Below are positions 1 through 64,000 of a stretch of 64,000 nucleotides of DNA, piece after piece. Below the pieces are notes generated by a model. The model searched no databases. It had not been told where the DNA came from and worked only from the letters and a program-made list of their open reading frames with translations. The translations under genes were made by a program, and so were the position numbers. The stretch covers positions 1,440,001-1,504,000 of the forward strand of contig CP000070.1 in assembly GCA_000002445.1 (NCBI GenBank), in the 5' to 3' direction. Numbering within the stretch: the first letter of the stretch is position 1; the number at the start of each line of letters is the position of its first letter. This stretch comes from Trypanosoma brucei. Taxonomy: Eukaryota.

Positions 1-261
1 AAAATGACAATGCATTAGTCCTTCCGTTGCAATATATAAATATGTATATATGTATATATGTATATGTGTATATTTATGTATATATATACATATTTATTTG
101 GATGTTTTACATATTTGTATGTTCCGCTTATATAAATAAATATATATATATACACATATTTAATTATTTTATTTTATTGTTTGTTCATTGACTTACCTGC
201 GCGCACATGTCCCCGAGTGTCCGTTTGCCTGTCTCCATTTACATGTGTACTTTTATGTGTT

Positions 262-265
<4 letters not shown>

Positions 266-304
<39 letters not shown>

Positions 305-345
305 TTGTGTGTATGTGTATGTGTATGTGTGTGTGTGTGTGTATG
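266..345. repeat. Compound microsatellite: (AT)n of about 17 units followed by an imperfect (TG)n.
   Basis: atatatat... at 266-298, then gtgtatgtgtatgtgtgtgtgtgtgtgtgt at 300-345. Confidence 0.9.
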
Positions 346-2639
346 GCTTCCCTTCTTTCTTTTATTATTGTTATTGTCAAATGTGCAATCTGGTACCTAT
401 CTTCTTCCTGTTTTTATTCCCCGATGGGTTGCCGTTGTTTTCTTTTTTCTTTTTCTTTTTTTTACTCCACTTGACATTATTTTATTTATTATTTTATGTC
501 CTGCTCCTTTTTTTGTTTGTTTTCCTCTTATTTCTCCTCCATCCCTTCTTTTTTTTATTTTACTGCATTTTCTTTTCTAATTTATTTTATTATATTAAAA
601 ATACTTTCGCCATGTCCCTCTATTTCGTATATTACCCGACTCTTTCTTTCATGTGGTTGTATCGCAATATATATTGCTATTGCTATTACTATTCCTCCTA
701 CTATTGTTATTGTTATCTTTTATTATTTTCAAAAAAAGAATTTTTCTGTTCAATTTCTAGTTTATGTATCACTTTTTATTTGTTTGTTTATCGCCTTTGC
801 GTTAAATAATAAATTTTATGAAAACAAAGAAGAAAGGGAAACAATCCGAAACAAAGTCTCGTTCCACACATTTTGATTCTTTTTTTTAATTGTTCCTTCT
901 TTTTTTTTTTTTAGATCTTCCTGTTTCAAACCCTTCATTTTCCTTTTTGTTTTATTTTTATTCTCACTTCTTTACTGCAACTTTTATTTATTTATTTTGT
1001 CCTCATTTTTTTTTTTATTTCCCCCCCTCTTCCTCACTAATTTCTTCTCACCACAAAATACACGTCAGTAATCGTTGTGTTTGAAATCATATACTTAAAA
1101 TATATATATATATATATATTTTTTTTTCTCTCCATATATTTCTCCTTCATTCAACTTTTTTTTGTCCGCTTACCTTTTTTATCCCTTCCTTTCTTCTTTA
1201 AAAAAAATAATAATTAATTATTTTAATTTAAATAACTTTTTAAAGGGGTAGAAACCTTCGCAGTGGTCCTTTTTTTTGTTTTTAATTTTTATTTCTTTCC
1301 ACCTGAATTGTCTATTTTCCTTTTTGAGTTTAACGTTTATTATTATCATTATTATTTCCTTCTGTTTTTCATTGTTATTATTTTTTTTAATTTTTATTTA
1401 CTTCGTAACAAAATAAATAAAAATCAGAGAGGAAAAAAAGGAAGTCCTCCCTCTTTCTTTTCTTTTCTTTTTTTTCCCCCCTCTTCCCCCTTCAACTCAT
1501 CACTCTGCTTTCTCTTCAACAACCACATAAGTAGAAATTTTTTTTAAAATAAAAAGCTGAAGGATCAAAGTTTATATATTCCTTTCGGTTTTATTTTTCC
1601 TATTTTTCCAATTTGTATTGATTATTAAATTCTTAAATTATTACTGTTATTATTTGTTGTTATTATTATTATTTTATTTGTTATTTCTCCTTATTTATTG
1701 TGTTATTTTAAAATTTTCTTCATAATTTTTGTGTTTTTCATATTCCTTCCTTCCTTCCATTCTTTCTTTCTTTCTTTAATACCTTTATTTGTAATCATAT
1801 TATTATATTATTATTATTTTGATCAACTCCATTATTTGTTTACTGCGGCTACCACACTTTCTGCTAAAAGTTTATTACAATAATAGTAATAAATGTTGTT
1901 ATTTTTATTTGTTGTTGTGATTTTACGTCTCTTGGTTCAAGAGGAGCTTAAATTTTTTTTGTCGCATGATTGTGAACAAATATATGCAATTGATATAAAT
2001 AAATATATATTTTTTTACATGTATGTATTTATATATGCATTTCCTGATGTGCTTATATCATTTATTCTATTGTCATGATTTCATCACTATTAAAATTGTG
2101 TGCCTGTGCCTTTCTCTCTCTCTGTCTGTCTGTGTGTTATGGTTATGGTTAGGGGGAGGCACCTTTCTTTCTTTCTTATCTTTTTTTTTTTAACCTCCCC
2201 CTTTTTAAAATTAATTAATTAATTAATTAATTTTTATTTAGTTATTTATATGTCTTTTTCTTCTCTTCCACCACCTGCTCCTCCTCCTCTATTTTTTTTA
2301 ATAAAAATATATATATTTACTATCTTTTTTTATTAATTGTTATTCTTCCATTAAATATATAAATAAATATTTATGTATCTCTTTTTTATGTATTAAATTT
2401 TCTTTACTTCCATTTTCGTTCCAGTCAGTTAAACTTGTTCCCGTTTATTTAACTAAATCCCCCCCCCCCACAAAAAAAAAAGAAAAAGAGGGAATATACA
2501 ACATTAATATATAAATGCGTGCGATATAGGTGGATCTTATTAGCCTTTTGTTTTTTTTTAAAAAATCCGTCTCTTGTATTTCATTACTTTTGTTGGTATA
2601 TATTTTAACCAATTGAGGACACAACAGCTATGATAATGA

Positions 2640-2712
2640 TGGTAATAATAAAAATATGTTGTTGTTACGATGATAATAATAATAATAATAAATATTATCA
2701 TTATTATTATTG
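2640..2712. repeat. (TAA)n / (TTA)n near-palindromic trinucleotide repeat.
   Basis: gataataataataataataaatattatcattattattattg is an inverted-symmetric arrangement. Confidence 0.8.
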
Positions 2713-5670
2713 CTATTGTGTCATATCATATCAGGGTTTCATTTATTTATAAATAAATATATATTGTTATTATATGATCGTGTGTGTTTGTGTTTTGACG
2801 TGGCTGTAGAGAAGGGGAGATTTATATTCAACTTTTTATTTGTTTTACATTTTCTTCGTTTTGTATGTATTTAAAAGAAGTAAAAATAAATAAATTAATA
2901 TATATATATATATATATATTAAAAATCTTAAGTGTCCTTCTGAGCTAAAGCTGTTGCGTGTTTATAAGAAAATGAAAAGAAAAAAAAGAAAAACGAAAGG
3001 GATAAATAGATAAAGGATCGGTGTAATAATTTTTGTTATTTGTTTATTTATATTTCCTCCCTCTTCCCTTTTATCTGTTTTTTTTCCGCATTTTCTTCGG
3101 GATTCGCTTCATCATTTATTTTGTTTATATATTTCTTTTCTTTTTTCTTTATCTTTTTCATTCGTAATTGTTATATTTATTCCCTTTTTTCCTTTTCTAT
3201 ATTTTCACCCCACTTTTATTATGATGTACATTTATATGCGTATCAAATCTGTCGATTTTATTTTATTTTATTGTTTTACTATTTTCTTTTTCTTTTGTTT
3301 CTTTTTGTTTTTTATTTTTATTTTATTATTATTATCATCATGTTGTGATGACTGTTTTTCTGTCCTCTCCTTTCAATTTACCATTTCTGTCTTTTTTTTA
3401 TATGTTGTTCCTATTATTTATGTCTTTTTTAAAAAAAAAAATAATTTTGGAGGAGGTCGTTGTTATTATTGTTAATACTACTTTTATTATTGTTGGTAAC
3501 TATGATAATGAGGATTGTATTATTATTATTATTATCGTTGTTATTTTCCAGCTACAATTGGGGTTGAAACGTGAGAGATGGAAAAAGAAACAATAGAAAC
3601 AAAAGAGTCAAAACGAAAAAGAGTAGAAAAGAAAAAAAGAAAAGAAATAATAATAATAATAATACAATATTGATGACAATAAAATATATAATGAATAGAA
3701 AATAAGGGAGATATGAGGCTAAAAACCCGTAGAAAAGTCACTTGGAAATATAAAACAATGAATATTTTCCAGTATGTTAAGCGAACCCGTGAACAAAATG
3801 AAAGTCAAATATCGGTAGCTATTTAAAAAGGGGGAAAAACAACAACGGCCGGAACAAATACGTAAAGAAGAGTTTATCAATCACACTTTGCACGTGTAGT
3901 GAAACTCGTTCAAATTGATTAATAGACTAATTAATTGATTAAATAATTAAAAAATCATTCAAATCATTCTTACCAACGCATCTTCCCACATTTATATAAC
4001 TATATATTTTTCAGTATTGATGTATTTTTTTCTTTTATATTTCGTAACTGTCTTTTTTTTTCCGCTTTTTTTAAAAAGAAAGAAAAATGCCTACTATGCT
4101 GCTTCGTATTTTATATTAGGCTTTTTTGACCATTTCAACCCCGACATTTACCATCAATAAAGATGGTAATAATGAAATATATATATATACATATATAACT
4201 ACGGGAGGCCTTTTATTAAATTACTATTATCGTTTTTGTTTTTGTATTGTAGACCTTCTGCCTTGAAGAAAACAAGGCATGGGTGTAGAGAGGGGAAAAA
4301 AAACTAGATGTACGAAGATAAAAAGCTTTCTCATTTACTCTCTTCTTTTTTGTGTGTTTTATTAACGTCTGTTCTTAATTTTTTTTTCTTCTTATTTCTT
4401 AATTTTATTTGTTTATATTTTACTGATGTTGTGGGAAATGCGGAAAGGAGCTACTCACTTTTTTTCTTCCACTGAAGGGGAAAAGGAAGAAAATTTAACA
4501 TATATATTTTTCATAACTAAATGATAAAAGGGATTCGAGCCGGAGAAATATAAAAAAAAATGGGGAAAGAAGAAAAGAGAGAGATATGGAGTTAAATAGG
4601 TTTGTTACGTCTGAAAAACCTTTTGTGTATAAGTAAATAATATTAATATATATATTAATATTATATTATATATATGTTTGGTATTTAAATTTCTTATAAG
4701 GGGAAAACGATTATACGTAATGCACATATAAGTATTTACAATTATATATATTTACATATTCATACGCCTATACATTCACGTATACACACTTTTTTGATCA
4801 CTTATATTTATATTCACTTATATTAATTTGATTAGCATTGGTATATATGTATGACTGTACTTGTAGACCTCTGTTTGATACATTTCATATGGAAGAAAGG
4901 AGAAGAAGGGGGAGGGAAATGAAAAAAAGAAAATGAAAGAGAAAATGGCTCTCTACTGGGATAAAAACAGGAAAATAAAATTAGGGGGGAGAAGGTGCTT
5001 GCAAAGGGAAAACGACTCTTTTTTTGTTTTGTTTTTTTATTTTTATTTTTTGTTATTTATTTGTACGCGTCTGTTTCCGGCCTAAGTTGCGCACGGGGAG
5101 TTCGGGGGGCTGTTTATTATTATTATTATTATTTTCCCGGTTTCCACCGCTTTTTGTCGTTAGTGTTTATGCTTTTGTGTTTCGGGGGAGCAACGCACAA
5201 CTGTCACTTTGTCTTCGACGTGTCCTTTTGTGCATGCTTTAAAAAAATTTTTTATTTACTTGTTGTGAGCCTTGGAGGGAGGGAAGTTGCTTCACTGTTC
5301 CTTTTCTATTATTTTTTCCTTATTTTTATTTTGGTCTCTCATCATTTTTAATGGGGGTTTTGTTTTAACTGACTGTTGTTATTTTTTTTCCCTAACTGTC
5401 TTCAATGTTTGAGCGACTGTTATAAATCTTGACTTTTGATTATTTTTATCTTTTATTATTTTATTATTTTGTTTGTTTTCCTTTTTTTTTAAAAAAACCT
5501 TTTCTCTTTCTGCGTGCGTGAGTATGTGTCTGTTTCCAGACTGACCACTTTCAAAAAGTGATTTTTTTGTACACGCAATTTGGTAATGCGATCTGGCATC
5601 AAAATGATGATAAAAATGATCTGCTTTTTAATCCCGTTGTTTCTTCTGTGTCTACCGTTTCATCAATAGT

Positions 5671-5714
5671 TTTTCTTTCCTTTCCACTTTCTTCTTTCTT
5701 TCTTTTTTTTCCTA
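5671..5714 (+). promoter_or_regulatory. Polypyrimidine tract upstream of the first gene. With the ttcttttcag AG at 5906-5917 it gives a likely spliced-leader acceptor and polyadenylation guide region.
   Basis: A CT-rich run ttttctttcctttccactttcttctttctttctttttttt, and a separate cttttcag AG 14 nt upstream of the ATG at 5932. Confidence 0.45.
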
Positions 5715-5931
5715 TTCATGAAGGGCCTCCGTGTAACCCTTTGCCTTTTTGTGATTAATACAAGCACATAATAAAACAAGCTGAAGAAAAAGGGTAGAAG
5801 GAAAGGAGAGGGACGAAAAGGAAACTGGGAGGAGAGGAGAGGAGGGGGGAGAAAGATTTTTCTCACAGCCTCCAACGACTACGACAGACTGTATTTCTGC
5901 ACTTGATTTCTTTTCAGGTGAGGAAGAGCGG

Positions 5932-8900
5932 ATGGAGAGAACGGAGGATGTAACATATTTAAAACTCATTCCAATGTGTACTGCAGCCGAAAGGAGTGAA
6001 GCATCACTTCTGCTCGGCACTTTCGTTGGATGTTTCAGCGAAAACGATAAATTAGATCTTGAAGTGTGTGATGACAGCCGATATGTACTGCGTGGCATAC
6101 GTAAGTCGTTACGGCAACTGGTTTATGACGGTAACGGAGTTGAGGCGAAGGAAACCCTCGAGCGACTTGTGCACATTGTTTGTGAGCGAAGGATGGCAAC
6201 AGCTGCATTGCGCTCTCCTTTTGTAGCACCGAACACCTTAACATGTTATTTGCCATCCAGTGCACAATGTGAACGGAGGGGTGGAGTTACAATGTTACGG
6301 GTGCTGCGAGAATTAGTCGGAACCGCTTCCTCGCTAAATAATTCCATCGAATTGAATGAATCCGGCGATTACACCGGATGGCCTGTTTCTGTATTGCCTT
6401 GCCCTTTATTGTACGTTGTGTACTATTTGACCAGCGCTCAATGTAGCGAGGGCTCAAAGGACGACTTCTGCAGTCCGTGGGCAAAGCTATTTTTCGGCGA
6501 GTTACTGTCGTTAGAAGGAACTGAGAATGATGAACTTGAAGCTGTAGTGGCATCTTACGATGATATGCCGGGTACGTGTACGTGTGGGCCAACATCACGT
6601 GAAAATCTTCCACATACGCAGCAGCCGCTTCTAATGAAAAAGATCCGGCATAATATTACACGGCTCTTCTCCACTTCATTTCCTCACCATGGTGCGTGGC
6701 GTCTACTTTCTTTCATGGATGTCTATTCAGCGTGGATAAGGCGGGATTTGCACCGTGCATTGGATGGCGCTACGCAAGCATTGCATGCTGCGACGTTTGG
6801 CGAAGACAAATGCACTATGCTGTGGATTGCACGACATGTTTTGCGGTTTATTCATGCTTTTGCTGTTGCAGCAACGACAAACTTGGCGAACCACGACTCG
6901 CGACGTGAGATGGAATATAAGCTCGAGCACGTAAACTCTCATTACAATTCCTCCGATGACGACAGTTTTGCATGCAATGATAGCATCGCCAGCCAATTGT
7001 ATTTTCCACATTCCCCGTCTTTGCTCTTGGATGTGCGGGAGAATTTCCGCTTTGTGTTGTTTAGCGATTGGCCTGATTGCAGTGAGGCAGGTGAGCGTCG
7101 TGGAGAGGACAAAACGACATTCTGCAGAGGTGATGGTGTTGCATCCCGGCAAACAAAGCACGTAAACCACCGGCGCTCCAGCGGGAATAGTGATAACCTC
7201 CCAAGTGGAAGCGCCACGTCTCGGCAGTTCGGCACTTGCCGGGTCTCGTTATTTGTCTCTCTTCTGGAAGTGTGGCTTCGCGCTAAAAAACATACTGATG
7301 CTGGTGAGATGGTCGAATCCCGCATCTTGATAGTAAATACTCTGGACAGCCTGTTTGACAATAGCGCTTCCGATGAGGTGCCAAAAGGACCGTTCTCCGC
7401 ATGGGAGCACCGCACTGCCGAATACATGTGTCCAATTCAGTGGCTTCGTCAAGTGCTACTTGTCAACTGTGCAGCACTTGTCGACAGTCCAACCGTTTTG
7501 CACATGCTTTGGAATTGGCCCCATCCACTTACTACAGGGGAGTCAGTTTTCCTGGCCGTGTGCCCAACGCTAACCGCTGGTGGGTTGCACTCACCCATCC
7601 TCTCTTGTGTTCCCTTCTGCCCAACGACTTCACCGATGTGCTTGGATGATTTTATTCAACTTGTGGATTGTTGGCCCCTTCCTGTGCAGGTGCCATTGTT
7701 GATGCAGCGGATTTGGTATAAGCAACAGGAACTTCAGCGGCCATCTGTCGACAAGGGGGGTAACAGAAACACCAAGGGCTATAATTCTACAGAAGATGAT
7801 ATGTGCTGTGAGGAAGGAGAACGACGACTTTCTCTGCAGTGGGAAGTTTTACATCTTTGTGAGATCCTTGTTGACCGTGCACGAGGACTATCTGGAACTC
7901 TCGAATTAAGTTTCACGGAATGCTCTCCACACCGCGCTCTGCTCGAGGCAATTACGACGGTGTGCGAGTTGCAGGAGGATATTCTACGCGTAACAGCTAC
8001 CTGTTTAGCGGGTGATCACCAAACTTCTTCATCCAGATCGCCGAGCAGCGGCAGCGTCAGTAGCGACGGCACTGAGGTTGAGGTCCCAAATCGTGCAGAC
8101 ATCACAACTGCTTTGGGTTCATGTGAAGAGCTTGTTTGCCTTCGTTGCAGAGAAGCATTTGAAGATTCTGCTTCATTATTCCATAGGAATGGACCGACTG
8201 ATAAGGATGACCAACGTGAGAAGTTGGCTGGTAGTGGCGGCCACAAAACCAATGCAACGGAAGATCCACTGTTGTTTCATTTATTTCCCATCATCTCGAC
8301 CACAAAACCAGTGGTGGCGCATGAAGTATTTTGGCTTGCGCACAAGCAACTGCCCCGGTGGGCTGCGGTTTTCCTGCAAAACTACGGTTACCTCAAGGTT
8401 TCTGCGGCTGTGTGCAGGCTGCGGATTGCAGCCGCTGCCTTCGATCCCACGACACCACAACTCGCGGCGGAGATGCTGGCTGCTTTTCCTAATAATGCGG
8501 TGGTAGCTGTTCATGCTGCTGCATCGTTATTTGCGAGTCTTCACATTGTTCAGGCGAAACAATGCATCAACGAGGCGGTTCAGGAGTACCCTCACTCAGC
8601 GGAGTTGCACCGTGTTTTCCACATGATACATTCCAGCGGTAACAGAAAGCAGCTGAGGGACCAGCTTAAGGAAACGCCTCAACGCAGTCGGCACAAGAAT
8701 ATTGCAGGTATTACTTACTCGCATCAGTACCGTGGGATGTGTACTGTGCGCTACAAGGTTGCGCAATGCGACAGTGTTGCACACTGGTTGCAAGTATTTG
8801 CCTCTGTTGTCTGTGTGTTTTTTTGGATAGCTTCACTCGGCCTCTATTTTTTTGATAATGTTTTAAGAACCGCGGTAGATGTCAGTGATTCCCCGCCACC

Positions 8901-10155
8901 TTCATTCCAGACTTCTAACGAAACAGCGATTGATGGCACACCGACGCATGGTGCAAGAAGACGCTGGTCGTTTAAGTTATTTTTTTCTCCTCTTATTTAC
9001 CTTTCTGCGTTTCTTCTTGTATACGCGATTACCGCTGCCGTTGTTGTTCCCATTCTTGCGGGACGTCAATCTAAATGGAAACGGCGATGTGCACTCGTGA
9101 ACAGGTTCCTTCGCTCTTTGCTTGAGGAGCAATCTCTTGTGAACACTGCTCTTAACAGAATAAACTTCTGTCTTCGCGGTATGGCACTTGTGAACATCAT
9201 AACAGCTGTACAGCTCGTCACAAGCAACATAATTTCCCTTCGTACCCCAGATTATCGTCTTGAAGCGACGAACTGGATGAGCACTAAGTCCCATGTACCA
9301 AATACGTTACCGGATGGTGATTTTACCAATTGGTGTATTGCTTTGTCGCTTCTACTACCTGTGCTTTTATTTGGAGTTGCCTTTCATGGTACCGCGTGGC
9401 GAGTGGTGCGTGGCTGCGATACTATGGTAGGATCCGCAACAACGTATACTACCGTTTTTTTCATTGACTTAACCACTTTTATTATATTTTTTCCTCTTCA
9501 CTTTATCTGTTCTGTGTTGGTAGAACCACTACTTTTTACTCTTGTGGCTGCGTTTACCATCGGGACATCATTACCTGTACTGCTTGAGCGACTACCTCTT
9601 GTGCCACCCGACAGCCTGCTCCACCCTTTGAGTTGTCCAAGCGCCGATGAAAAAAAACAGTGCCATGACAGAAACGACTTCTGTGCTCGATCGGCATCTT
9701 TCTTTTCTAATCGGTTACTTGCGAATATGCCACCCACGAAGTGGTCACCCAATCTCAACTGTGTAAGAGCACTGCTCTGCGCACACGAGGTGGTGTGGCC
9801 TCCGGACAGGGCACAGAAAACTAAATCCCAACATCGCTTCAACAATTTTTGCAGTGGCATTAATAACACTAATGGTTGCCAACACCCCCTCCAACAACTG
9901 CTTTGCCGCTGCATCAGGTGGTACATTACGATGCACAGTTTTCTTTTCTGGGGCTCGGTCGCTCGTTATGAAAAAAGCAGATCAGCGGTACGTTTGGAAC
10001 TCGTCCATGAGGGATACAGGGAGTTTTTTCAACCACAATCAGCTGCGTCATGGGAAACCGCAACGCAGGACAGTAACGAACTTCGGGTGGTCACACTCCC
10101 TTTTAAATCGTTAGACCATCAAAAAATGCCAAAATCAGAAACATTGTTTGGTTGA
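5932..10155 (+). CDS. Hypothetical protein of 1407 aa. The N-terminal ~1000 aa look soluble; the C-terminal ~400 aa carry at least 6 predicted transmembrane helices.
   Basis: Long uninterrupted ATG-initiated ORF. Hydrophobic helix-length segments in the C-terminus include VAHWLQVFASVVCVFFWIASLGLYFF, LIYLSAFLLVYAITAAVVVPILA, WCIALSLLLPVLLFGVAFHG and TTVFFIDLTTFIIFFPLHFICSVLVEPLLFTLVAAFTIGTSLPVLL. No family recognised. Confidence 0.8.
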   Translation: MERTEDVTYLKLIPMCTAAERSEASLLLGTFVGCFSENDKLDLEVCDDSRYVLRGIRKSLRQLVYDGNGVEAKETLERLVHIVCERRMATAALRSPFVAPNTLTCYLPSSAQCERRGGVTMLRVLRELVGTASSLNNSIELNESGDYTGWPVSVLPCPLLYVVYYLTSAQCSEGSKDDFCSPWAKLFFGELLSLEGTENDELEAVVASYDDMPGTCTCGPTSRENLPHTQQPLLMKKIRHNITRLFSTSFPHHGAWRLLSFMDVYSAWIRRDLHRALDGATQALHAATFGEDKCTMLWIARHVLRFIHAFAVAATTNLANHDSRREMEYKLEHVNSHYNSSDDDSFACNDSIASQLYFPHSPSLLLDVRENFRFVLFSDWPDCSEAGERRGEDKTTFCRGDGVASRQTKHVNHRRSSGNSDNLPSGSATSRQFGTCRVSLFVSLLEVWLRAKKHTDAGEMVESRILIVNTLDSLFDNSASDEVPKGPFSAWEHRTAEYMCPIQWLRQVLLVNCAALVDSPTVLHMLWNWPHPLTTGESVFLAVCPTLTAGGLHSPILSCVPFCPTTSPMCLDDFIQLVDCWPLPVQVPLLMQRIWYKQQELQRPSVDKGGNRNTKGYNSTEDDMCCEEGERRLSLQWEVLHLCEILVDRARGLSGTLELSFTECSPHRALLEAITTVCELQEDILRVTATCLAGDHQTSSSRSPSSGSVSSDGTEVEVPNRADITTALGSCEELVCLRCREAFEDSASLFHRNGPTDKDDQREKLAGSGGHKTNATEDPLLFHLFPIISTTKPVVAHEVFWLAHKQLPRWAAVFLQNYGYLKVSAAVCRLRIAAAAFDPTTPQLAAEMLAAFPNNAVVAVHAAASLFASLHIVQAKQCINEAVQEYPHSAELHRVFHMIHSSGNRKQLRDQLKETPQRSRHKNIAGITYSHQYRGMCTVRYKVAQCDSVAHWLQVFASVVCVFFWIASLGLYFFDNVLRTAVDVSDSPPPSFQTSNETAIDGTPTHGARRRWSFKLFFSPLIYLSAFLLVYAITAAVVVPILAGRQSKWKRRCALVNRFLRSLLEEQSLVNTALNRINFCLRGMALVNIITAVQLVTSNIISLRTPDYRLEATNWMSTKSHVPNTLPDGDFTNWCIALSLLLPVLLFGVAFHGTAWRVVRGCDTMVGSATTYTTVFFIDLTTFIIFFPLHFICSVLVEPLLFTLVAAFTIGTSLPVLLERLPLVPPDSLLHPLSCPSADEKKQCHDRNDFCARSASFFSNRLLANMPPTKWSPNLNCVRALLCAHEVVWPPDRAQKTKSQHRFNNFCSGINNTNGCQHPLQQLLCRCIRWYITMHSFLFWGSVARYEKSRSAVRLELVHEGYREFFQPQSAASWETATQDSNELRVVTLPFKSLDHQKMPKSETLFG

Positions 10156-10533
10156 AAAATACTATCCTTCAAGTTGCCTCATTTCTTTTTATTTTTCAAC
10201 ACTTTAATGGTTTTTTGTCGTTTTTTTTTCCAACTTGAACTACCTGTACTACCGTTGCATTTTTTTTTATGAAGTTGGGGTGTTCTCTGCCTTTTTTGTG
10301 GAGATGCAGCCATACTTTGTTACCACTAACGAGTGTGGTAGCTATCTTTTTCGGCTACAGTCGTCACGGATAAGGATGCCTTGCGTGCATTGTGCCGCCA
10401 TCCCTCCATGTATGTCTTCTTGATGATACTCGTTTACTTCTTTCTTTGACCTTTCCCACTGTTTATTTTTGCTGACGTGTACGAAAGAGGCACTGTGACA
10501 CTCCAGTTGCAATTAAGTAATAACACCTGAGGT

Positions 10534-12195
10534 ATGTATACAACAACAGACCTCATACAGACGCGGGTCGCTCCAGCACACTTGTTTGTTATTGTCTACT
10601 TTCTACAGTGGTTGTTTGTGGCGAGTACCGCATCTGGCGAGAGTGTTCATGCGATCTTCAAAATATCGAAATCTGGAGATGCACCCTTCTTCAAACAAGC
10701 TGAGAGGCACTGCGAGCGCGCTAAAATGCGTCTTGCGACGCCGACGACGGCAAAGGGGGCGACTGCTGTGAAGAAGTTGCTGAAACGCTGCGGTCCATCT
10801 GATGTACCCGTACTTGGCGGTGGCCTAAGCGTGCGATGCAGCAGTAACTCTTTTTTCTTCTTGTGGTCACCGAAACTGGATGAACCCAAGTACCCTGTTG
10901 AGGACACAGCACCATACTGCGGGGAACGCGATCCGCGAGGGTGGGGGACCAAGTGTGTGACAAGGAACAGGAGTGCGGGGAGGTTATTTTACCAATTTCA
11001 TACATCTGAGGGCGAGAAAGGGAACTGTACCGGACCTGTGACAATGGACTATGACCCGGCGATTCTCTATGAATTGGAGGTCCCTAGTGCTGGTGAGGAG
11101 GGTCTCCTCGCATGGGTTGTCTCGCGTGGTGGCAAGAACGGAAGCACTGCTGCGCTTAGGAGCCTTCGATCAGACTTGGAGGACACATCCCGCGCATACA
11201 TTGGAGATTCGAGCAAAATGATCGAGTACGTCCTGTGTGAGGGTGGAAGGTCCTCCGTCGTGTCTTCCACATCATGCTATTCCGTTTCTTATGCTTCTGT
11301 GCCAAATGTTGGCGGTTCAAGTCGAACGGGTGTTCATTGGTTGGTGATTGTCTTCCTCTCCTTCATCGGATTGATTGTGTTATGTGTAGTAACCCTGTCT
11401 ATTGTCGGTGGAGTTACGAAAAAAGTAACCGCAGGGAATGTTGATCGGGGAGACAACACTGGTAGTGGACGGCGACGAACCTCTTTGTCTCACAGCAGCT
11501 GGCATGTAATGAGCCAACCAGGAGGCAGCAGCGGGATTCAATATTCTCGTCGTGGTAGCCAGCCGGGTAACATCCTTTCTCCGCTTCAAGATGCTGCGAG
11601 CATTAACATGCAACGCTATGAAAGCGATGGGGTAGCCGCTGTACCTCGGCAAGGAAGCTTTAACGGCAGAAACACACAACAGCGAAGTAGTTTACCAACA
11701 AACGTAAATCAAGCGCAACAAAATTACAACACAAACAGAGTTACGTCACAAGTAAGCAATTATAGCGCAAGCTTACATCGTCTCGGGAGCTTCCGTGGCC
11801 CCATCATCCATCGTCAAGGAAGCTTCAACAACATTACCTCCGTACCAGCAGGGAATACCTATACTGGGGGTTTATCGCGTCCTGGGAGCTTCCGTGGCTC
11901 AAGCCCCAACCATCAAGGAAGTTTTAACCGTAGTGATATATTTCGCGATCCTAGTCTCTATGGTGAATCTCCTCCTCACGGTGATCCACGCTTGGGTTTA
12001 AACCCTCTTCGGGACATTGGCTACGACAGGGGAAATGCCCCAGAGCAGGTGAGCCTTTCTTCGGTCGGTATGGCCCAACAGGGCAACTTTGCAAACGTTG
12101 GTGCACGTGGCGGGAGCTTCCGAGGAATAAACCGCAACCAACAAGGAAGTTTCCGCAACTCGAACCCGCCGTCTGGTGGTTTGTTTAACACGTAG
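10534..12195 (+). CDS. Type-I membrane protein (553 aa), paralogue A. It has a signal peptide, a Cys-containing ectodomain, one transmembrane helix, and a Ser/Gly/Asn/Gln-rich cytoplasmic tail with reiterated R-x-G-S-F motifs.
   Basis: ATG at 10534. N-terminal hydrophobic segment LFVIVYFLQWLFVASTASG. Transmembrane helix VHWLVIVFLSFIGLIVLCVVTLSIVGGV. The tail contains RRGSQ, RQGSFN, RLGSFRG, RQGSFNN, RPGSFRG, HQGSFNR, RGGSFRG and QQGSFRN. Confidence 0.8.
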   Translation: MYTTTDLIQTRVAPAHLFVIVYFLQWLFVASTASGESVHAIFKISKSGDAPFFKQAERHCERAKMRLATPTTAKGATAVKKLLKRCGPSDVPVLGGGLSVRCSSNSFFFLWSPKLDEPKYPVEDTAPYCGERDPRGWGTKCVTRNRSAGRLFYQFHTSEGEKGNCTGPVTMDYDPAILYELEVPSAGEEGLLAWVVSRGGKNGSTAALRSLRSDLEDTSRAYIGDSSKMIEYVLCEGGRSSVVSSTSCYSVSYASVPNVGGSSRTGVHWLVIVFLSFIGLIVLCVVTLSIVGGVTKKVTAGNVDRGDNTGSGRRRTSLSHSSWHVMSQPGGSSGIQYSRRGSQPGNILSPLQDAASINMQRYESDGVAAVPRQGSFNGRNTQQRSSLPTNVNQAQQNYNTNRVTSQVSNYSASLHRLGSFRGPIIHRQGSFNNITSVPAGNTYTGGLSRPGSFRGSSPNHQGSFNRSDIFRDPSLYGESPPHGDPRLGLNPLRDIGYDRGNAPEQVSLSSVGMAQQGNFANVGARGGSFRGINRNQQGSFRNSNPPSGGLFNT

Positions 12196-13365
12196 GGAGT
12201 TCGCGCCATCTTTTGGCTTCACCCAATGGGAGTAGTTTGGTGTTGCTTGCTGACGTGCCTTTGACCAATGCGGAGATGAGTACATCCGCATATCGAACCA
12301 ATTAGTTACTACAGCGTCTGTGTTAGGTCATTGCCTTACATCCTTCGCTACTTCACTGTATCATCGGATTGAGTATTTTACCACTGTTACTCCCCTCTAC
12401 ATATATTCGCGTTTATACCCTTACCCTACGGTTTTGTCAAATATATATATATATACATGTGTGTGCGTGTGAAGTTTCCCCCACTTTGTTTTGAGTGCAT
12501 TCGCTACGACATGCGTGACAGTGACGCTATTTGGACCACTTCGTTGCGTACGTATCGTAGGCTGCACAGCGAGCACCTTCGCATCGCCTCATTGTTTACG
12601 ATGTGGTCACGCTCCACCCTCTCTTTTTCACTGCGACATGGTTGAACTATGAGTTTGGAGTTGACCCTCCATAGTACTGTCGTGTATTTCGTGTTATTCT
12701 TTTTTTTTTCTCTGTTGTCTCCGCTTGTGCCTTGCTTATGCTTCTATTTTCTTTGTGCCTTCTATTTCCCCGTTTCCGTCAGTGGCTCTACAGTCTGAGT
12801 GAGTGCGGTGGTGAAATGCGGTGTATTGCGCAATGCGCGTGTCAACTGCTTCCTTTCCTTTTGTTTGATATTATTTCCCTCATCATTTTCTTTTCAGACG
12901 TTTTATTATTTTCTGTTATTATTATTATTATTTATTTTTTATTCTTTGCTCATTCATTACCGAGGGTACCGTAATAGATATGATGTGGTATTGGCTTACT
13001 GCTACACCTTTTCTTACTATCCCGCAACCTTGTTCTAGTCCTTTGGAGGGGGTAAGTCACTCCAGAGATTACGATGGGATAAAATGAGTCGGCCGATTGT
13101 TTATATGTTACTCGGGGTGCGCAATGCTGAACGTTTTGTTGTGTGTACAGAGGATTCTTTGCCTTCTTTACTCTTTACCATGTTCTTTCAATTATTTTCT
13201 TACTTCTCCCATAATAGTAAGGTGTGATTATACTCAAGTGGATATCCGTGTGTGACGTGTGCTGGTGCCAATAGGCGTGCTAAACACACGAGTCTCCCTC
13301 TTCAGTGATAAACTCGATTTAACATTTATTTGTAATTCTTACCACTGACCATTCATCTTCATGCG

Positions 13366-16086
13366 ATGTCTGCCTCTCGATCTCCCTCTGGCAGTGGGAG
13401 TTTGTATCCCGCTGGCACCATGTCAACGGGATGTTCCCTGCCTTCATTGACGTGTCCCCCGAAACTTGGTGTGGGCAAGGTTGAGGGCAGTAGCGACACT
13501 GTTTCCATGGAGCGCTCGCAAGCTGGCAGCCAGTGGGCCGGCGGGACACATGCTGAAGAAGTGTGGGCATGCAAAAATGCTGCTTACACCAGGGCAATGA
13601 AATATTCCAAAGGATTGGTTGCGGACGTGGTGGATAGTTCGGTAGAATTCCTGCCACGCCGTCTCATGAGGAGTTCTGTGAACCACAGTATAAAGGACAG
13701 GAAATCGTCTTTCAGTGTCATGGCTGATGTTGGGCGCGACACGCAACAGCAATCTTTGGCTGCCACAAGCTGCAAAGGTACTTCATCCACTCCCATGAGT
13801 GAAGCCACATTCCCATTCCTTGACGGTGGGAAGGTACAACCAACGGATCCAGGGCACCTAAAAGCTGGAATTACGTACGATCCGCAGTCGTATGGATCGC
13901 TTTTACCCACGACGCTGAAGGTACGATCCGTTGAGGAAGCTGTGAGTGGCCCTCTAATGGGGGTTGCGGCTAACGAAATGTTTGCAAACCGAGATGCTAA
14001 ACAGATGTTGAGGGGTATTCTCCAGCCGGTACAGAAGACTTCGCAATTTTCACAGTACTTTGATCGACAACAGTTTGAGGGTAAAATGAGGCAGTTGGAG
14101 GAAAGCGCGCGACACTTCAGCAAATGTCTTGCTCAGCGTGTGTCTTCCAGTACCGGTGGTGGTGGTGTGATGATTGTCGTAAACGATTCTGATGATGGGA
14201 GCTCCGACGACGGTGGTTTGATGGGTGACGGTGTGAGACGCAGAGCTCGAAAGCCCGCCAAAATGGTAGACGAAGCGCGAGTAGCTGGCGACGCTGAATC
14301 TAATGCCCGGAAACAGCGACTTAACGCACTTCGTTGCACTCCACAGAATCTTTGTAGCTCGGTGGCGTTGCGTGATGCGTTGAAGAAAAGCAGGATTACG
14401 GTGAAGAAAGCACGATGCAGTGCTGTTAATGTAGCAAGACACAGCTCTGATCTACTGGAGCTTCTGCGGAGGAGAGGATCGAGGAGCACTGGTCCCCAGG
14501 AAGCGATGGTTGTTTTGCCCAACGAAGAGGTTTCATGGGACACGGGATCTGTTTCACCGAATAAGTGTACCCAAGCCTCATTTGCGTCGATACCGGATTC
14601 TGCATGTGGTAATGAGGGTCACCGCACCAAGGTTGTTACAGACCAGCGCGCTGTAACAATGCTGGAGTCGTTTTTGCGCAGCGGCAAGGGATTGACGACT
14701 CATGGTATTTTACCTGCAACACTGTATGGCAATCACTGTGGCCCCAATGGCGGCCAGTTGATCCCTGCACCAGAATCTTCGCGGTTACCATCAATGCTAG
14801 ATACTGCTTTCAGTGATGTTTTCTCCACTGGTGCATTATCACCAAGTGGGCAGCAGCTAGCGGCATCAGCAGAGTGCTTGCAACAGCAGAGGAAAAGTGT
14901 CCACCGTACGAAACCAGCCCGCCGTGTGATTCCTGTTGGTTACGGGATGAGTGCTCGTGCCCGTCAAAACTACGAGGCGATGGTGGAGAACTGGGAGGTG
15001 AGTGAGATCGAGCAAGAGCTTCGGAACGGGGAAGCATTATGCCACGCCCGCCGTCGGCTGCTGAAGCTCGTGTCTGAGCGCAAACGGTTGTTAAACGCGT
15101 CGCTCGCGCACTTCCACCATAACCCGCAGCAAGCCGTGTCGCTGCAGCGGCGTGAGATATTCCGGATGGTTGTCGAGGTTGATGCCGAGGACCGTAAGCA
15201 GGCGTGTTTTTCATTTGTTGATTTGCTTGAACAGTGCTGCCGGAACACTCTGGATGATGCCGCATGGTCTGTTGTTTCCGGCGCCTTGAAGTCTAGCCGC
15301 GATCTTATCCAACTCTCTCCACTACGGTGCAACCCGCAGAATTTCATTTCCATTCTGAACGACTGTCTGTCATTGCAGCATATCCGGGATCAGCGCGTTC
15401 AAGATGCTCTACAGTGGTTAGCAAAACTCTTTGGTGTATCGCAAGGGCAATTCAAGTCTGCACTACAATCATTGCACCACAACCTCAACAAGCCACGCGA
15501 TTACGAGGCACGGTTCCATGAAATTGACAGCCGCGTGTGTGGGATAGCAGCGTCCACTGAGAGACGTGTTCGTATTAAACTGCGCCGTTGCAACTTTCAG
15601 CTTCCCCGTCCTGTGGGTGCTGGCAACCAAATGAACCCCCTTGTCACCAGCAATGGTGATGGCGCTGTGGGCTGTGTGTTGGGTCCCAACACCTGTGTTG
15701 ATCGTCCTGAAGTATCGCTCGTTTTTCAGCTGGGAAATGAAACTGCCGTCTCCTCAACACTCAGCGCTCATCGTAGCGGTACCGGAGGGAGTGGTGATGT
15801 GGTGTGTGAGATGGTTGATGACGCCCCGTGCTATGTGGTTGACTTCAATGACGAAATTGTGCAGCTGAAGACTGTGGACACCAGTGTGGTACGCGTCTCT
15901 CTTTACTGCAACGGCAACGTTCTTTGCAGTGGCTTCTTGCACCTGTCCAAGTGTACTTTCCACAGTAATCGTACCTTATCTGTCATTCTTCGTCTCGACA
16001 ACAAAAGAATATTTGTGGCTGATCTGAGGATCAATGTGGAGCTTGTGTATGGAAGGGACCGCCGGGGGCGGGGTGGGAGAAGGTAG
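13366..16086 (+). CDS. Hypothetical protein of 906 aa (copy A). It has no recognisable domain and an acidic Asp/Ser-rich patch flanked by basic stretches.
   Basis: ATG-initiated 2.7-kb ORF duplicated at 19902-22622; the two copies differ at 3 amino-acid positions. Confidence 0.75.
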   Translation: MSASRSPSGSGSLYPAGTMSTGCSLPSLTCPPKLGVGKVEGSSDTVSMERSQAGSQWAGGTHAEEVWACKNAAYTRAMKYSKGLVADVVDSSVEFLPRRLMRSSVNHSIKDRKSSFSVMADVGRDTQQQSLAATSCKGTSSTPMSEATFPFLDGGKVQPTDPGHLKAGITYDPQSYGSLLPTTLKVRSVEEAVSGPLMGVAANEMFANRDAKQMLRGILQPVQKTSQFSQYFDRQQFEGKMRQLEESARHFSKCLAQRVSSSTGGGGVMIVVNDSDDGSSDDGGLMGDGVRRRARKPAKMVDEARVAGDAESNARKQRLNALRCTPQNLCSSVALRDALKKSRITVKKARCSAVNVARHSSDLLELLRRRGSRSTGPQEAMVVLPNEEVSWDTGSVSPNKCTQASFASIPDSACGNEGHRTKVVTDQRAVTMLESFLRSGKGLTTHGILPATLYGNHCGPNGGQLIPAPESSRLPSMLDTAFSDVFSTGALSPSGQQLAASAECLQQQRKSVHRTKPARRVIPVGYGMSARARQNYEAMVENWEVSEIEQELRNGEALCHARRRLLKLVSERKRLLNASLAHFHHNPQQAVSLQRREIFRMVVEVDAEDRKQACFSFVDLLEQCCRNTLDDAAWSVVSGALKSSRDLIQLSPLRCNPQNFISILNDCLSLQHIRDQRVQDALQWLAKLFGVSQGQFKSALQSLHHNLNKPRDYEARFHEIDSRVCGIAASTERRVRIKLRRCNFQLPRPVGAGNQMNPLVTSNGDGAVGCVLGPNTCVDRPEVSLVFQLGNETAVSSTLSAHRSGTGGSGDVVCEMVDDAPCYVVDFNDEIVQLKTVDTSVVRVSLYCNGNVLCSGFLHLSKCTFHSNRTLSVILRLDNKRIFVADLRINVELVYGRDRRGRGGRR

Positions 16087-17112
16087 GAACGGCTCGTGAG
16101 TCTGTGTGGCCTTTGCTCACATAAATGGTCACGGGATTAACGTTCGAATGTATGTGTATCTTTGTGCATATGTGCACTGTGCGTTTGCTGTAACATGAAA
16201 CTGTCCTGGATATGATAATGTTTCTTCACGCTTGTGTTTTATTGGTTTGCGTAAACGGGAACCGTCACATGAGCAATGTTAGCCTTTCTTTTTTTCCTTT
16301 ACTTGCTGTACATGTTATGGATGAGAGCCTTGTTTGTTCTGCTCTTTATCCTTCCCTCTCTCATACACACACTTTCACCGTTTCTTTTCCATTATTTTAT
16401 AACTGATTGATGGTCATTAGAGGTCGAGTGTGCTTCACTGCTGGGGTAGCGGTAAGGGGCGCGCAAAAACCCACACGTTTGTGTGGTGTCATTGAGGCTG
16501 GTAATGGAAGGTCGTTTACTCTCCAGTATTTTTCGGAATTACGATTTGTATTTTTATCATAGTGAGTAATTTGTTTTTTTCTAGACTTCATGCACACCTT
16601 TTAGATTTTCTGTTGCTGTTTTAAAGAACGATGTATTATTTTTGTCGTTTTGTTACTGCTGCTCCCATTTTTTATCTATTCGTCCCTTATTATGGTGTGA
16701 GCTCTTTTAACTTTACTGCCGTTATGGCACTGTGGCTGAGGCAATCTTTTAAAACTTTAGATTAATTTTTTTTTAAAATCACTTTTATGGTTTTTTGTCG
16801 TTTTTTTTTCCAACTGAACTACCTGTACTACCGTTGCATTTTTTTTTATGAAGTTGGGGTGTTCTCTGCCTTTTTTGTGGAGATGCAGCCATACTTTGTT
16901 ACCACTAACGAGTGTGGTAGCTATCTTTTTCGGCTACAGTCGTCACGGATAAGGATGCCTTGCGTGCATTGTGCCGCCATCCCTCCATGTATGTCTTCTT
17001 GATGATACTCGTTTACTTCTTTCTTTGACCTTTCCCACTGTTTATTTTTGCTGACGTGTACGAAAGAGGCACTGTGACACTCCAGTTGCAATTAAGTAAT
17101 AACACCTGAGGT

Positions 17113-18735
17113 ATGTATACAACAACAGACCTCATACAGACGCGGGTCGCTCCAGCACACTTGTTTGTTATTGTCTACTTTCTACAGTGGTTGTTTGTGG
17201 CGAGTACCGCATCTGGCGAGAGTGTTCATGCGATCTTCAAAATATCGAAATCTGGAGATGCACCCTTCTTCAAACAAGCTGAGAGGCACTGCGAGCGCGC
17301 TAAAATGCGTCTTGCGACGCCGACGACGGCAAAGGGGGCGACTGCTGTGAAGAAGTTGCTGAAACGCTGCGGTCCATCTGATGTACCCGTACTTGGCGGT
17401 GGCCTAAGCGTGCGATGCAGCAGTAACTCTTTTTTCTTCTTGTGGTCACCGAAACTGGATGAACCCAAGTACCCTGTTGAGGACACAGCACCATACTGCG
17501 GGGAACGCGATCCGCGAGGGTGGGGGACCAAGTGTGTGACAAGGAACAGGAGTGCGGGGAGGTTATTTTACCAATTTCATACATCTGAGGGCGAGAAAGG
17601 GAACTGTACCGGACCTGTGACAATGGACTATGACCCGGCGATTCTCTATGAATTGGAGGTCCCTAGTGCTGGTGAGGAGGGTCTCCTCGCATGGGTTGTC
17701 TCGCGTGGTGGCAAGAACGGAAGCACTGCTGCGCTTAGGAGCCTTCGATCAGACTTGGAGGACACATCCCGCGCATACATTGGAGATTCGAGCAAAATGA
17801 TCGAGTACGTCCTGTGTGAGGGTGGAAGGTCCTCCGTCGTGTCTTCCACATCATGCTATTCCGTTCCTTTTATCCTATCAGTTGCAAGTAGCGATGACAA
17901 GTCGCATTTTGATCATCGGCACAACGTCACTATTGGTATATTGGTTTTAATTGTTTTAATTTTAATTATTGTAGCCGCTTTCTTAATTTTGTGGCTCCTT
18001 TCACGGAACCGTCCGGCAGGTGATGTTGAGGAAAACCGGCGCAACGGATCAGATGTACAGAGAACTGTCGTTGAGTCGGTTGGTGATTTAGGTGGAACTG
18101 TTAGATCCGAAAGCTACTCGGGGCGAGGTAGCAAGTCGGGTGACAATCTTTGTCGTCCGGAAAATGTAAACGGTAATTGTCCCCAGGTGAATAATGGATT
18201 CTGTGTTAACGGATCCCCCCAACAAGAAAATTTGCAAATGAATGCCCCTGGACAACAACCAAATTTTAACTACCACAGCACAACACCCGAAATACAAACA
18301 TACAGTGGCGAAATGGAACTACGGACTAACTTTGGTGGTCCTATCTTGTACCGCCAAGGAAGCTTCAGACAAAATATAACCTCCGACGTCAATCCAACAC
18401 CGCTAAGCGCCACACAGCGTCCTGGGAGCTTCCGTGGCTCAAGCCCCAACCATCAGGGTTGTTTCAACCGTAGTGATGTATTTCGTGAGCCTAGTCTCTA
18501 TGGTGAATCTCCTCCTCACGGTGATCCACGCTTGGGTTTAAACCATCCTCGGGACATTGGCTACGACAGGGGAAATGCCCCGGAGCAGGTGAGCCTTTCT
18601 TCGGTCGGTATGGCCCAACAGGGCAACTTTGCAAACGTTGGTGCACGTGGCGGGAACTTCCGAGGAATAAACCGCAACCAACAAGGAAGTTTCCGCAACT
18701 CGAACCCGCCGTCTGGTGGTTTGTTTAACACGTAG
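17113..18735 (+). CDS. Type-I membrane protein (540 aa), paralogue B. The N-terminal 263 aa are identical to paralogue A. The transmembrane and juxtamembrane segment is diverged. The C-terminal ~100 aa are near-identical.
   Basis: ATG at 17113. Transmembrane helix IGILVLIVLILIIVAAFLILWLL. The tail carries YRQGSFRQN, RPGSFRG, GGNFRG and QQGSFRN. Confidence 0.8.
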   Translation: MYTTTDLIQTRVAPAHLFVIVYFLQWLFVASTASGESVHAIFKISKSGDAPFFKQAERHCERAKMRLATPTTAKGATAVKKLLKRCGPSDVPVLGGGLSVRCSSNSFFFLWSPKLDEPKYPVEDTAPYCGERDPRGWGTKCVTRNRSAGRLFYQFHTSEGEKGNCTGPVTMDYDPAILYELEVPSAGEEGLLAWVVSRGGKNGSTAALRSLRSDLEDTSRAYIGDSSKMIEYVLCEGGRSSVVSSTSCYSVPFILSVASSDDKSHFDHRHNVTIGILVLIVLILIIVAAFLILWLLSRNRPAGDVEENRRNGSDVQRTVVESVGDLGGTVRSESYSGRGSKSGDNLCRPENVNGNCPQVNNGFCVNGSPQQENLQMNAPGQQPNFNYHSTTPEIQTYSGEMELRTNFGGPILYRQGSFRQNITSDVNPTPLSATQRPGSFRGSSPNHQGCFNRSDVFREPSLYGESPPHGDPRLGLNHPRDIGYDRGNAPEQVSLSSVGMAQQGNFANVGARGGNFRGINRNQQGSFRNSNPPSGGLFNT

Positions 18736-19901
18736 GGAGTTCGCGCCATCTTTTGGCTTCACCCAATGGGAGTAGTTTGGTGTTGCTTGCTGACGTGCCT
18801 TTGACCAATGCGGAGATGAGTACATCCGCATATCGAACCAATTAGTTACTACAGCGTCTGTGTTAGGTCATTGCCTTACATCCTTCGCTACTTCACTGTA
18901 TCATCGGATTGAGTATTTTACCACTGTTACCCCCCTCTACATATATTCGCGTTTATACCCTTACCCTACGGTTTTGTCAAATATATATACATACATATGT
19001 GTGCGTGTGAAGTTTCCCCCACTTTGTTTTGAGTGCATTCGCTACGACATGCGTGACAGTGGCGCTATTTGGACCACTTCGTTGCGTACGTATCGTAGGC
19101 TGCACAGCGAGCACCTTCGCATCGCCTCATTGTTTACGATGTGGTCACGCTCCACCCTCTCTTTTTCACTGCGACATGGTTGAACTATGAGTTTGGAGTT
19201 GACCCTCCATAGTACTGTCGTGTATTTCGTGTTATTCGTTTTTTTTTCTGTTGTCTCCGCTTGTGCCTTGCTTATGCTTCTATTTTCTTTGTGCCTTCTA
19301 TTTCCCCGTTTCCGTCAGTGGCTCTACAGTCTGAGTGAGTGCGGTGGTGAAATGCGGTGTATTGCGCAATGCGCGTGTCAACTGCTTCCTTTCCTTTTGT
19401 TTGATATTATTTCCCTCATCATTTTCTTTTCAGACGTTTTATTATTTTCTGTTATTATTATTATTATTTATTTTTTATTCTTTGCTCATTCATTACCGAG
19501 GGTACCGTAATAGATATGATGTGGTATTGGCTTACTGCTACACCTTTTCTTACTATCCCGCAACCTTGTTCTAGTCCTTTGGAGGGGGTAAGTCACTCCA
19601 GAGATTACGATGGGATAAAATGAGTCGGCCGATTGTTTATATGTTACTCGGGGTGCGCAATGCTGAACGTTTTGTTGTGTGTACAGAGGATTCTTTGCCT
19701 TCTTTACTCTTTACCATGTTCTTTCAATTATTTTCTTACTTCTCCCATAATAGTAAGGTGTGATTATACTCAAGTGGATATCCGTGTGTGACGTGTGCTG
19801 GTGCCAATAGGCGTGCTAAACACACGAGTCTCCCTCTTCAGTGATAAACTCGATTTAACATTTATTTGTAATTCTTACCACTGACCATTCATCTTCATGC
19901 G

Positions 19902-22622
19902 ATGTCTGCCTCTCGATCTCCCTCTGGCAGTGGGAGTTTGTATCCCGCTGGCACCATGTCAACGGGATGTTCCCTGCCTTCATTGACGTGTCCCCCGAAA
20001 CTTGGTGTGGGCAAGGTTGAGGGCAGTAGCGACACTGTTTCCATGGAGCGCTCGCAAGCTGGCAGCCAGTGGGCCGGCGGGACACATGCTGAAGAAGTGT
20101 GGGCATGCAAAAATGCTGCTTACACCAGGGCAATGAAATATTCCAAAGGATTGGTTGCGGACGTGGTGGATAGTTCGGTAGAATTCCTGCCACGCCGTCT
20201 CATGAGGAGTTCTGTGAACCACAGTATAAAGGACAGGAAATCGTCTTTCAGTGTCATGGCTGATGTTGGGCGCGACACGCAACAGCAATCTTTGGCTGCC
20301 ACAAGCTGCAAAGGTACTTCATCCACTCCCATGAGTGAAGCCACATTCCCATTCCTTGACGGTGGGAAGGTACAACCAACGGATCCAGGGCACCTAAAAG
20401 CTGGAATTACGTACGATCCGCAGTCGTATGGATCGCTTTTACCCACGACGCTGAAGGTACGATCCGTTGAGGAAGCTGTGAGTGGCCCTCTAATGGGGGT
20501 TGCGGCTAACGAAATGTTTGCAAACCGAGATGCTAAACAGATGTTGAGGGGTATTCTCCAGCCGGTACAGAAGACTTCGCAATTTTCACAGTACTTTGAT
20601 CGACAACAGTTTGAGGGTAAAATGAGGCAGTTGGAGGAAAGCGCGCGACACTTCAGCAAATGTCTTGCTCAGCGTGTGTCTTCCAGTACCGGTGGTGGTG
20701 GTGTGATGATTGTCGTAAACGATTCTGATGATGGGAGCTCCGACGACGGTGGTTTGATGGGTGACGGTGTGAGACGCAGAGCTCGAAAGCCCGCCAAAAT
20801 GGTAGACGAAGCGCGAGTAGCTGGCGACGCTGAATCTAATGCCCGGAAACAGCGACTTAACGCACTTCGTTGCACTCCACAGAATCTTTGTAGCTCGGTG
20901 GCGTTGCGTGATGCGTTGAAGAAAAGCAGGATTACGGTGAAGAAAGCACGATGCAGTGCTGTTAATGTAGCAAGACACAGCTCTGATCTACTGGAGCTTC
21001 TGCGGAGGAGAGGATCGAGGAGCACTGGTCCCCAGGAAGCGATGGTTGTTTTGCCCAACGAAGAGGTTTCATGGGACACGGGATCTGTTTCACCGAATAA
21101 GTGTACCCAAGCCTCATTTGCGTCGATACCGGATTCTGCATGTGGTAATGAGGGTCACCGCACCAAGGTTGTTACAGACCAGCGCGCTGTAACAATGCTG
21201 GAGTCGTTTTTGCGCAGCGGCAAGGGATTGACGACTCATGGTATTTTACCTGCAACACTGTATGGCAATCACTGTGGCCCCAATGGCGGCCAGTTGATCT
21301 CTGCACCAGAATCTTCGCGGTTACCATCAATGCTAGATACTGCTTTCAGTGATGTTTTCTCCACTGGTGCATTATCACCAAGTGGGCAGCAGCTAGCGGC
21401 ATCAGCAGAGTGCTTGCAACAGCAGAGGAAAAGTGTCCACCGTACGAAACCAGCCCGCCGTGTGATTCCTGTTGGTTACGGGATGAGTGCTCGTGCCCGT
21501 CAAAACTACGAGGCGATGGTGGAGAACTGGGAGGTGAGTGAGATCGAGCAAGAGCTTCGGAACGGGGAAGCATTATGCCACGCCCGCCGTCGGCTGCTGA
21601 AGCTCGTGTCTGAGCGCAAACGGTTGTTAAACGCGTCGCTCGCGCACTTCCACCATAACCCGCAGCAAGCCGTATCGCTGCAGCGGCGTGAGATATTCCG
21701 GATGGTTGTCGAGGTTGATGCCGAGGACCGTAAGCAGGCGTGTTTTTCATTTGTTGATTTGCTTGAACAGTGCTGCCGGAACACTCTGGATGATGCCGCA
21801 TGGTCTGTTGTTTCCGGCGCCTTGAAGTCTAGCCGCGATCTTATCCAACTCTCTCCACTACGGTGCAACCCGCAGAATTTCATTTCCATTCTGAACGACT
21901 GTCTGTCATTGCAGCATATCCGGGATCAGCGCGTTCAAGATGCTCTACAGTGGTTAGCAAAACTCTTTGGTGTATCGCAAGGGCAATTCAAGTCTGCACT
22001 ACAATCATTGCACCACAACCTCAACAAGCCACGCGATTACGAGGCACGGTTCCATGAAATTGACAGCCGCGTGTGTGGGATAGCAGCGTCCACTGAGAGA
22101 CGTGTTCGTATTAAACTGCGCCGTTGCAACTTTCAGCTTCCCCGTCCTGTGGGTGCTGGCAGCCAAATGAACCCCCTTGTCACCAGCAATGGTGATGGCG
22201 CTGTGGGCTGTGTGTTGGGTCCCAACACCTGTGTTGATCGTCCTGAAGTATCGCTCGTTTTTCAGCTGGGAAATGAAACTGCCGTCTCCTCAACACTCAG
22301 CGCTCATCGTAGCGGTACCGGAGGGAGTGGTGATGTGGTGTGTGAGATGGTTGATGACGCCCCGTGCTATGTGGTTGACTTCAATGACGAAATTGTGCAG
22401 CTGAAGCCTGTGGACACCAGTGTGGTACGCGTCTCTCTGTCCTGCAACGGCAACGTTCTTTGCAGTGGCTTCTTGCACCTGTCCAAGTGTACCTTCCACA
22501 GTAATCGTACCTTATCTGTCATTCTTCGTCTCGACAACAAAAGAATATTTGTGGCTGATCTGAGGATCAATGTGGAGCTTGTGTATGGAAGGGACCGCCG
22601 GGGGCGGGGTGGGAGAAGGTAG
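19902..22622 (+). CDS. Hypothetical protein of 906 aa (copy B).
   Basis: Substitutions relative to copy A: P to S at IPAPESS / ISAPESS, N to S at GAGNQ / GAGSQ, and T to P with Y to S at LKTVDTSVVRVSLY / LKPVDTSVVRVSLS. Confidence 0.75.
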   Translation: MSASRSPSGSGSLYPAGTMSTGCSLPSLTCPPKLGVGKVEGSSDTVSMERSQAGSQWAGGTHAEEVWACKNAAYTRAMKYSKGLVADVVDSSVEFLPRRLMRSSVNHSIKDRKSSFSVMADVGRDTQQQSLAATSCKGTSSTPMSEATFPFLDGGKVQPTDPGHLKAGITYDPQSYGSLLPTTLKVRSVEEAVSGPLMGVAANEMFANRDAKQMLRGILQPVQKTSQFSQYFDRQQFEGKMRQLEESARHFSKCLAQRVSSSTGGGGVMIVVNDSDDGSSDDGGLMGDGVRRRARKPAKMVDEARVAGDAESNARKQRLNALRCTPQNLCSSVALRDALKKSRITVKKARCSAVNVARHSSDLLELLRRRGSRSTGPQEAMVVLPNEEVSWDTGSVSPNKCTQASFASIPDSACGNEGHRTKVVTDQRAVTMLESFLRSGKGLTTHGILPATLYGNHCGPNGGQLISAPESSRLPSMLDTAFSDVFSTGALSPSGQQLAASAECLQQQRKSVHRTKPARRVIPVGYGMSARARQNYEAMVENWEVSEIEQELRNGEALCHARRRLLKLVSERKRLLNASLAHFHHNPQQAVSLQRREIFRMVVEVDAEDRKQACFSFVDLLEQCCRNTLDDAAWSVVSGALKSSRDLIQLSPLRCNPQNFISILNDCLSLQHIRDQRVQDALQWLAKLFGVSQGQFKSALQSLHHNLNKPRDYEARFHEIDSRVCGIAASTERRVRIKLRRCNFQLPRPVGAGSQMNPLVTSNGDGAVGCVLGPNTCVDRPEVSLVFQLGNETAVSSTLSAHRSGTGGSGDVVCEMVDDAPCYVVDFNDEIVQLKPVDTSVVRVSLSCNGNVLCSGFLHLSKCTFHSNRTLSVILRLDNKRIFVADLRINVELVYGRDRRGRGGRR

Positions 22623-23465
22623 GAACGGCTCGTGAGTCTGTGTGGCCTTTGCTCACATAAATGGTCACGGGATTAACGTTCGAATGTATGTGTATCTTTG
22701 TGCATATGTGCACTGTGCGTTTGCTGTAACATGAAACTGTCCTGGATATGATAATGTTTCTTCACGCTTGTGTTTTATTGGTTTGCGTAAACGGGAACCG
22801 TCACATGAGCAATGTTAGCCTTTCTTTTTTTCCTTTACTTGCTGTACATGTTATGGATGAGAGCCTTGTTTGTTCTGCTCTTTATCCTTCCCTCTCTCAT
22901 ACACACACTTTCACCGTTTCTTTTCCATTATTTTATAACTGATTGATGGTCATTAGAGGTCGAGTGTGCTTCACTGCTGAGGTAGCGGTAAGGGGCGCGC
23001 AAAAACCCACACGTTTGTGTGGTGTCATTGAGGCTGGTAATGGAAGGTCGTTTACTCTCCAGTATTTTTCCGTATTCTGTATGTTTTCCTAACAGGTTGT
23101 CATACCGTAGATATCTATGTGGATTACGGTTTATCAAGTTTCTTACGTTTTTTCCTGGCAATACTCGTGCGAATGGTTATTGCGATAATCTTTTTTTGGG
23201 TTTTAACCTTTATTGTCAACGTAACGTTTCTGGAAGGGCATATAACGGGCGCAATATCGATATCCCTAGTCCCCCGGCACCTCTAACTCTGAATTCGTTG
23301 GTATCTTACGTGACGGAATTGCGTTTGTTACACAGATCATGTGGCGTATCGGTGTCAGCTTCTCGCGTTCGATTCCAAGCACGTGAGTTTCTTACTCGTG
23401 GTATTGCGAAAGATCTCTTTTGCTCTGATACCGACAAGGGGAGTACTGCATTGTGCAATGGTGGA

Positions 23466-26400
23466 ATGAATGAGGAGTGCGCCACGGCATTACTTTTGAC
23501 GTGTGGATATTTTGAGTTGTCTATCTTTGAGTGCGGTTGCGGTTATGAATGTGTGGAACTGCTTTCCTCCCTTTGGAGTAGTCGTCTTGTTTCGTCACTT
23601 TCACCTCCATGCAGTTGTGCAGCTGCAGGCGATGCCGGCCGTTTGACTCTTTCAGTTCTTGGTATGCTTACGAGCGGTGGTGTGCGAACTTCTGCGGAAA
23701 ATCGTGATAAATTACTACAGTTTCTGTGTAAAATATTGTTACCTGTTACGTTGCGTCTCGTTCAAGAAGAGTCGCTTTTTGTGACTTTCACTACCGACGC
23801 AGAAAGGGCAATGACCAACGATGGGGGAGCTGCCTTTTCGACATTAATTTCGGCCCTAACTAAAGCTGCTGTGGCGGGGTGGATTTGTGGCGATCGTTCA
23901 TCAGGCAGTGGCAGGGTTGCTTTCGGGGTGCCATCTTTGCCACAGGCGTTCTCCCGGAAGCGAGAGGTCTCGGGCCCATTATTTCACACATTAGCGCAGG
24001 GAGATGCCATCGACTGTAGCCGCCTGGCTTCGGTGATGCAGATGTATGCTGGATGCTTAGTAAACGATCATCTGAAAGGGTCTGCTTCACAAGTATTACG
24101 TTTTTTTACGCTTACACAGTGTGTTCCGCAGTTAGTTGCACTGGCAGACCATTACCAAGAGGGCGATAGGCGCGTAAGTTTGGTTGCGTCGCTTGTGCGG
24201 TCTGTAACTGCTGTCCTCCTGGCGTCTTTGGATGTTAAGGGCACAAACGTCTCCCACCTAGTCGCAAGCATTGCCTGTTCCTACGCGCGTATTTTGACAT
24301 TCCCCTCAGAAGAGAAAGCTGCGACTACCGCAACATCATATGGTATTACGAAAGCGAAGGAGCCACAAAAACCGTCGTGGACACTTTTCAGGGACGTCAC
24401 AATTGGCGTAAGAAATAATATGCTCTACGGAAATGAGGTGCTTTCGCCGGCTGTTGTACTGCTCCATTTGTGTGAACGTGTGACACCCTTTGCACACAAG
24501 TATTTGTTTTCGGATTTGGCAGCATTACTTAATGCCCTGGGAAAGATATATAGAGTGGCGGTAGTGCACTTCAACCGGCGCGCAACCACTTCCAAAAAAA
24601 TTACTGAAAAGGCTCACTGTGATGAAGGTAATTGCGGTTCACGAGAAACTTGGAAAGTATCTAGCAAGACGTTCACTCACTCGCGTTTCGAGCGTCGCGG
24701 ATCTGCCACGTGTGTCCAACAAGCTCATCTTTCCCCCACCCACGGGGCAATGGTTAGTGAAAGCACAGAATCTCCTCAGGTGGGATTGACTTCACCATAT
24801 TCACTCGCTCTTCCCTTTGCTGTTAATGCCGAGGACATCGCCGAGATCGAGGGCGAGTTAGAAGTGCTGCTAACTTCTGTTGTAACTGTAATGGAAAGAC
24901 ACATGCCATCTACTCGGAACGGACGACCAGTTTTTGTGTCGCGGGCAAACTTTACAACGGATGATTCAGTATGTGCTGAAGAGTGTGTGGATATGAGCCG
25001 CAAGGGATGTGCTACCGATGGGCGAAAGCACTACGCGGAGGATACTAGTGGACTACAGTCTGTGCCCACAGCCCGTGCAAAGGAACTTGGTGGCAGAAGC
25101 CGTCTGCTAAAGAAGTCGGTTGCTGGTAAAGAGCTGGTGTTGATTGCCGAAGGTCTCCACACCCTTGGCTGGAGGTCTTTTGTTGCATTTCAGGATCGTT
25201 TACTGATGTCACTCTCGTCACAGTTGGGGCAAGAGGTGCTTAGTGGAAGACAGTACGCGTCTCTTGTTTGTCTTTTGCTTCGTGCACCTCCTGTATTAGC
25301 CTCCGTCGTTTTTCACGCAGTGGAGGATCGGCTTAAGCGACTTATTCATTCAGACGCAGTTACAATCACGGAGGAATTTAACACTGAAGAATCCAAAGAA
25401 AGTCAGGGGGTTTCTCAAGTGGTGGTTGCCCTCCCGCATGCACGTGCCATTCAGGATGAGTCAATTTCTTTGTGCGAGGCGTGTGCCGTTATCTTCGGTT
25501 TCGCGTCAAAAATGGGGAAAAATGCCCTCTCTCTGCTGAATGACCTTTTCATCCGCTGCGGAAATCGTGTGCTTGTGGAAGTACCTTTGTCGAATAGCCG
25601 CCTTGATGAAAATGTTGAGGGCGCCTTAACGATGTTTGTGGCGAGCTCCACATGGGTTCTTGCCAACTCTTTGGCGGGACGGTCAGGGTCGCAGCACTCC
25701 GGCAAGGAAAAATCAGTAATATCCTTCATTAAACGAGCTCGTGATCATGCAGCACATGCCTTATGTGTTTCCTTATTTATGGGAAATACTGTTGGCAACC
25801 CACTATCGCTGATTTCAGTGGAAGCAGTTGCAAATGCCTGTATGATGTTGGAGTGCTGTGGCAGCAGATCCGACAAGAATATAGAACAAATTCATGGTCA
25901 CTTGAAACGTGCGTATGCTTTTTTGGTCTCGCAGTGCGACAGTCGCGAACTTGCGCAACTACTGGAAGGCTTCGTAGGACGCAAACAACTGGTTGGGCCA
26001 CGCAGTCCCCAAGACGAGAGCGATGTTGGAGTGGCACTACAACTTCCGCGCTGGATGATATCCTCAATGAATCTTTCACAGCGCTTTGCTAAGGAAGACC
26101 GTCTTCTCTCGGTGATGTTTTTCCCGTTCCTCAGAGTAAATGACAAATGTGATTCCCACGAAGCCCTCTGTGACACAAGGAGGAAATGTTTATACTCCGT
26201 TACTGATGTTGAACGTGTTTTACTTATTACTCAGCGTTACTGCCGGAATTTCGGGACGCTTGTTGTTGTTCTGCGGTTACTTCACACAACGGACCCATCA
26301 ATTCTTCGGCAGGGTAACGTTGTTGATCTGGTGCTGCGGAAGGTTGCCCAAGTTATGCGCCGTACTTGCAAACCACTTGATCTCTTCGCCTTCTTCGCGA

Positions 26401-29006
26401 TGTATGGTGATTTTGAAAGTGTCGTGTCAGTCGCTCTGCGAGAACTTGGGCCTGAAGCTAGGTGCTTCGCAAGTGTAAAAAGAAACAGGGACAGTACCGA
26501 TAGGGAGGTGGCCACCGCAACCACATCAAAGGGCATGTTACATGGGAGCAGTGAGTTGGCCGAATTTCTGCCAATGGGTCAGATAACAGCCGCTGTAAGT
26601 GCAGTGAACCGGTTGCAGTTGCGGTCACTACGGCAAAATTGGTTAGCGACCACTGGTCCACTTATCGTCGCCGCAGCCAAGGTTTCTCGCGAGCCACTGG
26701 AAGTTGTGCTGGACCTGGCAGAGTTAGTAAAAGGAGATGATCCCAAACTTCTTTACGACCTTCTTACGTGCTCCTCAGCTATGTGTGCCATTGATGAAAC
26801 GTGCAACTTTACAACTGATATCAGCACGTTGTTACGACTGCTGCTGCTTCTCCAAGGTGGGAATTTATCGAACCCAACGGTTCGCCGACTGCACATCGCC
26901 TCCCGCAAGTTGCTTTTTAGGCCGGCTGAGTTATATGTGCCGTCCCTAATGCAGTTGGCGCAGGTCGCCATCCTTCCCTCTGTCAAAGGAACGGCGCTTG
27001 GGCGGCAGATTAGGCGCATTTTCTATTTTCGTGTGGGAAGGTTGCTGTTTGGCAAGCAGCAATCTCCCTGGAGAAGCCTTGCAGATAGTGGTGGGGAAGT
27101 GAATCGTGGTGTGAACTCAGATAAATCGCGAGAAACTGAAGTCGACCATGAAAAGGGTGGTTGGACCGAATCACTCACAGAACTGGCACTGGAACATTGG
27201 CTGGTGCTATTACGGTACTCATCCGTAGGCAAACCCTCTTCGTATCGTTTAGCTGTGGAGTTGAGACAGAGGGAAGAAGCTGACGAAACGAGAAGGAGGA
27301 AATCCAAAGTTTCGTCTCAAGTTGCGTCAGAGACAGTGCTAGTGTGTACTGATGATCAGGTTACTTGTTCTGATGACGGGCAGACGGCTAACGGTGGGGT
27401 TGGGTGCGGCGCCGCGGCAGGCAGGGTCGACAAGCGCTTTGAGGGCATCGATATGTTTCACGCGTTTTCAGATCGTTTGGTTATGCAGCTGCGGCAGTCG
27501 CTGGGTGCCTCAAAGTTCATAGCATTTGTGGGTGAAATGGTGTTGCATGCAGCTAATGCGGCTCCGTACACCTCTCCTCTTGAGTGCGATGGGGAAGCTT
27601 TATGTGAAGAGAGGTTGATATATGAGGGGACGGCGCCTCTACTTTTAGACGCACGTGTGCGTAGATTTGTTCGCCTAGCCACCCTCATTGTGGAGGAGAT
27701 GTCTAGTGATCTCGGTTCCTTCTTAGGGAATGAGCAGCATCTGGACCGACAGTGCGTAGACAAGCAAGATAGCGAATTAGTGAAGAAGTCCATTGGTTTG
27801 GATCTCGGTGCTGTTCTGAAATTCCTTGTCCTGCTTGATACGTTTGATCCTCTTCAGTATGAGAAACGGGTTCTGGAGCGGTGGGAACGTAGGGACGTGC
27901 AAACACAGTCAGTTGAACTCTCTGATGTTTTTGCCGATGCCAATGGTCTCCCTCTGCGACACTTGTACCGTATAGTTCAGCAGCTACCTGATTATTGGTG
28001 CAATACGATGGGATGTAGTTCCTGCAGTTTCGGAGGGATAGTAGGCATTCACCCCACAAACATTTCCACCGTTTTTGAGTACTGCATGCCACCCGAAGGA
28101 GTAAATGTAAACGGCGACTGCTGCATCTTCCCCGTCACTGCAACCACGGACCGCGAAGCACCAACATGCTGCCACTCAGCAGGTATCTTTGGTAGTGATA
28201 GGCCACTTGTAACTGACGTTTGGGTTCCACTTTCTAAGGCAAGGCAGCAACAGCAATTAGTGAACTGCCTTGTAAAGGAGAAGCTGCTTGATGTGACGAT
28301 GCGCTGCTTTTTTCGTGAGGGTGAATCACCAGCTGTGACAAGAGCACGATTGGGACTGCTTGGTCCCCGTGACTTGACGTGTGTTTTGCGGACAATTCTT
28401 GCAAAGCGAGATACCACCAATGGCGATGCTGGGGAAGCTTCGGAGAGGACAAGCGTTACCACAATACTTGAACTACTCACAGATATGCTACCAAGCACGG
28501 CAGCAGAAGACCTGCACAATGTTGTGGTGGCGCTTACCCCGCTTTTGTCCAGGTCAGAATTCTCTGATCACCCGAAATTGTCGACAGATGCTTGTGCGAG
28601 CGAGTCCTGTGAAGCGGGGGTGGGGTTGAAGCGCTTCCTCGCACACGTCGCCGTGGTTATGGGTAACGATGCGGAGCGTTTTTCCGTACCTGTGCTTTTG
28701 GATATGATTGAACACTTGCATGTTCCACATCGGCTCATTTCGCCGGCAGCGGCTGCAATTATCTTGAGTTACCTAGTACCACTAGGAAATGAGACTGAGG
28801 GAACCCAACGGGCGGGGGAAGGCTCATTGGATGACGAAATTGATGTTGGTGCTCCCTCGATGCATAATGGTGCAGGAGCTACAGTGGAAATAGGGAACAC
28901 TTTTGATGCGATAGTAAGCCTCCTTCAAAGTATTGTTAACACAGCGCCGGAAAGTCCGATAGCTTCGGTGCCGCGTACCGGAGATGTGTATCACAAATGC
29001 AGTTGA
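23466..29006 (+). CDS. Large hypothetical protein of about 1846 aa from the ATG at 23466. The track ORF begins at GTG 23019 and the first in-frame ATG is at 23040. No recognisable domain.
   Basis: Continuous 6-kb ORF. The translation between 23019 and 23460 is F/L/C-rich and looks non-coding. A pyrimidine tract tttcttacgttttttcctgg lies at about 23140-23160, so the 23466 start MNEECATALL is favoured. Confidence 0.7.
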   Translation: MNEECATALLLTCGYFELSIFECGCGYECVELLSSLWSSRLVSSLSPPCSCAAAGDAGRLTLSVLGMLTSGGVRTSAENRDKLLQFLCKILLPVTLRLVQEESLFVTFTTDAERAMTNDGGAAFSTLISALTKAAVAGWICGDRSSGSGRVAFGVPSLPQAFSRKREVSGPLFHTLAQGDAIDCSRLASVMQMYAGCLVNDHLKGSASQVLRFFTLTQCVPQLVALADHYQEGDRRVSLVASLVRSVTAVLLASLDVKGTNVSHLVASIACSYARILTFPSEEKAATTATSYGITKAKEPQKPSWTLFRDVTIGVRNNMLYGNEVLSPAVVLLHLCERVTPFAHKYLFSDLAALLNALGKIYRVAVVHFNRRATTSKKITEKAHCDEGNCGSRETWKVSSKTFTHSRFERRGSATCVQQAHLSPTHGAMVSESTESPQVGLTSPYSLALPFAVNAEDIAEIEGELEVLLTSVVTVMERHMPSTRNGRPVFVSRANFTTDDSVCAEECVDMSRKGCATDGRKHYAEDTSGLQSVPTARAKELGGRSRLLKKSVAGKELVLIAEGLHTLGWRSFVAFQDRLLMSLSSQLGQEVLSGRQYASLVCLLLRAPPVLASVVFHAVEDRLKRLIHSDAVTITEEFNTEESKESQGVSQVVVALPHARAIQDESISLCEACAVIFGFASKMGKNALSLLNDLFIRCGNRVLVEVPLSNSRLDENVEGALTMFVASSTWVLANSLAGRSGSQHSGKEKSVISFIKRARDHAAHALCVSLFMGNTVGNPLSLISVEAVANACMMLECCGSRSDKNIEQIHGHLKRAYAFLVSQCDSRELAQLLEGFVGRKQLVGPRSPQDESDVGVALQLPRWMISSMNLSQRFAKEDRLLSVMFFPFLRVNDKCDSHEALCDTRRKCLYSVTDVERVLLITQRYCRNFGTLVVVLRLLHTTDPSILRQGNVVDLVLRKVAQVMRRTCKPLDLFAFFAMYGDFESVVSVALRELGPEARCFASVKRNRDSTDREVATATTSKGMLHGSSELAEFLPMGQITAAVSAVNRLQLRSLRQNWLATTGPLIVAAAKVSREPLEVVLDLAELVKGDDPKLLYDLLTCSSAMCAIDETCNFTTDISTLLRLLLLLQGGNLSNPTVRRLHIASRKLLFRPAELYVPSLMQLAQVAILPSVKGTALGRQIRRIFYFRVGRLLFGKQQSPWRSLADSGGEVNRGVNSDKSRETEVDHEKGGWTESLTELALEHWLVLLRYSSVGKPSSYRLAVELRQREEADETRRRKSKVSSQVASETVLVCTDDQVTCSDDGQTANGGVGCGAAAGRVDKRFEGIDMFHAFSDRLVMQLRQSLGASKFIAFVGEMVLHAANAAPYTSPLECDGEALCEERLIYEGTAPLLLDARVRRFVRLATLIVEEMSSDLGSFLGNEQHLDRQCVDKQDSELVKKSIGLDLGAVLKFLVLLDTFDPLQYEKRVLERWERRDVQTQSVELSDVFADANGLPLRHLYRIVQQLPDYWCNTMGCSSCSFGGIVGIHPTNISTVFEYCMPPEGVNVNGDCCIFPVTATTDREAPTCCHSAGIFGSDRPLVTDVWVPLSKARQQQQLVNCLVKEKLLDVTMRCFFREGESPAVTRARLGLLGPRDLTCVLRTILAKRDTTNGDAGEASERTSVTTILELLTDMLPSTAAEDLHNVVVALTPLLSRSEFSDHPKLSTDACASESCEAGVGLKRFLAHVAVVMGNDAERFSVPVLLDMIEHLHVPHRLISPAAAAIILSYLVPLGNETEGTQRAGEGSLDDEIDVGAPSMHNGAGATVEIGNTFDAIVSLLQSIVNTAPESPIASVPRTGDVYHKCS

Positions 29007-29809
29007 ACAACTGTGATGGAGGTGGTTTATACCATGTACACACTGACAGCATTATCCTCAGTGACACAAACTACTTTTATTGTTTATGTATTACACCGGC
29101 TGCAATTGTATGAGGGAAAAAGAGGTTCGTGGGGTGGGGTGAGAATCCCTACTCTCGGCGGCTCTCACACGTGACACACTAACACTTAAGGTTGTTACAT
29201 AGTGGCGGAGGTTTCGGATACCTGATTACTCCAGTGGAGTATAAGTTATCGTTCCCAGCTTCACATGTGAAACGCCGCCTCGAAGGTAAATTGTATTGTG
29301 TGTATAGGGAGCGATGTGAGGTTGGTTTGGGAATTTTCAAGTTGCTTTTGCGTTTATTACTCTTTGAACGCTAAGGTGCGCTGTGGGAGGAGCAAACGCC
29401 GTGTTTTCTCCATTTCCAGTTTTCAACCTGATGCTGCAAAACATTCTCTTCACAAACTTCTTTCTTTCTTTTTGCCCCCCCCCCCCAACACAGACCGCTT
29501 GTGCTCGCAGGTGCACAAGGTAAATGTGTTCTGTGTGATTTGTACAAACTCGTGGAAGACCTGCACAGGTCGTCGTAAGTGAAAGAGGCCACTGTGCTGC
29601 AGTTAAAATAGTGAGTAAGGCAGAAGCCATCTTACATATTTTTTTTTCTGTGCACCTTTTGCTGTTGGAGTGTTGCTTGTGTTCCTTTCCAATTCGTCGC
29701 TTATGCTTAAATGTACTCTGGTTTCTTTCAATAGTCTTGTCTAAACTATTTAAAGTCTACCGTTTCGACGGTAACGTGTACTATATAAGTTTTAAAGGGG
29801 ATACATAGC

Positions 29810-29838
29810 GTACATATATATATATATATATATATATT
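29810..29838. repeat. (AT)14 microsatellite.
   Basis: atatatatatatatatatatatatatat. Confidence 0.9.
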
Positions 29839-30187
29839 GATACATTTGTATTCGGGTTGTAGGGAAAGGTAGCAGTAGGAAACCCTCTAGTGTTGCTTCC
29901 ACCGCCCACGTTCCTGATTTTACACTGTGGTGGTCGTAGTGCTTTAAGAGGAAGTGTGAACGAGTTTAAAGTAAATCAGCAACAAAAACCAAACTGCAAA
30001 ACGTTGGACACATCCTTCTGGGCCGCTGGTGCAATAGACGTACGCACCGTCAGGAAAAAAAAAAATAAAACATTGTCAGCAAAAACAAAGAAAGAAAATT
30101 GCCGCTACCTCTTGAAGCAACAGTTGTGAAGAGTGACCTCTGTTGCTGTGCATTTTTTGTATCAACTGTTGTTGACTTCGTGTGGCG

Positions 30188-32608
30188 ATGATATCTGGTT
30201 TTGCAGATTTCTTTAACATCAATCATCTCGACATGTCGAGTGATGCCAACGATGTGATTGTTGTGCATCACCCTGATGGTCGCTTACATAGCACCGACTT
30301 CAACGTCCGCTTCGGTAAAGTAAAAGTCCTTCGTCCGGGTGACAAAGTGGTGCGTATTGAAGTAAATGGCCAAATGACATCAGCAATCATGAAGATTGGA
30401 CCGAATGGCGAAGCGTTTTGGTTGAAGACAACATGCCTATTGGATGGGGATTGCGGGAGACCGGAGTCGCCCGTTTTTGCCAGTGACGACTCGCAAGACA
30501 CCGGAGCCTCGATCACCTCTGCCGGAGGAGGGGAACTTCCCGTAAAATCCCTACGGCACCGATTATTTGGCTCTTGGGGGAAAAACAAGTTTAATGGGAC
30601 TCAAGATGACCCGGAAACGAGGAGCCATCAACCTCTTATCAAGCAAGATTGCGATGAACGCCTGCATGTTAATACGCAGGCGCAATGTTCAGGTGCTGAT
30701 GCTGTTGAATTGCATCTCGCCGAGGAAACTGTTGTTGCGGCAGAGCGTGCGATGCAGGAAATCAAGCGGCTGTCGCATCAGAATCCCGATTATCTACGGG
30801 ATGTAGTGATGGGTGACACCGAGGGTGAAGCGTGTTTACAGGAGCTAAGCGGATTTCAGGACTATACGAGGTTAATGGTTGATACGACGGAGGGAAGCAG
30901 CACTGCAGTGAACAGTACCGAAATTACTGTTGGTGTTCCTGATGATGTTACACAGATGGTGCAAGTAGAAACTTCCACCCAAGGTGGAGATGGTTCTTTT
31001 TCCGACGTCGCTGCACTGGGTTCATCAGCAAGTGATGAGGGACTTGAGGCGTCAGCTGACGATTATATTTTTGAGGATGTTCATCTTCCCGCGGACACTG
31101 ATGAAGGGGTAACAGCAGGTTGCAGCGGCACGCCACCGTGTGGCTCTTGTACACCTGCACGGAGTGTTGCACCAGTAACTCCCGTTCCTGATGTTTGTGC
31201 CAGCAACCCTCCATCACCGTGTGGCCCCACTCCGGAGGGGCAAGGGGCTGTGTCTCAACAAAATGATGTGCCGAGCAAGGCGACGGCAAGCAACTACAGT
31301 GGCAGTGGTACCAACGACTTGAATTCCAATGGCATTACATCAAGTGACGGGACATACTTTACTCGCAGCCTCGTTCCCATGGAAGCGGATCTGTTAAAGC
31401 TAAACCTTGTCCCGGGGCACAATCGCATTCGCTATATTACGCACAGTTCCCTCCGTGGTGAAGTTGCTGTAGAGGCGAACGTGTACTTGTGGGACTCTAC
31501 TGACCGCCTTGTCATTAGTGACGTGGATGGCACGATCACGAAAAGTGATGTTCTGGGCCACATCATGCCTTTGATTGGTCGGGATTGGACCCATCCCGGT
31601 ATTTGCTCGTTGTATAGCCAGATTCAAAAAAATGGCTATCGTCTTGTATACCTCACTGCACGAAGTGTTTCACAGATAAGCATGACGCGCAAATTTTTGT
31701 GGAATATACAGCAGAATGGAGTGTCACTTCCCAAGGGCCCGGTGCTTACAGCACCGAAGCGACTGTTCTCAGCGCTGGCGCAGGAGGTAGCGATGAAATC
31801 CCATTTTTTCAAGATTGCCTGTCTTCAGAAGGTGGTCAATGCCTTCCCACAAAAAACTAAACCCTTCTACGCGGGTTTTGGAAACCGACTGAGTGATATG
31901 CTAAGTTACCTTGCCGTCATGGTTCCGGAACATAAAATATATGTTGTCGACTCAAAGAGTTTGGTTCGCGTGGCGAATGTGACATCAACCTATCAAAGGC
32001 TTGCGGATGATGTGGATAGCAGTTTCCCACCAATTGTGAGGCGACATAACTTAAGTTATGTTCAGTTTGGTTTAGGTTGTTCCGCGGGTGCGCATAACGG
32101 GGGAGCTACATTCAAAGGGAGCGAAGGAGAGCCTTTCTCCGATGGCAGGCGTTTTTCTTCTTACAGCAGCGGCGATAAATTTAGTCCAACGCCCACCGGA
32201 ATTACCAACACCGCCTCGTTTAGTAGTCAAGGAACTTCTACGCACCCGTTGTCTGCACTTGGGAATGGGCTTGGCCTCGCTGATATCGATGCGCGTGGTT
32301 TGGAAATGTCTGGAATGAGTAATCCCAGTGCGAGCGTCGCTGTAACCAACCGCACGAATGACCCAACCTCCACATATAAGCCGTGCGATGTCGTCGTTGA
32401 CAGAGAATTTGACTCTTTTGTGTACTGGCGTGCACAACCAACTGACATGATAGAAGGGGAAAGCAGCGCCTTCAATACTAAGGCCGCTACAAACCTTGAG
32501 CAGAAGGATCAGCAACCACGGGTAATTAATGAAAAAAAAGCTTCATGGTTGCCTTTGGGTCTTGGTAACACAAGCAGCGAAAACTATCAACAAGGTGACA
32601 CTGTGTGA
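30188..32608 (+). CDS. LPN: Lipin-family Mg2+-dependent phosphatidate phosphatase with N-LIP and C-LIP/LNS2 (HAD) domains.
   Basis: N-LIP signature DVIVVHHPDGRLHSTDFNVRFGK. HAD motif I DVDGTITKSD (the DxDxT of lipins). Motif GYRLVYLTARS. A long acidic, Ser-rich linker separates the two domains. The ATG at 30188 lies within a track ORF that starts at GTG 30182. Confidence 0.9.
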   Translation: MISGFADFFNINHLDMSSDANDVIVVHHPDGRLHSTDFNVRFGKVKVLRPGDKVVRIEVNGQMTSAIMKIGPNGEAFWLKTTCLLDGDCGRPESPVFASDDSQDTGASITSAGGGELPVKSLRHRLFGSWGKNKFNGTQDDPETRSHQPLIKQDCDERLHVNTQAQCSGADAVELHLAEETVVAAERAMQEIKRLSHQNPDYLRDVVMGDTEGEACLQELSGFQDYTRLMVDTTEGSSTAVNSTEITVGVPDDVTQMVQVETSTQGGDGSFSDVAALGSSASDEGLEASADDYIFEDVHLPADTDEGVTAGCSGTPPCGSCTPARSVAPVTPVPDVCASNPPSPCGPTPEGQGAVSQQNDVPSKATASNYSGSGTNDLNSNGITSSDGTYFTRSLVPMEADLLKLNLVPGHNRIRYITHSSLRGEVAVEANVYLWDSTDRLVISDVDGTITKSDVLGHIMPLIGRDWTHPGICSLYSQIQKNGYRLVYLTARSVSQISMTRKFLWNIQQNGVSLPKGPVLTAPKRLFSALAQEVAMKSHFFKIACLQKVVNAFPQKTKPFYAGFGNRLSDMLSYLAVMVPEHKIYVVDSKSLVRVANVTSTYQRLADDVDSSFPPIVRRHNLSYVQFGLGCSAGAHNGGATFKGSEGEPFSDGRRFSSYSSGDKFSPTPTGITNTASFSSQGTSTHPLSALGNGLGLADIDARGLEMSGMSNPSASVAVTNRTNDPTSTYKPCDVVVDREFDSFVYWRAQPTDMIEGESSAFNTKAATNLEQKDQQPRVINEKKASWLPLGLGNTSSENYQQGDTV

Positions 32609-32772
32609 TGGCGTGGGTGTGGTGATTTCGTTTAAACAAATGAGGAGTACAGGAGGGGAAAAGGAGGTGCCCATGATTATAAATTGAATCTATTGATTGG
32701 CCGTTACCAACCCATACCACGGTGAGATAAGTGTTAGGAACAGGAACCTGCAACCGAATTAAAATCACAAAC

Positions 32773-32800
32773 GAGGGAGGAGGAGGAGGAGGAGGAGGAG
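32773..32800. repeat. (GGA)9 trinucleotide repeat, then C9 and G/T-rich runs, in the lipin 3' flank.
   Basis: gggaggaggaggaggaggaggaggagg, and ccccccccc at 32864-32872. Confidence 0.85.
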
Positions 32801-34643
32801 GCCAAGTTGATGTCTTTGATGACGTGTACAGCGGGACATGCGAGAAGGAAAACTCAGTTTTCTTCTCCCCCCCCCCTTGTGCACGGTGCCGCATTTGTAT
32901 CACTACAACATGTTGATATCTTTTTCTTTTTTTTTATGTGTGTGTTTGAAAGGGGGAAGTGAACAGTCTCGACACCAATGTGTTCCCTCAACACTTTTGT
33001 TTTTTAGTCGACCGCTACTGTTTCCTTTAGTCCTTCTCGTTACATTTCCCCCTCCTTTTTTTCGTTTCCTCACCTTTCCGTTCAATTTAACATCATACGT
33101 GGTCATGGATTTGTACTGAATGAGTACAGGATGTTGTTAACTATTAGAAGTGCGAGGAAACAATGAAAACCGACGTGGGGGAGAAGAAAAGGAGAAACGG
33201 TGCGGTGATAAATCTGTGAATTCGTGTCGTAGAGGAGCTCTGTCTCTGTCTCTTTCTCTTTCTCTTTCTATTTGCCGTTTTTTCTTTTTTTTATTTTGTT
33301 AAGTGTGTTCGTGAGGCGTCTCATAAAGGGTTTCGTTTTCTTCCACCTTTTCCTCACAACTCCCCTTTCCATAGCTTTTGTTCCTTTGTTCGTTGGAACT
33401 ACTACTCCATTTTTTTTTTTTTACCACACGATATCACAGTAAGAAGCAGGTTCTGTTAAGCAAAATAATAAATGCCCATCAACGAATAAAAAAGAAATCG
33501 TGTGGGGCGGGTATGGGGTTGATTGCGCATTAGTGAGTTAGGGTCTCACTGAACTGTTATCTTCTGTTAGAACATTGTCTCATTTGGTTGGTTTTGGATT
33601 TCATTTTTTTTTTCTGTTCTTGTTGCCGGGTCGTGGTGGTGCTGAAATGGTTATTATTACTATTATTATTGTTGTTGCTTGACTGCCCTTCTGGACAACC
33701 TTCTTTTCCCTCTTCTATTTTGTTGAACGTGGAGTACGACAGAAGGTCCCGATTTAGTTTCTTTTTTTTCTGTTTCCATTAATACTTTCAACTATTTCGG
33801 GCTCTGCGTACCTTCAGTAGCGTTAAAAAAAAACAGTAATTCCCTTATTTCAACCACTTTTTTCTTTCCGTTGCGAACAACAGGTGGCAATTTCCTCGGT
33901 AAGGAGGTTGTGTATCGGAACCATGCGTCATGTGGTTAAAGTCCTACGCGTTTTTTGCTTGTTTTATGCCCTTATTTTGCTGCGTGTGCGAAGGTCTAAT
34001 TATGCCCAGTTGGTGCGGTGCGTTGTCATCTTTATGTGTGTGAATTAATATTGTTTGCTCCCTTTTGTTTTTTTGTCCCCTTCCGCTTATTCGTATGCAT
34101 TACCCACTCATTTCGCATTGGTGAGTAGAAAATTTGCTGATTTTAAATCCCTTTCTGCCTTTCCCCCCTAATTACACTGTATCCGTACCCCTACACATAC
34201 ACAAAACTAAAAGGGGGTGAATGAGGGGGAGATACGGAAAGTTTAAAGCAGTTTTGCACCATGTTTCATGTTTACCAGCATTCACATTCTAACATATTTT
34301 TATGCCTATACACGCCGGTGGTACCGATGTGCTATCTGTAATATTGGACGAACTTTGCTTTCACGAAGTTCCCTTTTTCTTTTTGTTGTTGTCTGTTTCT
34401 TCTGCTTCGGGTTTCCGGACCTTACGTCATATCCACATGACAGATTTTCCGCATTAGATTGGCTATCCAGACCCGCATACACAAGTATAACTAAATAAAC
34501 ATTTATATATATATATATATATTGCTGCCGGCAGTCGGCGGCATCACAAAGAAGGGGAAAGAGAAGAAAGAAAAGTAGGTTTCCAAAACAAGTTGGGAGG
34601 AGGTTCTTCTTTGGTTTCACAACTCCACTGAAACATAGGTGCG

Positions 34644-34684
34644 TTTTCATTCTTGCTGCTTCCTTTCCCCCTTCTTCTGCATAG
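34644..34684 (+). promoter_or_regulatory. Polypyrimidine tract plus AG immediately upstream of the ATG at 34719; a candidate trans-splice acceptor.
   Basis: ttcttgctgcttcctttcccccttcttctgcatag. Confidence 0.45.
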
Positions 34685-34718
34685 TGACCTCCAACTTCCC
34701 TCCGTAAAGGTCACAAAA

Positions 34719-35327
34719 ATGCAATTCGATGAAGATATTGTGCCCCTCATGGAGAAGATGAATGCTGCATTGGATCGAGTGCATCAGTGCCTCCTTCCGC
34801 TTCTCTCGTCCCTAGACGAGGATATGTTGGTTTCCAATTACACTGTGGATGAGCAAGCTCGTATTTCCCTTTCAGCCGCCTCCGCGTTGCTGTTTCTTAC
34901 GTATGCTCACGACAGACTTCTCAACCGAGCTCAGGGGGCGGGGGAGGATCAGCAGTTGATGCTTAAAATTAACCGTGTAACGGAGTACATTGGCAAGTTA
35001 CGGGAAATAACATCATTGGAATGTAAACCTCGGTCAAGTAAGGGACAGACACAACAGGAAGGACATGATGGTGATGTTAGCGAAGTTAGAAACCGCAAGA
35101 GGGAACGCGGTGAGCCGCCTGAGAAAGCTACAAAGTACGCGAAGGTCGATGATGGGCGCGCTAGTAAGGGTGGAGCTTTGGAGAATGTGAAAGCCGATGG
35201 GGAAGATGCTTCGGTGGACCCCTACGGTGATGCGATTCTATTCAAAGAAATAGAACGCAAAGGAGGCAAAACATCTGCTTTAGTGCAGAACTTGTTGCAG
35301 CACGTTACGGGAACTAACAACTCCTGA
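34719..35327 (+). CDS. Small Sas10/C1D-domain protein (202 aa). It is a candidate Rrp47/C1D-like nuclear exosome cofactor.
   Basis: The N-terminal segment QARISLSAASALLFLTYAHDRLLNRAQ...LMLKINRVTEYIGKLREI follows the Sas10/C1D pattern: AKL-x-LA-x-A-LF-x-YL, then Q-EL-x-R-x-YM-x-K-x-KEI. The C-terminus is Lys/Arg-rich. The track ORF begins at TTG 34653; the first ATG is 34719. Confidence 0.5.
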   Translation: MQFDEDIVPLMEKMNAALDRVHQCLLPLLSSLDEDMLVSNYTVDEQARISLSAASALLFLTYAHDRLLNRAQGAGEDQQLMLKINRVTEYIGKLREITSLECKPRSSKGQTQQEGHDGDVSEVRNRKRERGEPPEKATKYAKVDDGRASKGGALENVKADGEDASVDPYGDAILFKEIERKGGKTSALVQNLLQHVTGTNNS

Positions 35328-35975
35328 GTGATGAGTGGAATTAAACACATGTGTCAATATTTATAGCCTACCTTCAATTACACTTCTGGCATATCGAGAC
35401 ACTTAAAGAGAGGCAAACAATAGTGAAATAAGAGTGCGGGAAAACGGGGGTTAAGTTGGTGTAGTTTTATCTTCTTCCGGGGTGAGCGTATCCCGCTTAT
35501 TTTACAGTTTGCAATTTGCTTTTCTCAGTGTGTATCGTTTATATCGTGCCAGATTTCTCAAGGAAGAAGGAAGTGTCCATTTGTGTTCCCACCCCCCTAC
35601 CCCGTTTCCTATCTTACGTCACCCGCGTATTAATGGTAACGTCTACATCACCCAGATCGGGAAACCTCCCCTTCCTGTACGTAATTTCATTTATTAAGTG
35701 GGATTGTGAAGTGTGTGGTATTGTGGAAAACAATAACATTTCAGGTGATTTAGTGGGATGGTGCGCTAACGTTTGCTTAAGGTTCTGTTTTTAATTTTTT
35801 TCTTTTTTGACTGCTACGTTAATCTTGTCGACCCCTTTTACCGCATGTGTTTTCAACATGCATACACATATCGTTTCCTTTCCCACCCCCTCTTTCTGCT
35901 TGTTTGTTGCGATGGATATTTTGTATTAATATCTTTTTGTGAGTGAAAGCCTCAGGTATAGAGGTTGGGAAGGGC

Positions 35976-38015
35976 ATGTCCCGCCCCTGTGGCGTGCAGT
36001 TGGCAATTCCGGCAAGGTTAGCCGCTATAGTATTGGGTGCTGCAGTGTTTACGTTTCTATTGAAAGGGACATTATGGGGCCGGCCAACCAAACTGGCCGC
36101 CGGAAGAAACTGTGAAAGAAACAACACTCCATTGGGGTCGCCAAAGCGCCGCCGCAACAAGGAGGGTTCCCTCGGCTGCGTTGAAATGTTTCGTCGCTTT
36201 TTAAAGAAATTAGGGCGTACCAGCGCTGCTGAGAAGGTGGTTGCTATACGTACGGCTAAATCTCCCGATGCAGAGATATACCGTTTGTTACTTCTCGAGC
36301 ACCAGAAGCAATTGGGTATAACTTTTTCTGTAGCTATAGAAGAAGTACCAGAACTTAGTGGAGAACTTCAAATTGTTGTAGGCCCACTTGAAGACTACAG
36401 GCGACAAACAAGCAACTGTTCCCCCTTCTCTACCACTGCTGTGACCGAAAGGGAAAGGCGCGTTGGTGGATCTGAGCAGTTAGCTAAGGTGGAACAGTTG
36501 CTTGTTTGTCGCATCAAGCTTCCCGAGAGGCGCTTTTGCTGTAACATTCCTCCATTCGTTATGAGGGTTCTCGCTGCACAAGCAAACAACAGTTTGGTGT
36601 TCAGCACACATGCCGCCGAAGTCTTGTATTGTATGCCCCGGATTGAGGAAGAAACCCGTGAATATCAGAATAAGCATTTGCTGAACACCCAGGGGGAGCA
36701 GAAACAGAAAAAATACAAACGAAGTGGATTGACTTCGTCGAGTCCATCGTTAACATTGGGTAAGGGTGCCGTGGTTTTAGGGGGTTCATCGCGACCTACC
36801 TCGAATTCGACTTTCGGTAGCCTGCAAGACACATTACAGTCTACTCCATCTTGTGGAAGCATCACCATTCAGTCGCAGCTGCGGGTGCAAGGACACGAAA
36901 CCGCCGTAATGCAAAACCTTGGTGAAAATATTGATGTCAATGCCGTACTCTTCTCCACATCTCTATTGGTGTGCGGCGACAGCACCTCTAGCGGAAAAGT
37001 TGGCCCGGCATTTTGCTGTAGCGTGCCAAATCGTGTACAGGAGAAAGACGAACCAACGCACACTGCTGTTCGTGAGGCACTTCTCAACACCTTGTTCCTC
37101 GTGTCCCCCAAGGGGTTGAACCGGGGCCCACTGGAGAAATTGAGGCAAAATCCGTTAGCCGTTTGGCGTGCATCCCGCCAGTCAGTGCTGACGACGGCAA
37201 TGCTTTACGTAATTGACGTTGCTTCCGCCAACGGTGATCCAATGGTTTGTTATTCAAGGGTCGTGGATGAGGTGGTAGCGCAAGCCGTCCTCTTGCACCA
37301 CGATGGGATGGTGTTGGACTTCATAGGTGCTTTATCTGAACGTTTTGGAAAACAGTACACACCGCACTGTACGGTTTTTCAACAGGCAGTTGAAAGCCGG
37401 CGTGAAGATCATAGTCGCAGTGGAAACGTTTCCTTCCAGGTCGATTCACCAAATCCGTGTGAAAACCTTCAAAACATACTAGAGGAACTTCCTTACATAT
37501 GTGAGTTCATCCTTGAACATCGAAATGATTTTTCCAATGCAGTGCTCACGCCGGGTGGTTCGAATCTGCTCGAAGAGGTCTTTGGTGTTCCAGCCACTGT
37601 TTTCCCTTTCCTTCCGTGCGCTCGTGAGAGCATCGCGTTTATTACACAATCATTTAACTGTATCGTAGAAACCTATGGGTCGTTGAGTTCAGAGGGGTTT
37701 TGCGAATTCAGGAGCGATGTGCTTAACGAAAGTAAGGCGGATGTGATGGCTAGCAGTCAGCGGTGCTTTCGTGAGTTAAACAACTCACGCAGTGGGATAA
37801 TCTCCTTTGAAGAGTTGTGTCACTGGATGGCGCGCAAACTGTCGAGCGACAACACACTCTCCAATCCCGATGCTCGCTTACTTTCCATTGCCATGTCCCT
37901 CGGGTTACCGATGGCTTTATTGTTGGGGACACGTCAAGAGTGGGCTCGCCTGGGTCGGGCACCAATATTTAATGGGGAAGGGGATCAAGGATGCAGACTA
38001 GCGCATGCAACGTAG
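35976..38015 (+). CDS. Hypothetical protein of about 679 aa. The exact start is uncertain: the ORF opens at GTG 35943 and the first ATG is 35976. No recognisable domain.
   Basis: Continuous 2-kb ORF in the same orientation as its neighbours, with a codon-like composition. Confidence 0.6.
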   Translation: MSRPCGVQLAIPARLAAIVLGAAVFTFLLKGTLWGRPTKLAAGRNCERNNTPLGSPKRRRNKEGSLGCVEMFRRFLKKLGRTSAAEKVVAIRTAKSPDAEIYRLLLLEHQKQLGITFSVAIEEVPELSGELQIVVGPLEDYRRQTSNCSPFSTTAVTERERRVGGSEQLAKVEQLLVCRIKLPERRFCCNIPPFVMRVLAAQANNSLVFSTHAAEVLYCMPRIEEETREYQNKHLLNTQGEQKQKKYKRSGLTSSSPSLTLGKGAVVLGGSSRPTSNSTFGSLQDTLQSTPSCGSITIQSQLRVQGHETAVMQNLGENIDVNAVLFSTSLLVCGDSTSSGKVGPAFCCSVPNRVQEKDEPTHTAVREALLNTLFLVSPKGLNRGPLEKLRQNPLAVWRASRQSVLTTAMLYVIDVASANGDPMVCYSRVVDEVVAQAVLLHHDGMVLDFIGALSERFGKQYTPHCTVFQQAVESRREDHSRSGNVSFQVDSPNPCENLQNILEELPYICEFILEHRNDFSNAVLTPGGSNLLEEVFGVPATVFPFLPCARESIAFITQSFNCIVETYGSLSSEGFCEFRSDVLNESKADVMASSQRCFRELNNSRSGIISFEELCHWMARKLSSDNTLSNPDARLLSIAMSLGLPMALLLGTRQEWARLGRAPIFNGEGDQGCRLAHAT

Positions 38016-38786
38016 TGCTGAAAGGAAAACAGTGTTCAAAGAATGTCAGTTGGTAGTGTGGAACATGCTGAGCGGGGGAGGAATAAGTTGCGGTGTATCC
38101 GTTACTTGTTCTGGCGCACAGGTCCTTGACAATAAGTGATATTTCATTTGACCTCAAAACAATGCGTCGTGTTCGTCGTGGGAAAGTGATGTGCAAAGAG
38201 AAAGAGGAGGGGGAGATGTGCTGGAGGGGAAATGGGGAGTCACTGATGTAAAACAGGTGAGGAACTCGAAGGAATTCCTCATGTTTTGGGGTGGCAAGGG
38301 GCATGTGTCTGTGTCTGTTTTTTTTTTCTATTTTTCATTTGAGGGTTCTGCAGTGCCGTGATAAATATGTGAGAAGTTCGGTTGCTGTTTTGGCACTTTT
38401 TTTTTTAACGGTGGGGAGAGATGTCGAATTTAAAGTGTTCTCTTTTCCTTCTTGTGTTTGACTTTGGTTACGCGTTGTACCACTATTATCATATCCTTTC
38501 TTTTAACCTTTGGGAGACACATCGATTTTACAAAGTCTGCTCAAATCGTCGGACGCGATCGCTTCGACACTCAGTTTGTGCTTCCGACGTTCAGCAAAAG
38601 TTTAAGGACGGACGCTGAAACACGGGAAATTCTTTACGAAAGGGTGAAAGGTAAAAAAAAAATAGGCTTAATCGAAATTTACATAGAAATTAACTTGCGT
38701 TTGTTCACGTGTGTGCTTGTGTGAAGTGGTAAAAACATCATTTGCCATACACACGTGGGAAGAGGTAAACTTCATTTGCTCGTTAG

Positions 38787-40412
<1,626 letters not shown>

Positions 40413-41926
40413 GAATGGGTGGAAATGCTGAGAATGTTTCTGCGAACACGGGCGCGATATTTTTTATGGAAGCAATTGTTGAAGATGTTGTTTTACGCTG
40501 CCGGGTTGTAGGGAGAGTAGTTTCCACTAAAACTAATGGCGACCGAAAAGTTTGCACAAGTGTCGATACATTTTTTGGAGCGAACGGACCCAGTGCAGTC
40601 CCCACCTGATTTTTATTATTTACAACAACTTTCACATTTGTGACATACATAGATCGAACCCCTCTTTCACTGTAAATGATGTTCCTTTGTCATTATTGTT
40701 TTTCGTTACTACTTCCATTTTTTTTAAAAAAATATATATATATCATGGTTTAATTTCTCCTTTCTCTGGCCCGCACCTCCCGCGCCCTGTGGTGACGGGA
40801 GTTGTCGATTGCACAGATTCATTTGATTTCTGGGGGACGCGTATCGCAAATCCCCTCTCATGTATTTCATGAGAGTACTATAGATGTTTTTTTTTTCCTT
40901 TATAGACGGGTGGGAGAATGCGGATTCTTAATGACGGTGTATACATATGTATGCCCGTGTGTGTGTGCGCGCGGTCGTAGGGGAGTATTAGGACAGGTAA
41001 GCGTGTATTCTTATCCATCATTCGCTGAATGTAACAGGAAAGTTTCCTTTCATTCTTCAAATTACTACGTTTTTTTTCTTTATTTAAGCAGTCACTGACC
41101 GCCTATTATATTCAGCTGTGGTTCATTTTACTGCCACTTTTCATGAGGGGATTTGTTTACCTCCCTTCCATTTTTCTGGTTCCTATGTTACCTATGTTGT
41201 TTGTCTTCCCAATCTTCTGTGATCGGGAAAATAATGAATAGAACATAATGCTATATGACTTTGACAACTTGGTTTGCTGACATGGATGTTTCTCCGCGTG
41301 TTCGTTCTGACCTTCATTGTACGTTGTCCTTACTTTTTCCGGATCTTCTTTTTTTTTTAAAAAAGGGGGGCAGAAAGAAACGGCTATATACATTAGTATA
41401 CATATATATATCCTTCACACTTTAGTAGTGGGATTAACGTACACACAAATACCGTATTTGATCTCGAACACTTTTGTTTTACAGCTATACGTACGCGGAG
41501 TGATTAACTGAGGTAACAACAGCGGCAGCGTCTGCATTAATAATACGTTTAACGATAATAATAGTAATAATAATAAGTTTAGTCTCAAAGTGGACGGACA
41601 CCTAGCAGACAGGTTCACATACACAGACACACACACACACTTAGTTATTCCCTCGCCTGTTTTTAGAATTTAAAAAAGAAAAGATTCAAAAAAAAAAAAG
41701 AGCGCGGCACTACAAACGATATAGTGGGTGGTCGTGTTGTGTCAAGTATAATTTTAATTACTAAGCCTCACCGAGTCACCTAAAATAAGTAGCAACCGTG
41801 GTAAAAAAGTAACGGAGAGGAACGAATCGAAAGCAACCATAACAGGAAACGCAACAAAAAAAACATAAGTTGGAGGTAATTGAACGTGTCACACTCACTG
41901 CCGACTGCGCAATACACACGGAGTGA

Positions 41927-43117
<1,191 letters not shown>

Positions 43118-43521
43118 CCTGGAGGAAGGGCGTGGCTCATATTCACAAGAAGGGGAAAATGAAAAGGAAATGAGGGTGAACAGTGTGCGTCAAGTTTGAT
43201 AGGCCGACACTGTTTTTTGATGCTGATTTTTTCTGGGTTTCATGCAGAAGGTGCGTGTTTGTGTGCATGCATGTGTGCTCAAAGAAAAGTTATCAAATCC
43301 GTCTTGAGGTGCACTGCATTTGCTTCCATTCCCCTCGTTTGTCTTCGACAACCTTCAGTTAAATGAATACACATGTCAATACGACTTGGGGCGCTAAGCA
43401 GGATTTGATCGATGCAACTGCCAATTTCTTTGTCTGTCATGTCCCCTATCCTTTCTTCACTCTCCCACTCCACACACTACGAAAATAATAATAATAATTG
43501 AGTCTTGCATTCCAATGAAGC

Positions 43522-46500
43522 ATGCAAAGTAGTCTCTCTATCTCACCTCTAGAGCTTCATGAGCGAGCTGCGGATACGGACAACGAGTCCATAACGAGCA
43601 CAGATAGCACAAGAAGCGGGAGACGATGTAACGGATCCCCTTCTCCGCCGATCGCATCTCCGTCGAGTCCATCACTTCGAGCACACCGGCCAAACTCCCG
43701 CTCCTTCCGCCGCAGTGTTGGCAGTCGCAGTGTGGGAAGGTGGAGGCGAAGCGGGGGGAAGGGCTGTAGTGATCATGTGCCATTGTTCCCAAACCAACAC
43801 AACCCAATGAATATTGTGCTGAAGCCGTACCCAAACCGAAGGGTCCGCTCGGTATGCGCAACTAGGGGGTCGCTGGTAACAGCGCATCGTAACGGTATTC
43901 ACGTGTTTCGTCAGCGGTTCATCATACCAACCTCTATTTCTCATCTGTCGAGTCGTCGGGGCTGTGCCACTGGAGGTGCTGAAGACGGTGGAGATATGGT
44001 GGATATTCGCACGGGACTTTGGGAAAATGTCGACTTTCGAAGCCACTTCCAGCTGCAAGACGCGTACCTTTGTGTGGCTGCCGAATCTGTGTTTGACGAC
44101 GGTGAGGTGATACCTCTCAAATGGAACCGGTACATCGCTGCGGCCTGTGGGAGTGACAGGACACGCTATAGTGTTTGTGTGCTAAGTACATCGGCGAATT
44201 TCCTCCTTCACCACGAGCTGCACTCTAACAACCGTATTGTTGCCTTGAACTTTGCGCTTGTCGCCATGGAGGCAAATCGGGACAGCAGGCGCTACCAACC
44301 GTTTGTGGTTAGTGTTGATGAAATTGGTGAGGTGGTCATTTTTGATGTGGAACGTGATCGCGCAACGAAGTTGACTATGTGCTACGCCATCACTACCTCT
44401 AGCGATGGGACTGCAGCCGCTGATTTCCCACCGAAGGAGTTGTTATGTGAAGGTAAGTTTACGCTTTTACCGGCATGTCGTAGCGATGGCGTTAATGAAG
44501 GGCGGCAAGAGCCTTTACAAGAAGGCTCACAGGCAGACACCCCGTATCGGCTTGAGGCCGGGCTAGCCTCTAATGTCTGTCTCGTCGGCCCATGCCAGGT
44601 CCTATGCAATCATTGCAGTAATTGGAGCGGGCCTTCACCAGGAACAATTTTATTAAGTTTGTTTATATCGTCCCACGCCCATAGCTCCGCAGGCCAAGCA
44701 GAGTTGCACGTTTACCAACTGCGTGTGCTGTACAGCTATATAACACACCGCGCCTTGGTGGTGTGTGAAACCCCTATCGTGCGCGAGTGCGCACCAGATG
44801 AAGTTTGTGATGCCGGATGTGCTCTTTTGCCTATTCCGTACTCCTCGGGATTACCATCCTCTGTTTTGGTTGGTCGACCCCGTCTGCGGTTCTGGCGCGT
44901 AAGTGGCTGCTCAGGGAAGCTATTGCACGTTAACCGTGTGTATCAGGACAAGGATGGAAGCGGGAAAGGTGCGCGAACGCAACGGGAGTATTTTGTTCGT
45001 GTTGTTCCTCTTGGTCGTCACGTACTTCATCATGACAAGTCGATGTCTTGGCTGTGCTTCGCCGCGCTCACCGACAATGACGTCGTTTTGCTACTTGGGG
45101 AACGTCCAAAGCCTCCCGCCAGTATCTCATCTACGGGTGAAGAAGTACCACCGCTGGACCCCATTATCAAGCCGGAGGCGCTAACTTCAGCAGCGGAACA
45201 AGCGATGTTGAACGCATGGCTTGACGAAGTGGAGCAACCGGAAGCCGAGAAGGACAAGGCTGACCCGCTCGTGCCACGCGATGACCGACGACAGGGACAG
45301 CAGGTGCTTCTTACGGGGGAGAGTAGCACTGAAGCCGTGTCTGTTACAAGGACTCCTTTGCTCTCACCTGCAGATCCTGGTAATTGTTTTACTGTTCTCA
45401 TGGTACTTGCGGAGCCCAACGTCAACACAACACAGACTGGAAAAAAGGAGAAAGACAATCACTCGCGTGTGAGACAGTTGCTGTGGGCGCCGCAGAGTAA
45501 TGAACTGCTTCTCTACATGGGGAATGATGAAGATATATATTCAATAAAACTTCCATTTGCATGGCAAGTAAAAACAGAAGAAATTGTGAATAAGAAACTT
45601 GTGGATGAACCAAGAAGAGATCAAACAGAGGACAGAGAAGCTGGTGGCTGGTTCAGCTCGGTAGTTGTTCCTGGAGCTATGTTCAGTCTTGGTATCGCTC
45701 GACCACTAATGTCGGCTATGTGGAGCATCACGGGTGAAAGCGAACTGGAACAATCGTCGGTTTCACAAGCGTTTCAACATCATCAAGAGCAACCCACGCA
45801 CCCTCCCTTAGAAAACGATGACGAGAAGCTCACCACTCGTTCCCTCAGTGCGGTGACGATTGACATTGATACAAATGGAGGCGCAATCACACGCCGCCGC
45901 AAACGTCGTGGGATGAATCGGAGCTCCAGTTCCGTATTCAGCGTGGACGCCTCAGTAACGGAGGACGCATTTAGTTGTGAAAATTTTGTCGACAGCTGCG
46001 ACGATAGCGCCCGCAGAGCCTACTTGGCAGGGGAGCGCGAGAAGTTTCTCACTTCTTCAAATCAGTGGTGCCCCCATGGAACTCAAAGTTGTGTTCTCAG
46101 TGTGGAGACCTTGGTGCGGGTGGAGCAACTCGCTTCAACAGCCGAACCTCTGCAACGCAATGCCATAACATATGAGTGGACTGATACACACAACCAACTT
46201 TACATGCAGTTTGTGTCGGAGTTAAATGATATCGTTGAGGAGGAGCGCTCGCGTACCAAAACATCAGGATTTCATGGAGGAAAACCCCCACATGAGAAAC
46301 AGCGTCATGTTCCCTTCGAAGCCTTCATTGGTCGCCCGCTATCACATGATATTGGTGACTGCACTCACTCCGCAGGATTTATGCGGTCTTACAGAAGTTT
46401 GCAGCACAAACTCAAGCATGTACGCGGCGAAAGATATGTCTTTGATTTTGCCTCCTGCTTTGCGAGCAAAGCACCACCCCAGTGGTTGCTCGATATACAG

Positions 46501-47058
46501 GAGGAAGATCGCTGCAACTTTGAGCTGGCGGATCTCCGAGTAGCGTTCGAAGCAGACATGGCAAAGCTGGTTGCAGAGGAAATTGTTTGTATTTACGAAA
46601 ATGAGGAACTTGTGCAAAGTAATGGCGGTGGCGGAAGGCGATGGATGTCTCACAAAACATTTCCTTTCGATGACGAAGGTGGTGAAGTTGTAGATATTGT
46701 ATCGCTGAATGCTACAGCTGCACTGGGAAGCCTGGCTACAGTGGGAGCTGAGCCGCAATGGCGCTGGGCAACTGAGGAAACCGTACCATCGCGCTGCGTT
46801 GGTTCTAAATTAGCCCACAAAAGGCTGCATCAGTGGACTATTGGGGAATGGATGTATGCTCCCCGTTGGCCAACACGTGAAGAGGAAAAGAGTGCAATGT
46901 TTTTATGGAGCAGCAAAAATTCTAACGGTACCGCTAGGGTGAGACGCCGCCGCCTTACACGTAAACGCATTGATATTGCTGTGGAGGCAGCGAGGGAGGA
47001 ACGGAGGCGCAAATATGAAAAGGAGGTAGAAGAACTTCGTGAGGAGCTGGGGTTCTAG
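43522..47058 (+). CDS. Hypothetical protein of 1178 aa. The N-terminal ~90 aa form an Arg/Ser/Pro-rich low-complexity region.
   Basis: ATG-initiated 3.5-kb ORF. N-terminus: SPSPPIASPSSPSLRAHRPNSRSFRRSVGSRSVGRWRRSGG. No family recognised. Confidence 0.7.
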   Translation: MQSSLSISPLELHERAADTDNESITSTDSTRSGRRCNGSPSPPIASPSSPSLRAHRPNSRSFRRSVGSRSVGRWRRSGGKGCSDHVPLFPNQHNPMNIVLKPYPNRRVRSVCATRGSLVTAHRNGIHVFRQRFIIPTSISHLSSRRGCATGGAEDGGDMVDIRTGLWENVDFRSHFQLQDAYLCVAAESVFDDGEVIPLKWNRYIAAACGSDRTRYSVCVLSTSANFLLHHELHSNNRIVALNFALVAMEANRDSRRYQPFVVSVDEIGEVVIFDVERDRATKLTMCYAITTSSDGTAAADFPPKELLCEGKFTLLPACRSDGVNEGRQEPLQEGSQADTPYRLEAGLASNVCLVGPCQVLCNHCSNWSGPSPGTILLSLFISSHAHSSAGQAELHVYQLRVLYSYITHRALVVCETPIVRECAPDEVCDAGCALLPIPYSSGLPSSVLVGRPRLRFWRVSGCSGKLLHVNRVYQDKDGSGKGARTQREYFVRVVPLGRHVLHHDKSMSWLCFAALTDNDVVLLLGERPKPPASISSTGEEVPPLDPIIKPEALTSAAEQAMLNAWLDEVEQPEAEKDKADPLVPRDDRRQGQQVLLTGESSTEAVSVTRTPLLSPADPGNCFTVLMVLAEPNVNTTQTGKKEKDNHSRVRQLLWAPQSNELLLYMGNDEDIYSIKLPFAWQVKTEEIVNKKLVDEPRRDQTEDREAGGWFSSVVVPGAMFSLGIARPLMSAMWSITGESELEQSSVSQAFQHHQEQPTHPPLENDDEKLTTRSLSAVTIDIDTNGGAITRRRKRRGMNRSSSSVFSVDASVTEDAFSCENFVDSCDDSARRAYLAGEREKFLTSSNQWCPHGTQSCVLSVETLVRVEQLASTAEPLQRNAITYEWTDTHNQLYMQFVSELNDIVEEERSRTKTSGFHGGKPPHEKQRHVPFEAFIGRPLSHDIGDCTHSAGFMRSYRSLQHKLKHVRGERYVFDFASCFASKAPPQWLLDIQEEDRCNFELADLRVAFEADMAKLVAEEIVCIYENEELVQSNGGGGRRWMSHKTFPFDDEGGEVVDIVSLNATAALGSLATVGAEPQWRWATEETVPSRCVGSKLAHKRLHQWTIGEWMYAPRWPTREEEKSAMFLWSSKNSNGTARVRRRRLTRKRIDIAVEAAREERRRKYEKEVEELREELGF

Positions 47059-47770
47059 AATTATTGGCGTACGGTCAGGGGGAGATGCTTACATTCAGAA
47101 GGTGAGTAAACTGCTTCCTTCTCAACCTCGTTGCTTTGATATGTGCCCAATGTTGCTACGCGAAGAAGAAACATGCAACTTTGGATATAGTGTGTGACAT
47201 TCTTCGGGCGTGAGATACCTTCATAGCTTGTCTTTTCGCATATTTGTAGCTCAAAAAGCACCTGTAACACTGCGCAGTTGCGTGTATCTTTCATGATAAC
47301 TTCTGTTATGCGCAAAAAAAAGGTAACTTTATAAAAGAGTTTTTCGGTGTAGTCACCGCACCAGATCATCCGTGTGTGTGTGTGTGTTAATGTTAAACAT
47401 TTGGTAACTGATTACCGGGGAGCTGTGCTGTAATTGGATTTGACACATCTTTCGTACTTCCATCAGTGAGTTGTTCTCCCCTTTTTGCGTGATTCTTTCT
47501 GTTTGTCAGCCTTTCTGTGTTGCATAACTTTTGGTAAGCAGCACATCATTCGAAATTACAGTTGTGTCCGTCCCGTAAAATGCCGCTACCTTGTGGTTAT
47601 TTTTTTTCTTTTCTGTACCCCCTTTCGTTCTGCACTCGTTTTAACATACCGGCGTACACTCTCCGTAACATTTTCTTTTTACAACAACAAAAAAACTGTG
47701 GAAAAAAAAGAGGGAGAAAAGAACCGCACACGGGAAAGTTTGTCTGTGTGTGTGTTTTAATTGGCCTTCC

Positions 47771-48790
47771 ATGATTTTGAGGGGAAGGGTTGGAGCCGTT
47801 TTTATTGATATTTCTATTAGGCACGATGGCCCCATAGATATGCTTGACTTTTTCAACCGCTCGTGGAATGTGGAGCTGACACGCAATGCAGCTTCGGAAG
47901 CCACCGGATGCCTGTTGCGCTTTCCGTTGCTAAAAGTTGGTTCGTCAGTGTGCGCTGGTGTTGTTGCGTCTTTGAACACTGAGGGCCTTCTTCGACTGGT
48001 GTGCAGCAGCACCGTAGACAACGCACTCGCTGTGGCAGACTACGTATTCGAGTACGTAAAGCAGAGGTTGCCAACCCCTGTGTGTGGTAGTAAGTCTATT
48101 GTATTTTTCCAGTTTATGTTCCGCCTTAAGCAACAAGGCGTAACAGGGAAAATTCGAATCGATACATCCAACGAATCTGTTCAATGGTTCGAGAACCACA
48201 TCGCCACCGCTGTTGCGAATGGAGTTGAGGGTCGACAAGGTCGCTGGTGGGCTGCGATCACCAAACACACTGTCATTCGCTCGCAACATCAAGGTGCATT
48301 GCGCATCGCATGCCATTTTAAGCAACCGGCGCCTTGGTGCGAAGCGCGTGCGTTGGAGGAAACATCAAAGGGGGATGAGCGGGACGCTGACAACTTCTTC
48401 GCCAGTGAGATGATGTCAGTTATACCCATGGGAAGTGTGTTCGTTGCCATGCCTCACAACAGGGAGGTAAATCCAGAGGTACGTTTATCGTCCCTTAAAC
48501 GACTCCAGTCAGAGGAAGGGGAAGGAGTAAGTATGGCTTCATCATTGTGGCAACCGCAAACAGAGGTTGAAACAAAAGCAACACCTCAACGAGGAAGTGA
48601 CGGTGGTGAGGCGGTTGAGGTGCTCACCGGAAACGCAGCGACAAAGTGTTCAACTGTTGTGAAACCTCAACTGAAAGTAGAGGTGACATTGCGACACACG
48701 GGTTATGCGGTTGCCACAGCGGACACGCAGGAGGGGCTATCCTTTTTTGTTGAAGAGGTGTTGATTCCTTTTCTTCACAGGGAAAAGTGA
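47771..48790 (+). CDS. Hypothetical protein of about 339 aa (ORF from GTG 47750; first ATG 47771).
   Basis: Codon-like ORF preceded by a long pyrimidine tract at 47590-47700. No recognisable domain. Confidence 0.55.
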   Translation: MILRGRVGAVFIDISIRHDGPIDMLDFFNRSWNVELTRNAASEATGCLLRFPLLKVGSSVCAGVVASLNTEGLLRLVCSSTVDNALAVADYVFEYVKQRLPTPVCGSKSIVFFQFMFRLKQQGVTGKIRIDTSNESVQWFENHIATAVANGVEGRQGRWWAAITKHTVIRSQHQGALRIACHFKQPAPWCEARALEETSKGDERDADNFFASEMMSVIPMGSVFVAMPHNREVNPEVRLSSLKRLQSEEGEGVSMASSLWQPQTEVETKATPQRGSDGGEAVEVLTGNAATKCSTVVKPQLKVEVTLRHTGYAVATADTQEGLSFFVEEVLIPFLHREK

Positions 48791-49747
48791 GCGGTGGTGC
48801 GGGGGACGCACATCACTCCCACACGAGTGTTTGAAATTGTTTTCCCTGGTGACGCTGGTCACCTCTACGTGGCACTATGATCCCTTACACCGTATTTTGC
48901 AGGAAGAAATCAAGTGATGGCAGCGCTTCCTGCATGGACGGCACTATCATGTTGGCATTGATAGCGTCGGTGGGGAAAGGGTGGCTCCTACGAAAGCACG
49001 TTGCCATTTCAAGATTTATATATGAAGATTGACTGTGGTGTCAGATATAAAAGAGGGCGGAATAGCGGGGAGGGTATGAGGAAAATCAGCAGCTGTTTTT
49101 GAATTCGTTATATTATACGTGTGTTTTTGTGTCCTTAGACACGAGGCCGCAATCGGGTCGACTTCGATGCTTCTTCTTCCCCCTGTTACCGGATCATCGT
49201 GCTCTTCTCAAAGTTGAGAATTCATCAGTTTTGTGTGAGTGGAGCGTTGTTGGAGAAAATAACATGTGAACTTCCCTGAGTAAGGAGAAGACAAACCAAC
49301 TATTTATTACTGCGGTTTCCCTTCCCCTTTTATTTTTCATCTTTTGTTTATCTTGCTGTTTGAATTGGACATCAGGATCGAATTGAGCGTTGGTTGCGAG
49401 GCCGGGGGAAGCACCAGCTACCTGTTGGTTCCGGTCCGCGGCATACTTTGTTGTACGTTGACCATCAGCTCTCAATATTGCGACAACGGCCCCCTCAAAA
49501 AAAGAAAAAGAAAAAAAGAGCTGAAGTGTTGTCTCCTAAAGTCGGTCCGGTGAGGAACTCAACCACAGGGCCCTCGGTCACGTGTCAAGTTTACACTGTG
49601 GAAGCTCTACAAACCAAAAATAAAATAAATATAAGGGACAAGCAAGGGAACTAATTTTTTTTTTTTGGAGGGGGGGGTCGTGACGAAGAGAAAAGGGATC
49701 TCCGACCCTTTTAAGGCTGAAGGCCACAAAAGGAGGGATACAGGCGG

Positions 49748-50368
49748 ATGACACCTCTTGGTTTTGATTTTACTTCATTTGTTCTTTCGTTCGGAACAGG
49801 AGTATTCGTGGCACTTTTTTTAATGCGGTGGGGATGCCCTTTTCAGTTCTCCGTGCGCTCAAAGATGCGGCAAGCAAATGCTTTTGCCTGTTGCGGTGAG
49901 CCTCTTAAGATGACTTTGGTTGTGCGCAGGGACCTAAAAATGGGAACGGGGAAAATTGCTGCGCAGTGCGCTCACGCGGCCGTTGCCGTCATGGAGGAAG
50001 TGCAAAGTCGGCGCAGTGATAATGGTGCTAACTGCAACGACAGCTGTTCTACGTATGGTTACAGTGGCAACAGTGATCATTACTCCCCTGCTGCATCTCA
50101 AATGTGCGGTGGGAGTGGTGCAGATAAGTGGGTGTCGTGGTATGATGCATGGAGGTTTGCTGGCAGCAAGAAAGTTGCTCTTCAGTGTGAAAATGAAGAG
50201 CAACTAATGGAAGCCTACAGAGCCGCCAGGCGTGAGGGAATTCCACACGCTGTAATCCGTGACGCGGGAAGAACTCAAATTGCCGCGGGGAGCAAAACCG
50301 TGCTGGCTGTGGGACCTGCCCCAGATTCACTTGTAGACCGTGTAACAGGTCATTTCAAACTCCTTTAA
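49748..50368 (+). CDS. PTH2: Peptidyl-tRNA hydrolase 2 (PTH2 family). It has an N-terminal hydrophobic anchor and an internal lineage-specific insertion.
   Basis: Catalytic-core motifs KMTLVVRRDLKMGTGKIAAQCAHAAV, KVALQCENEEQL, DAGRTQIAAGSKTVLAVGP and VTGHFKLL. The N-terminal hydrophobic segment is FTSFVLSFGTGVFVALFLM. Confidence 0.85.
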   Translation: MTPLGFDFTSFVLSFGTGVFVALFLMRWGCPFQFSVRSKMRQANAFACCGEPLKMTLVVRRDLKMGTGKIAAQCAHAAVAVMEEVQSRRSDNGANCNDSCSTYGYSGNSDHYSPAASQMCGGSGADKWVSWYDAWRFAGSKKVALQCENEEQLMEAYRAARREGIPHAVIRDAGRTQIAAGSKTVLAVGPAPDSLVDRVTGHFKLL

Positions 50369-50561
50369 TGGAGATGGTGGTGCGTTGTAGCCTTGAAATG
50401 TCTGGCCTTTTTGTATGTGTGGTTCTGCTGCTTATGATTTCCCATCGACACGATTAGTTATCACTGCAGGTTGTCAGTCGCACTCTAAACGAGTGAAAAT
50501 TCACAGCTTGGGTGGTTGTTGCCGCTTTACCGTCCCCACAGCGACATCTCTAGAAGGTAAA

Positions 50562-50564
<3 letters not shown>

Positions 50565-50592
<28 letters not shown>

Positions 50593-50600
50593 ACTCTGCG
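50565..50600. repeat. (CA)8(TA)7 compound microsatellite.
   Basis: cacacacacacacacatatatatatatata. Confidence 0.9.
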
Positions 50601-50763
50601 CATGATTATTCGACCGCTCGTTTGTGCTCATGGGGTCCGGTAAGGTGGGTCAGAAACTTCTTTAGTTTTCACAAATTGTGGAACTGCTCACCCCCCCAAA
50701 AAAAAGAAAGAAATAAATAATAATAATAACAATATTAATGTCGCACTCAGCTATTCAATTGCG

Positions 50764-50807
50764 TTCCCTCATCTTTCCCTTCTCCCTTTGCTTTTGTTAT
50801 CTTCAAG
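50764..50807 (+). promoter_or_regulatory. Polypyrimidine tract plus AG 17 nt upstream of the ATG at 50824; a candidate spliced-leader acceptor.
   Basis: ttccctcatctttcccttctccctttgcttttgttatcttcaag. Confidence 0.45.
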
Positions 50808-50823
50808 CTGCCGGTCTGTCACC

Positions 50824-51966
50824 ATGAATCAGAAGATTCTCCTAGCGGAAGCCCTCAATATCCTGCAAAGGACGCGGGCTTCTGAATTGGAAGTGGACTG
50901 TAGACAGCAACAGGTAGTTGGAAATAATAAGCTCCGCAGTGAGCTTTCCAACCTGTGCAGTCTGTATGAGAGGGTTGGAAACGACTATCTTCTTGGCGCT
51001 GAAATAATCAACCATGTGCGTCGCACCGTCATGGGGAATGATGACGTGAATAGCCGTCGCCTAACGGCCTTCTGCGAGGGAAAAATGGAAGAATGTATGG
51101 ATCGGTGTGAAGTTGTCAGGGCCAAAAAGGATAACATTCTTCTCCCTTTAACCCAGATGGGTCAACATGCACCGAAGGAGGGATTTGACCTTGGGGATCC
51201 GGTACTTTTGGCTAATGGCAATTCCTTTACAATCAAGCGTAGTAAACCGTTTGAACGCACGGTAGTGCTTAGGGATGGATCCTACGTTTTTTGGATTAAA
51301 AACCTCGACTCCTATAGCATTGCGGCCCCAAAGGTTGCTGTTCTGTTAGAATTTAGTACCACACTGGGTACGACTCGACGTGTGCAGAAGGTTGTTCCTT
51401 GCCAGTGTGGATGGAAACACGTTATTGGCGTCATACAGCCGGTGACGACGCGTGTGGTGGTAAGCAGTGATGCGGTTGTGCGGGATTCACACGTGGAGGT
51501 TGCGCTGTATAGCCTCAAAGAAGCGCCTGTGCAACCAGATGAAAAGAAGGAGTTGAAATTATCAGAGGTGTCATCGGTCGCTGGCTTAGCAAAGGTTCAA
51601 GGGGTTGCCGACAACGGTGTTGCAGCTCTCACAGAGCAGAAGGTTCCCAACAGAACGTTGCCCACAGGACCGGAAGACAGGATAAACACCAAAAGTGAGA
51701 AGGATATCACGGAAGAGTTACAGTCCCTGAAGGTGCCTCACGTTTCTTCAAAGGAGTCATCCGCGCTGGTTCCTCCGCGTCCTGCCCAAGAGATCCCTCA
51801 AAACATGAACTGCGTCCAGCGTCTGCAACAGTTGCAGGAGTGTCTTAACGCATGGCCCAAGGACGGGGTGATGGCAGTGACACTGGGGAGAGAGCAGCGA
51901 CACATCATCCGGAGTCTCTATGCGCTCCCGTCTCCCGTTGAAATTGACGAGGGCGACGAAACATGA
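50824..51966 (+). CDS. Hypothetical protein of about 380 aa (track ORF from TTG 50788).
   Basis: ATG MNQKILLAEALN directly follows the pyrimidine tract and AG. No recognisable domain. Confidence 0.6.
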   Translation: MNQKILLAEALNILQRTRASELEVDCRQQQVVGNNKLRSELSNLCSLYERVGNDYLLGAEIINHVRRTVMGNDDVNSRRLTAFCEGKMEECMDRCEVVRAKKDNILLPLTQMGQHAPKEGFDLGDPVLLANGNSFTIKRSKPFERTVVLRDGSYVFWIKNLDSYSIAAPKVAVLLEFSTTLGTTRRVQKVVPCQCGWKHVIGVIQPVTTRVVVSSDAVVRDSHVEVALYSLKEAPVQPDEKKELKLSEVSSVAGLAKVQGVADNGVAALTEQKVPNRTLPTGPEDRINTKSEKDITEELQSLKVPHVSSKESSALVPPRPAQEIPQNMNCVQRLQQLQECLNAWPKDGVMAVTLGREQRHIIRSLYALPSPVEIDEGDET

Positions 51967-52601
51967 ACTTCAAGGGTTGCCATTTACAGGAACAAGCTAA
52001 ATTCGACGAAACTGTCAAGGGGGGGGGGAACATGAACGATGTGTGGAAAGGACATAAGACAGAGTGTTGTCGGGTTGTTCCTGCGGCTTTTTATACTTCT
52101 TTTTTAAAAAGTCCCATCAGTTGGACATTCCGCGTGTCTTATTGCCGGTTAGCGTTGTAAAAAGCGCAGTTAATTTGAGCGGCAACTGGACCCCTCGGCA
52201 TTAGCAGCATCGGAATTTCACTTTCATGTGCAGTTTAAGACAAGCAACGACGAAACGTTTATGGGGTAAGGCGTGGAAGTTACATTGTTATGTCACGGTG
52301 CTACTCTTGAAGTGACGAATTTTCCAAAACAGAAAGGGGTGATTTTGCTTCCAGACGCAATGCAGTGACTAAACAATCAAGCGATCGGAAAGACGTGTAT
52401 TCATCTCATTTGCTTTGTCCGGTCCTTGGACGAAATTTATTTGCTCACAAAGTACTTTGTGTTCTTCCTATTTCTGCACCTCCGCATTCGACCCAACATA
52501 TCTAACAACACCCGTGGAAGGCGGAACCAACGGTTGAGGCGCAACCGGTAATAAAAAGCGTTTCAGTTCATAAGGAAGAACCGATAGGAAGGGAAGAGGA
52601 A

Positions 52602-54782
52602 ATGCCGCTAGGGATTGTTGCTGCTCCTGCAGCTCGCAAAGCCACTTCGCTCTTTTCACCGATAGCTATCGGGGCAAATAACCGTGTTGTGTTACCCAAC
52701 CGTTTCGTTATGTTACCCATGTACCTCAATATCGAACAGGAGCTTGACATGTGGAGCGACGCTCACATGGATGCCATGGGTACATTTTTCGCAGAGCGCG
52801 CAAGGAATGGTGCCAAGCTAATCGTATGTGGTGGATTGGGTGTCTCCCGTCTCGGAAAGTGGCGGGTGGATAGCATGTCACTTGACACCCGTGACGCAGC
52901 AAAGGCCCTATCGCGTGTGACGGAAGCCGTGCATAAAGAGGGCGGACTTATCCTTGCTCAGGCCCTTCACCCTGGCAGAGCGGCGCGTCGGCGATGGTTT
53001 GTTTCTTCCACCTCCACGCCATCTCCCGTCCAACCGTTTCCTCAGGCACATCCGTGGCGCGTTCCGGGAATGCTACTGGAGTACATTGTGTCCGAGCATG
53101 AGCGATTTGCTCGGCTAGCGGAAGCAGCAGGTTTCGACGGTATTGAAATACCAGTCAGTGAGGGCGCCTTGTTACACAATTTTCTCTCACCTGCCGTCAA
53201 CGACAGGAATGACCGCTTTGGTCGCTCACTTGATGGGAGAATAGAGCCCACGCTCCGGACCCTTGACGCGGTGCGCCGCTCTCTTTCGGACCCTGAGAAG
53301 TTTCTTCTCTCTGTACGGTTGTGCGTGCACGACCTGAAGGTGGGGGGAACCTCCATGGCTGAGACCGTTGCGGTGGCTGAAGCGTTGGCGCGCTTTGGTG
53401 GTGTGGACATGTTAAGCACCAGTGTCGGAATGCACGACTCACCCGTGCAGACCATGGCTTCGTACGTTCCGCAGGCCACGTTCGCTCGGTGCGTACAACA
53501 CGTACGCGAACAACTGCATTTACGTGGGGTAATTCTTCCTGTCGTTGCCACACATCGGGTGCATTCCATAGCTGTAGCAGAGCGATTATTGAAGGATGGT
53601 GTATGTGACCTTGTTGGTGTTGGGCGGCCGTTGCTTGCTGACCCGCAGATGATCCGAAAGGCAGAGGAAGGTCACACCGAGGATATCATCCCCTGCATTG
53701 CGTGTAATCACTGTGTTAATCGTCTGTACAAGCACCAGCGCATGACGTGTGCGCTTAATCCTTTCAGTGGTTATGAACGGGAGCGCCGGTGCACTCCTGC
53801 GCTGTTCAAGAAATCGATAGCCGTTGTTGGTGCAGGTGCTGCGGGTGTTACGTGTGCACTCACGTTATGGCGCCGTGGTCACGATGTTACACTTTTTGAA
53901 AAGTCGAATTACGTTGGCGGGCAACTTAACCTCGCGAAGGTGGTCCCTGGTAAGGAGTCCTACCAGGAGATTTTGGAATACTGGACCAGACAGCTACGGG
54001 AGTCGGCCATTAATGTAAGACTTGGCGCGGAGTTCACCCGGGAAGAGATGGCTCGAAATCACCAATTTTTTCACGCTGTAGTACTTTGCTGCGGAAGCGT
54101 GCCACGTCCCGCTACATCTCACCAGCTTCCCGGAACATCTGAAAGCCGCCTCGTTGTGCCTTTCGAAAAGATTCTTAATGGTAGTGTCCGCGCGGGTCGG
54201 CGCGTTGTTATTATTGGAAATGGTGCGATTTCGCATGATGTGGCCTCGTATTTGCTCCACGACCCGCGTGTGTCACGGAGCATTCACGAGTACTGCGACG
54301 AATGGGGTGTTAACCTCGACGATGGCAGTCTTGACCCACAGGCTGCCTTCCGAGTGCCGCGTAACAACCGCGATGTGGTGTTATTTAATAAAGCGGACAA
54401 GGATGCTGATCTTTCGCGGGGGAGGGGTTGGACGCAAAAGCTGTGGATTCGAAACCACGGTGGTACTATTATCAAACATGGCCTCGTCGAAAATATCGAC
54501 GGAAACGGCGTTCACATCTCTATGGTGCCACCAGACAGTCGCAAATTTTTCGTTGAGTGTGATACCATTGTTTGGGCGTATGGGATGTTGCCGAACATCT
54601 CCGTGGGAACGTGGATTTATGAATGGATGAAGGATGGTGCAAAAAAGCGAGGGGAAATGATTAGGGACTTCAGCATATACAATGCGGGGTCGTGTCGTGA
54701 TAGTTACAGTGGCGAAGGACACGGAGAGCAGGACCTGCTGCAGGCCGTGCATGAGGGGTATGAAATCGGTTACAAGATTTGA
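52602..54782 (+). CDS. FadH-type 2,4-dienoyl-CoA reductase / NADH:flavin oxidoreductase. It has an N-terminal Old-Yellow-Enzyme TIM barrel, a 4Fe-4S Cys motif, and a C-terminal FAD/NAD(P)-binding domain.
   Basis: OYE start LFSPIAIGANNRVVLPNRFVMLPM. An H-x-G-R motif AQALHPGRAARR. Cys cluster CIACNHCVNRLYKHQRMTCALNP. Dinucleotide-binding sites IAVVGAGAAGVTCALTLWRRGHDVTLFEKSNYVGGQL and RVVIIGNGAISHDVASYL. Confidence 0.8.
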   Translation: MPLGIVAAPAARKATSLFSPIAIGANNRVVLPNRFVMLPMYLNIEQELDMWSDAHMDAMGTFFAERARNGAKLIVCGGLGVSRLGKWRVDSMSLDTRDAAKALSRVTEAVHKEGGLILAQALHPGRAARRRWFVSSTSTPSPVQPFPQAHPWRVPGMLLEYIVSEHERFARLAEAAGFDGIEIPVSEGALLHNFLSPAVNDRNDRFGRSLDGRIEPTLRTLDAVRRSLSDPEKFLLSVRLCVHDLKVGGTSMAETVAVAEALARFGGVDMLSTSVGMHDSPVQTMASYVPQATFARCVQHVREQLHLRGVILPVVATHRVHSIAVAERLLKDGVCDLVGVGRPLLADPQMIRKAEEGHTEDIIPCIACNHCVNRLYKHQRMTCALNPFSGYERERRCTPALFKKSIAVVGAGAAGVTCALTLWRRGHDVTLFEKSNYVGGQLNLAKVVPGKESYQEILEYWTRQLRESAINVRLGAEFTREEMARNHQFFHAVVLCCGSVPRPATSHQLPGTSESRLVVPFEKILNGSVRAGRRVVIIGNGAISHDVASYLLHDPRVSRSIHEYCDEWGVNLDDGSLDPQAAFRVPRNNRDVVLFNKADKDADLSRGRGWTQKLWIRNHGGTIIKHGLVENIDGNGVHISMVPPDSRKFFVECDTIVWAYGMLPNISVGTWIYEWMKDGAKKRGEMIRDFSIYNAGSCRDSYSGEGHGEQDLLQAVHEGYEIGYKI

Positions 54783-55203
54783 AGTTAAGCGATTACATTC
54801 TTCGCGTTTTTGTGAAAAGTTGTCTAGCTGCCAACTCGCTGGTGCTTTTTTTTTTCCGCCGCATCAATTCATGTTGTTAGTTATTATCCACAGTGATTAC
54901 TAATAAGAGGCTATGCCTTGCTCACCTAGATACTATGCTGTCACTTCAATCTTTGCACTTCGTCTCTCTCTCTCTCTCTCCCCCTCCCCTTCAATCTACT
55001 GTTTTCATCTAAGCGTCACACCCAAAACTAAGGCGTTTCTTTCCTTGAGGTTAGCTGTGTGGAATCGAGTCAAGATTTTTTCTACTGATTGTGCTCTCTC
55101 CCACACCACTGCAACGGAGGGGAAGAAAAGGCGTCACCGTCTTCCTATTTTCTTTCTTTAAAAAAAAACGTGGGGCCCTCCGGTCAGCGAGGTATCCATT
55201 ATT

Positions 55204-55327
55204 ATTTTTTTTCTTGTTCTGCATTTAATCTTCTTTTGTTATTTTGTTTGTTTTTTTTTAACATCCCATCGTTATCGCTGCTTCCTCTCCTGCTTTCCGT
55301 CTGCAATCTGCCTCTAACTCTCCGCAG
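55204..55327 (+). promoter_or_regulatory. Long T/C-rich polypyrimidine tract ending in ...ctccgcag directly abutting the ATG at 55328; a candidate trans-splice and polyadenylation signal region.
   Basis: ttttttttcttgttctgcatttaatcttcttttgttattttgtttg...cttcctctcctgctttccgtctgcaatctgcctctaactctccgcag. Confidence 0.45.
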
Positions 55328-56422
55328 ATGGTCGGTAAGTGTCCACGACAACCTTTTTTCTACCGTACTCCACCACCTGGCGTAGCAGTTCGAGTTAAAC
55401 AACCCACCACCTCATTCACGGACTGCAGTTGTTGTTTAGATTTGGATGCTCTTTTTCCTAACCGGCGCCCATCACCTCCACTTCCACTCACGCGCTGCGA
55501 ATATCATGAGTTATTGATGGCGTTACCACCTCACCTGCATCATTCCCCATGGGACACATGCTTTGACACAGAGCAAGATGGGTTTTCTCTGCAAAATTTC
55601 TACAGGACCATGAAAGAAATTAATGATGACGGGGACGGCGGTATCGGTATATTTGTTGTTACAAAGCGTGCACCGGAATGTGGTGAACCAACACAACGGC
55701 ACAGTGATGTGGAGTGTGAATCAGGGATTGGTAACGAAGCCCGATCTTGTGAAGCAAATCAGGTGGTTTTAGGTTGCTTTACACCTCAGGTGCCGTGTCT
55801 TGGACGCTCTCAGCATGCCTTCTTTGGAACGGGCGAAACATTTGTTTTCACATATGCTGATATGAACGATGTTGACGCCAGGCGTTCCCGGAACATTCGG
55901 GATGAGCTGTCATCCGCTGTGAATTTTCCAGGATGTGAGGAAGATTCGGAAGCCGGTTCTGACGCTGTGCACAAACACATGCGGGCTCGCAAGCCTACAG
56001 TTAACAGTATGTTATCGACTTACACATGGGTGGGAAAAGAGAGTAACAAGAGGTTCGTCGTTTGCGCCCGTGATTTCTTCGGTATAGGAGGAGGACGTGA
56101 TGGAGCGGCAATATACATTGATGAGAACATTCTGTTTGGCACAAGCAGTATGCATTGTGCAACATTCGATTCCCCACCTCTCTGCGGGTGGACTCAGTCG
56201 TCACTTCCCCACTCCGAGTTCACGGTTATGCGAATGTTGTGGTTCAGAGTAGGGCGGGGAATGTCCATACTGACAGACGTGAAGTTACTTAAGCAGTTGC
56301 CCTGTGACTGTGGCAGGCGTTTGGAGCGGAACAGCGAAAGTTGTACCGCCAGAGTACTTCATGCGGTGGATGATGCAAGTGCTGTGAACAAGGCATCCGG
56401 TTGGCACTTCTGTGCCCAGTGA
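55328..56422 (+). CDS. TLDc-domain protein (364 aa) with a Pro-rich N-terminus.
   Basis: TLDc-like core: LLMALPPHLHHSPWDTCFDTEQDGFSLQNFYRTM ... ETFVFTY ... FFGIGGGRDGAAIYIDENILFGTSSMHCATFDSPPLC. Confidence 0.65.
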   Translation: MVGKCPRQPFFYRTPPPGVAVRVKQPTTSFTDCSCCLDLDALFPNRRPSPPLPLTRCEYHELLMALPPHLHHSPWDTCFDTEQDGFSLQNFYRTMKEINDDGDGGIGIFVVTKRAPECGEPTQRHSDVECESGIGNEARSCEANQVVLGCFTPQVPCLGRSQHAFFGTGETFVFTYADMNDVDARRSRNIRDELSSAVNFPGCEEDSEAGSDAVHKHMRARKPTVNSMLSTYTWVGKESNKRFVVCARDFFGIGGGRDGAAIYIDENILFGTSSMHCATFDSPPLCGWTQSSLPHSEFTVMRMLWFRVGRGMSILTDVKLLKQLPCDCGRRLERNSESCTARVLHAVDDASAVNKASGWHFCAQ

Positions 56423-57335
56423 CCAAAGCTATCACTTTGAGAGGTGTCTTTTCTTTCGTTTTTGTATATGAGGCGTCTCTGGGTACGTGACAATTTTTTT
56501 TTGTTTTGCTTTGTTTTGTTTTTATTTTTTTTTTGTTGCCTTGCGCTGCTTTATGTTACGTTTGTCCTTTATTTTATTTTTTTTTGTTATTTTTATTATT
56601 ATTATTATTTAATGTCCCCCTTACTCTTGGGCTTTCGCCCGACTTGATACAGTAGTTATATTACTCCATATATAAGCAGACGAATGCGTATATCTACACA
56701 TGTATATAGATATGTTATAGCACAGTACACTTATTTGTGTATGTGTGCTGTTTTCTTCTTTGTTCTGTTTGCTTTTTTGATGTTGTTGTTCCTGCAACCG
56801 CTTCAATTATCACTCACTATTATTTTATTTTGCCATAGTGAACTACAGAGGTACGTTGTAATAGTCACAACTAACCTAAAAGTAGGTGAGCGGTGGGTAA
56901 CCGACGAAGGTTAAGAAAAAGAAAGTGTTGTGTAGAAGAAAACATAGTGCAACGGGAAGAGTTGGCGAAACGGGGAAAAGTGTAAAGGAGAATCCCAAGT
57001 AGCGTAACGGCAACAAACCTCCTCCCCTCCCCCGAAAAGGAAGATATCTTTACGCCAGGTTAGTGCGAAAAAAAAAAGGGAGGGAGTGCAAAAGGAACAA
57101 TACAACCCTCTGTGTGAACACGGAACAAAAGAAACAAGCGGACAACATTGAGCAGTACTCACATCAAAGGTACGAATTACTACGTGGGGGGAATATTCAA
57201 TTTTTTTTTTTTTACGAAATCAACTTCAGCGGTAACAGGGTAAGAAAGGAAGTACAAACAATTTGATACGGGAGAGAGGCACAAATATATATATATATAT
57301 ACGGTAGCGTAGAAAAACAACAACAACAACAACTA

Positions 57336-59315
57336 ATGTGCGGGATATTCGGTTACATTCTTCACCGCATTCCCTGCACAACCCGTGATGTCCTCAATGT
57401 GTTGCTCGACAGTTTACAGCGCATGGAATACCGCGGTTACGATAGCGCGGGTTTGTGTGTTGACGATGTGAAATCAAAAAAGCATATTGTGGTGCGCAGC
57501 GTAGGAAACATATCAAAGCTTCGGGAACGCGTTTTCAGTGGTTGTGCCGATTTGGACTTTAATGCACAGCTGGAAAATCACGAAGGAATAGCGCACACTC
57601 GTTGGGCAACACACGGACCGCCGTCTGAGGCAAACTGCCACCCACAGGCAAGTAATAATATGGAGTTCGTTGTGGTTCACAATGGCATCATCACTAACTT
57701 CATGACCATCAAGCAAATGCTGCTGGAAGAGGGATACCACTTCAGCAGTGACACGGACACGGAAGTAATTGTTGTGTTAGCTGAACATATCTTTTCGATG
57801 GATCACTCGATTAGCTTCGCTGACCTTGCCGGGAAAGTAATGGCAGAGTTGGATGGTGCCTACGCACTGTTAATTAAATCCGTCCATTTCCCTGGGGAAC
57901 TTATAGCGTGTAAGGAAGCCTCGCCGCTGGTAATAGGCCTACAAAACGGTAAGAGCAATGGAACAGCAAGCGGAATCGCAAATGGGTCTGTTATGAACAA
58001 GTTGTTTTTCTCCTCTGACGTCGCGTCCTTTCTTCCTTATACGCAGGAGGTTATTTTCCTAGAAGACGGCGATGTGGCCCATTACTCAAAAGGTGCTCTG
58101 ACGCTTTACAATGATGCCACACCAGTTAGTCGCACATCACAAACTGTCGATGTGTCACCCGAGGGACTCTGCAAGGGGGCATATCCAAGTTTCATGCTGA
58201 AGGAAATATACGAGCAACCGGAAAGTGTGTCACGTTCAATGCGTGATCGGATTGATTTTAACACACGTGAGGTTACAATCAAAGAGATGAGCGATGGTGT
58301 TCGCACGACGCTGCTCAGCGCCCGCCGCCTGATGCTGGTGGCGTGCGGAACCTCATTCCACAGTTGCGTTGCTGCAAGACCGATATTTGAGGAGCTTTTA
58401 CCAAATATTTCCATTACACTTGAGAATGCGCCGGACCTCCTTGACAGAGAACCGAGAATAGGGAGTGATGATGTTTGCATATTTGTCTCTCAGTCCGGTG
58501 AAACGGCGGATACCCTCATGGCTTTACAGTATTGCAAGAAGTACGAGGCAATGATTGTAGGACTAACAAACGTACCGGGCTCAAGCGTGCTGCGACTATC
58601 TGACTTCGCCCTGTTGCTCAACGCTGGTGTGGAAGTGGGCGTTGCATCCACGAAAGCATACACATCACAGGTTGTAGTTTTAACGCTGTTAGCCCTTTTT
58701 CTAAGCAAGGAAAACTGTAGTGGGAACAGTTCCCATTCACACGGTGGTAGTCAATCACCAATACAAAAGCGACGCTTAGAAATTATCGATGGGTTGGCGG
58801 CTCTTCCGGGAGCACTTTCGCACTGCCTGAAGTGTACTAATGATGTTGCCACGAAATTGGCCGAGGAGTTGTGTGATGCGAAAGCTATCCTTATTCTTGG
58901 TCGCGGCTATGATTACGCCACCGCGTTGGAGGCTGCTTTGAAGGTTAAGGAACTAACTTACATCCACACAGAGGGTATCCACTGCGGTGAACTCAAACAT
59001 GGGCCTCTTGCTCTAGTGGATGAGCATTCCACAATTGTAGCTTTTTGTCCCCATGATAAATTTTTGGGGCGCAGCAAAAGTGCCATTCAACAGGTAAAAG
59101 CACGCGGTGGGCGTGTGGTGGCCATAACGACAGAACCGGATGCGGAGTTGGTTAGCGCTACTTCGCGTTGTGTGGAAGTTCCAGCCATAGTGGATTGCCT
59201 TCAGGGCATCGTGAATGTAGTGCCATTGCAGTTACTCGCCCACCACCTTGCAGTGCGACGTGGCCTAAATGTGGACTGCCCGAGGAATCTTGCGAAGAGT
59301 GTAACGGTTCAATGA
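57336..59315 (+). CDS. GFAT: Glutamine:fructose-6-phosphate amidotransferase (glucosamine-6-phosphate synthase), 659 aa.
   Basis: N-terminal MCGIFGYI with an Ntn Cys2 amidotransferase domain (RGYDSAGL, HTRWATHG). Two SIS domains (DDVCIFVSQSGETADT, KAILILGRGYDYATALEAALKVKELTYIH). Matches the kinetoplastid GFAT lacking the long fungal insert. Confidence 0.95.
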   Translation: MCGIFGYILHRIPCTTRDVLNVLLDSLQRMEYRGYDSAGLCVDDVKSKKHIVVRSVGNISKLRERVFSGCADLDFNAQLENHEGIAHTRWATHGPPSEANCHPQASNNMEFVVVHNGIITNFMTIKQMLLEEGYHFSSDTDTEVIVVLAEHIFSMDHSISFADLAGKVMAELDGAYALLIKSVHFPGELIACKEASPLVIGLQNGKSNGTASGIANGSVMNKLFFSSDVASFLPYTQEVIFLEDGDVAHYSKGALTLYNDATPVSRTSQTVDVSPEGLCKGAYPSFMLKEIYEQPESVSRSMRDRIDFNTREVTIKEMSDGVRTTLLSARRLMLVACGTSFHSCVAARPIFEELLPNISITLENAPDLLDREPRIGSDDVCIFVSQSGETADTLMALQYCKKYEAMIVGLTNVPGSSVLRLSDFALLLNAGVEVGVASTKAYTSQVVVLTLLALFLSKENCSGNSSHSHGGSQSPIQKRRLEIIDGLAALPGALSHCLKCTNDVATKLAEELCDAKAILILGRGYDYATALEAALKVKELTYIHTEGIHCGELKHGPLALVDEHSTIVAFCPHDKFLGRSKSAIQQVKARGGRVVAITTEPDAELVSATSRCVEVPAIVDCLQGIVNVVPLQLLAHHLAVRRGLNVDCPRNLAKSVTVQ

Positions 59316-59939
59316 AAATAATTTAAAAAGGGTGATGATAAATGATGAGAGGACGTGTGGGCGGAGACTGACAAACACCTATAAGTCAAGTGTCGTGGAT
59401 CGACAATCTGTGGGGCAAATTATATATTACAGTGCCCGCAGGCGGAATCGCACACGAGTATGAGGTGCCGGGTGATGCTACAGTAATCGAGAAGTGAAAT
59501 ACAAAGTTTTTGTAGCAATCTAATGATTCTAAATGTATTAGTCGGTTTTTTACGTTCACTTTAAACGTATAGCTCAGCTACATCAAGCGGGAGGGGATGT
59601 GCTTTATATCTGTAACTGTTAAGGGTAGCTTTACTTTATGCCTTAATAACATTACATTTCTTCCATTTCAACGCCCTGCGACACACCTTCAGCGGTGCCC
59701 GTACACGTGTCTCTTCGGTGAATTACTCGATGTGCTGCGGCTCTTCACGATTTGTTGACTTCCCCCATGGTCTTCGTTTTTTTTGTGGGGGGGGGGGGGA
59801 ATAGCATTTCCTCCCCCTTTTTCCCTCCCCCTTCCAATGCCATTGAATATGAGCACATTTCTTTCAATTATCATTTTTTTTTCTTCGTGAGCTCGCCGTG
59901 GGCATATTTTTATTGTTCTTATATACTCCTTCCGCAACG

Positions 59940-60015
59940 AAACTAAAGACGAGTCGTTATTATTATTGTTATTATGATTATGATGATGATGATGATTATT
60001 ATTATTATTATTCAT
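59940..60015. repeat. (TTA)n/(TGA)n compound trinucleotide repeat in the GFAT-MOB1 intergenic region.
   Basis: tattattattgttattatgattatgatgatgatgatgattattattattattattc. Confidence 0.85.
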
Positions 60016-60235
60016 TTCCACCTGACTTCGTTGTCTTGCCCTCATTTTTATCTTCGTTACACGTTTGCTTCACTGATGGAAACGGAGTCGACGTTGGGAA
60101 GCATGGAAATGAAAAGGGGAAGAGAGGAGTCACACTAAAGCGAAGGGACCACAAGTAACATGAGCGAATAATGTGGGTTCTGTTTTGTGCACCCCGTTGT
60201 TGTGGATGCCAGTTACTCTAGTCAGTTTTGTGGAT

Positions 60236-60701
60236 CAGCTGTCCACGCCCGAACAAACCAGCAACCGAGTAATTGTTGTGGTTGATTGAAGGTTTGCGAA
60301 GCAAATCTACCACCTTCAGTTGTGTCCTTGTGCACCGAACCTCTCGGTTTCAGTGAATGTTGTGTGGTGACTGTTTTCTTTCCTTTTCTTTGTTCTTTTC
60401 GTTCTTTCCGTGTCATATCTCCTCTTTTTTCCTCGGACAGATGATGTTTATCGATTTCGAAACTTACTCACACTTGAGGCTCCTGCGACCAGGACCCTCT
60501 TTCCTGTTTTTTCTGGATGGTGGAGGATTTATGAATCATTGTGGCTGTGCAACATATCTGTTTAACACCTCTACTGCACTCATCGTCCCTCCACAATTAT
60601 GTTCCGTTGTTTCCTTAATTTGCTTTTAGAAAGGTAAGCTCTGGTATTCGTTTGCTCTTCACAATATGTTGGGGAAACATATTTTCACTTGTTATGACGA
60701 T
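60236..60701 (+). repeat. 466-bp direct repeat copy 1, lying upstream of the first MOB1 gene. It contains a long polypyrimidine tract.
   Basis: Near-identical to 62551-63016 (offset 2315 bp). The tract is ttttctttccttttctttgttcttttcgttctttccgtgtcatatctcctcttttttcctcggacag. Confidence 0.9.
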
Positions 60702-61092
60702 GCTGCTGCTTGCTTTTGCGTTGAGCAAATCAATCACCCGTCGCAACACTGTTAAAACTAAACTGTGACGCGAGAACAAAACCACACTACCAGTACGCTG
60801 GAGCTGTTGTTTTGCATGCCTAAATGTATCTGTAAACCAAAGCTGGTGAATGCTCCGTACCTAAATGTGAAAAAGTTGGATGTGCAAGGAGGCAGCTAGC
60901 TAGCTTATCTCCTAGCGAGTCGGATCTTCTTAATATATTTCTTCTCTTTCCCATAATGACGTTCAATGCGAGCACTCGGGCACAAGAAAAAAAAGAATGT
61001 TCCCTACTTTCATCCCTCCCTTTATTCAATTTGTTTAAAATAAAAGCATTGTGGTAAAATAAATTCCACAAGCGGCATAGAAAATTATTCTC

Positions 61093-61719
61093 ATGGAAAA
61101 GCATAAGGAAGGAACTGAACGTTACAACCTCCACAAGTTTGCCAAATCACTTGTGCGCTCAGGTGACCTCAGTGCTGCTGTAAAGCTACCGCAAGGTACA
61201 GATCTGAATCATTGGCTTTCCGTACACACTGTAGATTTCTACAACATCACTAATGTTTTGTACGGCTCTCTAACAGAGTTTTGCACGAACAGCAGTTGTC
61301 CTGTCATGTCGTCAGGTCCACGCTATGAGTATTTATGGCGTGACCCGCCGGAATATCCAAAAGCAACGAAGGTGAGCGCACCGGAGTATGTGAGATTGTT
61401 GATGGAGTGGATCGAGCGGCAGATCAATGATGAACGTGTGTTTCCGTCTGAGGATCGTAATCCCTATCCACCAGATTTCGCGGATAGAGTGAAGGCGTGT
61501 TTCAAGCGACTGTTCCGCGTTTATGCACACGTTTACTATTCCCACTTTGCGAAGATTCGTGAGTTGCAGGAGGAATCTCACATCAACACCGCACTGAAAC
61601 ATTTTATGTATTTTGTGTGGGAATTTGATCTGATTCCTCGTGAGGAGGTGTCTCCGCTGCGTGAATTGCTGGTAAACTTAATGGGTCAGCGCGCGAAGGA
61701 AAAGTTGGAGGTTCCGTAA
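61093..61719 (+). CDS. MOB1: MOB1/phocein-family kinase co-activator, 208 aa. This is the short-N-terminus paralogue.
   Basis: Mob1 core: LPQGTDLNHWLSVHTVDFYNITNVLYGSLTEFCT..SCPVMSSGPRYEYLWRD...EYVRLLMEWIERQINDERVFPS..YPPDF...HVYYSHF. It starts MEKHKEG and so lacks the conserved N-terminal KPKK segment. Confidence 0.9.
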   Translation: MEKHKEGTERYNLHKFAKSLVRSGDLSAAVKLPQGTDLNHWLSVHTVDFYNITNVLYGSLTEFCTNSSCPVMSSGPRYEYLWRDPPEYPKATKVSAPEYVRLLMEWIERQINDERVFPSEDRNPYPPDFADRVKACFKRLFRVYAHVYYSHFAKIRELQEESHINTALKHFMYFVWEFDLIPREEVSPLRELLVNLMGQRAKEKLEVP

Positions 61720-62550
61720 ACAATTTGTGTGCGCGCCCTTGTGTTGGTGCCTTCTTCTAGCAGGGATGATTTCTGCTCATTTTTTAATAAATCGAAGTGC
61801 ACATCCTCATTGGTTGATGGTAATGTTGGTCCTGAATGTTATTTCTCTTTATTAATCAATTTTTGCAGTGACAATTGGTAGAGCAAGTGATGGGTTGATT
61901 CAAAGCCTTCACTTTCGTCCCAACTCACGCAGTTATTAATGATGGTGAAATCTTTTTTTTTAATCACTGACCGGAGAAGAACCACTGGGTTGCTTTACCT
62001 TTCATACACCTTCGTTTTGGTATGGTGAAGCCTGAAACTTCTGTCCGCCTTACAAAAAGGCTGTTTCCATCCACTTTCTCTTTTATATTGATTCGACAAT
62101 TCGATTTTTATTGGATAGTGTTGTGTTGGGCTTGGACGGGTTTAATTAATAGTCCGGATGACGGTTGTTGTGACAGAATGGACATGTTTGGCTTGTGCGA
62201 GGGAGAGGTTTGTACACGCGTGTTTCACATCCTTTTTACGTAATTGTTGCAATCGTAAAGTGAATTTATTTTGTGGATGATGGGATGTACTGAGGAAGGT
62301 AAGGAGTCGTTTATAGACATGTTGTGGAAAGCTCCACGGTGTGAAGCGTTCTAAGTGGCGCTTCTTCTTAAGAGTGAACGGATTTAATGGTAAGTGTGCT
62401 CCTACTTGGTGGATAGTGTCACGTTATTTTTCGCAGAAGGGGTGCCTCTATTTGTGCAGTGCACATTGATTTATGCCCTTGATAGGAAATTTATGTATAT
62501 CATTAATTGTTGATTGAAAAAGAAAAATTAGTTTGGCTCCACAGACTCTT

Positions 62551-63016
62551 CAGCTGTCCACGCCCGAACAAACCAGCAACCGAGTAATTGTTGTGGTTGA
62601 TTGAAGGTTTGCGAAGCAAATCTACCACCTTCAGTTGTGTCCTTGTGCACCGAACCTCTCGGTTTCAGTGAATGTTGTGTGGTGACTGTTTTCTTTCCTT
62701 TTCTTTGTTCTTTTCGTTCTTTCCGTGTCATATCTCCTCTTTTTTCCTCGGACAGATGATGTTTATCGATTTCGAAACTTACTCACACTTGAGGCTCCTG
62801 CGACCAGGACCCTCTTTCCTGTTTTTTCTGGATGGTGGAGGATTTATGAATCATTGTGGCTGTGCAACATATCTGTTCAACACCTCTACTGCACTCATCG
62901 TCCCTCCACAATTATGTTCCGTTGTTTCCTTAATCTGCTTTTAGAAAGGTAAGCTCTGGTATTCGTTTGCTCTTCACAATATGTTAGGGAAACATATTTT
63001 CACTTGTTATGACGAT
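62551..63016 (+). repeat. 466-bp direct repeat copy 2, lying upstream of the second MOB1 gene.
   Basis: Same sequence as 60236-60701. Confidence 0.9.
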
Positions 63017-63384
63017 ACTATAGGGAGCTGCATGTGAAGGACTGCCGTTGTGGGTCCTCGAGCGGCTGTGTGGATACAATAATCTTTCATTTCGCTTTTA
63101 CAAGCACTTGCGCGCATATTTCCTTCCATCTTCTTCTTGCCATGTGCCCGTCTTTTGCGGGTGCTACGCTAACTTGTCCAAAGGTAAAGAATGTTGGCGA
63201 CACAACATACCTGTTTGGGGAGGTGGTTGATCCTGGAAATTGCCGCTCGGAGAAATAACTCAGTTAATATTTATTGCGCCCTGGTACAAGTACACACCGG
63301 AGAGATGCCTGTTACCCATCTTGTCGGCATCACGCACTACTCACTCACCCCACCTTCACCAATCCGTCTATTCTAACAAGGCCT

Positions 63385-64000
63385 ATGAAGCGTTTTAAGG
63401 CAAAGCTCTTCGACTCCGACAGAACATACAAACCTAAGAAAAAGCATAAGGAAGGAACTGAACGTTACAACCTCCACAAGTTTGCCAAATCACTTGTGCG
63501 CTCAGGTGACCTCAGTGCTGCTGTCAAGCTACCGCAAGGTGCCGATCTGAATCATTGGCTTTCCGTACACACTGTAGATTTCTACAACATCACTAATGTT
63601 TTGTACGGCTCTCTAACAGAGTTTTGCACGAACAGCAGTTGTCCTGTCATGTCGTCAGGTCCACGCTATGAGTATTTATGGCGTGACCCGCCGGAATATC
63701 CAAAAGCAACGAAGGTGAGCGCACCGGAGTATGTGAGATTGTTGATGGAGTGGATCGAGCGGCAGATCAATGATGAACGTGTGTTTCCGTCTGAGGATCG
63801 TAATCCCTATCCACCAGATTTCGCGGATAGAGTGAAGGCGTGTTTCAAGCGACTGTTCCGCGTTTATGCACACGTTTACTATTCCCACTTTGCGAAGATT
63901 CGTGAGTTGCAGGAGGAATCTCACATCAACACCGCACTGAAACATTTTATGTATTTTGTGTGGGAATTTGATCTGATTCCTCGTGAGGAGGTGTCTCCGC
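63385..64000 (+). CDS. MOB1: MOB1 paralogue 2, partial (runs off the window end). It has a longer canonical N-terminus, MKRFKAKLFDSDRTYKPKKKHKEG...
   Basis: From aagcataaggaagg (63442) the DNA is near-identical to copy 1 (61099 onward). The ATG at 63385 is in the same frame and adds 23 residues including TYKPKKK. No stop occurs before position 64000. Confidence 0.85.
   Translation, partial: MKRFKAKLFDSDRTYKPKKKHKEGTERYNLHKFAKSLVRSGDLSAAVKLPQGADLNHWLSVHTVDFYNITNVLYGSLTEFCTNSSCPVMSSGPRYEYLWRDPPEYPKATKVSAPEYVRLLMEWIERQINDERVFPSEDRNPYPPDFADRVKACFKRLFRVYAHVYYSHFAKIRELQEESHINTALKHFMYFVWEFDLIPREEVSP

What the first reader, a model, noticed from the sequence alone, without database searches (positions are those of the whole stretch)
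10200..23075. Recent ~6.3-kb tandem segmental duplication carrying a two-gene cassette.
Two direct copies (10200-16540 and 16780-23075) are essentially identical in their flanking and intergenic DNA. The two 906-aa ORFs differ at only 3 codons. Each unit carries a ~550-aa membrane-protein gene plus a 906-aa orphan gene. A ~240-bp unique junction (16541-16779) separates the copies. This is a locally amplified gene array inside an otherwise single-copy directional cluster. In trypanosomatids, which lack transcriptional control, copy number is a main way of raising expression, so the amplification is probably adaptive or strain-variable.
Basis: seen in the sequence. Interest (0 to 1): 0.7.

Follow-up and report, generated by a model that had tools for sequence, protein, structure and literature searches.

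The report
Old tandem duplication kept alike by conversion
The two-gene tandem duplication on Trypanosoma brucei chromosome 7 is real, but it is old rather than recent: ongoing gene conversion keeps the copies about 99.4% alike, except for one roughly 590-bp block that gives the membrane protein two distinct transmembrane/tail versions, a pattern already well known from trypanosome gene arrays.

Summary
The window is T. brucei brucei TREU927 chromosome 7. The genes are Tb927.7.5400 to Tb927.7.5430, upstream of the lipin gene Tb927.7.5450.

- **Duplication:** it is real. Copy 1 is 10186-16534 and copy 2 is 16766-23070, joined by a unique 231-bp junction. The copies are 99.4% identical.
- **Missed block:** It is only about 50% identical in DNA and 29% in protein. 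It encodes the juxtamembrane segment, the transmembrane helix and the proximal cytoplasmic tail, giving a 553-aa and a 540-aa isoform.
- **Not recent:** T. b. gambiense DAL972 has the same two units, junction and block. Outside the block, 36 sites separate the strains while both copies agree within each strain. Only 11 sites are copy-specific, and these are clustered. Copies within a genome differ by 0.3%; positional orthologues differ by 0.9-1.0%. This is concerted evolution.
- **Not an orphan:** the 906-aa gene has full-length homologues across Trypanosoma and a C-terminal C2-fold domain.
- **Other species:** T. vivax duplicated the same cassette with different breakpoints. T. theileri and T. 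grayi assemblies show one cassette.

The phenomenon is well known in T. brucei, so interest is modest.

The parts
10186..16534 (+). Repeat unit, copy 1 (6349 bp). It starts 30 bp after the stop codon of the upstream 1407-aa gene.
   Evidence: Self-BLASTN; windowed identity.
10534..12195 (+). Gene A1, the 553-aa type-I membrane protein (XP_846163 / Q582F5; Tb927.7.5400 by position). It has a signal peptide, an 8-Cys ectodomain, one transmembrane helix, and a tail of about 250 aa with seven R-x-x-S-F-type motifs.
11291..11876 (+). Divergent block, copy-1 version (codons about 253-448: juxtamembrane segment, transmembrane helix, proximal tail). This version resembles the T. congolense homologue.
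   Evidence: 49% nucleotide difference from copy 2; 1.5% from the DAL972 orthologue.
11877..12116 (+). Transition zone at the right edge of the block. It holds six copy-specific sites conserved in DAL972, including S463C and S528N, which remove motif serines in the 540-aa isoform.
13366..16086 (+). Gene B1, 906 aa (XP_846164; Tb927.7.5410 by position). The N-terminal half is disordered, followed by a helical domain and a C-terminal C2-fold domain.
15871..15905 (+). Cluster of three copy-specific sites in gene B (T836P, a silent change at L846, Y847S), shared by TREU927 and DAL972. This short tract has escaped homogenisation.
16535..16765 (+). Unique 231-bp junction between the copies (32% GC, 46% T). 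It is present in DAL972 and absent from the IVM-t1, OVI and Logan contigs.
16766..23070 (+). Repeat unit, copy 2 (6305 bp).
17113..18735 (+). Gene A2, the 540-aa isoform (XP_846165 / Q582F7 = Tb927.7.5420). Its ectodomain is identical to A1 through residue 251 (first difference at 252); the transmembrane helix and tail block differ, and only three motifs are intact.
   Evidence: first amino-acid difference at residue 252; gene ID and isoform-specific phosphopeptide.
17870..18416 (+). Divergent block, copy-2 version (codons about 253-435).
19902..22622 (+). Gene B2, 906 aa (XP_846166 / Q582F8 = Tb927.7.5430).

Best explanation
This is an old tandem duplication of a conserved two-gene cassette. 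Gene A encodes a type-I membrane protein and gene B a C2-domain protein. The duplication arose before T. b. brucei and T. b. gambiense separated.

Since then, recombination between the misaligned copies (gene conversion, possibly also unequal crossing-over) has repeatedly overwritten one copy with the other. Coding and non-coding DNA therefore stay about 99.4% identical within each genome.

Homogenisation stops at a block of about 590 bp in gene A that is too divergent to recombine. I infer that selection also retains this block.

The outcome is roughly a double dose of gene B, plus two isoforms of gene A. The isoforms share an identical ectodomain and a nearly identical C-terminus. They differ in the juxtamembrane segment, the transmembrane helix and the motif-bearing proximal tail.

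**Shown:** the anatomy of the duplication, its presence in two subspecies, the concerted-evolution signature, and its tract-like mosaic.

**Inferred:** conversion as the specific mechanism, the block acting as a recombination barrier, and functional differentiation of the isoforms.
For: 1. Collinear copies at 99.4% identity with a unique junction.
2. DAL972 has the same two units, junction and block in one contiguous stretch.
3. Outside the block there are 36 sites where both copies agree within a strain but differ between strains, 11 copy-specific sites and 0 crossed sites.
4. At 12201-16534, paralogue divergence is 0.30-0.31% and orthologue divergence is 0.88-1.04%. Inside the block the relation reverses: 49% versus 1.5%.
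5. Copy-specific sites are clustered next to the block and at 15871-15905: 8 runs observed against 17.9 expected, P = 1e-4. This is the expected footprint of conversion tracts.
6. In both strains the two gene A N-termini changed together (MYTTT...H...V in TREU927, MCTTT...Q...F in DAL972).
7. The two blocks are collinear and weakly homologous (BLASTP E = 0.003, 23% identity). This fits deep divergence rather than a foreign insertion.
8. The 553-aa block is nearer to T. congolense (36%) than to its own paralogue (29%).
9. Both block versions have pN/pS below 1 between strains (0.39 and 0.18; small counts).
10. A 540-isoform-specific phosphopeptide is reported (S444).
11. Concerted evolution with mosaic divergence is documented for T. 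brucei tandem arrays (PMC1855330; PMC2854126).
Against: - The DAL972 assembly is a shotgun draft ordered against TREU927. Reads from the two copies could have been mixed, which would inflate the strain-pattern count. The TREU927 side does not depend on that.
- No reads were available, so copy number is unverified.
- Conversion events were not observed directly. Unequal crossing-over could give the same pattern.
- Selection on the block rests on 8-9 substitutions per copy.
- It is unresolved whether the duplication predates the T. brucei / T. congolense split. The T. congolense locus could not be fetched.
Confidence: 0.8

Rival explanations
1. One reading: a recent duplication, still nearly identical because little time has passed, retained for higher expression.
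For: Identity is 99.4% over about 5.8 kb including non-coding DNA. Dosage is the accepted rationale for trypanosome arrays (abstract of PMC1855330). One assembly (IVM-t1) shows a single unit.
Against: - The duplication, junction and block are shared with T. b. gambiense.
- Copies are three times closer within a genome than orthologues are between genomes.
- A block about 50% divergent lies inside otherwise identical DNA.
- The IVM-t1 assembly is low-coverage and mostly short-read.
Confidence: 0.05
2. A duplication followed by replacement of the block in one copy. The 540-type block would have been imported by ectopic conversion or insertion from another gene's transmembrane/tail region, rather than diverging in place.
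For: The left boundary is very sharp: identity is 100% up to about 11286 and then about 50%. The 540 block is the odd one out against T. congolense (25% versus 36%).
Against: - No donor exists among 5.8 billion proteins. Only the 553-type, the 540-type and one T. congolense protein were found, with both single-sequence and profile queries.
- The blocks are collinear with residual homology, and motifs are conserved in register (YS-RGS, GPI-RQGSF).
- This rival would still require the event to predate the subspecies split.
Confidence: 0.1
3. An assembly artefact: one real unit written twice.
For: Near-identical repeats are a classic source of mis-assembly. Other assemblies of this locus are collapsed or gapped.
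Against: - The copies carry distinct blocks, 31 further substitutions outside the block (7 + 11 + 13) and a unique junction.
- An independent assembly (DAL972) reproduces this structure.
- The OVI scaffold contains both block types.
- A peptide specific to the 540 isoform is reported.
Confidence: 0.02

Closest known systems
T. brucei tandem gene arrays with 'mixed dynamics' and concerted evolution (Jackson 2007, PMC1855330; Jackson et al. 2010, PMC2854126)
   Same: Tandem duplicates in one polycistron are homogenised within a genome. Subspecies-specific mosaics occur, and structurally divergent segments escape homogenisation. The explanation is the same: conversion and unequal crossing-over decline with sequence dissimilarity.
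   Different: Those surveys covered arrays with more than 3 copies, and this locus is absent from their table. Here the repeat unit holds two unrelated genes. The escaping segment is an internal coding block flanked on both sides by homogenised DNA, not a terminal copy with remodelled UTRs.
PGK (phosphoglycerate kinase) and hexose transporter (THT1/THT2) arrays of T. brucei, as summarised in PMC1855330
   Same: Tandem copies exchange sequence by gene conversion yet keep isoform-specific segments that give differently targeted or differently used proteins.
   Different: For PGK and THT the isoform functions are established experimentally. Here the difference lies in the transmembrane helix and the phospho-motif tail of an uncharacterised membrane protein, and the function is only inferred. 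The 3' flanks of the two gene A copies are nearly identical (5 mismatches in 1170 bp), so stage regulation through the 3' UTR is unlikely.
Tandem duplication of the syntenic cassette in T. vivax (GCA_021307395.1, locus L005)
   Same: The same A-B cassette is duplicated head-to-tail between the same flanking genes, and the copies are 99.2-99.5% identical.
   Different: The breakpoints differ. The unit is about 8 kb. It starts 187 bp inside the upstream gene and ends inside the downstream gene, creating a truncated 767- to 821-aa copy. The gene A copies differ only in the number of 36-bp repeats (9 versus 13 RQQSF motifs), and there is no divergent block.

Membership tests
Tandem segmental duplication | Two adjacent, collinear, direct copies with identity far above chance | tested here: met
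   1.1 kb plus 4.66 kb at 99.4%, same order and strand; windowed identity.
Tandem segmental duplication | Not an assembly artefact: copy-specific features reproduced in independent data | tested here: met
Concerted evolution of tandem paralogues | Paralogues within a genome are more similar than positional orthologues between genomes, although the duplication is shared | tested here: met
   0.30-0.31% versus 0.88-1.04%; 36 strain-pattern versus 11 paralogue-pattern sites. Shared junction.
Concerted evolution of tandem paralogues | Mosaic, tract-like distribution of homogenised and non-homogenised sites | tested here: met
   runs test, 8 observed versus 17.9 expected, P = 1e-4.
Concerted evolution of tandem paralogues | Gene conversion, rather than unequal crossing-over, is the homogenising mechanism | not testable with these tools
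   This needs population haplotypes or experimental recombination assays.
Dosage array in the sense of the published T. brucei surveys | More than 3 tandem copies | tested here: not met
   Two copies in TREU927 and DAL972. The survey criterion is given in PMC2854126.
Dosage array in the sense of the published T. brucei surveys | Copies encode the same product | tested here: inconclusive
   Gene B: 4 differences in 906 aa. Gene A: 553-aa versus 540-aa isoforms, 29% identical over the block.
Recent (post-subspecies) duplication | Absent from, or structurally different in, the sister lineage | tested here: not met
   DAL972 carries the same structure.
C2-domain protein (gene B, C-terminus) | Eight-stranded beta-sandwich with the C2 fold | tested here: met
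C2-domain protein (gene B, C-terminus) | Sequence-profile match to C2 (Pfam), and calcium- or lipid-binding loop residues | tested here: not met
   No Pfam family for gene B or six homologues. Loop residues were not examined.
Type-I membrane protein (gene A) | N-terminal hydrophobic signal sequence plus a single internal transmembrane helix | tested here: met
   Hydropathy segments at 12-35 and 263-299 (553 aa) or 267-301 (540 aa). The transmembrane helix is the only confident part of the AF2 model. Topology is inferred, not measured.
Orphan (lineage-restricted) gene, as claimed for the 906-aa ORF | No homologues outside the species | tested here: not met
   Exhaustive HMMER search: 15 hits, 7 with E <= 1e-30 (the query's own T. 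brucei cluster plus six homologues). Five of the six are named Trypanosoma species; the sixth is an unnamed Logan protein. Synteny confirmed in T. vivax, T. theileri and T. grayi.

The most novel reading that the evidence does not exclude
The block is not simply a stretch that conversion cannot cross. It is a selectively maintained isoform switch in a genus-wide receptor-like protein.

The tail of this protein family is defined by repeated R-x-x-S-F motifs, which fit a basophilic-kinase or 14-3-3-type consensus. Counts are 7 in T. congolense, 9 and 13 in T. vivax, 10 in T. theileri and 7 in the 553-aa isoform.

The 540-aa isoform keeps the identical ectodomain but has a different transmembrane helix and has lost the serine in 4 of the 7 motifs. 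Two of these losses are point changes outside the block (S463C, S528N) that are conserved in DAL972.

On this reading T. brucei keeps a phosphorylatable and a largely non-phosphorylatable version of one surface sensor. T. vivax would have reached a comparable result independently, by duplicating the same cassette and varying the motif number.
Probability: 0.25. Interest if true: 0.5.

Novelty: new member of a known kind. Interest (0 to 1): 0.3.

Why it matters
**Practical point.** Near-identity of trypanosome tandem copies must not be read as recency. This locus is a clean two-copy example in which the shared junction, the strain-specific site pattern and an internal unconverted block can all be seen together.

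**Assembly and mapping.**
- Short-read assemblies collapse the locus. OVI, and probably IVM-t1, mis-annotate the genes there.
- Reads, RNAi fragments and peptides outside the block cannot distinguish Tb927.7.5400 from Tb927.7.5420, or Tb927.7.5410 from Tb927.7.5430.
- Only the block of about 590 bp can tell the gene A copies apart, and it can serve as an isoform-specific probe.

**Biology.** The locus flags an uncharacterised, genus-wide membrane protein with repeated R-x-x-S-F tail motifs, next to a C2-domain protein. Both were co-duplicated in two salivarian lineages, which makes them a candidate pair for experimental study.

Tried and rejected
- **Pfam:** scans of genes A and B, the flanking genes and their homologues gave nothing above threshold. 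Sub-threshold hits (RDM3_C, SIT) are driven by the repeats or the transmembrane helix.
- **Structure of gene A:** AF2 with a 3-sequence alignment failed (pLDDT 31), so the ectodomain fold is unknown. The afdb50 fold library was unavailable.
- **Locus look-ups:** the T. congolense locus and the TREU927 proteins were not on record in the contig index. Copy number in T. congolense is therefore unknown.
- **Is the 540-type block ancient?** I compared it with the T. theileri, T. vivax and T. grayi homologues. The scores are dominated by transmembrane-helix composition, and only the 553-T. congolense match is convincing. I rejected this as evidence.
- **Origin of the junction:** a search for remnants of the flanking genes found only 11-13-nt chance matches.
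- **IVM-t1 single unit:** I considered it as evidence of copy-number variation and downgraded it after reading how the assembly was made. Its copy-1-type left part and copy-2-type right part fit either a real unequal-crossover deletion or a collapse.
- **RNA genes:** Rfam and tRNA scans of the window found none, so this is not a snoRNA cluster.
- **Literature:** full-text and supplement searches for the four gene IDs gave three hits. These were a yeast two-hybrid list entry for Tb927.7.5430 and phosphosites for Tb927.7.5420 and Tb927.7.5430. The cell-surface phylome and surface-proteome papers had no hits.
Full report
**1. Identity of the window**

- The proteins of the duplicated genes match T. 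brucei brucei TREU927 chromosome 7 entries XP_846163 to XP_846166 (AAX78876 to AAX78873) at 99-100%.
- The gene at 30182-32608 is a lipin. The published TbLpn is Tb927.7.5450, accession AAX78871, two accessions further along.
- A phosphoproteomics supplement lists Tb927.7.5420 as UniProt Q582F7, with a peptide that exists only in the 540-aa protein.
- A second supplement lists S42 and S361 for Tb927.7.5430, both of which are serines in the 906-aa protein.
- The four genes are therefore Tb927.7.5400 (553 aa), Tb927.7.5410 (906 aa), Tb927.7.5420 (540 aa) and Tb927.7.5430 (906 aa). The first two assignments follow from position only.

**2. The observation**

Self-BLASTN gives two collinear matches: 10186-11290 = 16766-17869 and 11877-16534 = 18417-23070, both 99.4% identical. 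Between the copies lies a unique, T-rich 231-bp junction (16535-16765) with no other match in the window.

A 100-bp windowed alignment drops from 98-100% to about 26-51% identity with indels over 11291-11876 versus 17870-18416. The left edge is abrupt. The right edge grades over about 240 bp. Unit-wide identity is 93.9%.

The 906-aa ORFs differ at 7 nucleotides and 4 residues.

**3. What the genes encode**

*Gene A.*
- It has an N-terminal hydrophobic signal sequence, an ectodomain of about 215 aa with 8 cysteines and 3 N-glycosylation sequons, one transmembrane helix and a tail of about 250 aa.
- The two copies are identical through residue 251 and 94% identical over the last 105 residues.
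- Over the block they are 29% identical, yet collinear, with a BLASTP E-value of 0.003.
- Homologues lie at the syntenic position in T. vivax, T. theileri and T. grayi at 24-28% identity. T. congolense has a homologue at 37-42%.
- All share a tail made of R-x-x-S-F-type motifs: 7 in T. congolense, 9 and 13 in the two T. vivax copies, 10 in T. theileri and 7 in the 553-aa isoform, but only 3 in the 540-aa isoform.
- The juxtamembrane and transmembrane segment of the 553-aa isoform matches T. congolense (36% identity over the block). The 540-aa version matches it less well (25%).

*Gene B.*
- It is not an orphan. An exhaustive HMMER search finds near full-length homologues in T. congolense, T. 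vivax, T. grayi, T. theileri and T. cruzi marinkellei at 28-38% identity.
- An AF2 model built on these sequences has low overall confidence. It shows a helical region at 530-725 (pLDDT mostly 56-91 in 10-residue blocks, with a dip at 712-731) and a confident beta-sandwich at 733-895.
- No Pfam family matches either protein.

**4. Age and mode of evolution**

- The T. b. gambiense DAL972 locus is collinear with the window through both units, the junction and both blocks.
- I aligned the four units (two per genome) and classified the variable sites outside the block. At 36 sites both copies agree within a strain but differ between strains. Eleven sites are copy-specific in both strains. None are crossed.
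- Over 12201-16534, paralogues differ by 0.30-0.31% and positional orthologues by 0.88-1.04%. In the block the order reverses: 49% versus 1.5%. In the 324 bp to the right of the block, paralogues (2.8-3.4%) again exceed orthologues (1.85%).
- The copy-specific sites are clustered beside the block and at 15871-15905 (runs test P = 1e-4).
- At the protein level, both gene A copies carry Y2/H16/V21 in TREU927 and C2/Q16/F21 in DAL972.

This is the classical signature of concerted evolution. The duplication predates the subspecies split, and most of the unit has been homogenised since then, in tracts that end at or near the divergent block. The published surveys of T. brucei arrays describe the same behaviour and attribute it to gene conversion and unequal crossing-over that decline with sequence dissimilarity. 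Those surveys were limited to arrays with more than 3 copies, and this locus is not in their table.

**5. Is the block functional?**

- Between the strains, the two block versions have pN/pS of 0.39 and 0.18. The counts are small (8-9 substitutions each).
- The 540-aa isoform is detected as a phosphopeptide unique to it.
- Two of the six copy-specific sites just outside the block replace the serine of a motif in the 540-aa isoform (S463C, S528N).
- I therefore think both isoforms are expressed and constrained. The idea that they differ in phospho-regulation or membrane partitioning is an inference.

**6. Other lineages**

- T. vivax has a tandem duplication of the same cassette at 99.2-99.5% identity, but with different breakpoints. 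The unit begins 187 bp inside the upstream gene and ends inside the downstream gene, leaving a truncated copy of that gene.
- Different breakpoints favour an independent event. An ancestral duplication that was later remodelled cannot be excluded.
- The T. theileri and T. grayi assemblies show one cassette, but they contain N gaps next to gene B.
- T. congolense could not be examined.

**7. Copy-number variation**

- The IVM-t1 assembly has a single hybrid unit: copy-1-type up to 12116 and copy-2-type from 15871. This is what an unequal-crossover deletion would leave, and also what a collapsed assembly would produce.
- The assembly used about 7,500 PacBio reads plus short reads, so I give it little weight.
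- The OVI scaffold joins the 553-type block directly to the 540-type block across 10 Ns. That strain has both blocks, and its assembly is collapsed.

**8. Verdict**

The duplication is real, and the organism call is right. 'Recent' and 'orphan' are wrong. The dosage interpretation holds at best for gene B. The locus is a tidy, previously undescribed example of a well-documented phenomenon in a long-annotated reference genome. Interest is modest (0.3). Novelty: new member of a known kind.

Noticed in passing
window 60235-64000: A second tandem duplication with a period of about 2.3 kb: 60235-60701 = 62550-63016 and 61097-61657 = 63440-64000, both 99.4% identical. It carries a 208-aa MOB1-like ORF (61093-61719), and the second copy runs off the window. 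The cluster is therefore not otherwise single-copy.
   Followed up: partly
window 1-5000: A very AT-rich stretch (25% GC, against about 48% in the rest of the window). It is rich in TA/TG microsatellites and T tracts. TRF finds no tandem array and there are no tRNA or Rfam hits. It sits at the head of the + strand gene cluster, and the IVM-t1 assembly aligns there at only 94% with many indels. It may be a strand-switch or transcription-boundary region.
   Followed up: partly
window 23040-23070 and 16504-16534: The ATG that gives the annotated 1988-aa downstream protein (23040) lies 31 bp inside the repeat. Copy 1 therefore carries the same ATG at 16504, which opens only a 21-codon ORF. Homologues of the downstream protein align only from about residue 79-85, so the true start may lie further downstream.
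   Followed up: partly
L005 (T. vivax, GCA_021307395.1) 6936-22427: An independent-looking tandem duplication of about 8 kb of the same cassette. It creates a truncated copy of the downstream gene (called as 767 aa; an 821-aa ORF from GTG at 12609) that reads into duplicated upstream-gene DNA in another frame. The two gene A copies differ by four 36-bp repeats (479 versus 527 aa).
   Followed up: partly
L004 (T. equiperdum OVI) 7953-7962; L003 (DAL972) 7099-7198 and 9098-9890: Assembly and annotation artefacts caused by the repeat. The OVI scaffold fuses the 553-type block to the 540-type block across 10 Ns, and a 165-aa fragment is annotated there. DAL972 has a 100-N gap that truncates gene B1 to a 590-aa 'fragment'. 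It also has two small ORFs (116 and 123 aa) called at 9098-9890, from the 3' flank of gene B1 across the junction (9421-9651) into the upstream flank of gene A2.
   Followed up: yes
window 15121-15612 (gene B residues about 586-749): The most conserved helical part of gene B also matches proteins of 1100-2500 aa from unnamed Logan assemblies (E = 1e-9 to 3e-16). None of these has a Pfam domain. This looks like an undescribed domain shared with larger proteins of unknown organisms.
   Followed up: partly
Logan and OVI gene B variants (P0010, P0014-P0018): The two copy-specific residues T836/Y847 (copy 1) and P836/S847 (copy 2) occur in recombinant combinations in other isolates (T...S in five Logan assemblies). 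In the collapsed OVI scaffold, T...Y lies downstream of a 540-type gene A. This fits continuing exchange between the copies.
   Followed up: no

What the first reader, a model, noticed from the sequence alone, without database searches (positions are those of the whole stretch)
11320..11880. Mosaic paralogues: identical ends around a diverged transmembrane/juxtamembrane patch (gene-conversion signature).
In the 553-aa and 540-aa proteins, residues 1-263 are 100% identical: signal peptide and ectodomain up to ...SSTSCYSV. The last ~100 residues differ by only about 5 substitutions. The intervening ~180 residues (the transmembrane helix plus the first half of the cytoplasmic tail) are unalignable in detail, yet keep the same architecture and the same RQGSF-type motifs. 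The equivalent patch in copy B is 17865-18420. Such a sharp identity/divergence boundary inside a recent duplication implies either patchy gene conversion homogenising the ends, or import of the central segment from a third paralogue elsewhere in the genome.
Basis: seen in the sequence. Interest (0 to 1): 0.6.

Follow-up and report, generated by a model that had tools for sequence, protein, structure and literature searches.

The report
Mosaic tandem lectin-like receptor genes
Two neighbouring Trypanosoma brucei genes for a lectin-like membrane protein are kept almost identical by gene conversion, except for an anciently diverged membrane-spanning segment; this is a real but ordinary outcome of concerted evolution in trypanosome tandem repeats, and it yields two protein isoforms.

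Summary
The window is T. brucei chromosome 7. A 6.3-kb unit holding a 553/540-aa gene plus a 906-aa gene is tandemly duplicated: 10186-16534 and 16766-23070, 99.4% identical. Only 11287-11876 (copy A) and 17866-18416 (copy B) differ.

The two patches are homologous in the same frame (26-28% aa identity, BLASTP E=2e-9), and their synonymous sites are saturated, so the split is ancient.

Comparing TREU927 with T. b. gambiense DAL972 gives 36 flank sites where both copies share a strain-specific base, against 13 copy-specific sites. That is the signature of continuing gene conversion. Both patches and their boundaries are conserved between strains and are under purifying selection.

No third paralogue was found, but the T. 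brucei genome DNA could not be searched. T. cruzi, T. theileri and T. melophagium have one unit. T. vivax duplicated the locus independently, without a diverged patch.

The parts
10186..16534 (+). Repeat unit A: 5' intergenic/UTR, the 553-aa gene, its 3' UTR/intergenic region, and the 906-aa gene
   Evidence: Self-blastn blocks at 99.4% to unit B.
16535..16765 (+). 231-nt unique spacer between the two units
   Evidence: No similarity to the sequence before unit A, to the sequence after unit B, or to anything else in the window.
16766..23070 (+). Repeat unit B: the 540-aa gene plus the second 906-aa gene
10534..12195 (+). Copy A CDS, 553 aa. It is identical to TREU927 XP_846163.1/Q582F5. The name Tb927.7.5400 is inferred from gene order only.
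   Evidence: ORF; identical to P0005.
17113..18735 (+). Copy B CDS, 540 aa = Tb927.7.5420 / XP_846165.1 / Q582F7
   Evidence: ORF; identical to P0002. The gene id and UniProt id are tied to the B-specific sequence in the PMC6907760 supplement.
10636..11286 (+). Ectodomain coding region of copy A, 100% identical to 17215-17865 in copy B. C-type-lectin-like fold with 8 conserved Cys.
11287..11876 (+). Diverged patch A (residues 252-448): stalk, TM helix and proximal cytoplasmic tail. This is the type closer to T. congolense.
   Evidence: A vs T. congolense is 32-35% identical in the patch, against 20-21% for B.
17866..18416 (+). Diverged patch B (residues 252-435): stalk with an added NVT sequon, TM helix, and a proximal tail with 3 Cys and degenerate RxGSF motifs
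11338..11418 (+). Predicted TM helix of copy A (residues ~269-295, WLVIVFLSFIGLIVLCVVTLSIVGGVT), followed by KK
   Evidence: Kyte-Doolittle 19-residue windows >1.8, plus reading of the sequence.
17926..18000 (+). Predicted TM helix of copy B (residues ~272-296, VTIGILVLIVLILIIVAAFLILWLL)
   Evidence: Kyte-Doolittle windows.
11877..12195 (+). Shared distal tail of copy A (105 codons plus stop). It holds four copy-specific amino-acid differences kept in both strains (S463C, P491H, L492P, S528N), interleaved with sites homogenised within each strain.
   Evidence: Codon table for five sequences; site patterns.
18417..18735 (+). Shared distal tail of copy B. It includes C450 and N515 in place of the GSF serines, and the reported phosphosite S444.
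13366..16086 (+). 906-aa gene, copy 1 (part of the repeat unit)
19902..22622 (+). 906-aa gene, copy 2 (part of the repeat unit)

Best explanation
Tb927.7.5420 (copy B) and its upstream twin (copy A) are old tandem paralogues. Each sits in a 6.3-kb repeat unit that also carries a 906-aa gene.

The two units evolve in concert. Gene conversion and/or unequal crossing-over between them keeps overwriting the 5' region, the lectin-like ectodomain, most of the distal tail, the UTRs and the neighbouring gene. These parts therefore look newly duplicated.

The ~590/550-nt segment encoding the stalk, TM helix and proximal cytoplasmic tail diverged beyond what homologous recombination tolerates. Conversion tracts now stop at its edges. 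Purifying selection keeps both versions. The result is two expressed isoforms with an identical ligand-facing domain and different membrane and juxtamembrane modules.

Shown here: the mosaic itself; homology and synonymous saturation of the patches; strain-specific changes shared by both copies in the flanks; conservation of both patches under purifying selection.

Inferred: that heterology blocks conversion; that selection maintains the two modules; that the duplication is as old as the patch divergence.
For: 1. Flanks are 99.4-100% identical and the patches do not align by blastn.

2. The patches are homologous in the same frame (BLASTP E=2e-9; score 143 against shuffles 35±6.4; other frames score 22-31).

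3. Synonymous sites are saturated (pS 0.77; codon identity 19 against 16.1 expected at 47 identical residues).

4. Concerted evolution: 36 sites where both copies differ together between strains, against 13 copy-specific sites in the flanks. The same three signal-peptide substitutions occur in both DAL972 copies.

5. Both patches are constrained between strains and have identical boundaries: A pN/pS 0.011/0.028, B 0.0071/0.040.

6. Copy-specific differences cluster next to the 3' boundary, 11 in 240 nt (P=4e-9). Four are amino-acid changes kept in both strains, while synonymous sites between them were homogenised.

7. GC3 is 0.55 in the homogenised N-terminal part, against 0.42 and 0.39 in the patches. 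The latter are near the 0.416 singleton value of Jackson 2007.

8. Jackson 2007 proposes this same escape-from-conversion dynamic for T. brucei arrays.

9. No third paralogue appears in a full HMM scan.
Against: - Only one copy, A-like, is known from T. congolense. T. cruzi, T. theileri and T. melophagium have a single unit. So there is no independent evidence that the duplication itself is old.
- T. vivax duplicated the same locus with different breakpoints. This shows that young duplications do arise here.
- Rooting the A/B/T. congolense patches with outgroups is inconclusive (A+Tco 6, A+B 3, B+Tco 1 sites).
- The 'concerted' pattern could be inflated if reads from the two 99%-identical units were mixed in either assembly. 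The DAL972 locus has a 100-N gap in unit A.
- No formal gene-conversion test (e.g. GENECONV) was run.
Confidence: 0.65

Rival explanations
1. Recent segmental duplication, followed by ectopic gene conversion. In this reading the central segment of one copy was replaced from a third, anciently diverged paralogue elsewhere in the genome. That donor is now lost, pseudogenised or unannotated.
For: - Very sharp 5' boundary, with ~1,080 nt carrying only a 1-nt indel and then random-level identity.
- The ancestral state in other trypanosomes is a single unit.
- The locus duplicates readily, as the independent T. vivax event shows.
Against: - No additional family member in T. brucei or any other species, beyond one orthologue each, in an HMM scan of 1.84 billion representatives.
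- Nothing resembling either patch elsewhere in the window.
- Among all family members B's closest relative in the patch is A.
- Jackson 2007 reports that ectopic conversion is rare in T. brucei arrays.
- Continuing inter-copy conversion is enough to explain the identical flanks.
Confidence: 0.15
2. A and B began as two anciently diverged, balanced alleles of a single-copy locus. Allelic recombination homogenised everything but the selected patch. An unequal crossover between homologues later fixed both alleles in tandem.
For: - It explains an old patch inside a structurally young duplication.
- It fits a single unit in most relatives.
- The T. b. equiperdum IVM-t1 assembly has one hybrid unit carrying only patch A.
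Against: - It needs long-term balancing selection without direct evidence.
- TREU927 and DAL972 both carry the tandem arrangement with the same 231-nt spacer region.
- The present data cannot separate it from the main model.
Confidence: 0.1
3. Rapid adaptive or relaxed divergence of the patch after a recent duplication.
For: - B is the long branch: in three-way comparison, sites changed only in B number 34, against 11 for A and 20 for T. congolense.
- B has lost RxGSF motifs.
Against: - Synonymous sites are saturated. Selection on the protein cannot produce that.
- B currently evolves no faster than A between strains, and its pN/pS is about 0.18.
Confidence: 0.04
4. Assembly chimera, or two alleles mis-assembled as a tandem repeat.
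For: - 99%-identical 6-kb repeats are hard to assemble.
- The OVI short-read assembly collapses the repeat.
- IVM-t1 shows one unit.
Against: - The DAL972 contig to the right of the gap reads from the 906-aa gene through the spacer to gene B and the second 906-aa gene. The left contig reads from the 1407-aa gene to gene A.
- The OVI contigs contain both patches.
- A copy-B-specific phosphopeptide has been detected.
Confidence: 0.02

Closest known systems
T. brucei tandem arrays evolving in concert with regions that escape conversion ('mixed dynamics' arrays; Jackson 2007, PMC1855330)
   Same: Same-strand tandem duplicates whose coding and non-coding parts are homogenised within a genome, while a divergent segment keeps orthology. 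The paper states that less conserved regions may escape conversion after duplication and then diverge freely.
   Different: This locus was not found in the paper's main text. The unit is a two-gene repeat. The escaping segment is internal to the CDS (stalk, TM, proximal tail), whereas in Jackson's mixed-dynamics arrays the disrupted parts are flanking sequences/UTRs and only sometimes coding sequence. Here the UTRs are homogenised.
Phosphoglycerate kinase (PGK A/B/C) and hexose transporter (THT1/THT2) arrays of T. brucei
   Same: Tandem paralogues shaped by gene conversion into mosaics, with isoform-specific segments giving different cellular destinations or properties (as summarised).
   Different: In PGK the middle gene is a chimaera of its neighbours and the isoform differences are characterised. 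Here there are two copies, the donor-recipient history is unknown, and function is untested.
C-type lectin-like domain (CTLD) receptors
   Different: No Pfam PF00059 hit. No EPN/QPD/WND Ca2+/sugar motifs. The ectodomain is 220 aa with long low-confidence insertions. The family was detected in Trypanosoma only.
Trypanosome invariant glycoproteins IGP34/40/48 (Allison et al. 2014, PMC4497807)
   Same: [quoted passage not shown]
   Different: No sequence relationship was detected: no IGP appears among the HMM hits. IGPs hit PF00059 weakly, and this family does not. The tail here is an RxGSF repeat array.
The T. vivax duplication of the orthologous locus
   Same: Same gene pair (CTLD gene plus 906-like gene) tandemly duplicated at ~99% identity.
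   Different: Different breakpoints: inside the 1407-like and 1995-like genes, giving a chimeric 821-aa ORF. The two T. vivax copies are identical through the TM region and differ only in the number of 12-aa repeats. There is no diverged patch.

Membership tests
Concerted evolution of tandem paralogues by gene conversion / unequal crossing-over | Paralogues lie in tandem on the same strand and share long homologous flanks | tested here: met
   Units 10186-16534 and 16766-23070, 99.4% identical.
Concerted evolution of tandem paralogues by gene conversion / unequal crossing-over | Paralogues within a genome share derived states that differ from both orthologues in a related genome | tested here: met
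   36 strain-specific sites shared by both copies, against 13 copy-specific sites in the flanks, TREU927 vs DAL972. Y2C, H16Q and V21F occur in both DAL972 copies. Caveat: cross-copy read mixing in the assemblies was not excluded.
Concerted evolution of tandem paralogues by gene conversion / unequal crossing-over | A segment that escapes conversion keeps orthology between genomes | tested here: met
   Patch A and patch B are each 98-99% identical between strains, with identical boundaries.
Concerted evolution of tandem paralogues by gene conversion / unequal crossing-over | Statistically delimited conversion tracts (GENECONV/SISCAN-type test, or population data) | not tested
   Only site-pattern counts and a Poisson clustering test were done.
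Ectopic conversion from a third paralogue | A donor sequence exists elsewhere in the genome | tested here: inconclusive
   No donor among annotated proteins or in the window. The patch-only search failed to recover even its own source protein. T. brucei genome DNA is not searchable with these tools.
C-type lectin-like domain superfamily | CTLD fold | tested here: met
C-type lectin-like domain superfamily | Sequence match to Pfam Lectin_C (PF00059) | tested here: not met
   No Pfam family at E<=0.1.
C-type lectin-like domain superfamily | Ca2+-dependent carbohydrate-binding motifs (EPN/QPD and WND) | tested here: not met
   Absent from the T. brucei ectodomain and not conserved in the family. 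Membership therefore holds at fold level only; lectin activity is not implied.
C-type lectin-like domain superfamily | Conserved disulfide framework | tested here: inconclusive
   Eight Cys are conserved across species, but they were not mapped onto the canonical C1-C4/C2-C3 pairs.
Trypanosome IGP family (IGP34/40/48) | Detectable sequence homology to IGPs | tested here: not met
   The profile search of 1.84 billion representatives returned only the Trypanosoma orthologues and a few repeat-driven hits. No direct pairwise comparison with IGP sequences was done.

The most novel reading that the evidence does not exclude
The pair may be a selected DNA-level counterpart of mutually exclusive exons, in an organism that does almost no cis-splicing. 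One identical lectin-like ectodomain would be joined to two alternative stalk/TM/juxtamembrane cassettes. Selection would actively oppose gene conversion, both at the patch and at single residues in the otherwise homogenised tail (S463C, S528N).

Copy B would be a phospho-acceptor-depleted variant (7 -> 3 GSF motifs). It is Cys-rich, lacks the juxtamembrane lysines and carries an extra N-glycan sequon. It would therefore be sorted, turned over or signalled through differently from copy A, for example as a partner or attenuator in a heteromeric receptor.
Probability: 0.3. Interest if true: 0.55.

Novelty: new member of a known kind. Interest (0 to 1): 0.35.

Why it matters
The locus is a clean worked example of how concerted evolution and divergence coexist inside one gene. 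It is also a warning for comparative analyses. Flank identity makes the duplication look recent. Aligning A with B as if they were orthologues would inflate dN/dS; a 2026 preprint reports omega 1.18 for XP_846165.1.

For trypanosome cell biology it offers a natural domain swap. Two expressed type I proteins have identical ectodomains, 5' regions and near-identical 3' UTRs, but different TM and juxtamembrane segments. That is useful for studying sorting, turnover and tail phosphorylation of an uncharacterised, genus-specific lectin-like receptor family. It does not open a long-standing question.

Tried and rejected
1. A protein search with the B patch alone found nothing, not even its own source protein, so it says nothing about a donor.

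2. A nine-sequence profile search returned only the two T. brucei clusters. The 8,000-candidate limit was probably swamped by repeat words.

3. A frameshift origin for the patch is rejected. A's frames 2 and 3 score 31 and 22 against B, versus 143 in frame.

4. Rapid post-duplication divergence is rejected because synonymous sites are saturated.

5. I first read the T. equiperdum OVI fragment P0007 (B patch followed by A-like residues) as a shifted conversion boundary. I withdrew this. That assembly collapses the repeat and has an N10 contig break exactly at the start of the B patch.

6. Rooting A, B and T. congolense with outgroups is inconclusive.

7. T. congolense DNA could not be fetched. 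The AFDB fold library was unavailable.

8. The 231-nt spacer has no detectable homologue in the window.

9. Two further phosphoproteome supplements had no entry for either gene.

10. No tRNA genes, Rfam families or tandem repeats are in the window.

Full report
**Where we are.** The window is Trypanosoma brucei chromosome 7. The 540-aa ORF is identical to TREU927 XP_846165.1. Downstream genes include lipin, DHFR-TS, an old-yellow-enzyme-type oxidoreductase, GFAT and MOB1. All long ORFs lie on the + strand after an AT-rich 5.9 kb stretch. A phosphoproteome supplement links the copy-B-specific sequence TPLSATQRPGSFRGSSPNHQGCFNRSDVFRE to Tb927.7.5420 / Q582F7. The name Tb927.7.5400 for copy A is inferred from gene order only.

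**The observation.** Self-blastn shows a tandem duplication of a two-gene unit (the 553/540-aa gene plus a 906-aa gene). The units are 10186-16534 and 16766-23070, separated by a unique 231-nt spacer.
- They align in two blocks of 99.4% identity.
- 11287-11876 (A) and 17866-18416 (B) do not align at all.
- CDS nt 1-753 are 100% identical, and identity collapses within a few bases.
- Upstream of that boundary, about 1,080 nt carry a single 1-nt indel.
- Downstream of the patch there are 11 differences in the first 240 nt, then about 0.4% (Poisson P=4e-9).

**What the patches are.** They are homologous, in the same frame, and very old.
- 47/182 residues are identical. BLASTP gives E=2e-9. The Smith-Waterman score is 143 against 35±6.4 for shuffles, and the other frames score at background.
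- Synonymous sites are saturated. pS is 0.77. At the 47 identical residues, 19 codons are identical against 16.1 expected from codon usage.
- Neither a frameshift nor a burst of protein-level selection after a recent duplication can explain this.
- Each patch covers the stalk, the TM helix and about 150 residues of proximal tail.

**Evidence for concerted evolution.** The T. b. gambiense DAL972 locus (L002) has both genes with the same patch boundaries. Flank sites in the four sequences fall into three classes:
- 36 where the two copies of a strain agree with each other and differ from both copies of the other strain;
- 13 copy-specific: 4 at the extreme left edge, 6 just 3' of the patch, 3 in the 906-aa gene;
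- 34 singletons.

At protein level, Y2C, H16Q and V21F occur in both DAL972 copies. Without exchange between the copies after the strains split, the 36 shared sites would need parallel mutation.

In the distal tail, four copy-specific amino-acid differences (S463C, P491H, L492P, S528N) are kept in both strains. Synonymous sites between them (11976, 11988) were homogenised. This suggests short conversion tracts and/or selection against converting those residues.

Caveat: cross-copy read mixing in either assembly would mimic the concerted pattern, and DAL972 has a 100-N gap in unit A.

**Are both versions functional?** Between strains, patch A has pN/pS of 0.011/0.028 and patch B 0.0071/0.040. 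Both are constrained, and B does not currently evolve faster. A copy-B-specific phosphopeptide (pS444) has been detected.

**Family and fold.** A full HMM scan of 1.84 billion representatives finds one orthologue each in T. congolense, T. vivax, T. cruzi, T. melophagium, T. grayi and T. theileri. It finds no further T. brucei protein.
- All members share a signal peptide, an ectodomain of about 220 aa with eight conserved Cys, one TM helix, and a tail of RxxSF repeats, mostly RQGSF.
- Pfam Lectin_C is not hit, and the EPN/QPD/WND motifs are absent. This is a CTLD fold, not a demonstrated lectin.

**Which patch is ancestral, and how old is the duplication?**
- In the patch, A is closest to T. 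congolense (32-35%).
- B is closest to A (26%), then T. congolense (20-21%), and is the most divergent from every outgroup. B is the derived long branch.
- B lost 4 of 7 GSF serines. Two losses are inside the patch. Two are point changes in the otherwise homogenised tail, where T. congolense keeps Ser.
- B also gained three tail Cys and an NVT sequon, and it lacks the juxtamembrane KK of A.
- Outgroup rooting is inconclusive.
- T. cruzi, T. theileri and T. melophagium have a single unit in conserved synteny.
- T. vivax has its own tandem duplication with different breakpoints and a chimeric 821-aa ORF. Its two copies are identical through the TM region and differ only in repeat number.
- So duplication recurs at this locus, and homogenisation can be complete. 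The T. brucei patch is the exception that needs a barrier.

**Mechanism proposed.** Recombination between the units (gene conversion, possibly unequal crossing-over) homogenises everything that is still similar enough. Once the fast-evolving, repeat-derived tail and TM segment had diverged, heteroduplex rejection would end tracts at its borders. Purifying selection on two useful modules preserves them. Jackson (2007) formulated this same escape-from-conversion dynamic for T. brucei arrays.

GC3 is raised in the homogenised N-terminal part (0.55). It is at the singleton level in the patches (0.42 and 0.39, against 0.416 for single genes). This is consistent with conversion-associated GC bias but is confounded by protein composition.

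**Rivals.**
- Import from a third paralogue is weakened: no donor among annotated proteins or in the window. It is not excluded, because genomic DNA could not be searched.
- An origin as balanced alleles later fixed in tandem cannot be told apart from the main model with present data.
- An assembly chimera is very unlikely.

**Verdict.** The finding is a real, well-delimited mosaic, explained by a known process. It lies in an uncharacterised, genus-specific CTLD receptor-like gene pair. It is a new member of a known kind and of moderate interest.

Noticed in passing
window 60235-64000: A second mosaic tandem duplication. MOB1 (Pfam Mob1_phocein, E=3e-70) occurs twice, with 99.4-99.5% blocks (60235-60701 <-> 62550-63016; 61097-61657 <-> 63440-64000) around a non-aligning 395/423-nt patch. 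Copy 1 starts MEKHKEG at 61093. Copy 2 has AAG at the equivalent position (63436) and an alternative N-terminus (MKRFKAKLFDSDRTYKPKKKHKEG...).
   Followed up: partly
L004 (T. vivax SOPI01000350.1) 9483-21425: An independent tandem duplication of the orthologous locus: unit 7,966 nt, ~99% identity. The breakpoints lie inside the 3' end of the 1407-like gene and inside the 1995-like gene, creating a chimeric 821-aa ORF (15156-17621). The second CTLD copy (17952-19535) is not among the called genes. The two copies differ only by four 12-aa RQQSF repeats.
   Followed up: partly
L001 (T. b. equiperdum IVM-t1 CM010678.1) 9662-16001: This assembly has a single hybrid unit with patch A. It is A-like at the copy-specific sites next to the patch and B-like at 15871-15905 and beyond. 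This fits either a real deletion of copy B by unequal crossover or a collapsed assembly.
   Followed up: partly
L003 (T. equiperdum OVI CZPT02001905.1) 9619-9628: An N10 contig break lies exactly at the start of the B patch. The contig before it runs through gene A into the shared tail. The short-read assembly collapsed the repeat, and the annotated 165-aa 'protein' is an artefact of that collapse.
   Followed up: yes
window 1-5900: An AT-rich stretch (GC ~25%) precedes the first + strand gene. It has no tandem repeats, tRNAs or Rfam hits, and the 200-aa ORF at 207-809 has no Pfam hit. It aligns to IVM-t1 at only 93.8% with many indels, and a 44-nt inverted repeat lies at 263-306. It may be a strand-switch or transcription-start region.
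   Followed up: no
window 16535-16765: The 231-nt spacer between the two units is unique. It has no homology to the sequence before unit A or after unit B, so the duplication junction is not a simple head-to-tail join.
   Followed up: partly
window 15871-15905 / 22407-22441: A cluster of three copy-specific sites, conserved in both strains, lies near the 3' end of the 906-aa gene. It includes the amino-acid differences T->P and Y->S. This is a second small island that escapes homogenisation.
   Followed up: no
window 10534-10600 (signal peptide): All three amino-acid differences between TREU927 and DAL972 in residues 1-251 fall in the signal peptide (Y2C, H16Q, V21F), and they occur in both copies. 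The mature ectodomain is invariant between the strains.
   Followed up: no
preprint 10.64898/2026.06.15.732286: The preprint describes XP_846165.1 as a sub-telomeric locus on chromosome 04 with omega = 1.18. Here the gene lies in a chromosome 7 core region next to lipin and DHFR-TS. The omega value may be inflated if the mosaic paralogues were aligned as orthologues.
   Followed up: partly

What the first reader, a model, noticed from the sequence alone, without database searches (positions are those of the whole stretch)
11500..12195. Cytoplasmic tail built from reiterated R-x-G-S-F motifs (basophilic-kinase / 14-3-3-type sites) on a type-I surface protein.
The tail of each paralogue contains about 8 copies of R/Q-x-G-S-F-[RN]. 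Three of them sit in a degenerate ~17-residue tandem unit, x-GSFRG-x5-QGSF-[NR]-[NR]: LGSFRGPIIHRQGSFNN, PGSFRGSSPNHQGSFNR and GGSFRGINRNQQGSFRN. R-x-x-S followed by a hydrophobic residue is the textbook PKA/AGC-kinase consensus and a mode-I 14-3-3 site. Their clustering on a predicted type-I membrane protein (signal peptide + Cys ectodomain + one transmembrane helix) suggests a receptor-like molecule whose tail acts as a multi-site phospho-switch. I do not recognise the family, so it may be a kinetoplastid-specific surface-signalling protein. The same motifs occur in copy B (18300-18735).
Basis: partly seen in the sequence, partly recalled or inferred. Interest (0 to 1): 0.65.

Follow-up and report, generated by a model that had tools for sequence, protein, structure and literature searches.

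The report
Trypanosome lectin-like receptor, repeated kinase-site tail
The finding is real: two tandem Trypanosoma brucei genes encode a membrane protein with a C-type-lectin-like outer domain and a disordered inner tail that is a decayed array of 11-residue repeats, each carrying a conserved R-Q-G-S-F motif that looks like a kinase target, although phosphorylation of that serine is not yet shown.

Summary
The window is T. brucei TREU927 chromosome 7. Copy A is ORF 10534-12195 (Tb927.7.5400 by inference). Copy B is ORF 17113-18735 (Tb927.7.5420, confirmed).

Observation: confirmed. Copy A has 7 GSF plus 1 GNF, against 0.21 GSF expected by shuffling. Copy B keeps Ser at only 3 of 6 sites.

What it is:
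- Orthologues in T. congolense, T. vivax, T. cruzi, T. grayi, T. theileri and T. melophagium carry regular 10-12-residue repeats with the core hydrophobic-x-R-Q-[G/Q]-S-F.
- No homologue of the ectodomain was found outside Trypanosoma.
- Type-I topology is supported, including a published phosphosite in copy B's tail. That site is an S-P site, not a GSF serine.

Interpretation: partly supported. The motif fits a monobasic CaMK/PKD/SnRK-type consensus better than PKA. It does not fit 14-3-3 mode I (0 matches in 8 tails). No phosphorylation of a GSF serine was found in the data I could query, and surface location is untested.

Verdict: an uncharacterised, genus-specific receptor-like family. It is a good experimental lead but not a new kind of system.

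The parts
10534..12195 (+). Copy A gene (553 aa; XP_846163 / Q582F5; Tb927.7.5400 by inference from consecutive accessions)
   Evidence: ORF list. Exact identity to P0005. Gene number inferred from lipin Tb927.7.5450 = AAX78871 and confirmed for the neighbouring copy B.
10534..10638 (+). Putative signal peptide (residues 1-35; hydrophobic core 12-35)
   Evidence: Kyte-Doolittle segments. Every orthologue has an N-terminal hydrophobic segment. No SignalP run was possible, so the cleavage site is not defined.
10639..11283 (+). Ectodomain with C-type lectin-like fold (residues ~36-250; 8 Cys; sequons N145, N164, N202)
11329..11421 (+). Transmembrane helix (residues 266-296)
   Evidence: KD 19-residue maximum is 3.14. 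It is the only confident element in the full-length AF2 model, helix 266-296 with pLDDT 77-80.
11422..12192 (+). Cytoplasmic tail (residues 297-553): disordered, rich in Ser/Gly/Asn/Arg, 25 Arg and 0 Lys from residue 298 onward
   Evidence: AF2 shows no secondary structure and pLDDT below 50. Composition.
11539..11967 (+). Degenerate 11-residue tandem array in one register (residues 336-478, 13 units)
   Evidence: Register print-out. Intact units are at 369, 413, 424, 446 and 457. Decayed units are at 336 (QYSRRGSQPGN), 358 (NMQRYESDGVA) and 468 (DIFRDPSLYGE).
11647..11661 (+). Motif 1 RQGSF (Ser375)
11779..11793 (+). Motif 2 RLGSF (Ser419), Leu at -5
11812..11826 (+). Motif 3 RQGSF (Ser430), Ile at -5; conserved in copy B and T. 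congolense
11878..11892 (+). Motif 4 RPGSF (Ser452), Leu at -5
11911..11925 (+). Motif 5 HQGSF (Ser463)
12076..12090 (+). Motif 6, serine lost: QQGNF (T. congolense has RRDSF here)
12106..12120 (+). Motif 7 RGGSF (Ser528)
12139..12153 (+). Motif 8 QQGSF (Ser539)
17113..18735 (+). Copy B gene (540 aa; XP_846165 / Q582F7 = Tb927.7.5420)
   Evidence: The gene ID and UniProt ID are paired in the supplement of PMC6907760.
18352..18693 (+). Copy B motifs: RQGSF 18352-18366, RPGSF 18418-18432, HQGCF 18451-18465, QQGNF 18616-18630, RGGNF 18646-18660, QQGSF 18679-18693
18442..18444 (+). Codon of Ser444 of copy B. It is a published phosphosite in procyclic cells, on peptide GS-pS-PNHQGCFNR (an S-P site)
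   Evidence: PMC6907760 supplement file 4, localisation probability 0.974. The cells were Lister 427 procyclic form.
11290..11877 (+). Divergent cassette in copy A (stalk, TM and proximal tail). Its counterpart in copy B is 17869-18417. The flanks of the 6.54-kb tandem duplication are 99.4% identical
   Evidence: blastn and MAFFT of the two units, BLASTP, repeat families D2, D4, D5 and D6.

Best explanation
Tb927.7.5400 and Tb927.7.5420 are tandem paralogues of a Trypanosoma-specific type-I membrane protein.

Shown:
- The lumenal or extracellular part is a single, non-canonical C-type lectin-like domain.
- After one transmembrane helix comes a roughly 250-residue disordered, Arg-rich and Lys-poor tail.
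- The tail descends from a tandem array of 10-12-residue units. Each unit carries the short linear motif hydrophobic(-5)-x-R(-3)-Q-G-S(0)-F(+1).
- In T. brucei and T. congolense the array has decayed, but the motif positions are preserved while the spacers drift.

Inferred: the motif serine is the acceptor of a basophilic Ser/Thr kinase of the CaMK/PKD/SnRK or monobasic AGC type. The tail would then work as a multi-site (graded or threshold) phospho-switch, or as a phosphorylation-dependent multivalent docking platform. This would couple whatever the lectin-like domain binds to the cell interior.
For: Motif is real and non-random:
- 7 GSF against 0.21 expected.

Motif is under selection:
- Motif columns are 62% identical between T. 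brucei and T. congolense, against 28% for spacers, p = 4e-5.
- All 7 species have the same architecture with regular arrays: T. melophagium MQRQGSFNGN, T. cruzi MxRQGSFAGGG, T. vivax NPMERQQSFRSG, T. theileri MSRQGSFNGAP.
- Consensus from 60 unique windows selected as S-[F/Y] sites: hydrophobic -5 in 39/60, R -3 in 45/60, Q -2 in 37/60, G -1 in 47/60, and Phe rather than Tyr at +1 in 56/60.
- Ser is the best-kept core position in degenerate units, at 0.87.
- T. vivax replaces Gly with Gln but keeps R, S and F. The kinase-relevant positions are therefore the constant ones.

Consensus fit:
- hydrophobic-x-R-x-x-S-hydrophobic matches 5, 2, 5, 9, 13, 13, 14 and 2 times in the eight tails.
- LxRxxS/T is the experimentally defined optimum of SnRK2/OST1 and of PKD. 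LHRQGSF and LLRQGSF are among the predicted optimal OST1 substrates (PMC2978106).

Topology and accessibility:
- TM helix and disordered tail.
- A phosphosite in copy B's tail shows the protein is expressed and the tail is kinase-accessible.
- R-x-x-S/T phosphorylation is widespread in T. brucei (PMC6440977).

Ectodomain fold.
Against: - No phosphorylation of any GSF serine was found. The one retrievable site is a neighbouring S-P serine.
- Neither gene occurs in the held text of the PKA-activation phosphoproteome, the DNA-damage phosphoproteome or two T. cruzi phosphoproteomes searched by peptide string. These searches were incomplete, because stored files are cut and the largest T. brucei data set is not held.
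- 3 of the 7 copy-A serines lie in 5-residue tryptic peptides and 2 more in 7-residue ones. The absence of detected sites is therefore weak evidence.
- The serine is dispensable in some units. T. cruzi has Gly in 8 of 21 units (RQGGF, RPGGF), and copy B has Asn or Cys at 3 of 6.
- No kinase is identified.
- Localisation is unknown, and the protein is absent from the held text of the bloodstream surface proteome.
Confidence: 0.5

Rival explanations
1. The repeats are a phosphorylation-independent multivalent 'sticker' array. Regularly spaced Arg and Phe in a Gly/Ser/Asn/Gln spacer would mediate cation-pi or aromatic self-association, or bind a repeat-reading cytoskeletal or adaptor partner. The serine would be a spacer residue at most.
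For: - R, G and F persist in units that lost Ser: T. cruzi RQGGF and RPGGF in 8 of 21 units, and copy B GNF and GCF.
- The T. theileri tail (QQGSFSGYPPQQGY) resembles [G/S]-aromatic-[G/S] low-complexity domains.
- The tail is fully disordered.
- Unrelated soluble trypanosome proteins carry the same repeat.
Against: - Ser is the most retained core position overall, at 0.87.
- The conserved hydrophobic -5, Arg -3 and Ser 0 spacing is exactly a kinase consensus. A generic sticker model does not require it.
- Tyr replaces Phe in only 4 of 60 sites. Aromatic stickers usually tolerate that swap.
Confidence: 0.22
2. The motifs are docking sites for a phospho-reader or a phosphatase: 14-3-3, or PP1 through RVxF-like units.
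For: - R-x-x-pS is the minimal core of many 14-3-3 sites.
- T. cruzi and T. theileri end their arrays with RRVSF. From my own knowledge, this is identical to the PP1-binding, PKA-regulated motif of the glycogen-targeting subunit GM.
Against: - 14-3-3 mode I matches 0 times in all 8 tails and mode II once. Pro at +2 is absent and Gly occupies -1, which as far as I recall is disfavoured in the ELM pattern.
- RVxF matches are absent in T. brucei, T. congolense, T. vivax, T. melophagium and T. grayi.
- The Gly at the 'V' position of RQGSF cannot fill the hydrophobic pocket of PP1.
Confidence: 0.1
3. The motif recurrence is only a by-product of low-complexity composition or of a recent DNA tandem duplication, with no function.
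For: The tail is compositionally biased: S 15%, G 14%, N 10%, R 10%.
Against: - No shuffle of 20,000 reached the observed count.
- There is no DNA tandem repeat and the codons differ between motifs.
- The motif is conserved positionally between T. brucei and T. congolense, and as a core across the 7 species sampled, in both the African-trypanosome and the T. cruzi/T. theileri lineages.
Confidence: 0.02

Closest known systems
Animal type-I membrane proteins with a single N-terminal C-type lectin-like domain (CD302/DCL-1, layilin, and the CD93/thrombomodulin group)
   Same: - Signal peptide, CTLD, one TM helix and a cytoplasmic tail.
- The C-terminal strand reads YVLCE, like the classical CTLD ending (sequence).
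   Different: - No detectable sequence homology: no Pfam Lectin_C hit and no PDB sequence hit.
- No EPN/QPD/WND calcium- or sugar-binding motifs.
- Large low-confidence loop insertions.
- The tail is unrelated to any animal CTLD receptor tail.
- Restricted to the genus Trypanosoma.
LxRxxS/T sites of CaMK-group kinases (SnRK2/OST1 on ABF transcription factors; PKD; CaMKII sites such as MHRQET and RQAS, the latter from my own knowledge)
   Same: The same spacing of hydrophobic -5, Arg -3 and Ser 0, often with Gln at -2. Arabidopsis LHRQGSF and LLRQGSF are predicted optimal OST1 substrates (PMC2978106). Copy A has LHRLGSF and IHRQGSF.
   Different: - Those are single or few sites in soluble regulators. 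Here there are 7 to about 20 copies in tandem on a membrane-protein tail.
- No trypanosome kinase has been tied to the motif.
- Phosphorylation is not shown.
Tandem or clustered phospho-acceptor arrays in disordered regions (RNA polymerase II CTD heptads; CFTR R domain with multiple PKA sites) - comparison from established knowledge
   Same: A disordered segment built from many copies of one kinase-consensus motif. This predicts graded or threshold behaviour and multivalent reader binding.
   Different: - Different motifs, kinases and cellular context.
- The CTD is proline-directed and nuclear.
- The R domain sites are dibasic and not tandem repeats.
- No functional data exist for the trypanosome tail.
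PP1-docking RVxF motif of PPP1R3A/GM (RRVSF) - from established knowledge
   Same: The T. cruzi and T. theileri orthologues contain an exact RRVSF at the end of the array.
   Different: The RVxF-type motif is absent from both T. brucei copies. The dominant unit has Gly where RVxF needs Val or Ile.

Membership tests
C-type lectin-like domain (CTLD) fold | Three-dimensional similarity to solved CTLDs | tested here: met
C-type lectin-like domain (CTLD) fold | Sequence-profile membership (Pfam Lectin_C PF00059) | tested here: not met
   No Pfam family at E <= 1 for either copy. No PDB sequence relative.
C-type lectin-like domain (CTLD) fold | Conserved framework cysteines (helix alpha-1 to last strand; beta-3 to post-beta-4 loop) | tested here: inconclusive
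   Cys60 (in predicted helix 1), Cys102, Cys129, Cys165 and Cys235 (in YVLCE, the last strand) are invariant in 7 species. Disulfide pairing could not be read from the model with these tools.
Calcium-dependent carbohydrate-binding C-type lectins | EPN or QPD tripeptide plus the WND motif | tested here: not met
   QPD and WND are absent in all 8 sequences. EPN occurs only in T. vivax, at a non-conserved position.
PKA-type dibasic site (R-R-x-S-hydrophobic) | Basic residues at both -3 and -2 | tested here: not met
   Position -2 is Gln in 37 of 60 unique sites and Arg in 8 of 60. Dibasic matches number 0-3 per tail. Neither gene is in the held text of the PKA-activation phosphoproteome supplement.
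CaMK/PKD/SnRK-type site (hydrophobic-x-R-x-x-S/T) | Hydrophobic residue at -5, Arg at -3, Ser/Thr at 0 | tested here: met
   [LIVMF]-x-R-x-x-[ST] occurs 6, 2, 6, 9, 15, 14, 15 and 3 times in the eight tails. The definition of the motif is from PMC2978106.
CaMK/PKD/SnRK-type site (hydrophobic-x-R-x-x-S/T) | The serine is phosphorylated in vivo | tested here: inconclusive
   Only S444 of copy B, an S-P site, was retrieved. Five other supplements were negative or not held. The stored files are truncated, and several motif serines lie in 5-7-residue tryptic peptides.
14-3-3 mode I site (R-S-x-pS-x-P) | Pro at +2 and Ser or an aromatic residue at -2 | tested here: not met
   0 matches in all 8 tails. 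R-x-x-S-x-P occurs once in copy A and once in T. cruzi.
PP1-docking RVxF motif | [RK]-x(0,1)-[VI]-{P}-[FW] | tested here: not met
   No match in either T. brucei copy. It is present only as RRVSF in T. cruzi and T. theileri.
FG-repeat (nucleoporin-like) domains | Repeated F-G dipeptides (FG, GLFG, FxFG) in a soluble or NPC-anchored protein | tested here: not met
   In the copy A motifs, Phe is followed by R or N (A in the GNF unit), never by G. The repeats lie on the cytoplasmic side of a type-I membrane protein.
Type-I membrane protein | Cleavable N-terminal signal, single TM helix, C-terminus in the cytoplasm | tested here: met
   Hydropathy, AF2 helix 266-296, basic residues after the TM (sequence), sequons and 8 Cys on the N-terminal side, and a tail phosphosite. 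Signal-peptide cleavage itself was not predicted with a dedicated tool.

The most novel reading that the evidence does not exclude
A Trypanosoma-specific lectin-like receptor senses an extracellular host or vector ligand. It reads this out through a tandem array of CaMK-type phospho-acceptor units, a 'CTD-like' phospho-code on a membrane receptor tail. The array would give graded or ultrasensitive signalling. The two T. brucei isoforms share the sensor and the distal tail but differ in a swapped TM/juxtamembrane cassette that routes them differently.
Probability: 0.2. Interest if true: 0.75.

Novelty: new variant of a known kind. Interest (0 to 1): 0.5.

Why it matters
Trypanosomes have very few recognised transmembrane receptors apart from the receptor-type adenylate cyclases, and how they sense host and vector cues is a long-standing gap.

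This family combines three features:
- A ligand-binding-type fold outside.
- A conserved, highly repeated kinase-consensus motif inside.
- Conservation across the seven Trypanosoma species sampled, which include both the African trypanosomes and the T. cruzi/T. theileri lineages, with no ectodomain homologue detected outside the genus.

That makes it a concrete and easily testable candidate for a sensing or adhesion receptor. It would also be a handle to identify the responsible basophilic kinase. If the repeats instead prove to be phosphorylation-independent, they define a new trypanosome short linear motif that also occurs in soluble proteins.

Tried and rejected
1. AF2 on the full-length protein with 3 sequences failed (pLDDT 31). 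Only the TM helix and the disorder of the tail were used from it.
2. The profile-against-PDB sequence search gave only chance hits (bL19, E 0.075).
3. The third word-index homologue search, using the ectodomain alignment, returned nothing. This is probably a retrieval failure. The exhaustive HMM search is what defines the family.
4. The afdb50 fold library was unavailable.
5. Supplement searches for the genes or peptides gave the following results:
   - Cell-cycle phosphoproteome: positive only for S444.
   - DNA-damage phosphoproteome: negative.
   - Nett 2009, the AAT10.2 2026 paper and Domingo-Sananes 2015: no supplements held.
   - Two T. cruzi phosphoproteomes: negative.
   - PKA-activation phosphoproteome: negative.
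   - Bloodstream surface proteome: negative.
   - Urbaniak 2013: not held.
6. No paper in the library mentions Tb927.7.5400 or Tb927.7.5420 in its main text. One preprint mentions XP_846165 for the lectin fold only.
7. A DNA tandem repeat as the origin of the motifs was rejected.
8. Arginine-methylation (RG/RGG) as the conserved feature was rejected. The 'FRG' context is confined to the African-trypanosome sequences (T. brucei, T. congolense), and other species mostly have N, S or A at +2. The neighbouring PRMT gene in the window is coincidental.
9. I also considered that the AT-rich start of the window is a centromere. No satellite was found there.
Full report
**Identity of the locus**

The window is Trypanosoma brucei brucei TREU927 chromosome 7. 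ORF 10534-12195 (553 aa, 'copy A') is identical to XP_846163/Q582F5. ORF 17113-18735 (540 aa, 'copy B') is identical to XP_846165/Q582F7. Both are annotated only as 'hypothetical protein, conserved'.

Downstream genes in the window are lipin, DHFR-TS, a PRMT, an FMN/FAD oxidoreductase (Oxidored_FMN + Pyr_redox_2) and a glutamine amidotransferase with SIS domains (GFAT-type). The lipin TbLpn is Tb927.7.5450 = AAX78871. The accessions run consecutively, from AAX78876 for copy A to AAX78874 for copy B. A phosphoproteome supplement pairs Tb927.7.5420 with Q582F7. Copy B is therefore Tb927.7.5420, and copy A is Tb927.7.5400 by inference.

The two copies lie in a 6.54-kb tandem duplication. The duplication also carries a 906-aa gene of unknown function.

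**Check of the observation**

The residues encoded by 11500-12195 are 323-553 of copy A.
- Copy A contains seven G-S-F tripeptides and one G-N-F, each preceded by R, Q or H three residues before the Ser.
- In 20,000 shuffles of the tail the mean number of GSF was 0.21, and none reached 7.
- 8 of the tail's 10 Phe residues are in G-[S/N]-F.
It has three GSF, plus GCF and two GNF.
- Tandem Repeats Finder sees no DNA repeat in the tail, and the motifs use different codons. The recurrence is therefore maintained at the protein level.

**What the repeats are**

Spacings between motifs are 44, 11, 22, 11, 65, 11 in copy A and 11, 22, 11, 55, 11, 11 in T. congolense. Printing copy A in an 11-residue register puts residues 336-478 in one frame. 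Intact units (AVPRQGSFNGR, SLHRLGSFRGP, IIHRQGSFNNI, GLSRPGSFRGS, SPNHQGSFNRS) alternate with decayed ones that still keep Arg and Ser in place (QYSRRGSQPGN, NMQRYESDGVA, DIFRDPSLYGE).

The origin becomes obvious in other species.
- The word-index search found only T. congolense and T. theileri.
- An exhaustive HMMER search of 1.84 billion representatives, using a 4-sequence profile, added T. melophagium, T. cruzi, T. vivax and T. grayi.
- No protein outside Trypanosoma matched the ectodomain. The remaining hits matched only the TM or repeat part.

All orthologues have the same architecture. Their tails are regular tandem arrays:
- MQRQGSFNGN (period 10) in T. melophagium
- M[QS]RQGSFAGGG (period 11) in T. 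cruzi
- MSRQGSFNGAP (period 11) in T. theileri
- NPMERQQSFRSG (period 12) in T. vivax

Sixty unique windows selected as S-[F/Y] sites give the consensus G-G-[MLIV]-[SQ]-R-Q-G-S-F-[NSR]-G. Position -5 is hydrophobic in 39/60, -3 is Arg in 45/60, -2 is Gln in 37/60, -1 is Gly in 47/60, and +1 is Phe rather than Tyr in 56/60.

Among units that keep at least 3 of the 5 core residues, retention is S 0.87, G 0.86, F 0.83, R 0.76 and Q 0.59. T. vivax swaps Gly for Gln but keeps R, S and F.

Between T. brucei and T. congolense the motif columns are 62% identical, against 28% for the rest of the tail (p = 4e-5).

In T. theileri the gene is single-copy and is flanked by an orthologue of the 906-aa gene (26% identity, E 4e-69) and by genes matching the sizes of the other neighbours. 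The duplication therefore arose on the T. brucei side.

**Topology and ectodomain**

Hydropathy shows an N-terminal hydrophobic segment (residues 12-35) and one strong segment at 263-299. The full-length AF2 model was poor overall (pLDDT 31). Its only confident element was helix 266-296, and it gave no secondary structure for 297-553.

The N-terminal side carries 8 Cys and three N-x-S/T sequons. The C-terminal side starts with basic residues and carries a published phosphosite. This supports a type-I orientation.

AF2 on the ectodomain alone, with a 7-species alignment, gave pLDDT 71 and pTM 0.74.
- Foldseek's top hits were also CTLDs, but with weak E-values.

There is no Pfam Lectin_C match, no PDB sequence relative and no conserved EPN/QPD/WND motif. 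The domain is therefore a divergent, probably non-canonical CTLD, and its ligand is unknown.

**How it most likely works**

The constant features of the unit are a hydrophobic residue at -5, Arg at -3, Ser at 0 and Phe at +1. These are the determinants of CaMK-group, PKD and SnRK kinases, and of monobasic AGC sites.
- LxRxxS/T is the experimentally derived optimum of Arabidopsis OST1/SnRK2 and is identical to the PKD motif. LHRQGSF and LLRQGSF are listed among predicted optimal OST1 substrates (PMC2978106). Copy A has LHRLGSF and IHRQGSF.
- From my own knowledge, classical CaMKII sites (MHRQET, RQAS) share the R-Q at -3/-2.
- The pattern hydrophobic-x-R-x-x-S-hydrophobic occurs 5, 2, 5, 9, 13, 13, 14 and 2 times in the eight tails. 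Dibasic PKA-type sites number 0-3, and 14-3-3 mode I sites number 0.
- R-x-x-S/T phosphorylation is abundant and inducible in T. brucei (PMC6440977).

I therefore read the tail as a multi-site acceptor array for a basophilic kinase. It would act as a graded or threshold switch, or as a phospho-dependent multivalent platform, beneath a lectin-like sensor. The architecture, the motif and its conservation are shown. The phosphorylation, the kinase and the signalling role are inferred.

**Evidence against, and rivals**

I could not find a phosphorylated GSF serine.
- The only site retrieved, Tb927.7.5420 S444 in procyclic cells, is the second Ser of G-S-S-P on peptide GSSPNHQGCFNR (localisation probability 0.974). 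In copy B that peptide has Cys where copy A has the motif Ser.
- Neither gene is in the held text of the PKA-activation phosphoproteome or the DNA-damage set.
- T. cruzi repeat peptides are absent from two T. cruzi data sets.

These negatives are weak. Stored supplements are truncated and the largest T. brucei set is not held. Trypsin also cuts the motif into LGSFR, GGSFR, QGSFR, QGSFNGR and NQQGSFR.

More telling is that Ser is replaced by Gly in 8 of 21 T. cruzi units, and by Asn or Cys in half of copy B's units, while R, G and F stay. This keeps a phosphorylation-independent 'sticker' or docking model alive, at about 0.2.

A 14-3-3 or PP1 docking role is unlikely for T. brucei. T. cruzi and T. 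theileri do end their arrays with an exact RRVSF, the PP1-binding motif of GM.

A chance or compositional origin is excluded.

Surface exposure is not shown. The protein is absent from the held text of the bloodstream surface proteome.

**Novelty and verdict**

No paper in the library discusses either gene apart from the fold assignment in one preprint. The repeat motif, its 11-residue ancestry, the genus-wide family and the mosaic structure of the two paralogues appear undescribed.

In kind, it is a receptor-like type-I protein with a known extracellular fold and a disordered multi-site tail. I rate it a new variant of known kinds rather than a new category.

It is a solid and cheap-to-test lead for trypanosome environmental sensing. 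My confidence in the proposed mechanism is moderate (0.5), and I score interest at 0.5.

Noticed in passing
window 11290-11877 versus 17869-18417: Inside tandem duplicates that are otherwise 99.4% identical over about 5.8 kb, a block of about 590 bp is unalignable at the DNA level. It encodes the stalk, the TM helix and the proximal 150 residues of the tail. Copy A's version resembles T. congolense and copy B's does not. This suggests gene conversion of the flanks around an old or replaced cassette, giving two isoforms with the same ectodomain and distal tail.
   Followed up: partly
window 1-5900: A region of 25-32% GC lies upstream of the first + strand gene. It has short AT/TG simple repeats, no long satellite and no convincing ORF (the 200-aa ORF at 207-809 has no Pfam hit). 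All large ORFs in the window are on the + strand, so this may be a strand-switch or transcription-start region.
   Followed up: partly
window 60235-63739: A second tandem duplication, with a unit of about 2.3 kb and 99-100% identity, carries a MOB1/phocein gene (ORF 61093-61719, Pfam E 2.6e-70). The second copy runs off the end of the window.
   Followed up: partly
window 13366-16086 and 19902-22622: The 906-aa gene duplicated together with the lectin-like gene has no Pfam domain. It is conserved and syntenic in T. theileri (26% identity, E 4e-69). If the gene numbering holds, one copy (Tb927.7.5430) was a yeast two-hybrid hit for SF3a60 (PMC3961280).
   Followed up: partly
P0010 (T. cruzi XP_815320) residues 585-590; P0008 (T. 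theileri) residues 492-497: The last repeat unit is RRVSF, an exact RVxF-type PP1-docking motif with a phosphorylatable Ser. It is absent from the African trypanosome orthologues.
   Followed up: partly
P0017 (T. melophagium XP_067189477, 291 aa) and P0021 (T. grayi XP_009312520, 170 aa): These are soluble proteins with no TM segment, unrelated to each other outside the repeats. They carry tandem [L/M]-Q-[R/Q]-x-G-S-F-x-G units. The motif is therefore not confined to the lectin-like receptor family.
   Followed up: partly
copy A residues 298-553 and the orthologous tails: The tails are Arg-rich and almost Lys-free (copy A has 25 R and 0 K; orthologues have 20-32 R and 0-3 K, with T. cruzi at 8 K). 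In a parasite where Lys ubiquitylation drives turnover of surface proteins, this may matter for stability.
   Followed up: no
bioRxiv 10.64898/2026.06.15.732286: The preprint places XP_846165.1 at a 'sub-telomeric locus on Chromosome 04' and reports only two homologues. Here the gene lies in the chromosome 7 core, next to lipin and DHFR-TS, and has orthologues in six other Trypanosoma species.
   Followed up: yes

What the first reader, a model, noticed from the sequence alone, without database searches (positions are those of the whole stretch)
52602..54782. Bacterial-type FadH (OYE + 4Fe-4S + FAD/NADPH) dienoyl-CoA reductase: a horizontal-transfer candidate with apparently elevated GC.
The three-module architecture is that of bacterial FadH-like 2,4-dienoyl-CoA reductases, not of the eukaryotic short-chain-dehydrogenase-type DECR: an OYE TIM barrel, a CxxCxxC...C cluster, and a two-Rossmann FAD/NADPH domain. 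By eye the coding sequence is more GC-rich than its neighbours, with many GCG/CGC/GGC codons. Trypanosomatid FadH-like genes have been proposed as ancient bacterial acquisitions. This copy sits within an otherwise ordinary eukaryotic gene array.
Basis: partly seen in the sequence, partly recalled or inferred. Interest (0 to 1): 0.5.

Follow-up and report, generated by a model that had tools for sequence, protein, structure and literature searches.

The report
Trypanosome "DECR-like" iron-sulfur flavoprotein gene
This is the already annotated Trypanosoma brucei gene Tb927.7.5540, an ancient bacterial-derived relative of the fatty-acid enzyme FadH that has lost FadH's catalytic tyrosine and shows no compositional trace of foreign origin, so both the gene and its horizontal-transfer story are known, while its real function is still open.

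Summary
The ORF at 52602-54782 (+, 726 aa) is real and has the FadH architecture: an OYE/FMN TIM barrel, a four-Cys cluster motif and an FAD/NADPH domain. Its best solved relative is E. coli FadH (1PS9, E 7e-98; AF2 model TM 0.84/0.90). It is identical to T. brucei TREU927 XP_846177 (Tb927.7.5540).

Semini et al. 2020 (PMC7267886) call this clade "DECR-like". It is distinct from the true kinetoplastid 2,4-dienoyl-CoA reductase, which that paper reports as absent from T. brucei. That paper also already proposes bacterial origin by LGT.

The GC argument fails:
- GC3s is 0.521 against 0.479±0.030 in the neighbours (z 1.4).
- Codon usage matches the neighbours.
- The GC excess lies in codon position 1, because the protein is rich in Gly, Ala, Arg and Val.
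- Gene order around the gene is conserved on kinetoplastid-like contigs whose proteins are only 46-49% identical.

The catalytic Tyr166 of FadH is Ala here and Ser/Gly/Thr in the rest of the clade. Of 207 bacterial-invariant positions, 76 are changed, many of them to clade-invariant residues. The four Cys, both dinucleotide motifs and the residues I take to be FMN contacts are invariant. The CxxCxxC spacing matches that of TMADH.

It is therefore most likely an active but re-purposed reductase, not a canonical FadH. A 5-residue insertion shared with true DECRs hints at one acquisition followed by duplication, but this is unresolved.

The parts
52602..54782 (+). Complete coding sequence (726 aa plus stop) of the kinetoplastid 'DECR-like' protein, Tb927.7.5540
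   Evidence: ORF listing. There are 0 of 726 differences from T. b. brucei TREU927 XP_846177/Q582G9. The gene ID appears in PMC4711719.
52647..53675 (+). OYE-type FMN-binding TIM-barrel domain (aa 16-358)
   Evidence: Pfam PF00724, E 3.7e-37. AF2 pLDDT is mostly above 90 here. Gln120, His123, Arg239 and Arg342 are invariant in 31 clade members. I take these to be FMN contacts from general knowledge of OYE enzymes.
52716..52724 (+). Pro39-Met-Tyr41, replacing the bacterial-invariant Ser-Met-His (E. coli Ser24/His26 in PDB numbering)
   Evidence: Bacteria have Ser at 96% and His at 100%. The alignment gives Pro 88% and Tyr 88%; alignment A1 has Tyr in 28 of 31.
53157..53168 (+). SEGA (aa 186-189): position of the FadH proton donor Tyr166 (SEGY in E. 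coli), here Ala189
   Evidence: Tyr is 100% conserved in 78 bacterial homologues. In the clade the position is Ser 19, Gly 8, Thr 3, Ala 1 of 31, and never Tyr. The role of Tyr166 is cited from PMC12691678.
53427..53441 (+). GMHDS (aa 276-280): His278 is the equivalent of FadH His252 and is kept; the flanking bacterial-invariant Trp, Glu and Ala are changed to Met, Asp and Ser
   Evidence: His is present in 27 of 31 clade members. Met277 is 91%, and Asp279 and Ser280 are 97% conserved in the clade, against Trp/Glu at 100% and Ala at 95% in bacteria.
53514..53528 (+). Five-residue insertion (LHLRG, aa 305-309) before the PVVATHR strand
   Evidence: The insertion is present in all DECR-like sequences, in all kinetoplastid true DECRs (including T. 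theileri FADH1) and in diplonemid-like relatives. Of 415 other sequences, 373 have the unexpanded loop length (31 residues) and about 7 have an unrelated +5 loop. One bacterial protein (P0251) has a similar loop.
53553..53564 (+). His318 and His321, replacing the bacterial-invariant Asn287 and Asn290 (TNRIN changed to THRVH)
   Evidence: His318 is found in 31 of 31 and His321 in 21 of 31 clade members. Both positions are Asn at 100% in bacteria.
53694..53750 (+). Putative [4Fe-4S] ligand motif C365-IA-C368-NH-C371-x11-C383 (CxxCxxC...C)
   Evidence: All four Cys are invariant in 31 clade members. The motif is one residue shorter than in FadH (CxxCxxxC). The spacing is the same as in trimethylamine dehydrogenase and histamine dehydrogenase. 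That those two crystal structures contain a bound cluster is my own knowledge. The four FadH cysteines are essential in vivo (PMC12691678).
53814..54605 (+). FAD/NAD(P)H-binding two-Rossmann domain (aa 405-668)
   Evidence: Pfam PF07992, E 8.6e-18. The domain aligns to 1PS9 throughout.
53829..53846 (+). First dinucleotide-binding motif GAGAAG (aa 410-415), with Glu433 at 53898-53900
   Evidence: G410, G412, G415 and E433 are invariant in the clade.
54216..54233 (+). Second dinucleotide-binding motif GNGAIS (aa 539-544); the bacterial form is GxGGIG
   Evidence: G539 and G541 are invariant. The last position is Ala or Ser in the clade instead of Gly.
54771..54779 (+). C-terminal tripeptide YKI, part of a clade-conserved ...EGYEIG-x-K-[I/V] end; a possible relaxed PTS1
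   Evidence: Lys725 is at least 90% conserved. Clade termini are YKI, CKI, SKI, CKV and HKV, whereas bacterial FadH ends are AAL, LAI, ARL and similar. The glycosomal assignment is cited by Semini et al..

Best explanation
The gene is Tb927.7.5540, the T. brucei member of the kinetoplastid-wide 'DECR-like' clade.

Origin. It descends from a bacterial FadH-type iron-sulfur flavoenzyme that entered the lineage before the kinetoplastids sampled here diverged. It has since been fully assimilated: host-like codon usage, a fixed place in a conserved polycistronic gene order, and a conserved C-terminal x-K-[I/V] end that may act as a relaxed glycosomal signal.

Mechanism (inferred). The protein still carries the FadH electron wire. 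NAD(P)H would reduce FAD in the C-terminal domain. Electrons would then pass one at a time through a [4Fe-4S] cluster held by Cys365, Cys368, Cys371 and Cys383 to FMN in the TIM barrel, and FMN would deliver a hydride to an activated C=C bond.

What differs. The substrate and protonation site has been rebuilt and then frozen by selection. The FadH proton donor Tyr166 is gone (Ala189). His26 has become Tyr41. Changes of Trp to Met, Glu to Asp, and Asn to His at two positions are conserved across the clade. Only His278 (FadH His252) remains of the catalytic dyad.

Conclusion. It is most likely an active reductase with a different substrate or a different protonation outcome. It is not the canonical 2,4-dienoyl-CoA to 2-enoyl-CoA reductase.

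What is shown and what is inferred. Shown here: identity, fold, motif conservation, composition and synteny. Inferred: cofactor occupancy, activity, substrate and localisation.
For: Identity:
- 0 of 726 differences from XP_846177/Q582G9, which is annotated '2,4-dienoyl-coa reductase-like protein'.
- Orthologues are at 79-86% identity in other Trypanosoma, about 68% in Leishmaniinae and 55% in Bodo.

Fold and architecture.

Clade:
- Monophyletic in 100/100 and 200/200 bootstraps.

Ancient and assimilated:
- GC3s z = 1.4. KL divergence from the pooled neighbours is 0.058 bits/codon, against 0.045±0.015 expected for the gene's length.
- The order PTH2 - hypothetical - DECR-like - TLDc is conserved on one-strand metagenome contigs at 46-49% protein identity (and for the window).

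Conserved divergence rather than decay:
- 131 of 207 bacterial-invariant positions are kept.
- The 76 changed positions include residues that are 91-100% conserved within the clade.
- A swapped Arg/Glu pair (E. coli R193/E197 to Tb E215/R219) suggests a retained salt bridge.
- 118 columns are invariant across 31 sequences.

Cofactor motifs:
- The four Cys, both GxG motifs, Glu433, Gln120, Arg239 and Arg342 are all 31/31.
- The CxxCxxC spacing equals that of TMADH and histamine dehydrogenase.

No bacterial counterpart:
- None of the top 150 of 1.84 billion representatives, apart from the clade itself and its intermediates, carries more than 6 of 26 clade signature states.
- The GTDB scan found only a canonical FadH, in a Berkiella MAG.

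Literature:
- DECR-like is present in all kinetoplastids and its function is unknown.
- The L. major Δdecr mutant accumulates 2,4-decadienoyl-CoA although DECR-like is present (PMC7267886).
Against: - No biochemical data exist for any clade member.
- Semini et al. report that only 5 of 11 FAD, 7 of 9 FMN and 5 of 9 active-site residues of FadH are conserved. Their homology model suggested that the cluster might not form.
The last ~65 residues of the AF2 model are of low confidence.
- His278 is not strictly invariant (27 of 31).
- T. brucei's C-terminal YKI has a Tyr at position -3. As far as I know that lies outside the usual PTS1 consensus. No localisation data for the T. brucei protein were found.
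- From memory only: an E. coli Y166F mutant is reported to remain active but to yield 3-enoyl-CoA (Tu et al. 2008; only the title was seen). If so, loss of the Tyr does not by itself exclude dienoyl-CoA reductase activity.
Confidence: 0.6

Rival explanations
1. It is a working 2,4-dienoyl-CoA reductase. It could be a glycosomal isoform that uses His278 as the only proton donor and releases 3-enoyl-CoA, which an enoyl-CoA isomerase would then process.
For: - FadH is the best sequence and structure match.
- All electron-transfer motifs and His278 are kept.
- The title of Tu et al. [quoted passage not shown]
- Other β-oxidation activities have been reported in glycosomes (PMC9512073).
Against: - The Tyr is lost throughout the clade. 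A further 75 bacterial-invariant positions are also changed, including His26, Trp251, Glu253, Asn287 and Asn290, which lie in segments that flank or are equivalent to known catalytic residues.
- L. major Δdecr cannot degrade unsaturated fatty acids and accumulates 2,4-decadienoyl-CoA although it retains DECR-like. A different compartment could explain this.
- No curated FadH-family model reaches its cut-off. The best, TIGR03997, scores 324 bits against a cut-off of 793.
Confidence: 0.2
2. It is a catalytically dead relic (pseudoenzyme) that no longer binds its cofactors. This follows the suggestion from the homology modelling of Semini et al.
For: - The paper's residue counts (5 of 11 FAD, 7 of 9 FMN, 5 of 9 active-site residues) and its modelled cluster geometry.
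- Loss of the catalytic Tyr.
Against: - The four Cys, both dinucleotide motifs, Glu433 and the putative FMN contacts Gln120, Arg239 and Arg342 are invariant across the clade, in sequences down to 46% identity.
- The replaced residues are themselves conserved.
- The CxxCxxC spacing is found in TMADH and histamine dehydrogenase, which to my knowledge bind a cluster.
- The AF2 model is confident through the barrel and the Cys region, with 10-residue block means of 81-94.
- A relic would not be expected to keep 118 invariant columns.
Confidence: 0.1
3. It is a recent horizontal acquisition that still carries a foreign GC and codon signature.
For: It has the highest whole-gene GC (0.537) and the highest GCG/CGC/GGC codon fraction (6.1%) in the window.
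Against: - GC3s z is 1.4.
- Synonymous usage is indistinguishable from the neighbours.
- The share of GCG/CGC/GGC among Ala/Arg/Gly codons is mid-range.
- Orthologues are present in all kinetoplastids sampled, with conserved synteny.
- The best bacterial identity is only 34-38%.
Confidence: 0.02
4. DECR-like and the true kinetoplastid DECR are paralogues. A single FadH acquisition in an early euglenozoan was followed by duplication and fast divergence of one copy. This contrasts with the two independent LGTs proposed in the literature.
For: - Both clades, and diplonemid-like relatives, share a 5-residue insertion of similar sequence at the same site. For example, T. theileri FADH1 has CRKYLREKG and DECR-like P0135 has LRKYLREKG. 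The insertion is absent from 373 of 415 other sequences.
- True DECR is present in free-living kinetoplastids: Neobodo, Papus and the one-strand contigs L017-L020. It is therefore as old as DECR-like.
- The two best non-clade hits of the DECR-like profile, P0137 and P0138, are such DECRs.
- An earlier NJ tree placed them as sister.
Against: - With broader sampling, NJ support for DECR-like plus DECR is 13 of 200, and quartet sites are uninformative.
- A +5 loop at this site occurs in a few bacterial lineages. One of them, P0251 from a genuine bacterial genome, has a similar motif.
- Semini et al. found each clade grouped with different bacteria, with aLRT support of 1 and 0.987.
Confidence: 0.35

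Closest known systems
Kinetoplastid 'DECR-like' proteins (LmjF.06.0930, LmxM.06.0930, Tb927.7.5540), as defined by Semini et al. 2020, mBio (PMC7267886)
   Same: It is this protein. The sequence is identical to the TREU927 entry, it falls in the same clade, it has the same conserved synteny, and it shows the same loss of FadH active-site residues.
   Different: Nothing differs in identity. My analysis disagrees with one inference in the paper. The four Cys are invariant and their spacing matches TMADH and histamine dehydrogenase, so the cluster is probably retained.
[quoted passage not shown]
   Same: - The three-module architecture and domain order are the same.
- About 30% identity, E 7e-98, TM 0.84/0.90.
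- Four Cys ligands, His252, both Rossmann motifs and the putative FMN contacts are present.
   Different: - Tyr166 is Ala (Ser/Gly/Thr elsewhere in the clade).
- His26 is Tyr, Trp251 is Met, Glu253 is Asp, and Asn287 and Asn290 are His.
- A one-residue deletion makes the motif CxxCxxC.
- There is a 5-residue insertion at aa 305-309 and a conserved x-K-[I/V] C-terminus.
- 76 of 207 bacterial-invariant positions are changed.
Kinetoplastid true DECR (LmjF.33.0830; T. theileri 'FADH1', P0413)
   Same: It has the same architecture and shares the 5-residue insertion before the PLVTTNRIN strand.
   Different: - True DECR keeps all canonical FadH residues (SEGY, CxxCxxxC).
- It is mitochondrial and is required for unsaturated fatty-acid β-oxidation in Leishmania.
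- It is reported absent from T. brucei.
Trimethylamine dehydrogenase and histamine dehydrogenase (PDB 1DJN/2TMD, 3K30, 6DE6), and 2-naphthoyl-CoA reductase (6QKG)
   Same: All have the same overall fold family (TM 0.74-0.76). TMADH and histamine dehydrogenase share the CxxCxxC cluster spacing seen here.
   Different: They are much more distant in sequence (E 1e-26 to 4e-57, against 7e-98 for FadH). From general knowledge, the amine dehydrogenases use covalently bound FMN and oxidise amines. No evidence for that chemistry was found here.
Eukaryotic SDR-type DECR1/DECR2
   Same: Only the name of the reaction.
   Different: The fold is unrelated. No short-chain dehydrogenase domain was detected in the protein. 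Those enzymes lack FMN, FAD and Fe-S cofactors (PMC12691678).

Membership tests
FadH-type 2,4-dienoyl-CoA reductase (E. coli FadH, 1PS9) | Three modules in order: OYE/FMN TIM barrel, Cys cluster motif, FAD/NADPH two-Rossmann domain | tested here: met
   Pfam PF00724 plus PF07992. The protein aligns to 1PS9 over residues 16-667. Foldseek TM is 0.84/0.90.
FadH-type 2,4-dienoyl-CoA reductase (E. coli FadH, 1PS9) | Four cysteine ligands of the [4Fe-4S] cluster (E. coli Cys335, 338, 342, 354; all essential in vivo) | tested here: met
   C365, C368, C371 and C383 are present and invariant in 31 clade members. The spacing is CxxCxxC, not CxxCxxxC, as in TMADH. Cluster occupancy itself cannot be tested here.
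FadH-type 2,4-dienoyl-CoA reductase (E. coli FadH, 1PS9) | Catalytic dyad Tyr166 / His252 | tested here: not met
   Tyr166 is Ala189. The clade has Ser, Gly, Thr or Ala there and never Tyr, whereas 78 bacterial homologues have Tyr at 100%. The His252 equivalent, His278, is kept in 27 of 31. The dyad is cited from PMC12691678.
FadH-type 2,4-dienoyl-CoA reductase (E. coli FadH, 1PS9) | Conservation of positions invariant across bacterial FadH homologues | tested here: not met
   131 of 207 positions that are at least 90% conserved in bacteria are kept. The 76 that differ include His26, Trp251, Glu253, Asn287 and Asn290.
FadH-type 2,4-dienoyl-CoA reductase (E. coli FadH, 1PS9) | [quoted passage not shown] | not testable with these tools
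   An enzyme assay is required. Indirect evidence: L. major Δdecr is not rescued by its DECR-like gene (PMC7267886).
Curated NCBIfam equivalogs of the FadH/OYE Fe-S flavoenzyme group (mycofactocin OYE-2, BilR, BaiCD) | Whole-protein score above the curated cut-off | tested here: not met
   The best match, TIGR03997, scores 323.7 bits against a cut-off of 793. BilR scores 248 against 750, and BaiCD 237 against 825.
Kinetoplastid DECR-like clade (LmjF.06.0930 / Tb927.7.5540) | Sequence membership in a monophyletic group | tested here: met
   The protein is identical to XP_846177. Clade bootstrap support is 100/100 and 200/200.
Kinetoplastid DECR-like clade (LmjF.06.0930 / Tb927.7.5540) | Clade signature residues (26 positions where the clade differs from bacterial FadH) | tested here: met
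   The window protein has 26 of 26, other clade members have 12-25, and all non-clade hits have 6 or fewer. The signature positions and accepted residues were derived from an alignment that includes this protein, so its own score is circular. The separation from non-clade hits is the informative part.
Kinetoplastid DECR-like clade (LmjF.06.0930 / Tb927.7.5540) | Conserved genomic context in a one-strand polycistron | tested here: met
   The order PTH2 - hypothetical - DECR-like - TLDc is seen in the window and on contigs L001, L003 and the P0032 contig.
Kinetoplastid DECR-like clade (LmjF.06.0930 / Tb927.7.5540) | Glycosomal localisation through a PTS | tested here: inconclusive
   The conserved C-terminal x-K-[I/V] end resembles a relaxed PTS1, but T. 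brucei has YKI. The localisation claims cited by Semini et al. are an in-silico prediction and Leishmania glycosome proteomes. No T. brucei data were found.
Eukaryotic SDR-type DECR1/DECR2 | Short-chain dehydrogenase fold, with no flavin or Fe-S cofactors | tested here: not met
   There is no SDR domain among the 14 Pfam hits. The fold is OYE plus Rossmann.
Trimethylamine / histamine dehydrogenase family | Closest sequence and structure relationship | tested here: not met
   E-values are 1e-26 to 1e-28 and TM is 0.74, against E 7e-98 and TM 0.84 for FadH. Only the CxxCxxC spacing is shared. The covalent-FMN cysteine was not examined.

The most novel reading that the evidence does not exclude
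The two FadH homologues of kinetoplastids may not come from two independent bacterial transfers. They may instead come from one acquisition in an early euglenozoan, before the kinetoplastid/diplonemid split, followed by duplication.

On this reading one copy stayed a canonical mitochondrial DECR. The other, represented by this gene, evolved rapidly into a new and still active NAD(P)H/FAD/[4Fe-4S]/FMN reductase. It would have a rebuilt active site and a glycosome-type C-terminus, and its substrate is unknown.

The shared 5-residue insertion and the presence of canonical DECR in Neobodo, Papus and diplonemid-like sequences do not exclude this reading and mildly favour it. My distance trees cannot decide.
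Probability: 0.3. Interest if true: 0.45.

Novelty: already known. Interest (0 to 1): 0.25.

Why it matters
As submitted, the finding adds nothing new. The gene is annotated, and its bacterial ancestry has been discussed since at least 2016-2020.

What remains of interest is narrower. This is a deeply conserved, parasite-specific iron-sulfur flavoenzyme with no human counterpart and no known substrate, found in every kinetoplastid examined. According to the literature it is the only FadH homologue left in T. brucei. If it is active, it marks an uncharted redox step, possibly in glycosomal lipid metabolism, and a possible drug target.

The question of one acquisition plus duplication against two transfers bears on how often LGT really shaped kinetoplastid metabolism.

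The case is also a caution. A GC impression gained by eye came from amino-acid composition, not from codon bias.

Tried and rejected
1. GC/codon signal of HGT. I computed GC1-3, GC3s, KL divergence and a CAI-like index against 18 neighbouring genes. The gene is not an outlier, so this was rejected.

2. Search for a bacterial donor carrying the clade signature.
- An exhaustive profile search of 1.84 billion representatives, followed by signature scoring, found none.
- The GTDB genome scan returned only a canonical FadH from a Berkiella MAG, which matched one pattern by chance.
- The unnamed hits at 44-51% identity turned out to lie on kinetoplastid-style contigs, not bacterial ones.

3. Phylogenetic placement of the clade. 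Three NJ/bootstrap analyses were run. The first two suggested a sister relation to the true-DECR family. With wider sampling, support fell to 13 of 200, with outgroup attraction in 55 of 200, and the quartet-site counts were 3/2/1. I treat the placement as unresolved. No ML software was available.

4. The shared insertion as proof of common origin. This was weakened when P0251, which has a similar loop, proved to be from a real bacterial genome.

5. Literature on Tb927.7.5540. Only two papers in the library mention the ID, and neither gives functional data.
- Tu et al. 2008 could not be read.
- Semini's supplements hold no sequences.
- The glycosome review does not mention the enzyme.

6. Cys-ligand geometry in the AF2 model.

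7. AT-rich 5' end of the window. Only microsatellites were found and there is no long tandem array. This was not pursued.


Full report
**Observation**

- Pfam finds an Oxidored_FMN (OYE) domain at residues 16-358 and a Pyr_redox_2 domain at 405-668.
- Between them lies C365-x2-C368-x2-C371-x11-C383.
- The best match among all solved structures is E. coli FadH (1PS9), E 7e-98 over residues 16-667. It is far ahead of 2-naphthoyl-CoA reductase (4e-57) and the amine dehydrogenases (about 1e-26 to 1e-28).
- An AlphaFold2 model built on a 31-sequence clade alignment (pLDDT 80.8, pTM 0.82, barrel above 90) superposes on 1PS9 with TM 0.84/0.90.

The architectural observation is therefore confirmed.

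**Composition**

- Whole-gene GC is 0.537, the highest among the 19 long + strand ORFs from 5932 onward.
- GC3 is 0.541, against neighbours that reach 0.539, 0.536 and 0.531.
- On synonymous sites only, GC3s is 0.521 against 0.479±0.030 (z 1.4, rank 2 of 19).
- KL divergence of the gene's synonymous usage from the pooled neighbours is 0.058 bits/codon. For a gene of this length 0.045±0.015 is expected.
- A CAI-like index is 0.826 against 0.837±0.011.
- GCG/CGC/GGC codons are indeed the most frequent in the window (6.1%). Their share among Ala/Arg/Gly codons is 0.234, mid-range (0.15-0.28).
- The excess is in GC1 (0.623) and comes from a protein rich in Gly, Ala, Arg and Val.

**Identity**

The protein has 0 of 726 differences from T. 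brucei brucei TREU927 XP_846177 / Q582G9, annotated '2,4-dienoyl-coa reductase-like protein'. The gene ID is Tb927.7.5540. The surrounding genes are DHFR-TS, a PRMT-like methyltransferase, PTH2, a TLDc protein, GFAT and MOB1, all on the + strand. This fits a kinetoplastid polycistron.

**What the literature already says**

Semini et al. 2020 (PMC7267886) report the following.
- Kinetoplastids have two FadH homologues.
- The true DECR (LmjF.33.0830) is mitochondrial and is needed for β-oxidation of unsaturated fatty acids and for virulence. It is absent from T. brucei.
- The 'DECR-like' protein (LmjF.06.0930 and its orthologues, including those of T. brucei and Bodo) is present in all kinetoplastids and has unknown function.
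- DECR-like keeps only 5 of 11 FAD, 7 of 9 FMN and 5 of 9 active-site residues of FadH, and is thought to be glycosomal.
- The authors propose two independent LGTs from bacteria and state that the donors are unresolved.

The gene ID is also in the gene list of an LGT survey (PMC4711719). The HGT idea is therefore not new, and the label 'FadH dienoyl-CoA reductase' is imprecise for this gene.

**Age of the gene**

- Named orthologues run from 79-86% identity (other Trypanosoma) through about 68% (Leishmaniinae) to 55% (Bodo saltans).
- A band of unnamed hits at 44-51% identity proved not to be bacterial. Their contigs carry one-strand arrays of eukaryotic genes with the same local order as the window: PP2C - PTH2 - hypothetical - DECR-like - TLDc (window).
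- The best bacterial identities are 34-38%. P0043, for example, sits between an IclR regulator and a hydrolase on mixed strands.

The gene was therefore in place before these lineages diverged. That explains the complete lack of a compositional signal.

**Residue-level comparison**

I did not rely on a remembered list of functional residues. I took the 207 alignment positions that are at least 90% conserved in 78 bacterial homologues and asked what the clade has there.
- 131 positions are kept and 76 differ.
- Many replacements are themselves nearly invariant in the clade.
  - The FadH proton donor Tyr166 (PDB numbering; SEGY) is Ala189 here. In 31 clade members it is Ser 19, Gly 8, Thr 3 and Ala 1.
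  - His26 is Tyr41.
  - Trp251, Glu253 and Ala254 are Met, Asp and Ser.
  - Asn287 is His318 (31 of 31), and Asn290 is His321.
  - An Arg/Glu pair is swapped to Glu/Arg, which suggests a preserved salt bridge.
- His278, the equivalent of His252, is kept in 27 of 31.
- That Tyr166/His252 is the catalytic dyad, and that the four cluster cysteines are essential in vivo, is taken from PMC12691678.
- The electron-transfer apparatus, by contrast, is invariant. This covers the four Cys, G410/G412/G415/E433 (first dinucleotide fold), G539/G541 (second), and Gln120, His123, Arg239 and Arg342 in the barrel.
- The one-residue deletion that turns FadH's CxxCxxxC into CxxCxxC gives exactly the spacing of trimethylamine dehydrogenase (CIGCNVC) and histamine dehydrogenase (CIGCNIC). 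To my knowledge both were crystallised with a [4Fe-4S] cluster.

I therefore think the suggestion from homology modelling that the cluster cannot form is probably wrong. The overall pattern looks like functional divergence under purifying selection, not decay.

**Is there a bacterial counterpart?**

- A profile of the clade was searched against 1.84 billion representative proteins. Scores drop from 596 bits or more (clade members and fragments) to 518 and 485 (P0137, P0138), and then fall smoothly.
- I scored the full-length hits for 26 clade signature positions. Every non-clade sequence has 6 or fewer clade states and nearly all have the CxxCxxxC motif. Clade members have 12-26.
- A scan of one genome per GTDB species with clade peptides found only a Berkiella FadH with canonical residues.

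No extant bacterial lineage resembling DECR-like was found.

**Targeting**

The clade ends in a conserved ...EGYEIG-x-K-[I/V] (YKI, CKI, SKI, CKV, HKV). Bacterial FadHs end in AAL, LAI, ARL and similar. This looks like a relaxed PTS1 and fits the glycosomal assignment. According to Semini's reference list, that assignment rests on an in-silico prediction and on Leishmania glycosome proteomes. T. brucei's YKI is atypical, and I found no localisation data for it.

**A side result on origin**

P0137 and P0138 belong to a family that includes T. theileri 'FADH1', Neobodo designis and Papus ankaliazontas, plus metagenome contigs with one-strand eukaryotic gene arrays. This is the true-DECR clade. 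It extends to free-living kinetoplastids. Related sequences come from a diplonemid (Rhynchopus humris) transcriptome and from a 1 Mb contig.

All of these, and all DECR-like proteins, share a 5-residue insertion of similar sequence before the PLVTTNRIN strand (Tb LHLRG, aa 305-309). It is absent from 373 of 415 other sequences that I hold. That points to a common origin of the two kinetoplastid genes, that is, one acquisition followed by duplication.

The point is not settled, for three reasons.
- With broad sampling, NJ support for DECR-like plus DECR is 13 of 200. The long branch is attracted to the outgroup in 55 of 200, and quartet sites are uninformative.
- A few bacterial lineages have a +5 loop at the same place.
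- One genuine bacterial protein (P0251, next to the str operon) has a similar motif.

I report it as a hypothesis at roughly 30-35%.

**Verdict**

The architecture is bacterial-type and the ancestry is very probably bacterial, as already published. The evidence offered is wrong, because there is no compositional anomaly. The functional label is also wrong, because this is DECR-like, not FadH/DECR.
- The best-supported mechanism is an NAD(P)H to FAD to [4Fe-4S] to FMN reductase with a rebuilt substrate and protonation site and an unknown substrate, possibly glycosomal.
- Novelty is 'already known' and interest is low. The remaining value lies in the unresolved function and origin of a parasite-specific Fe-S flavoenzyme.

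Noticed in passing
window 1-5000: This stretch is only 25-28% GC, against about 50% in the rest of the window. It has no convincing ORF and only short microsatellites (AT, TG, ATATGTAT). It lies upstream of the first + strand gene at 5932. It could be a strand-switch, transcription-start or other special chromosomal region.
   Followed up: partly
window 13366-16086 and 19902-22622: Two 906-aa ORFs are 99.7% identical at the DNA level. The identity extends 777 bp upstream and 524 bp downstream. The repeat unit is 6536 bp and contains a 540-aa ORF (17113-18735) between the copies. None of these ORFs has a Pfam domain.
   Followed up: partly
loci L017-L020; proteins P0137, P0294, P0295, P0298, P0407, P0413: Canonical FadH-type 'true DECR' genes occur in free-living kinetoplastids (Neobodo designis, Papus ankaliazontas) and on one-strand metagenome contigs. 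Semini et al. suggested that DECR was acquired after the split between free-living and parasitic kinetoplastids. These data suggest it is older.
   Followed up: partly
proteins P0480 (Rhynchopus humris, EukProt) and P0383 (on a 1.05 Mb ENA contig): [quoted passage not shown] This hints that the gene predates the kinetoplastid/diplonemid split.
   Followed up: partly
window 53244-53258 (aa 215-219): The bacterial-invariant pair Arg193...Glu197 (E. coli gene numbering) is swapped to Glu215...Arg219 in 88% of clade members. This looks like a compensatory salt-bridge swap.
   Followed up: no
window 53042-53569, minus strand: A 175-aa antisense ORF lies entirely inside the gene. I ran no search on it. 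I take it to be a by-product of the coding strand's composition.
   Followed up: no
locus L021 (GCA_015355785.1), protein P0251: A bacterial FadH homologue lies immediately downstream of an acyl-CoA dehydrogenase gene and a fused EPSP-synthase/AMP-ligase gene. It carries a +5 loop (RVHLRSLG) that resembles the euglenozoan insertion.
   Followed up: partly
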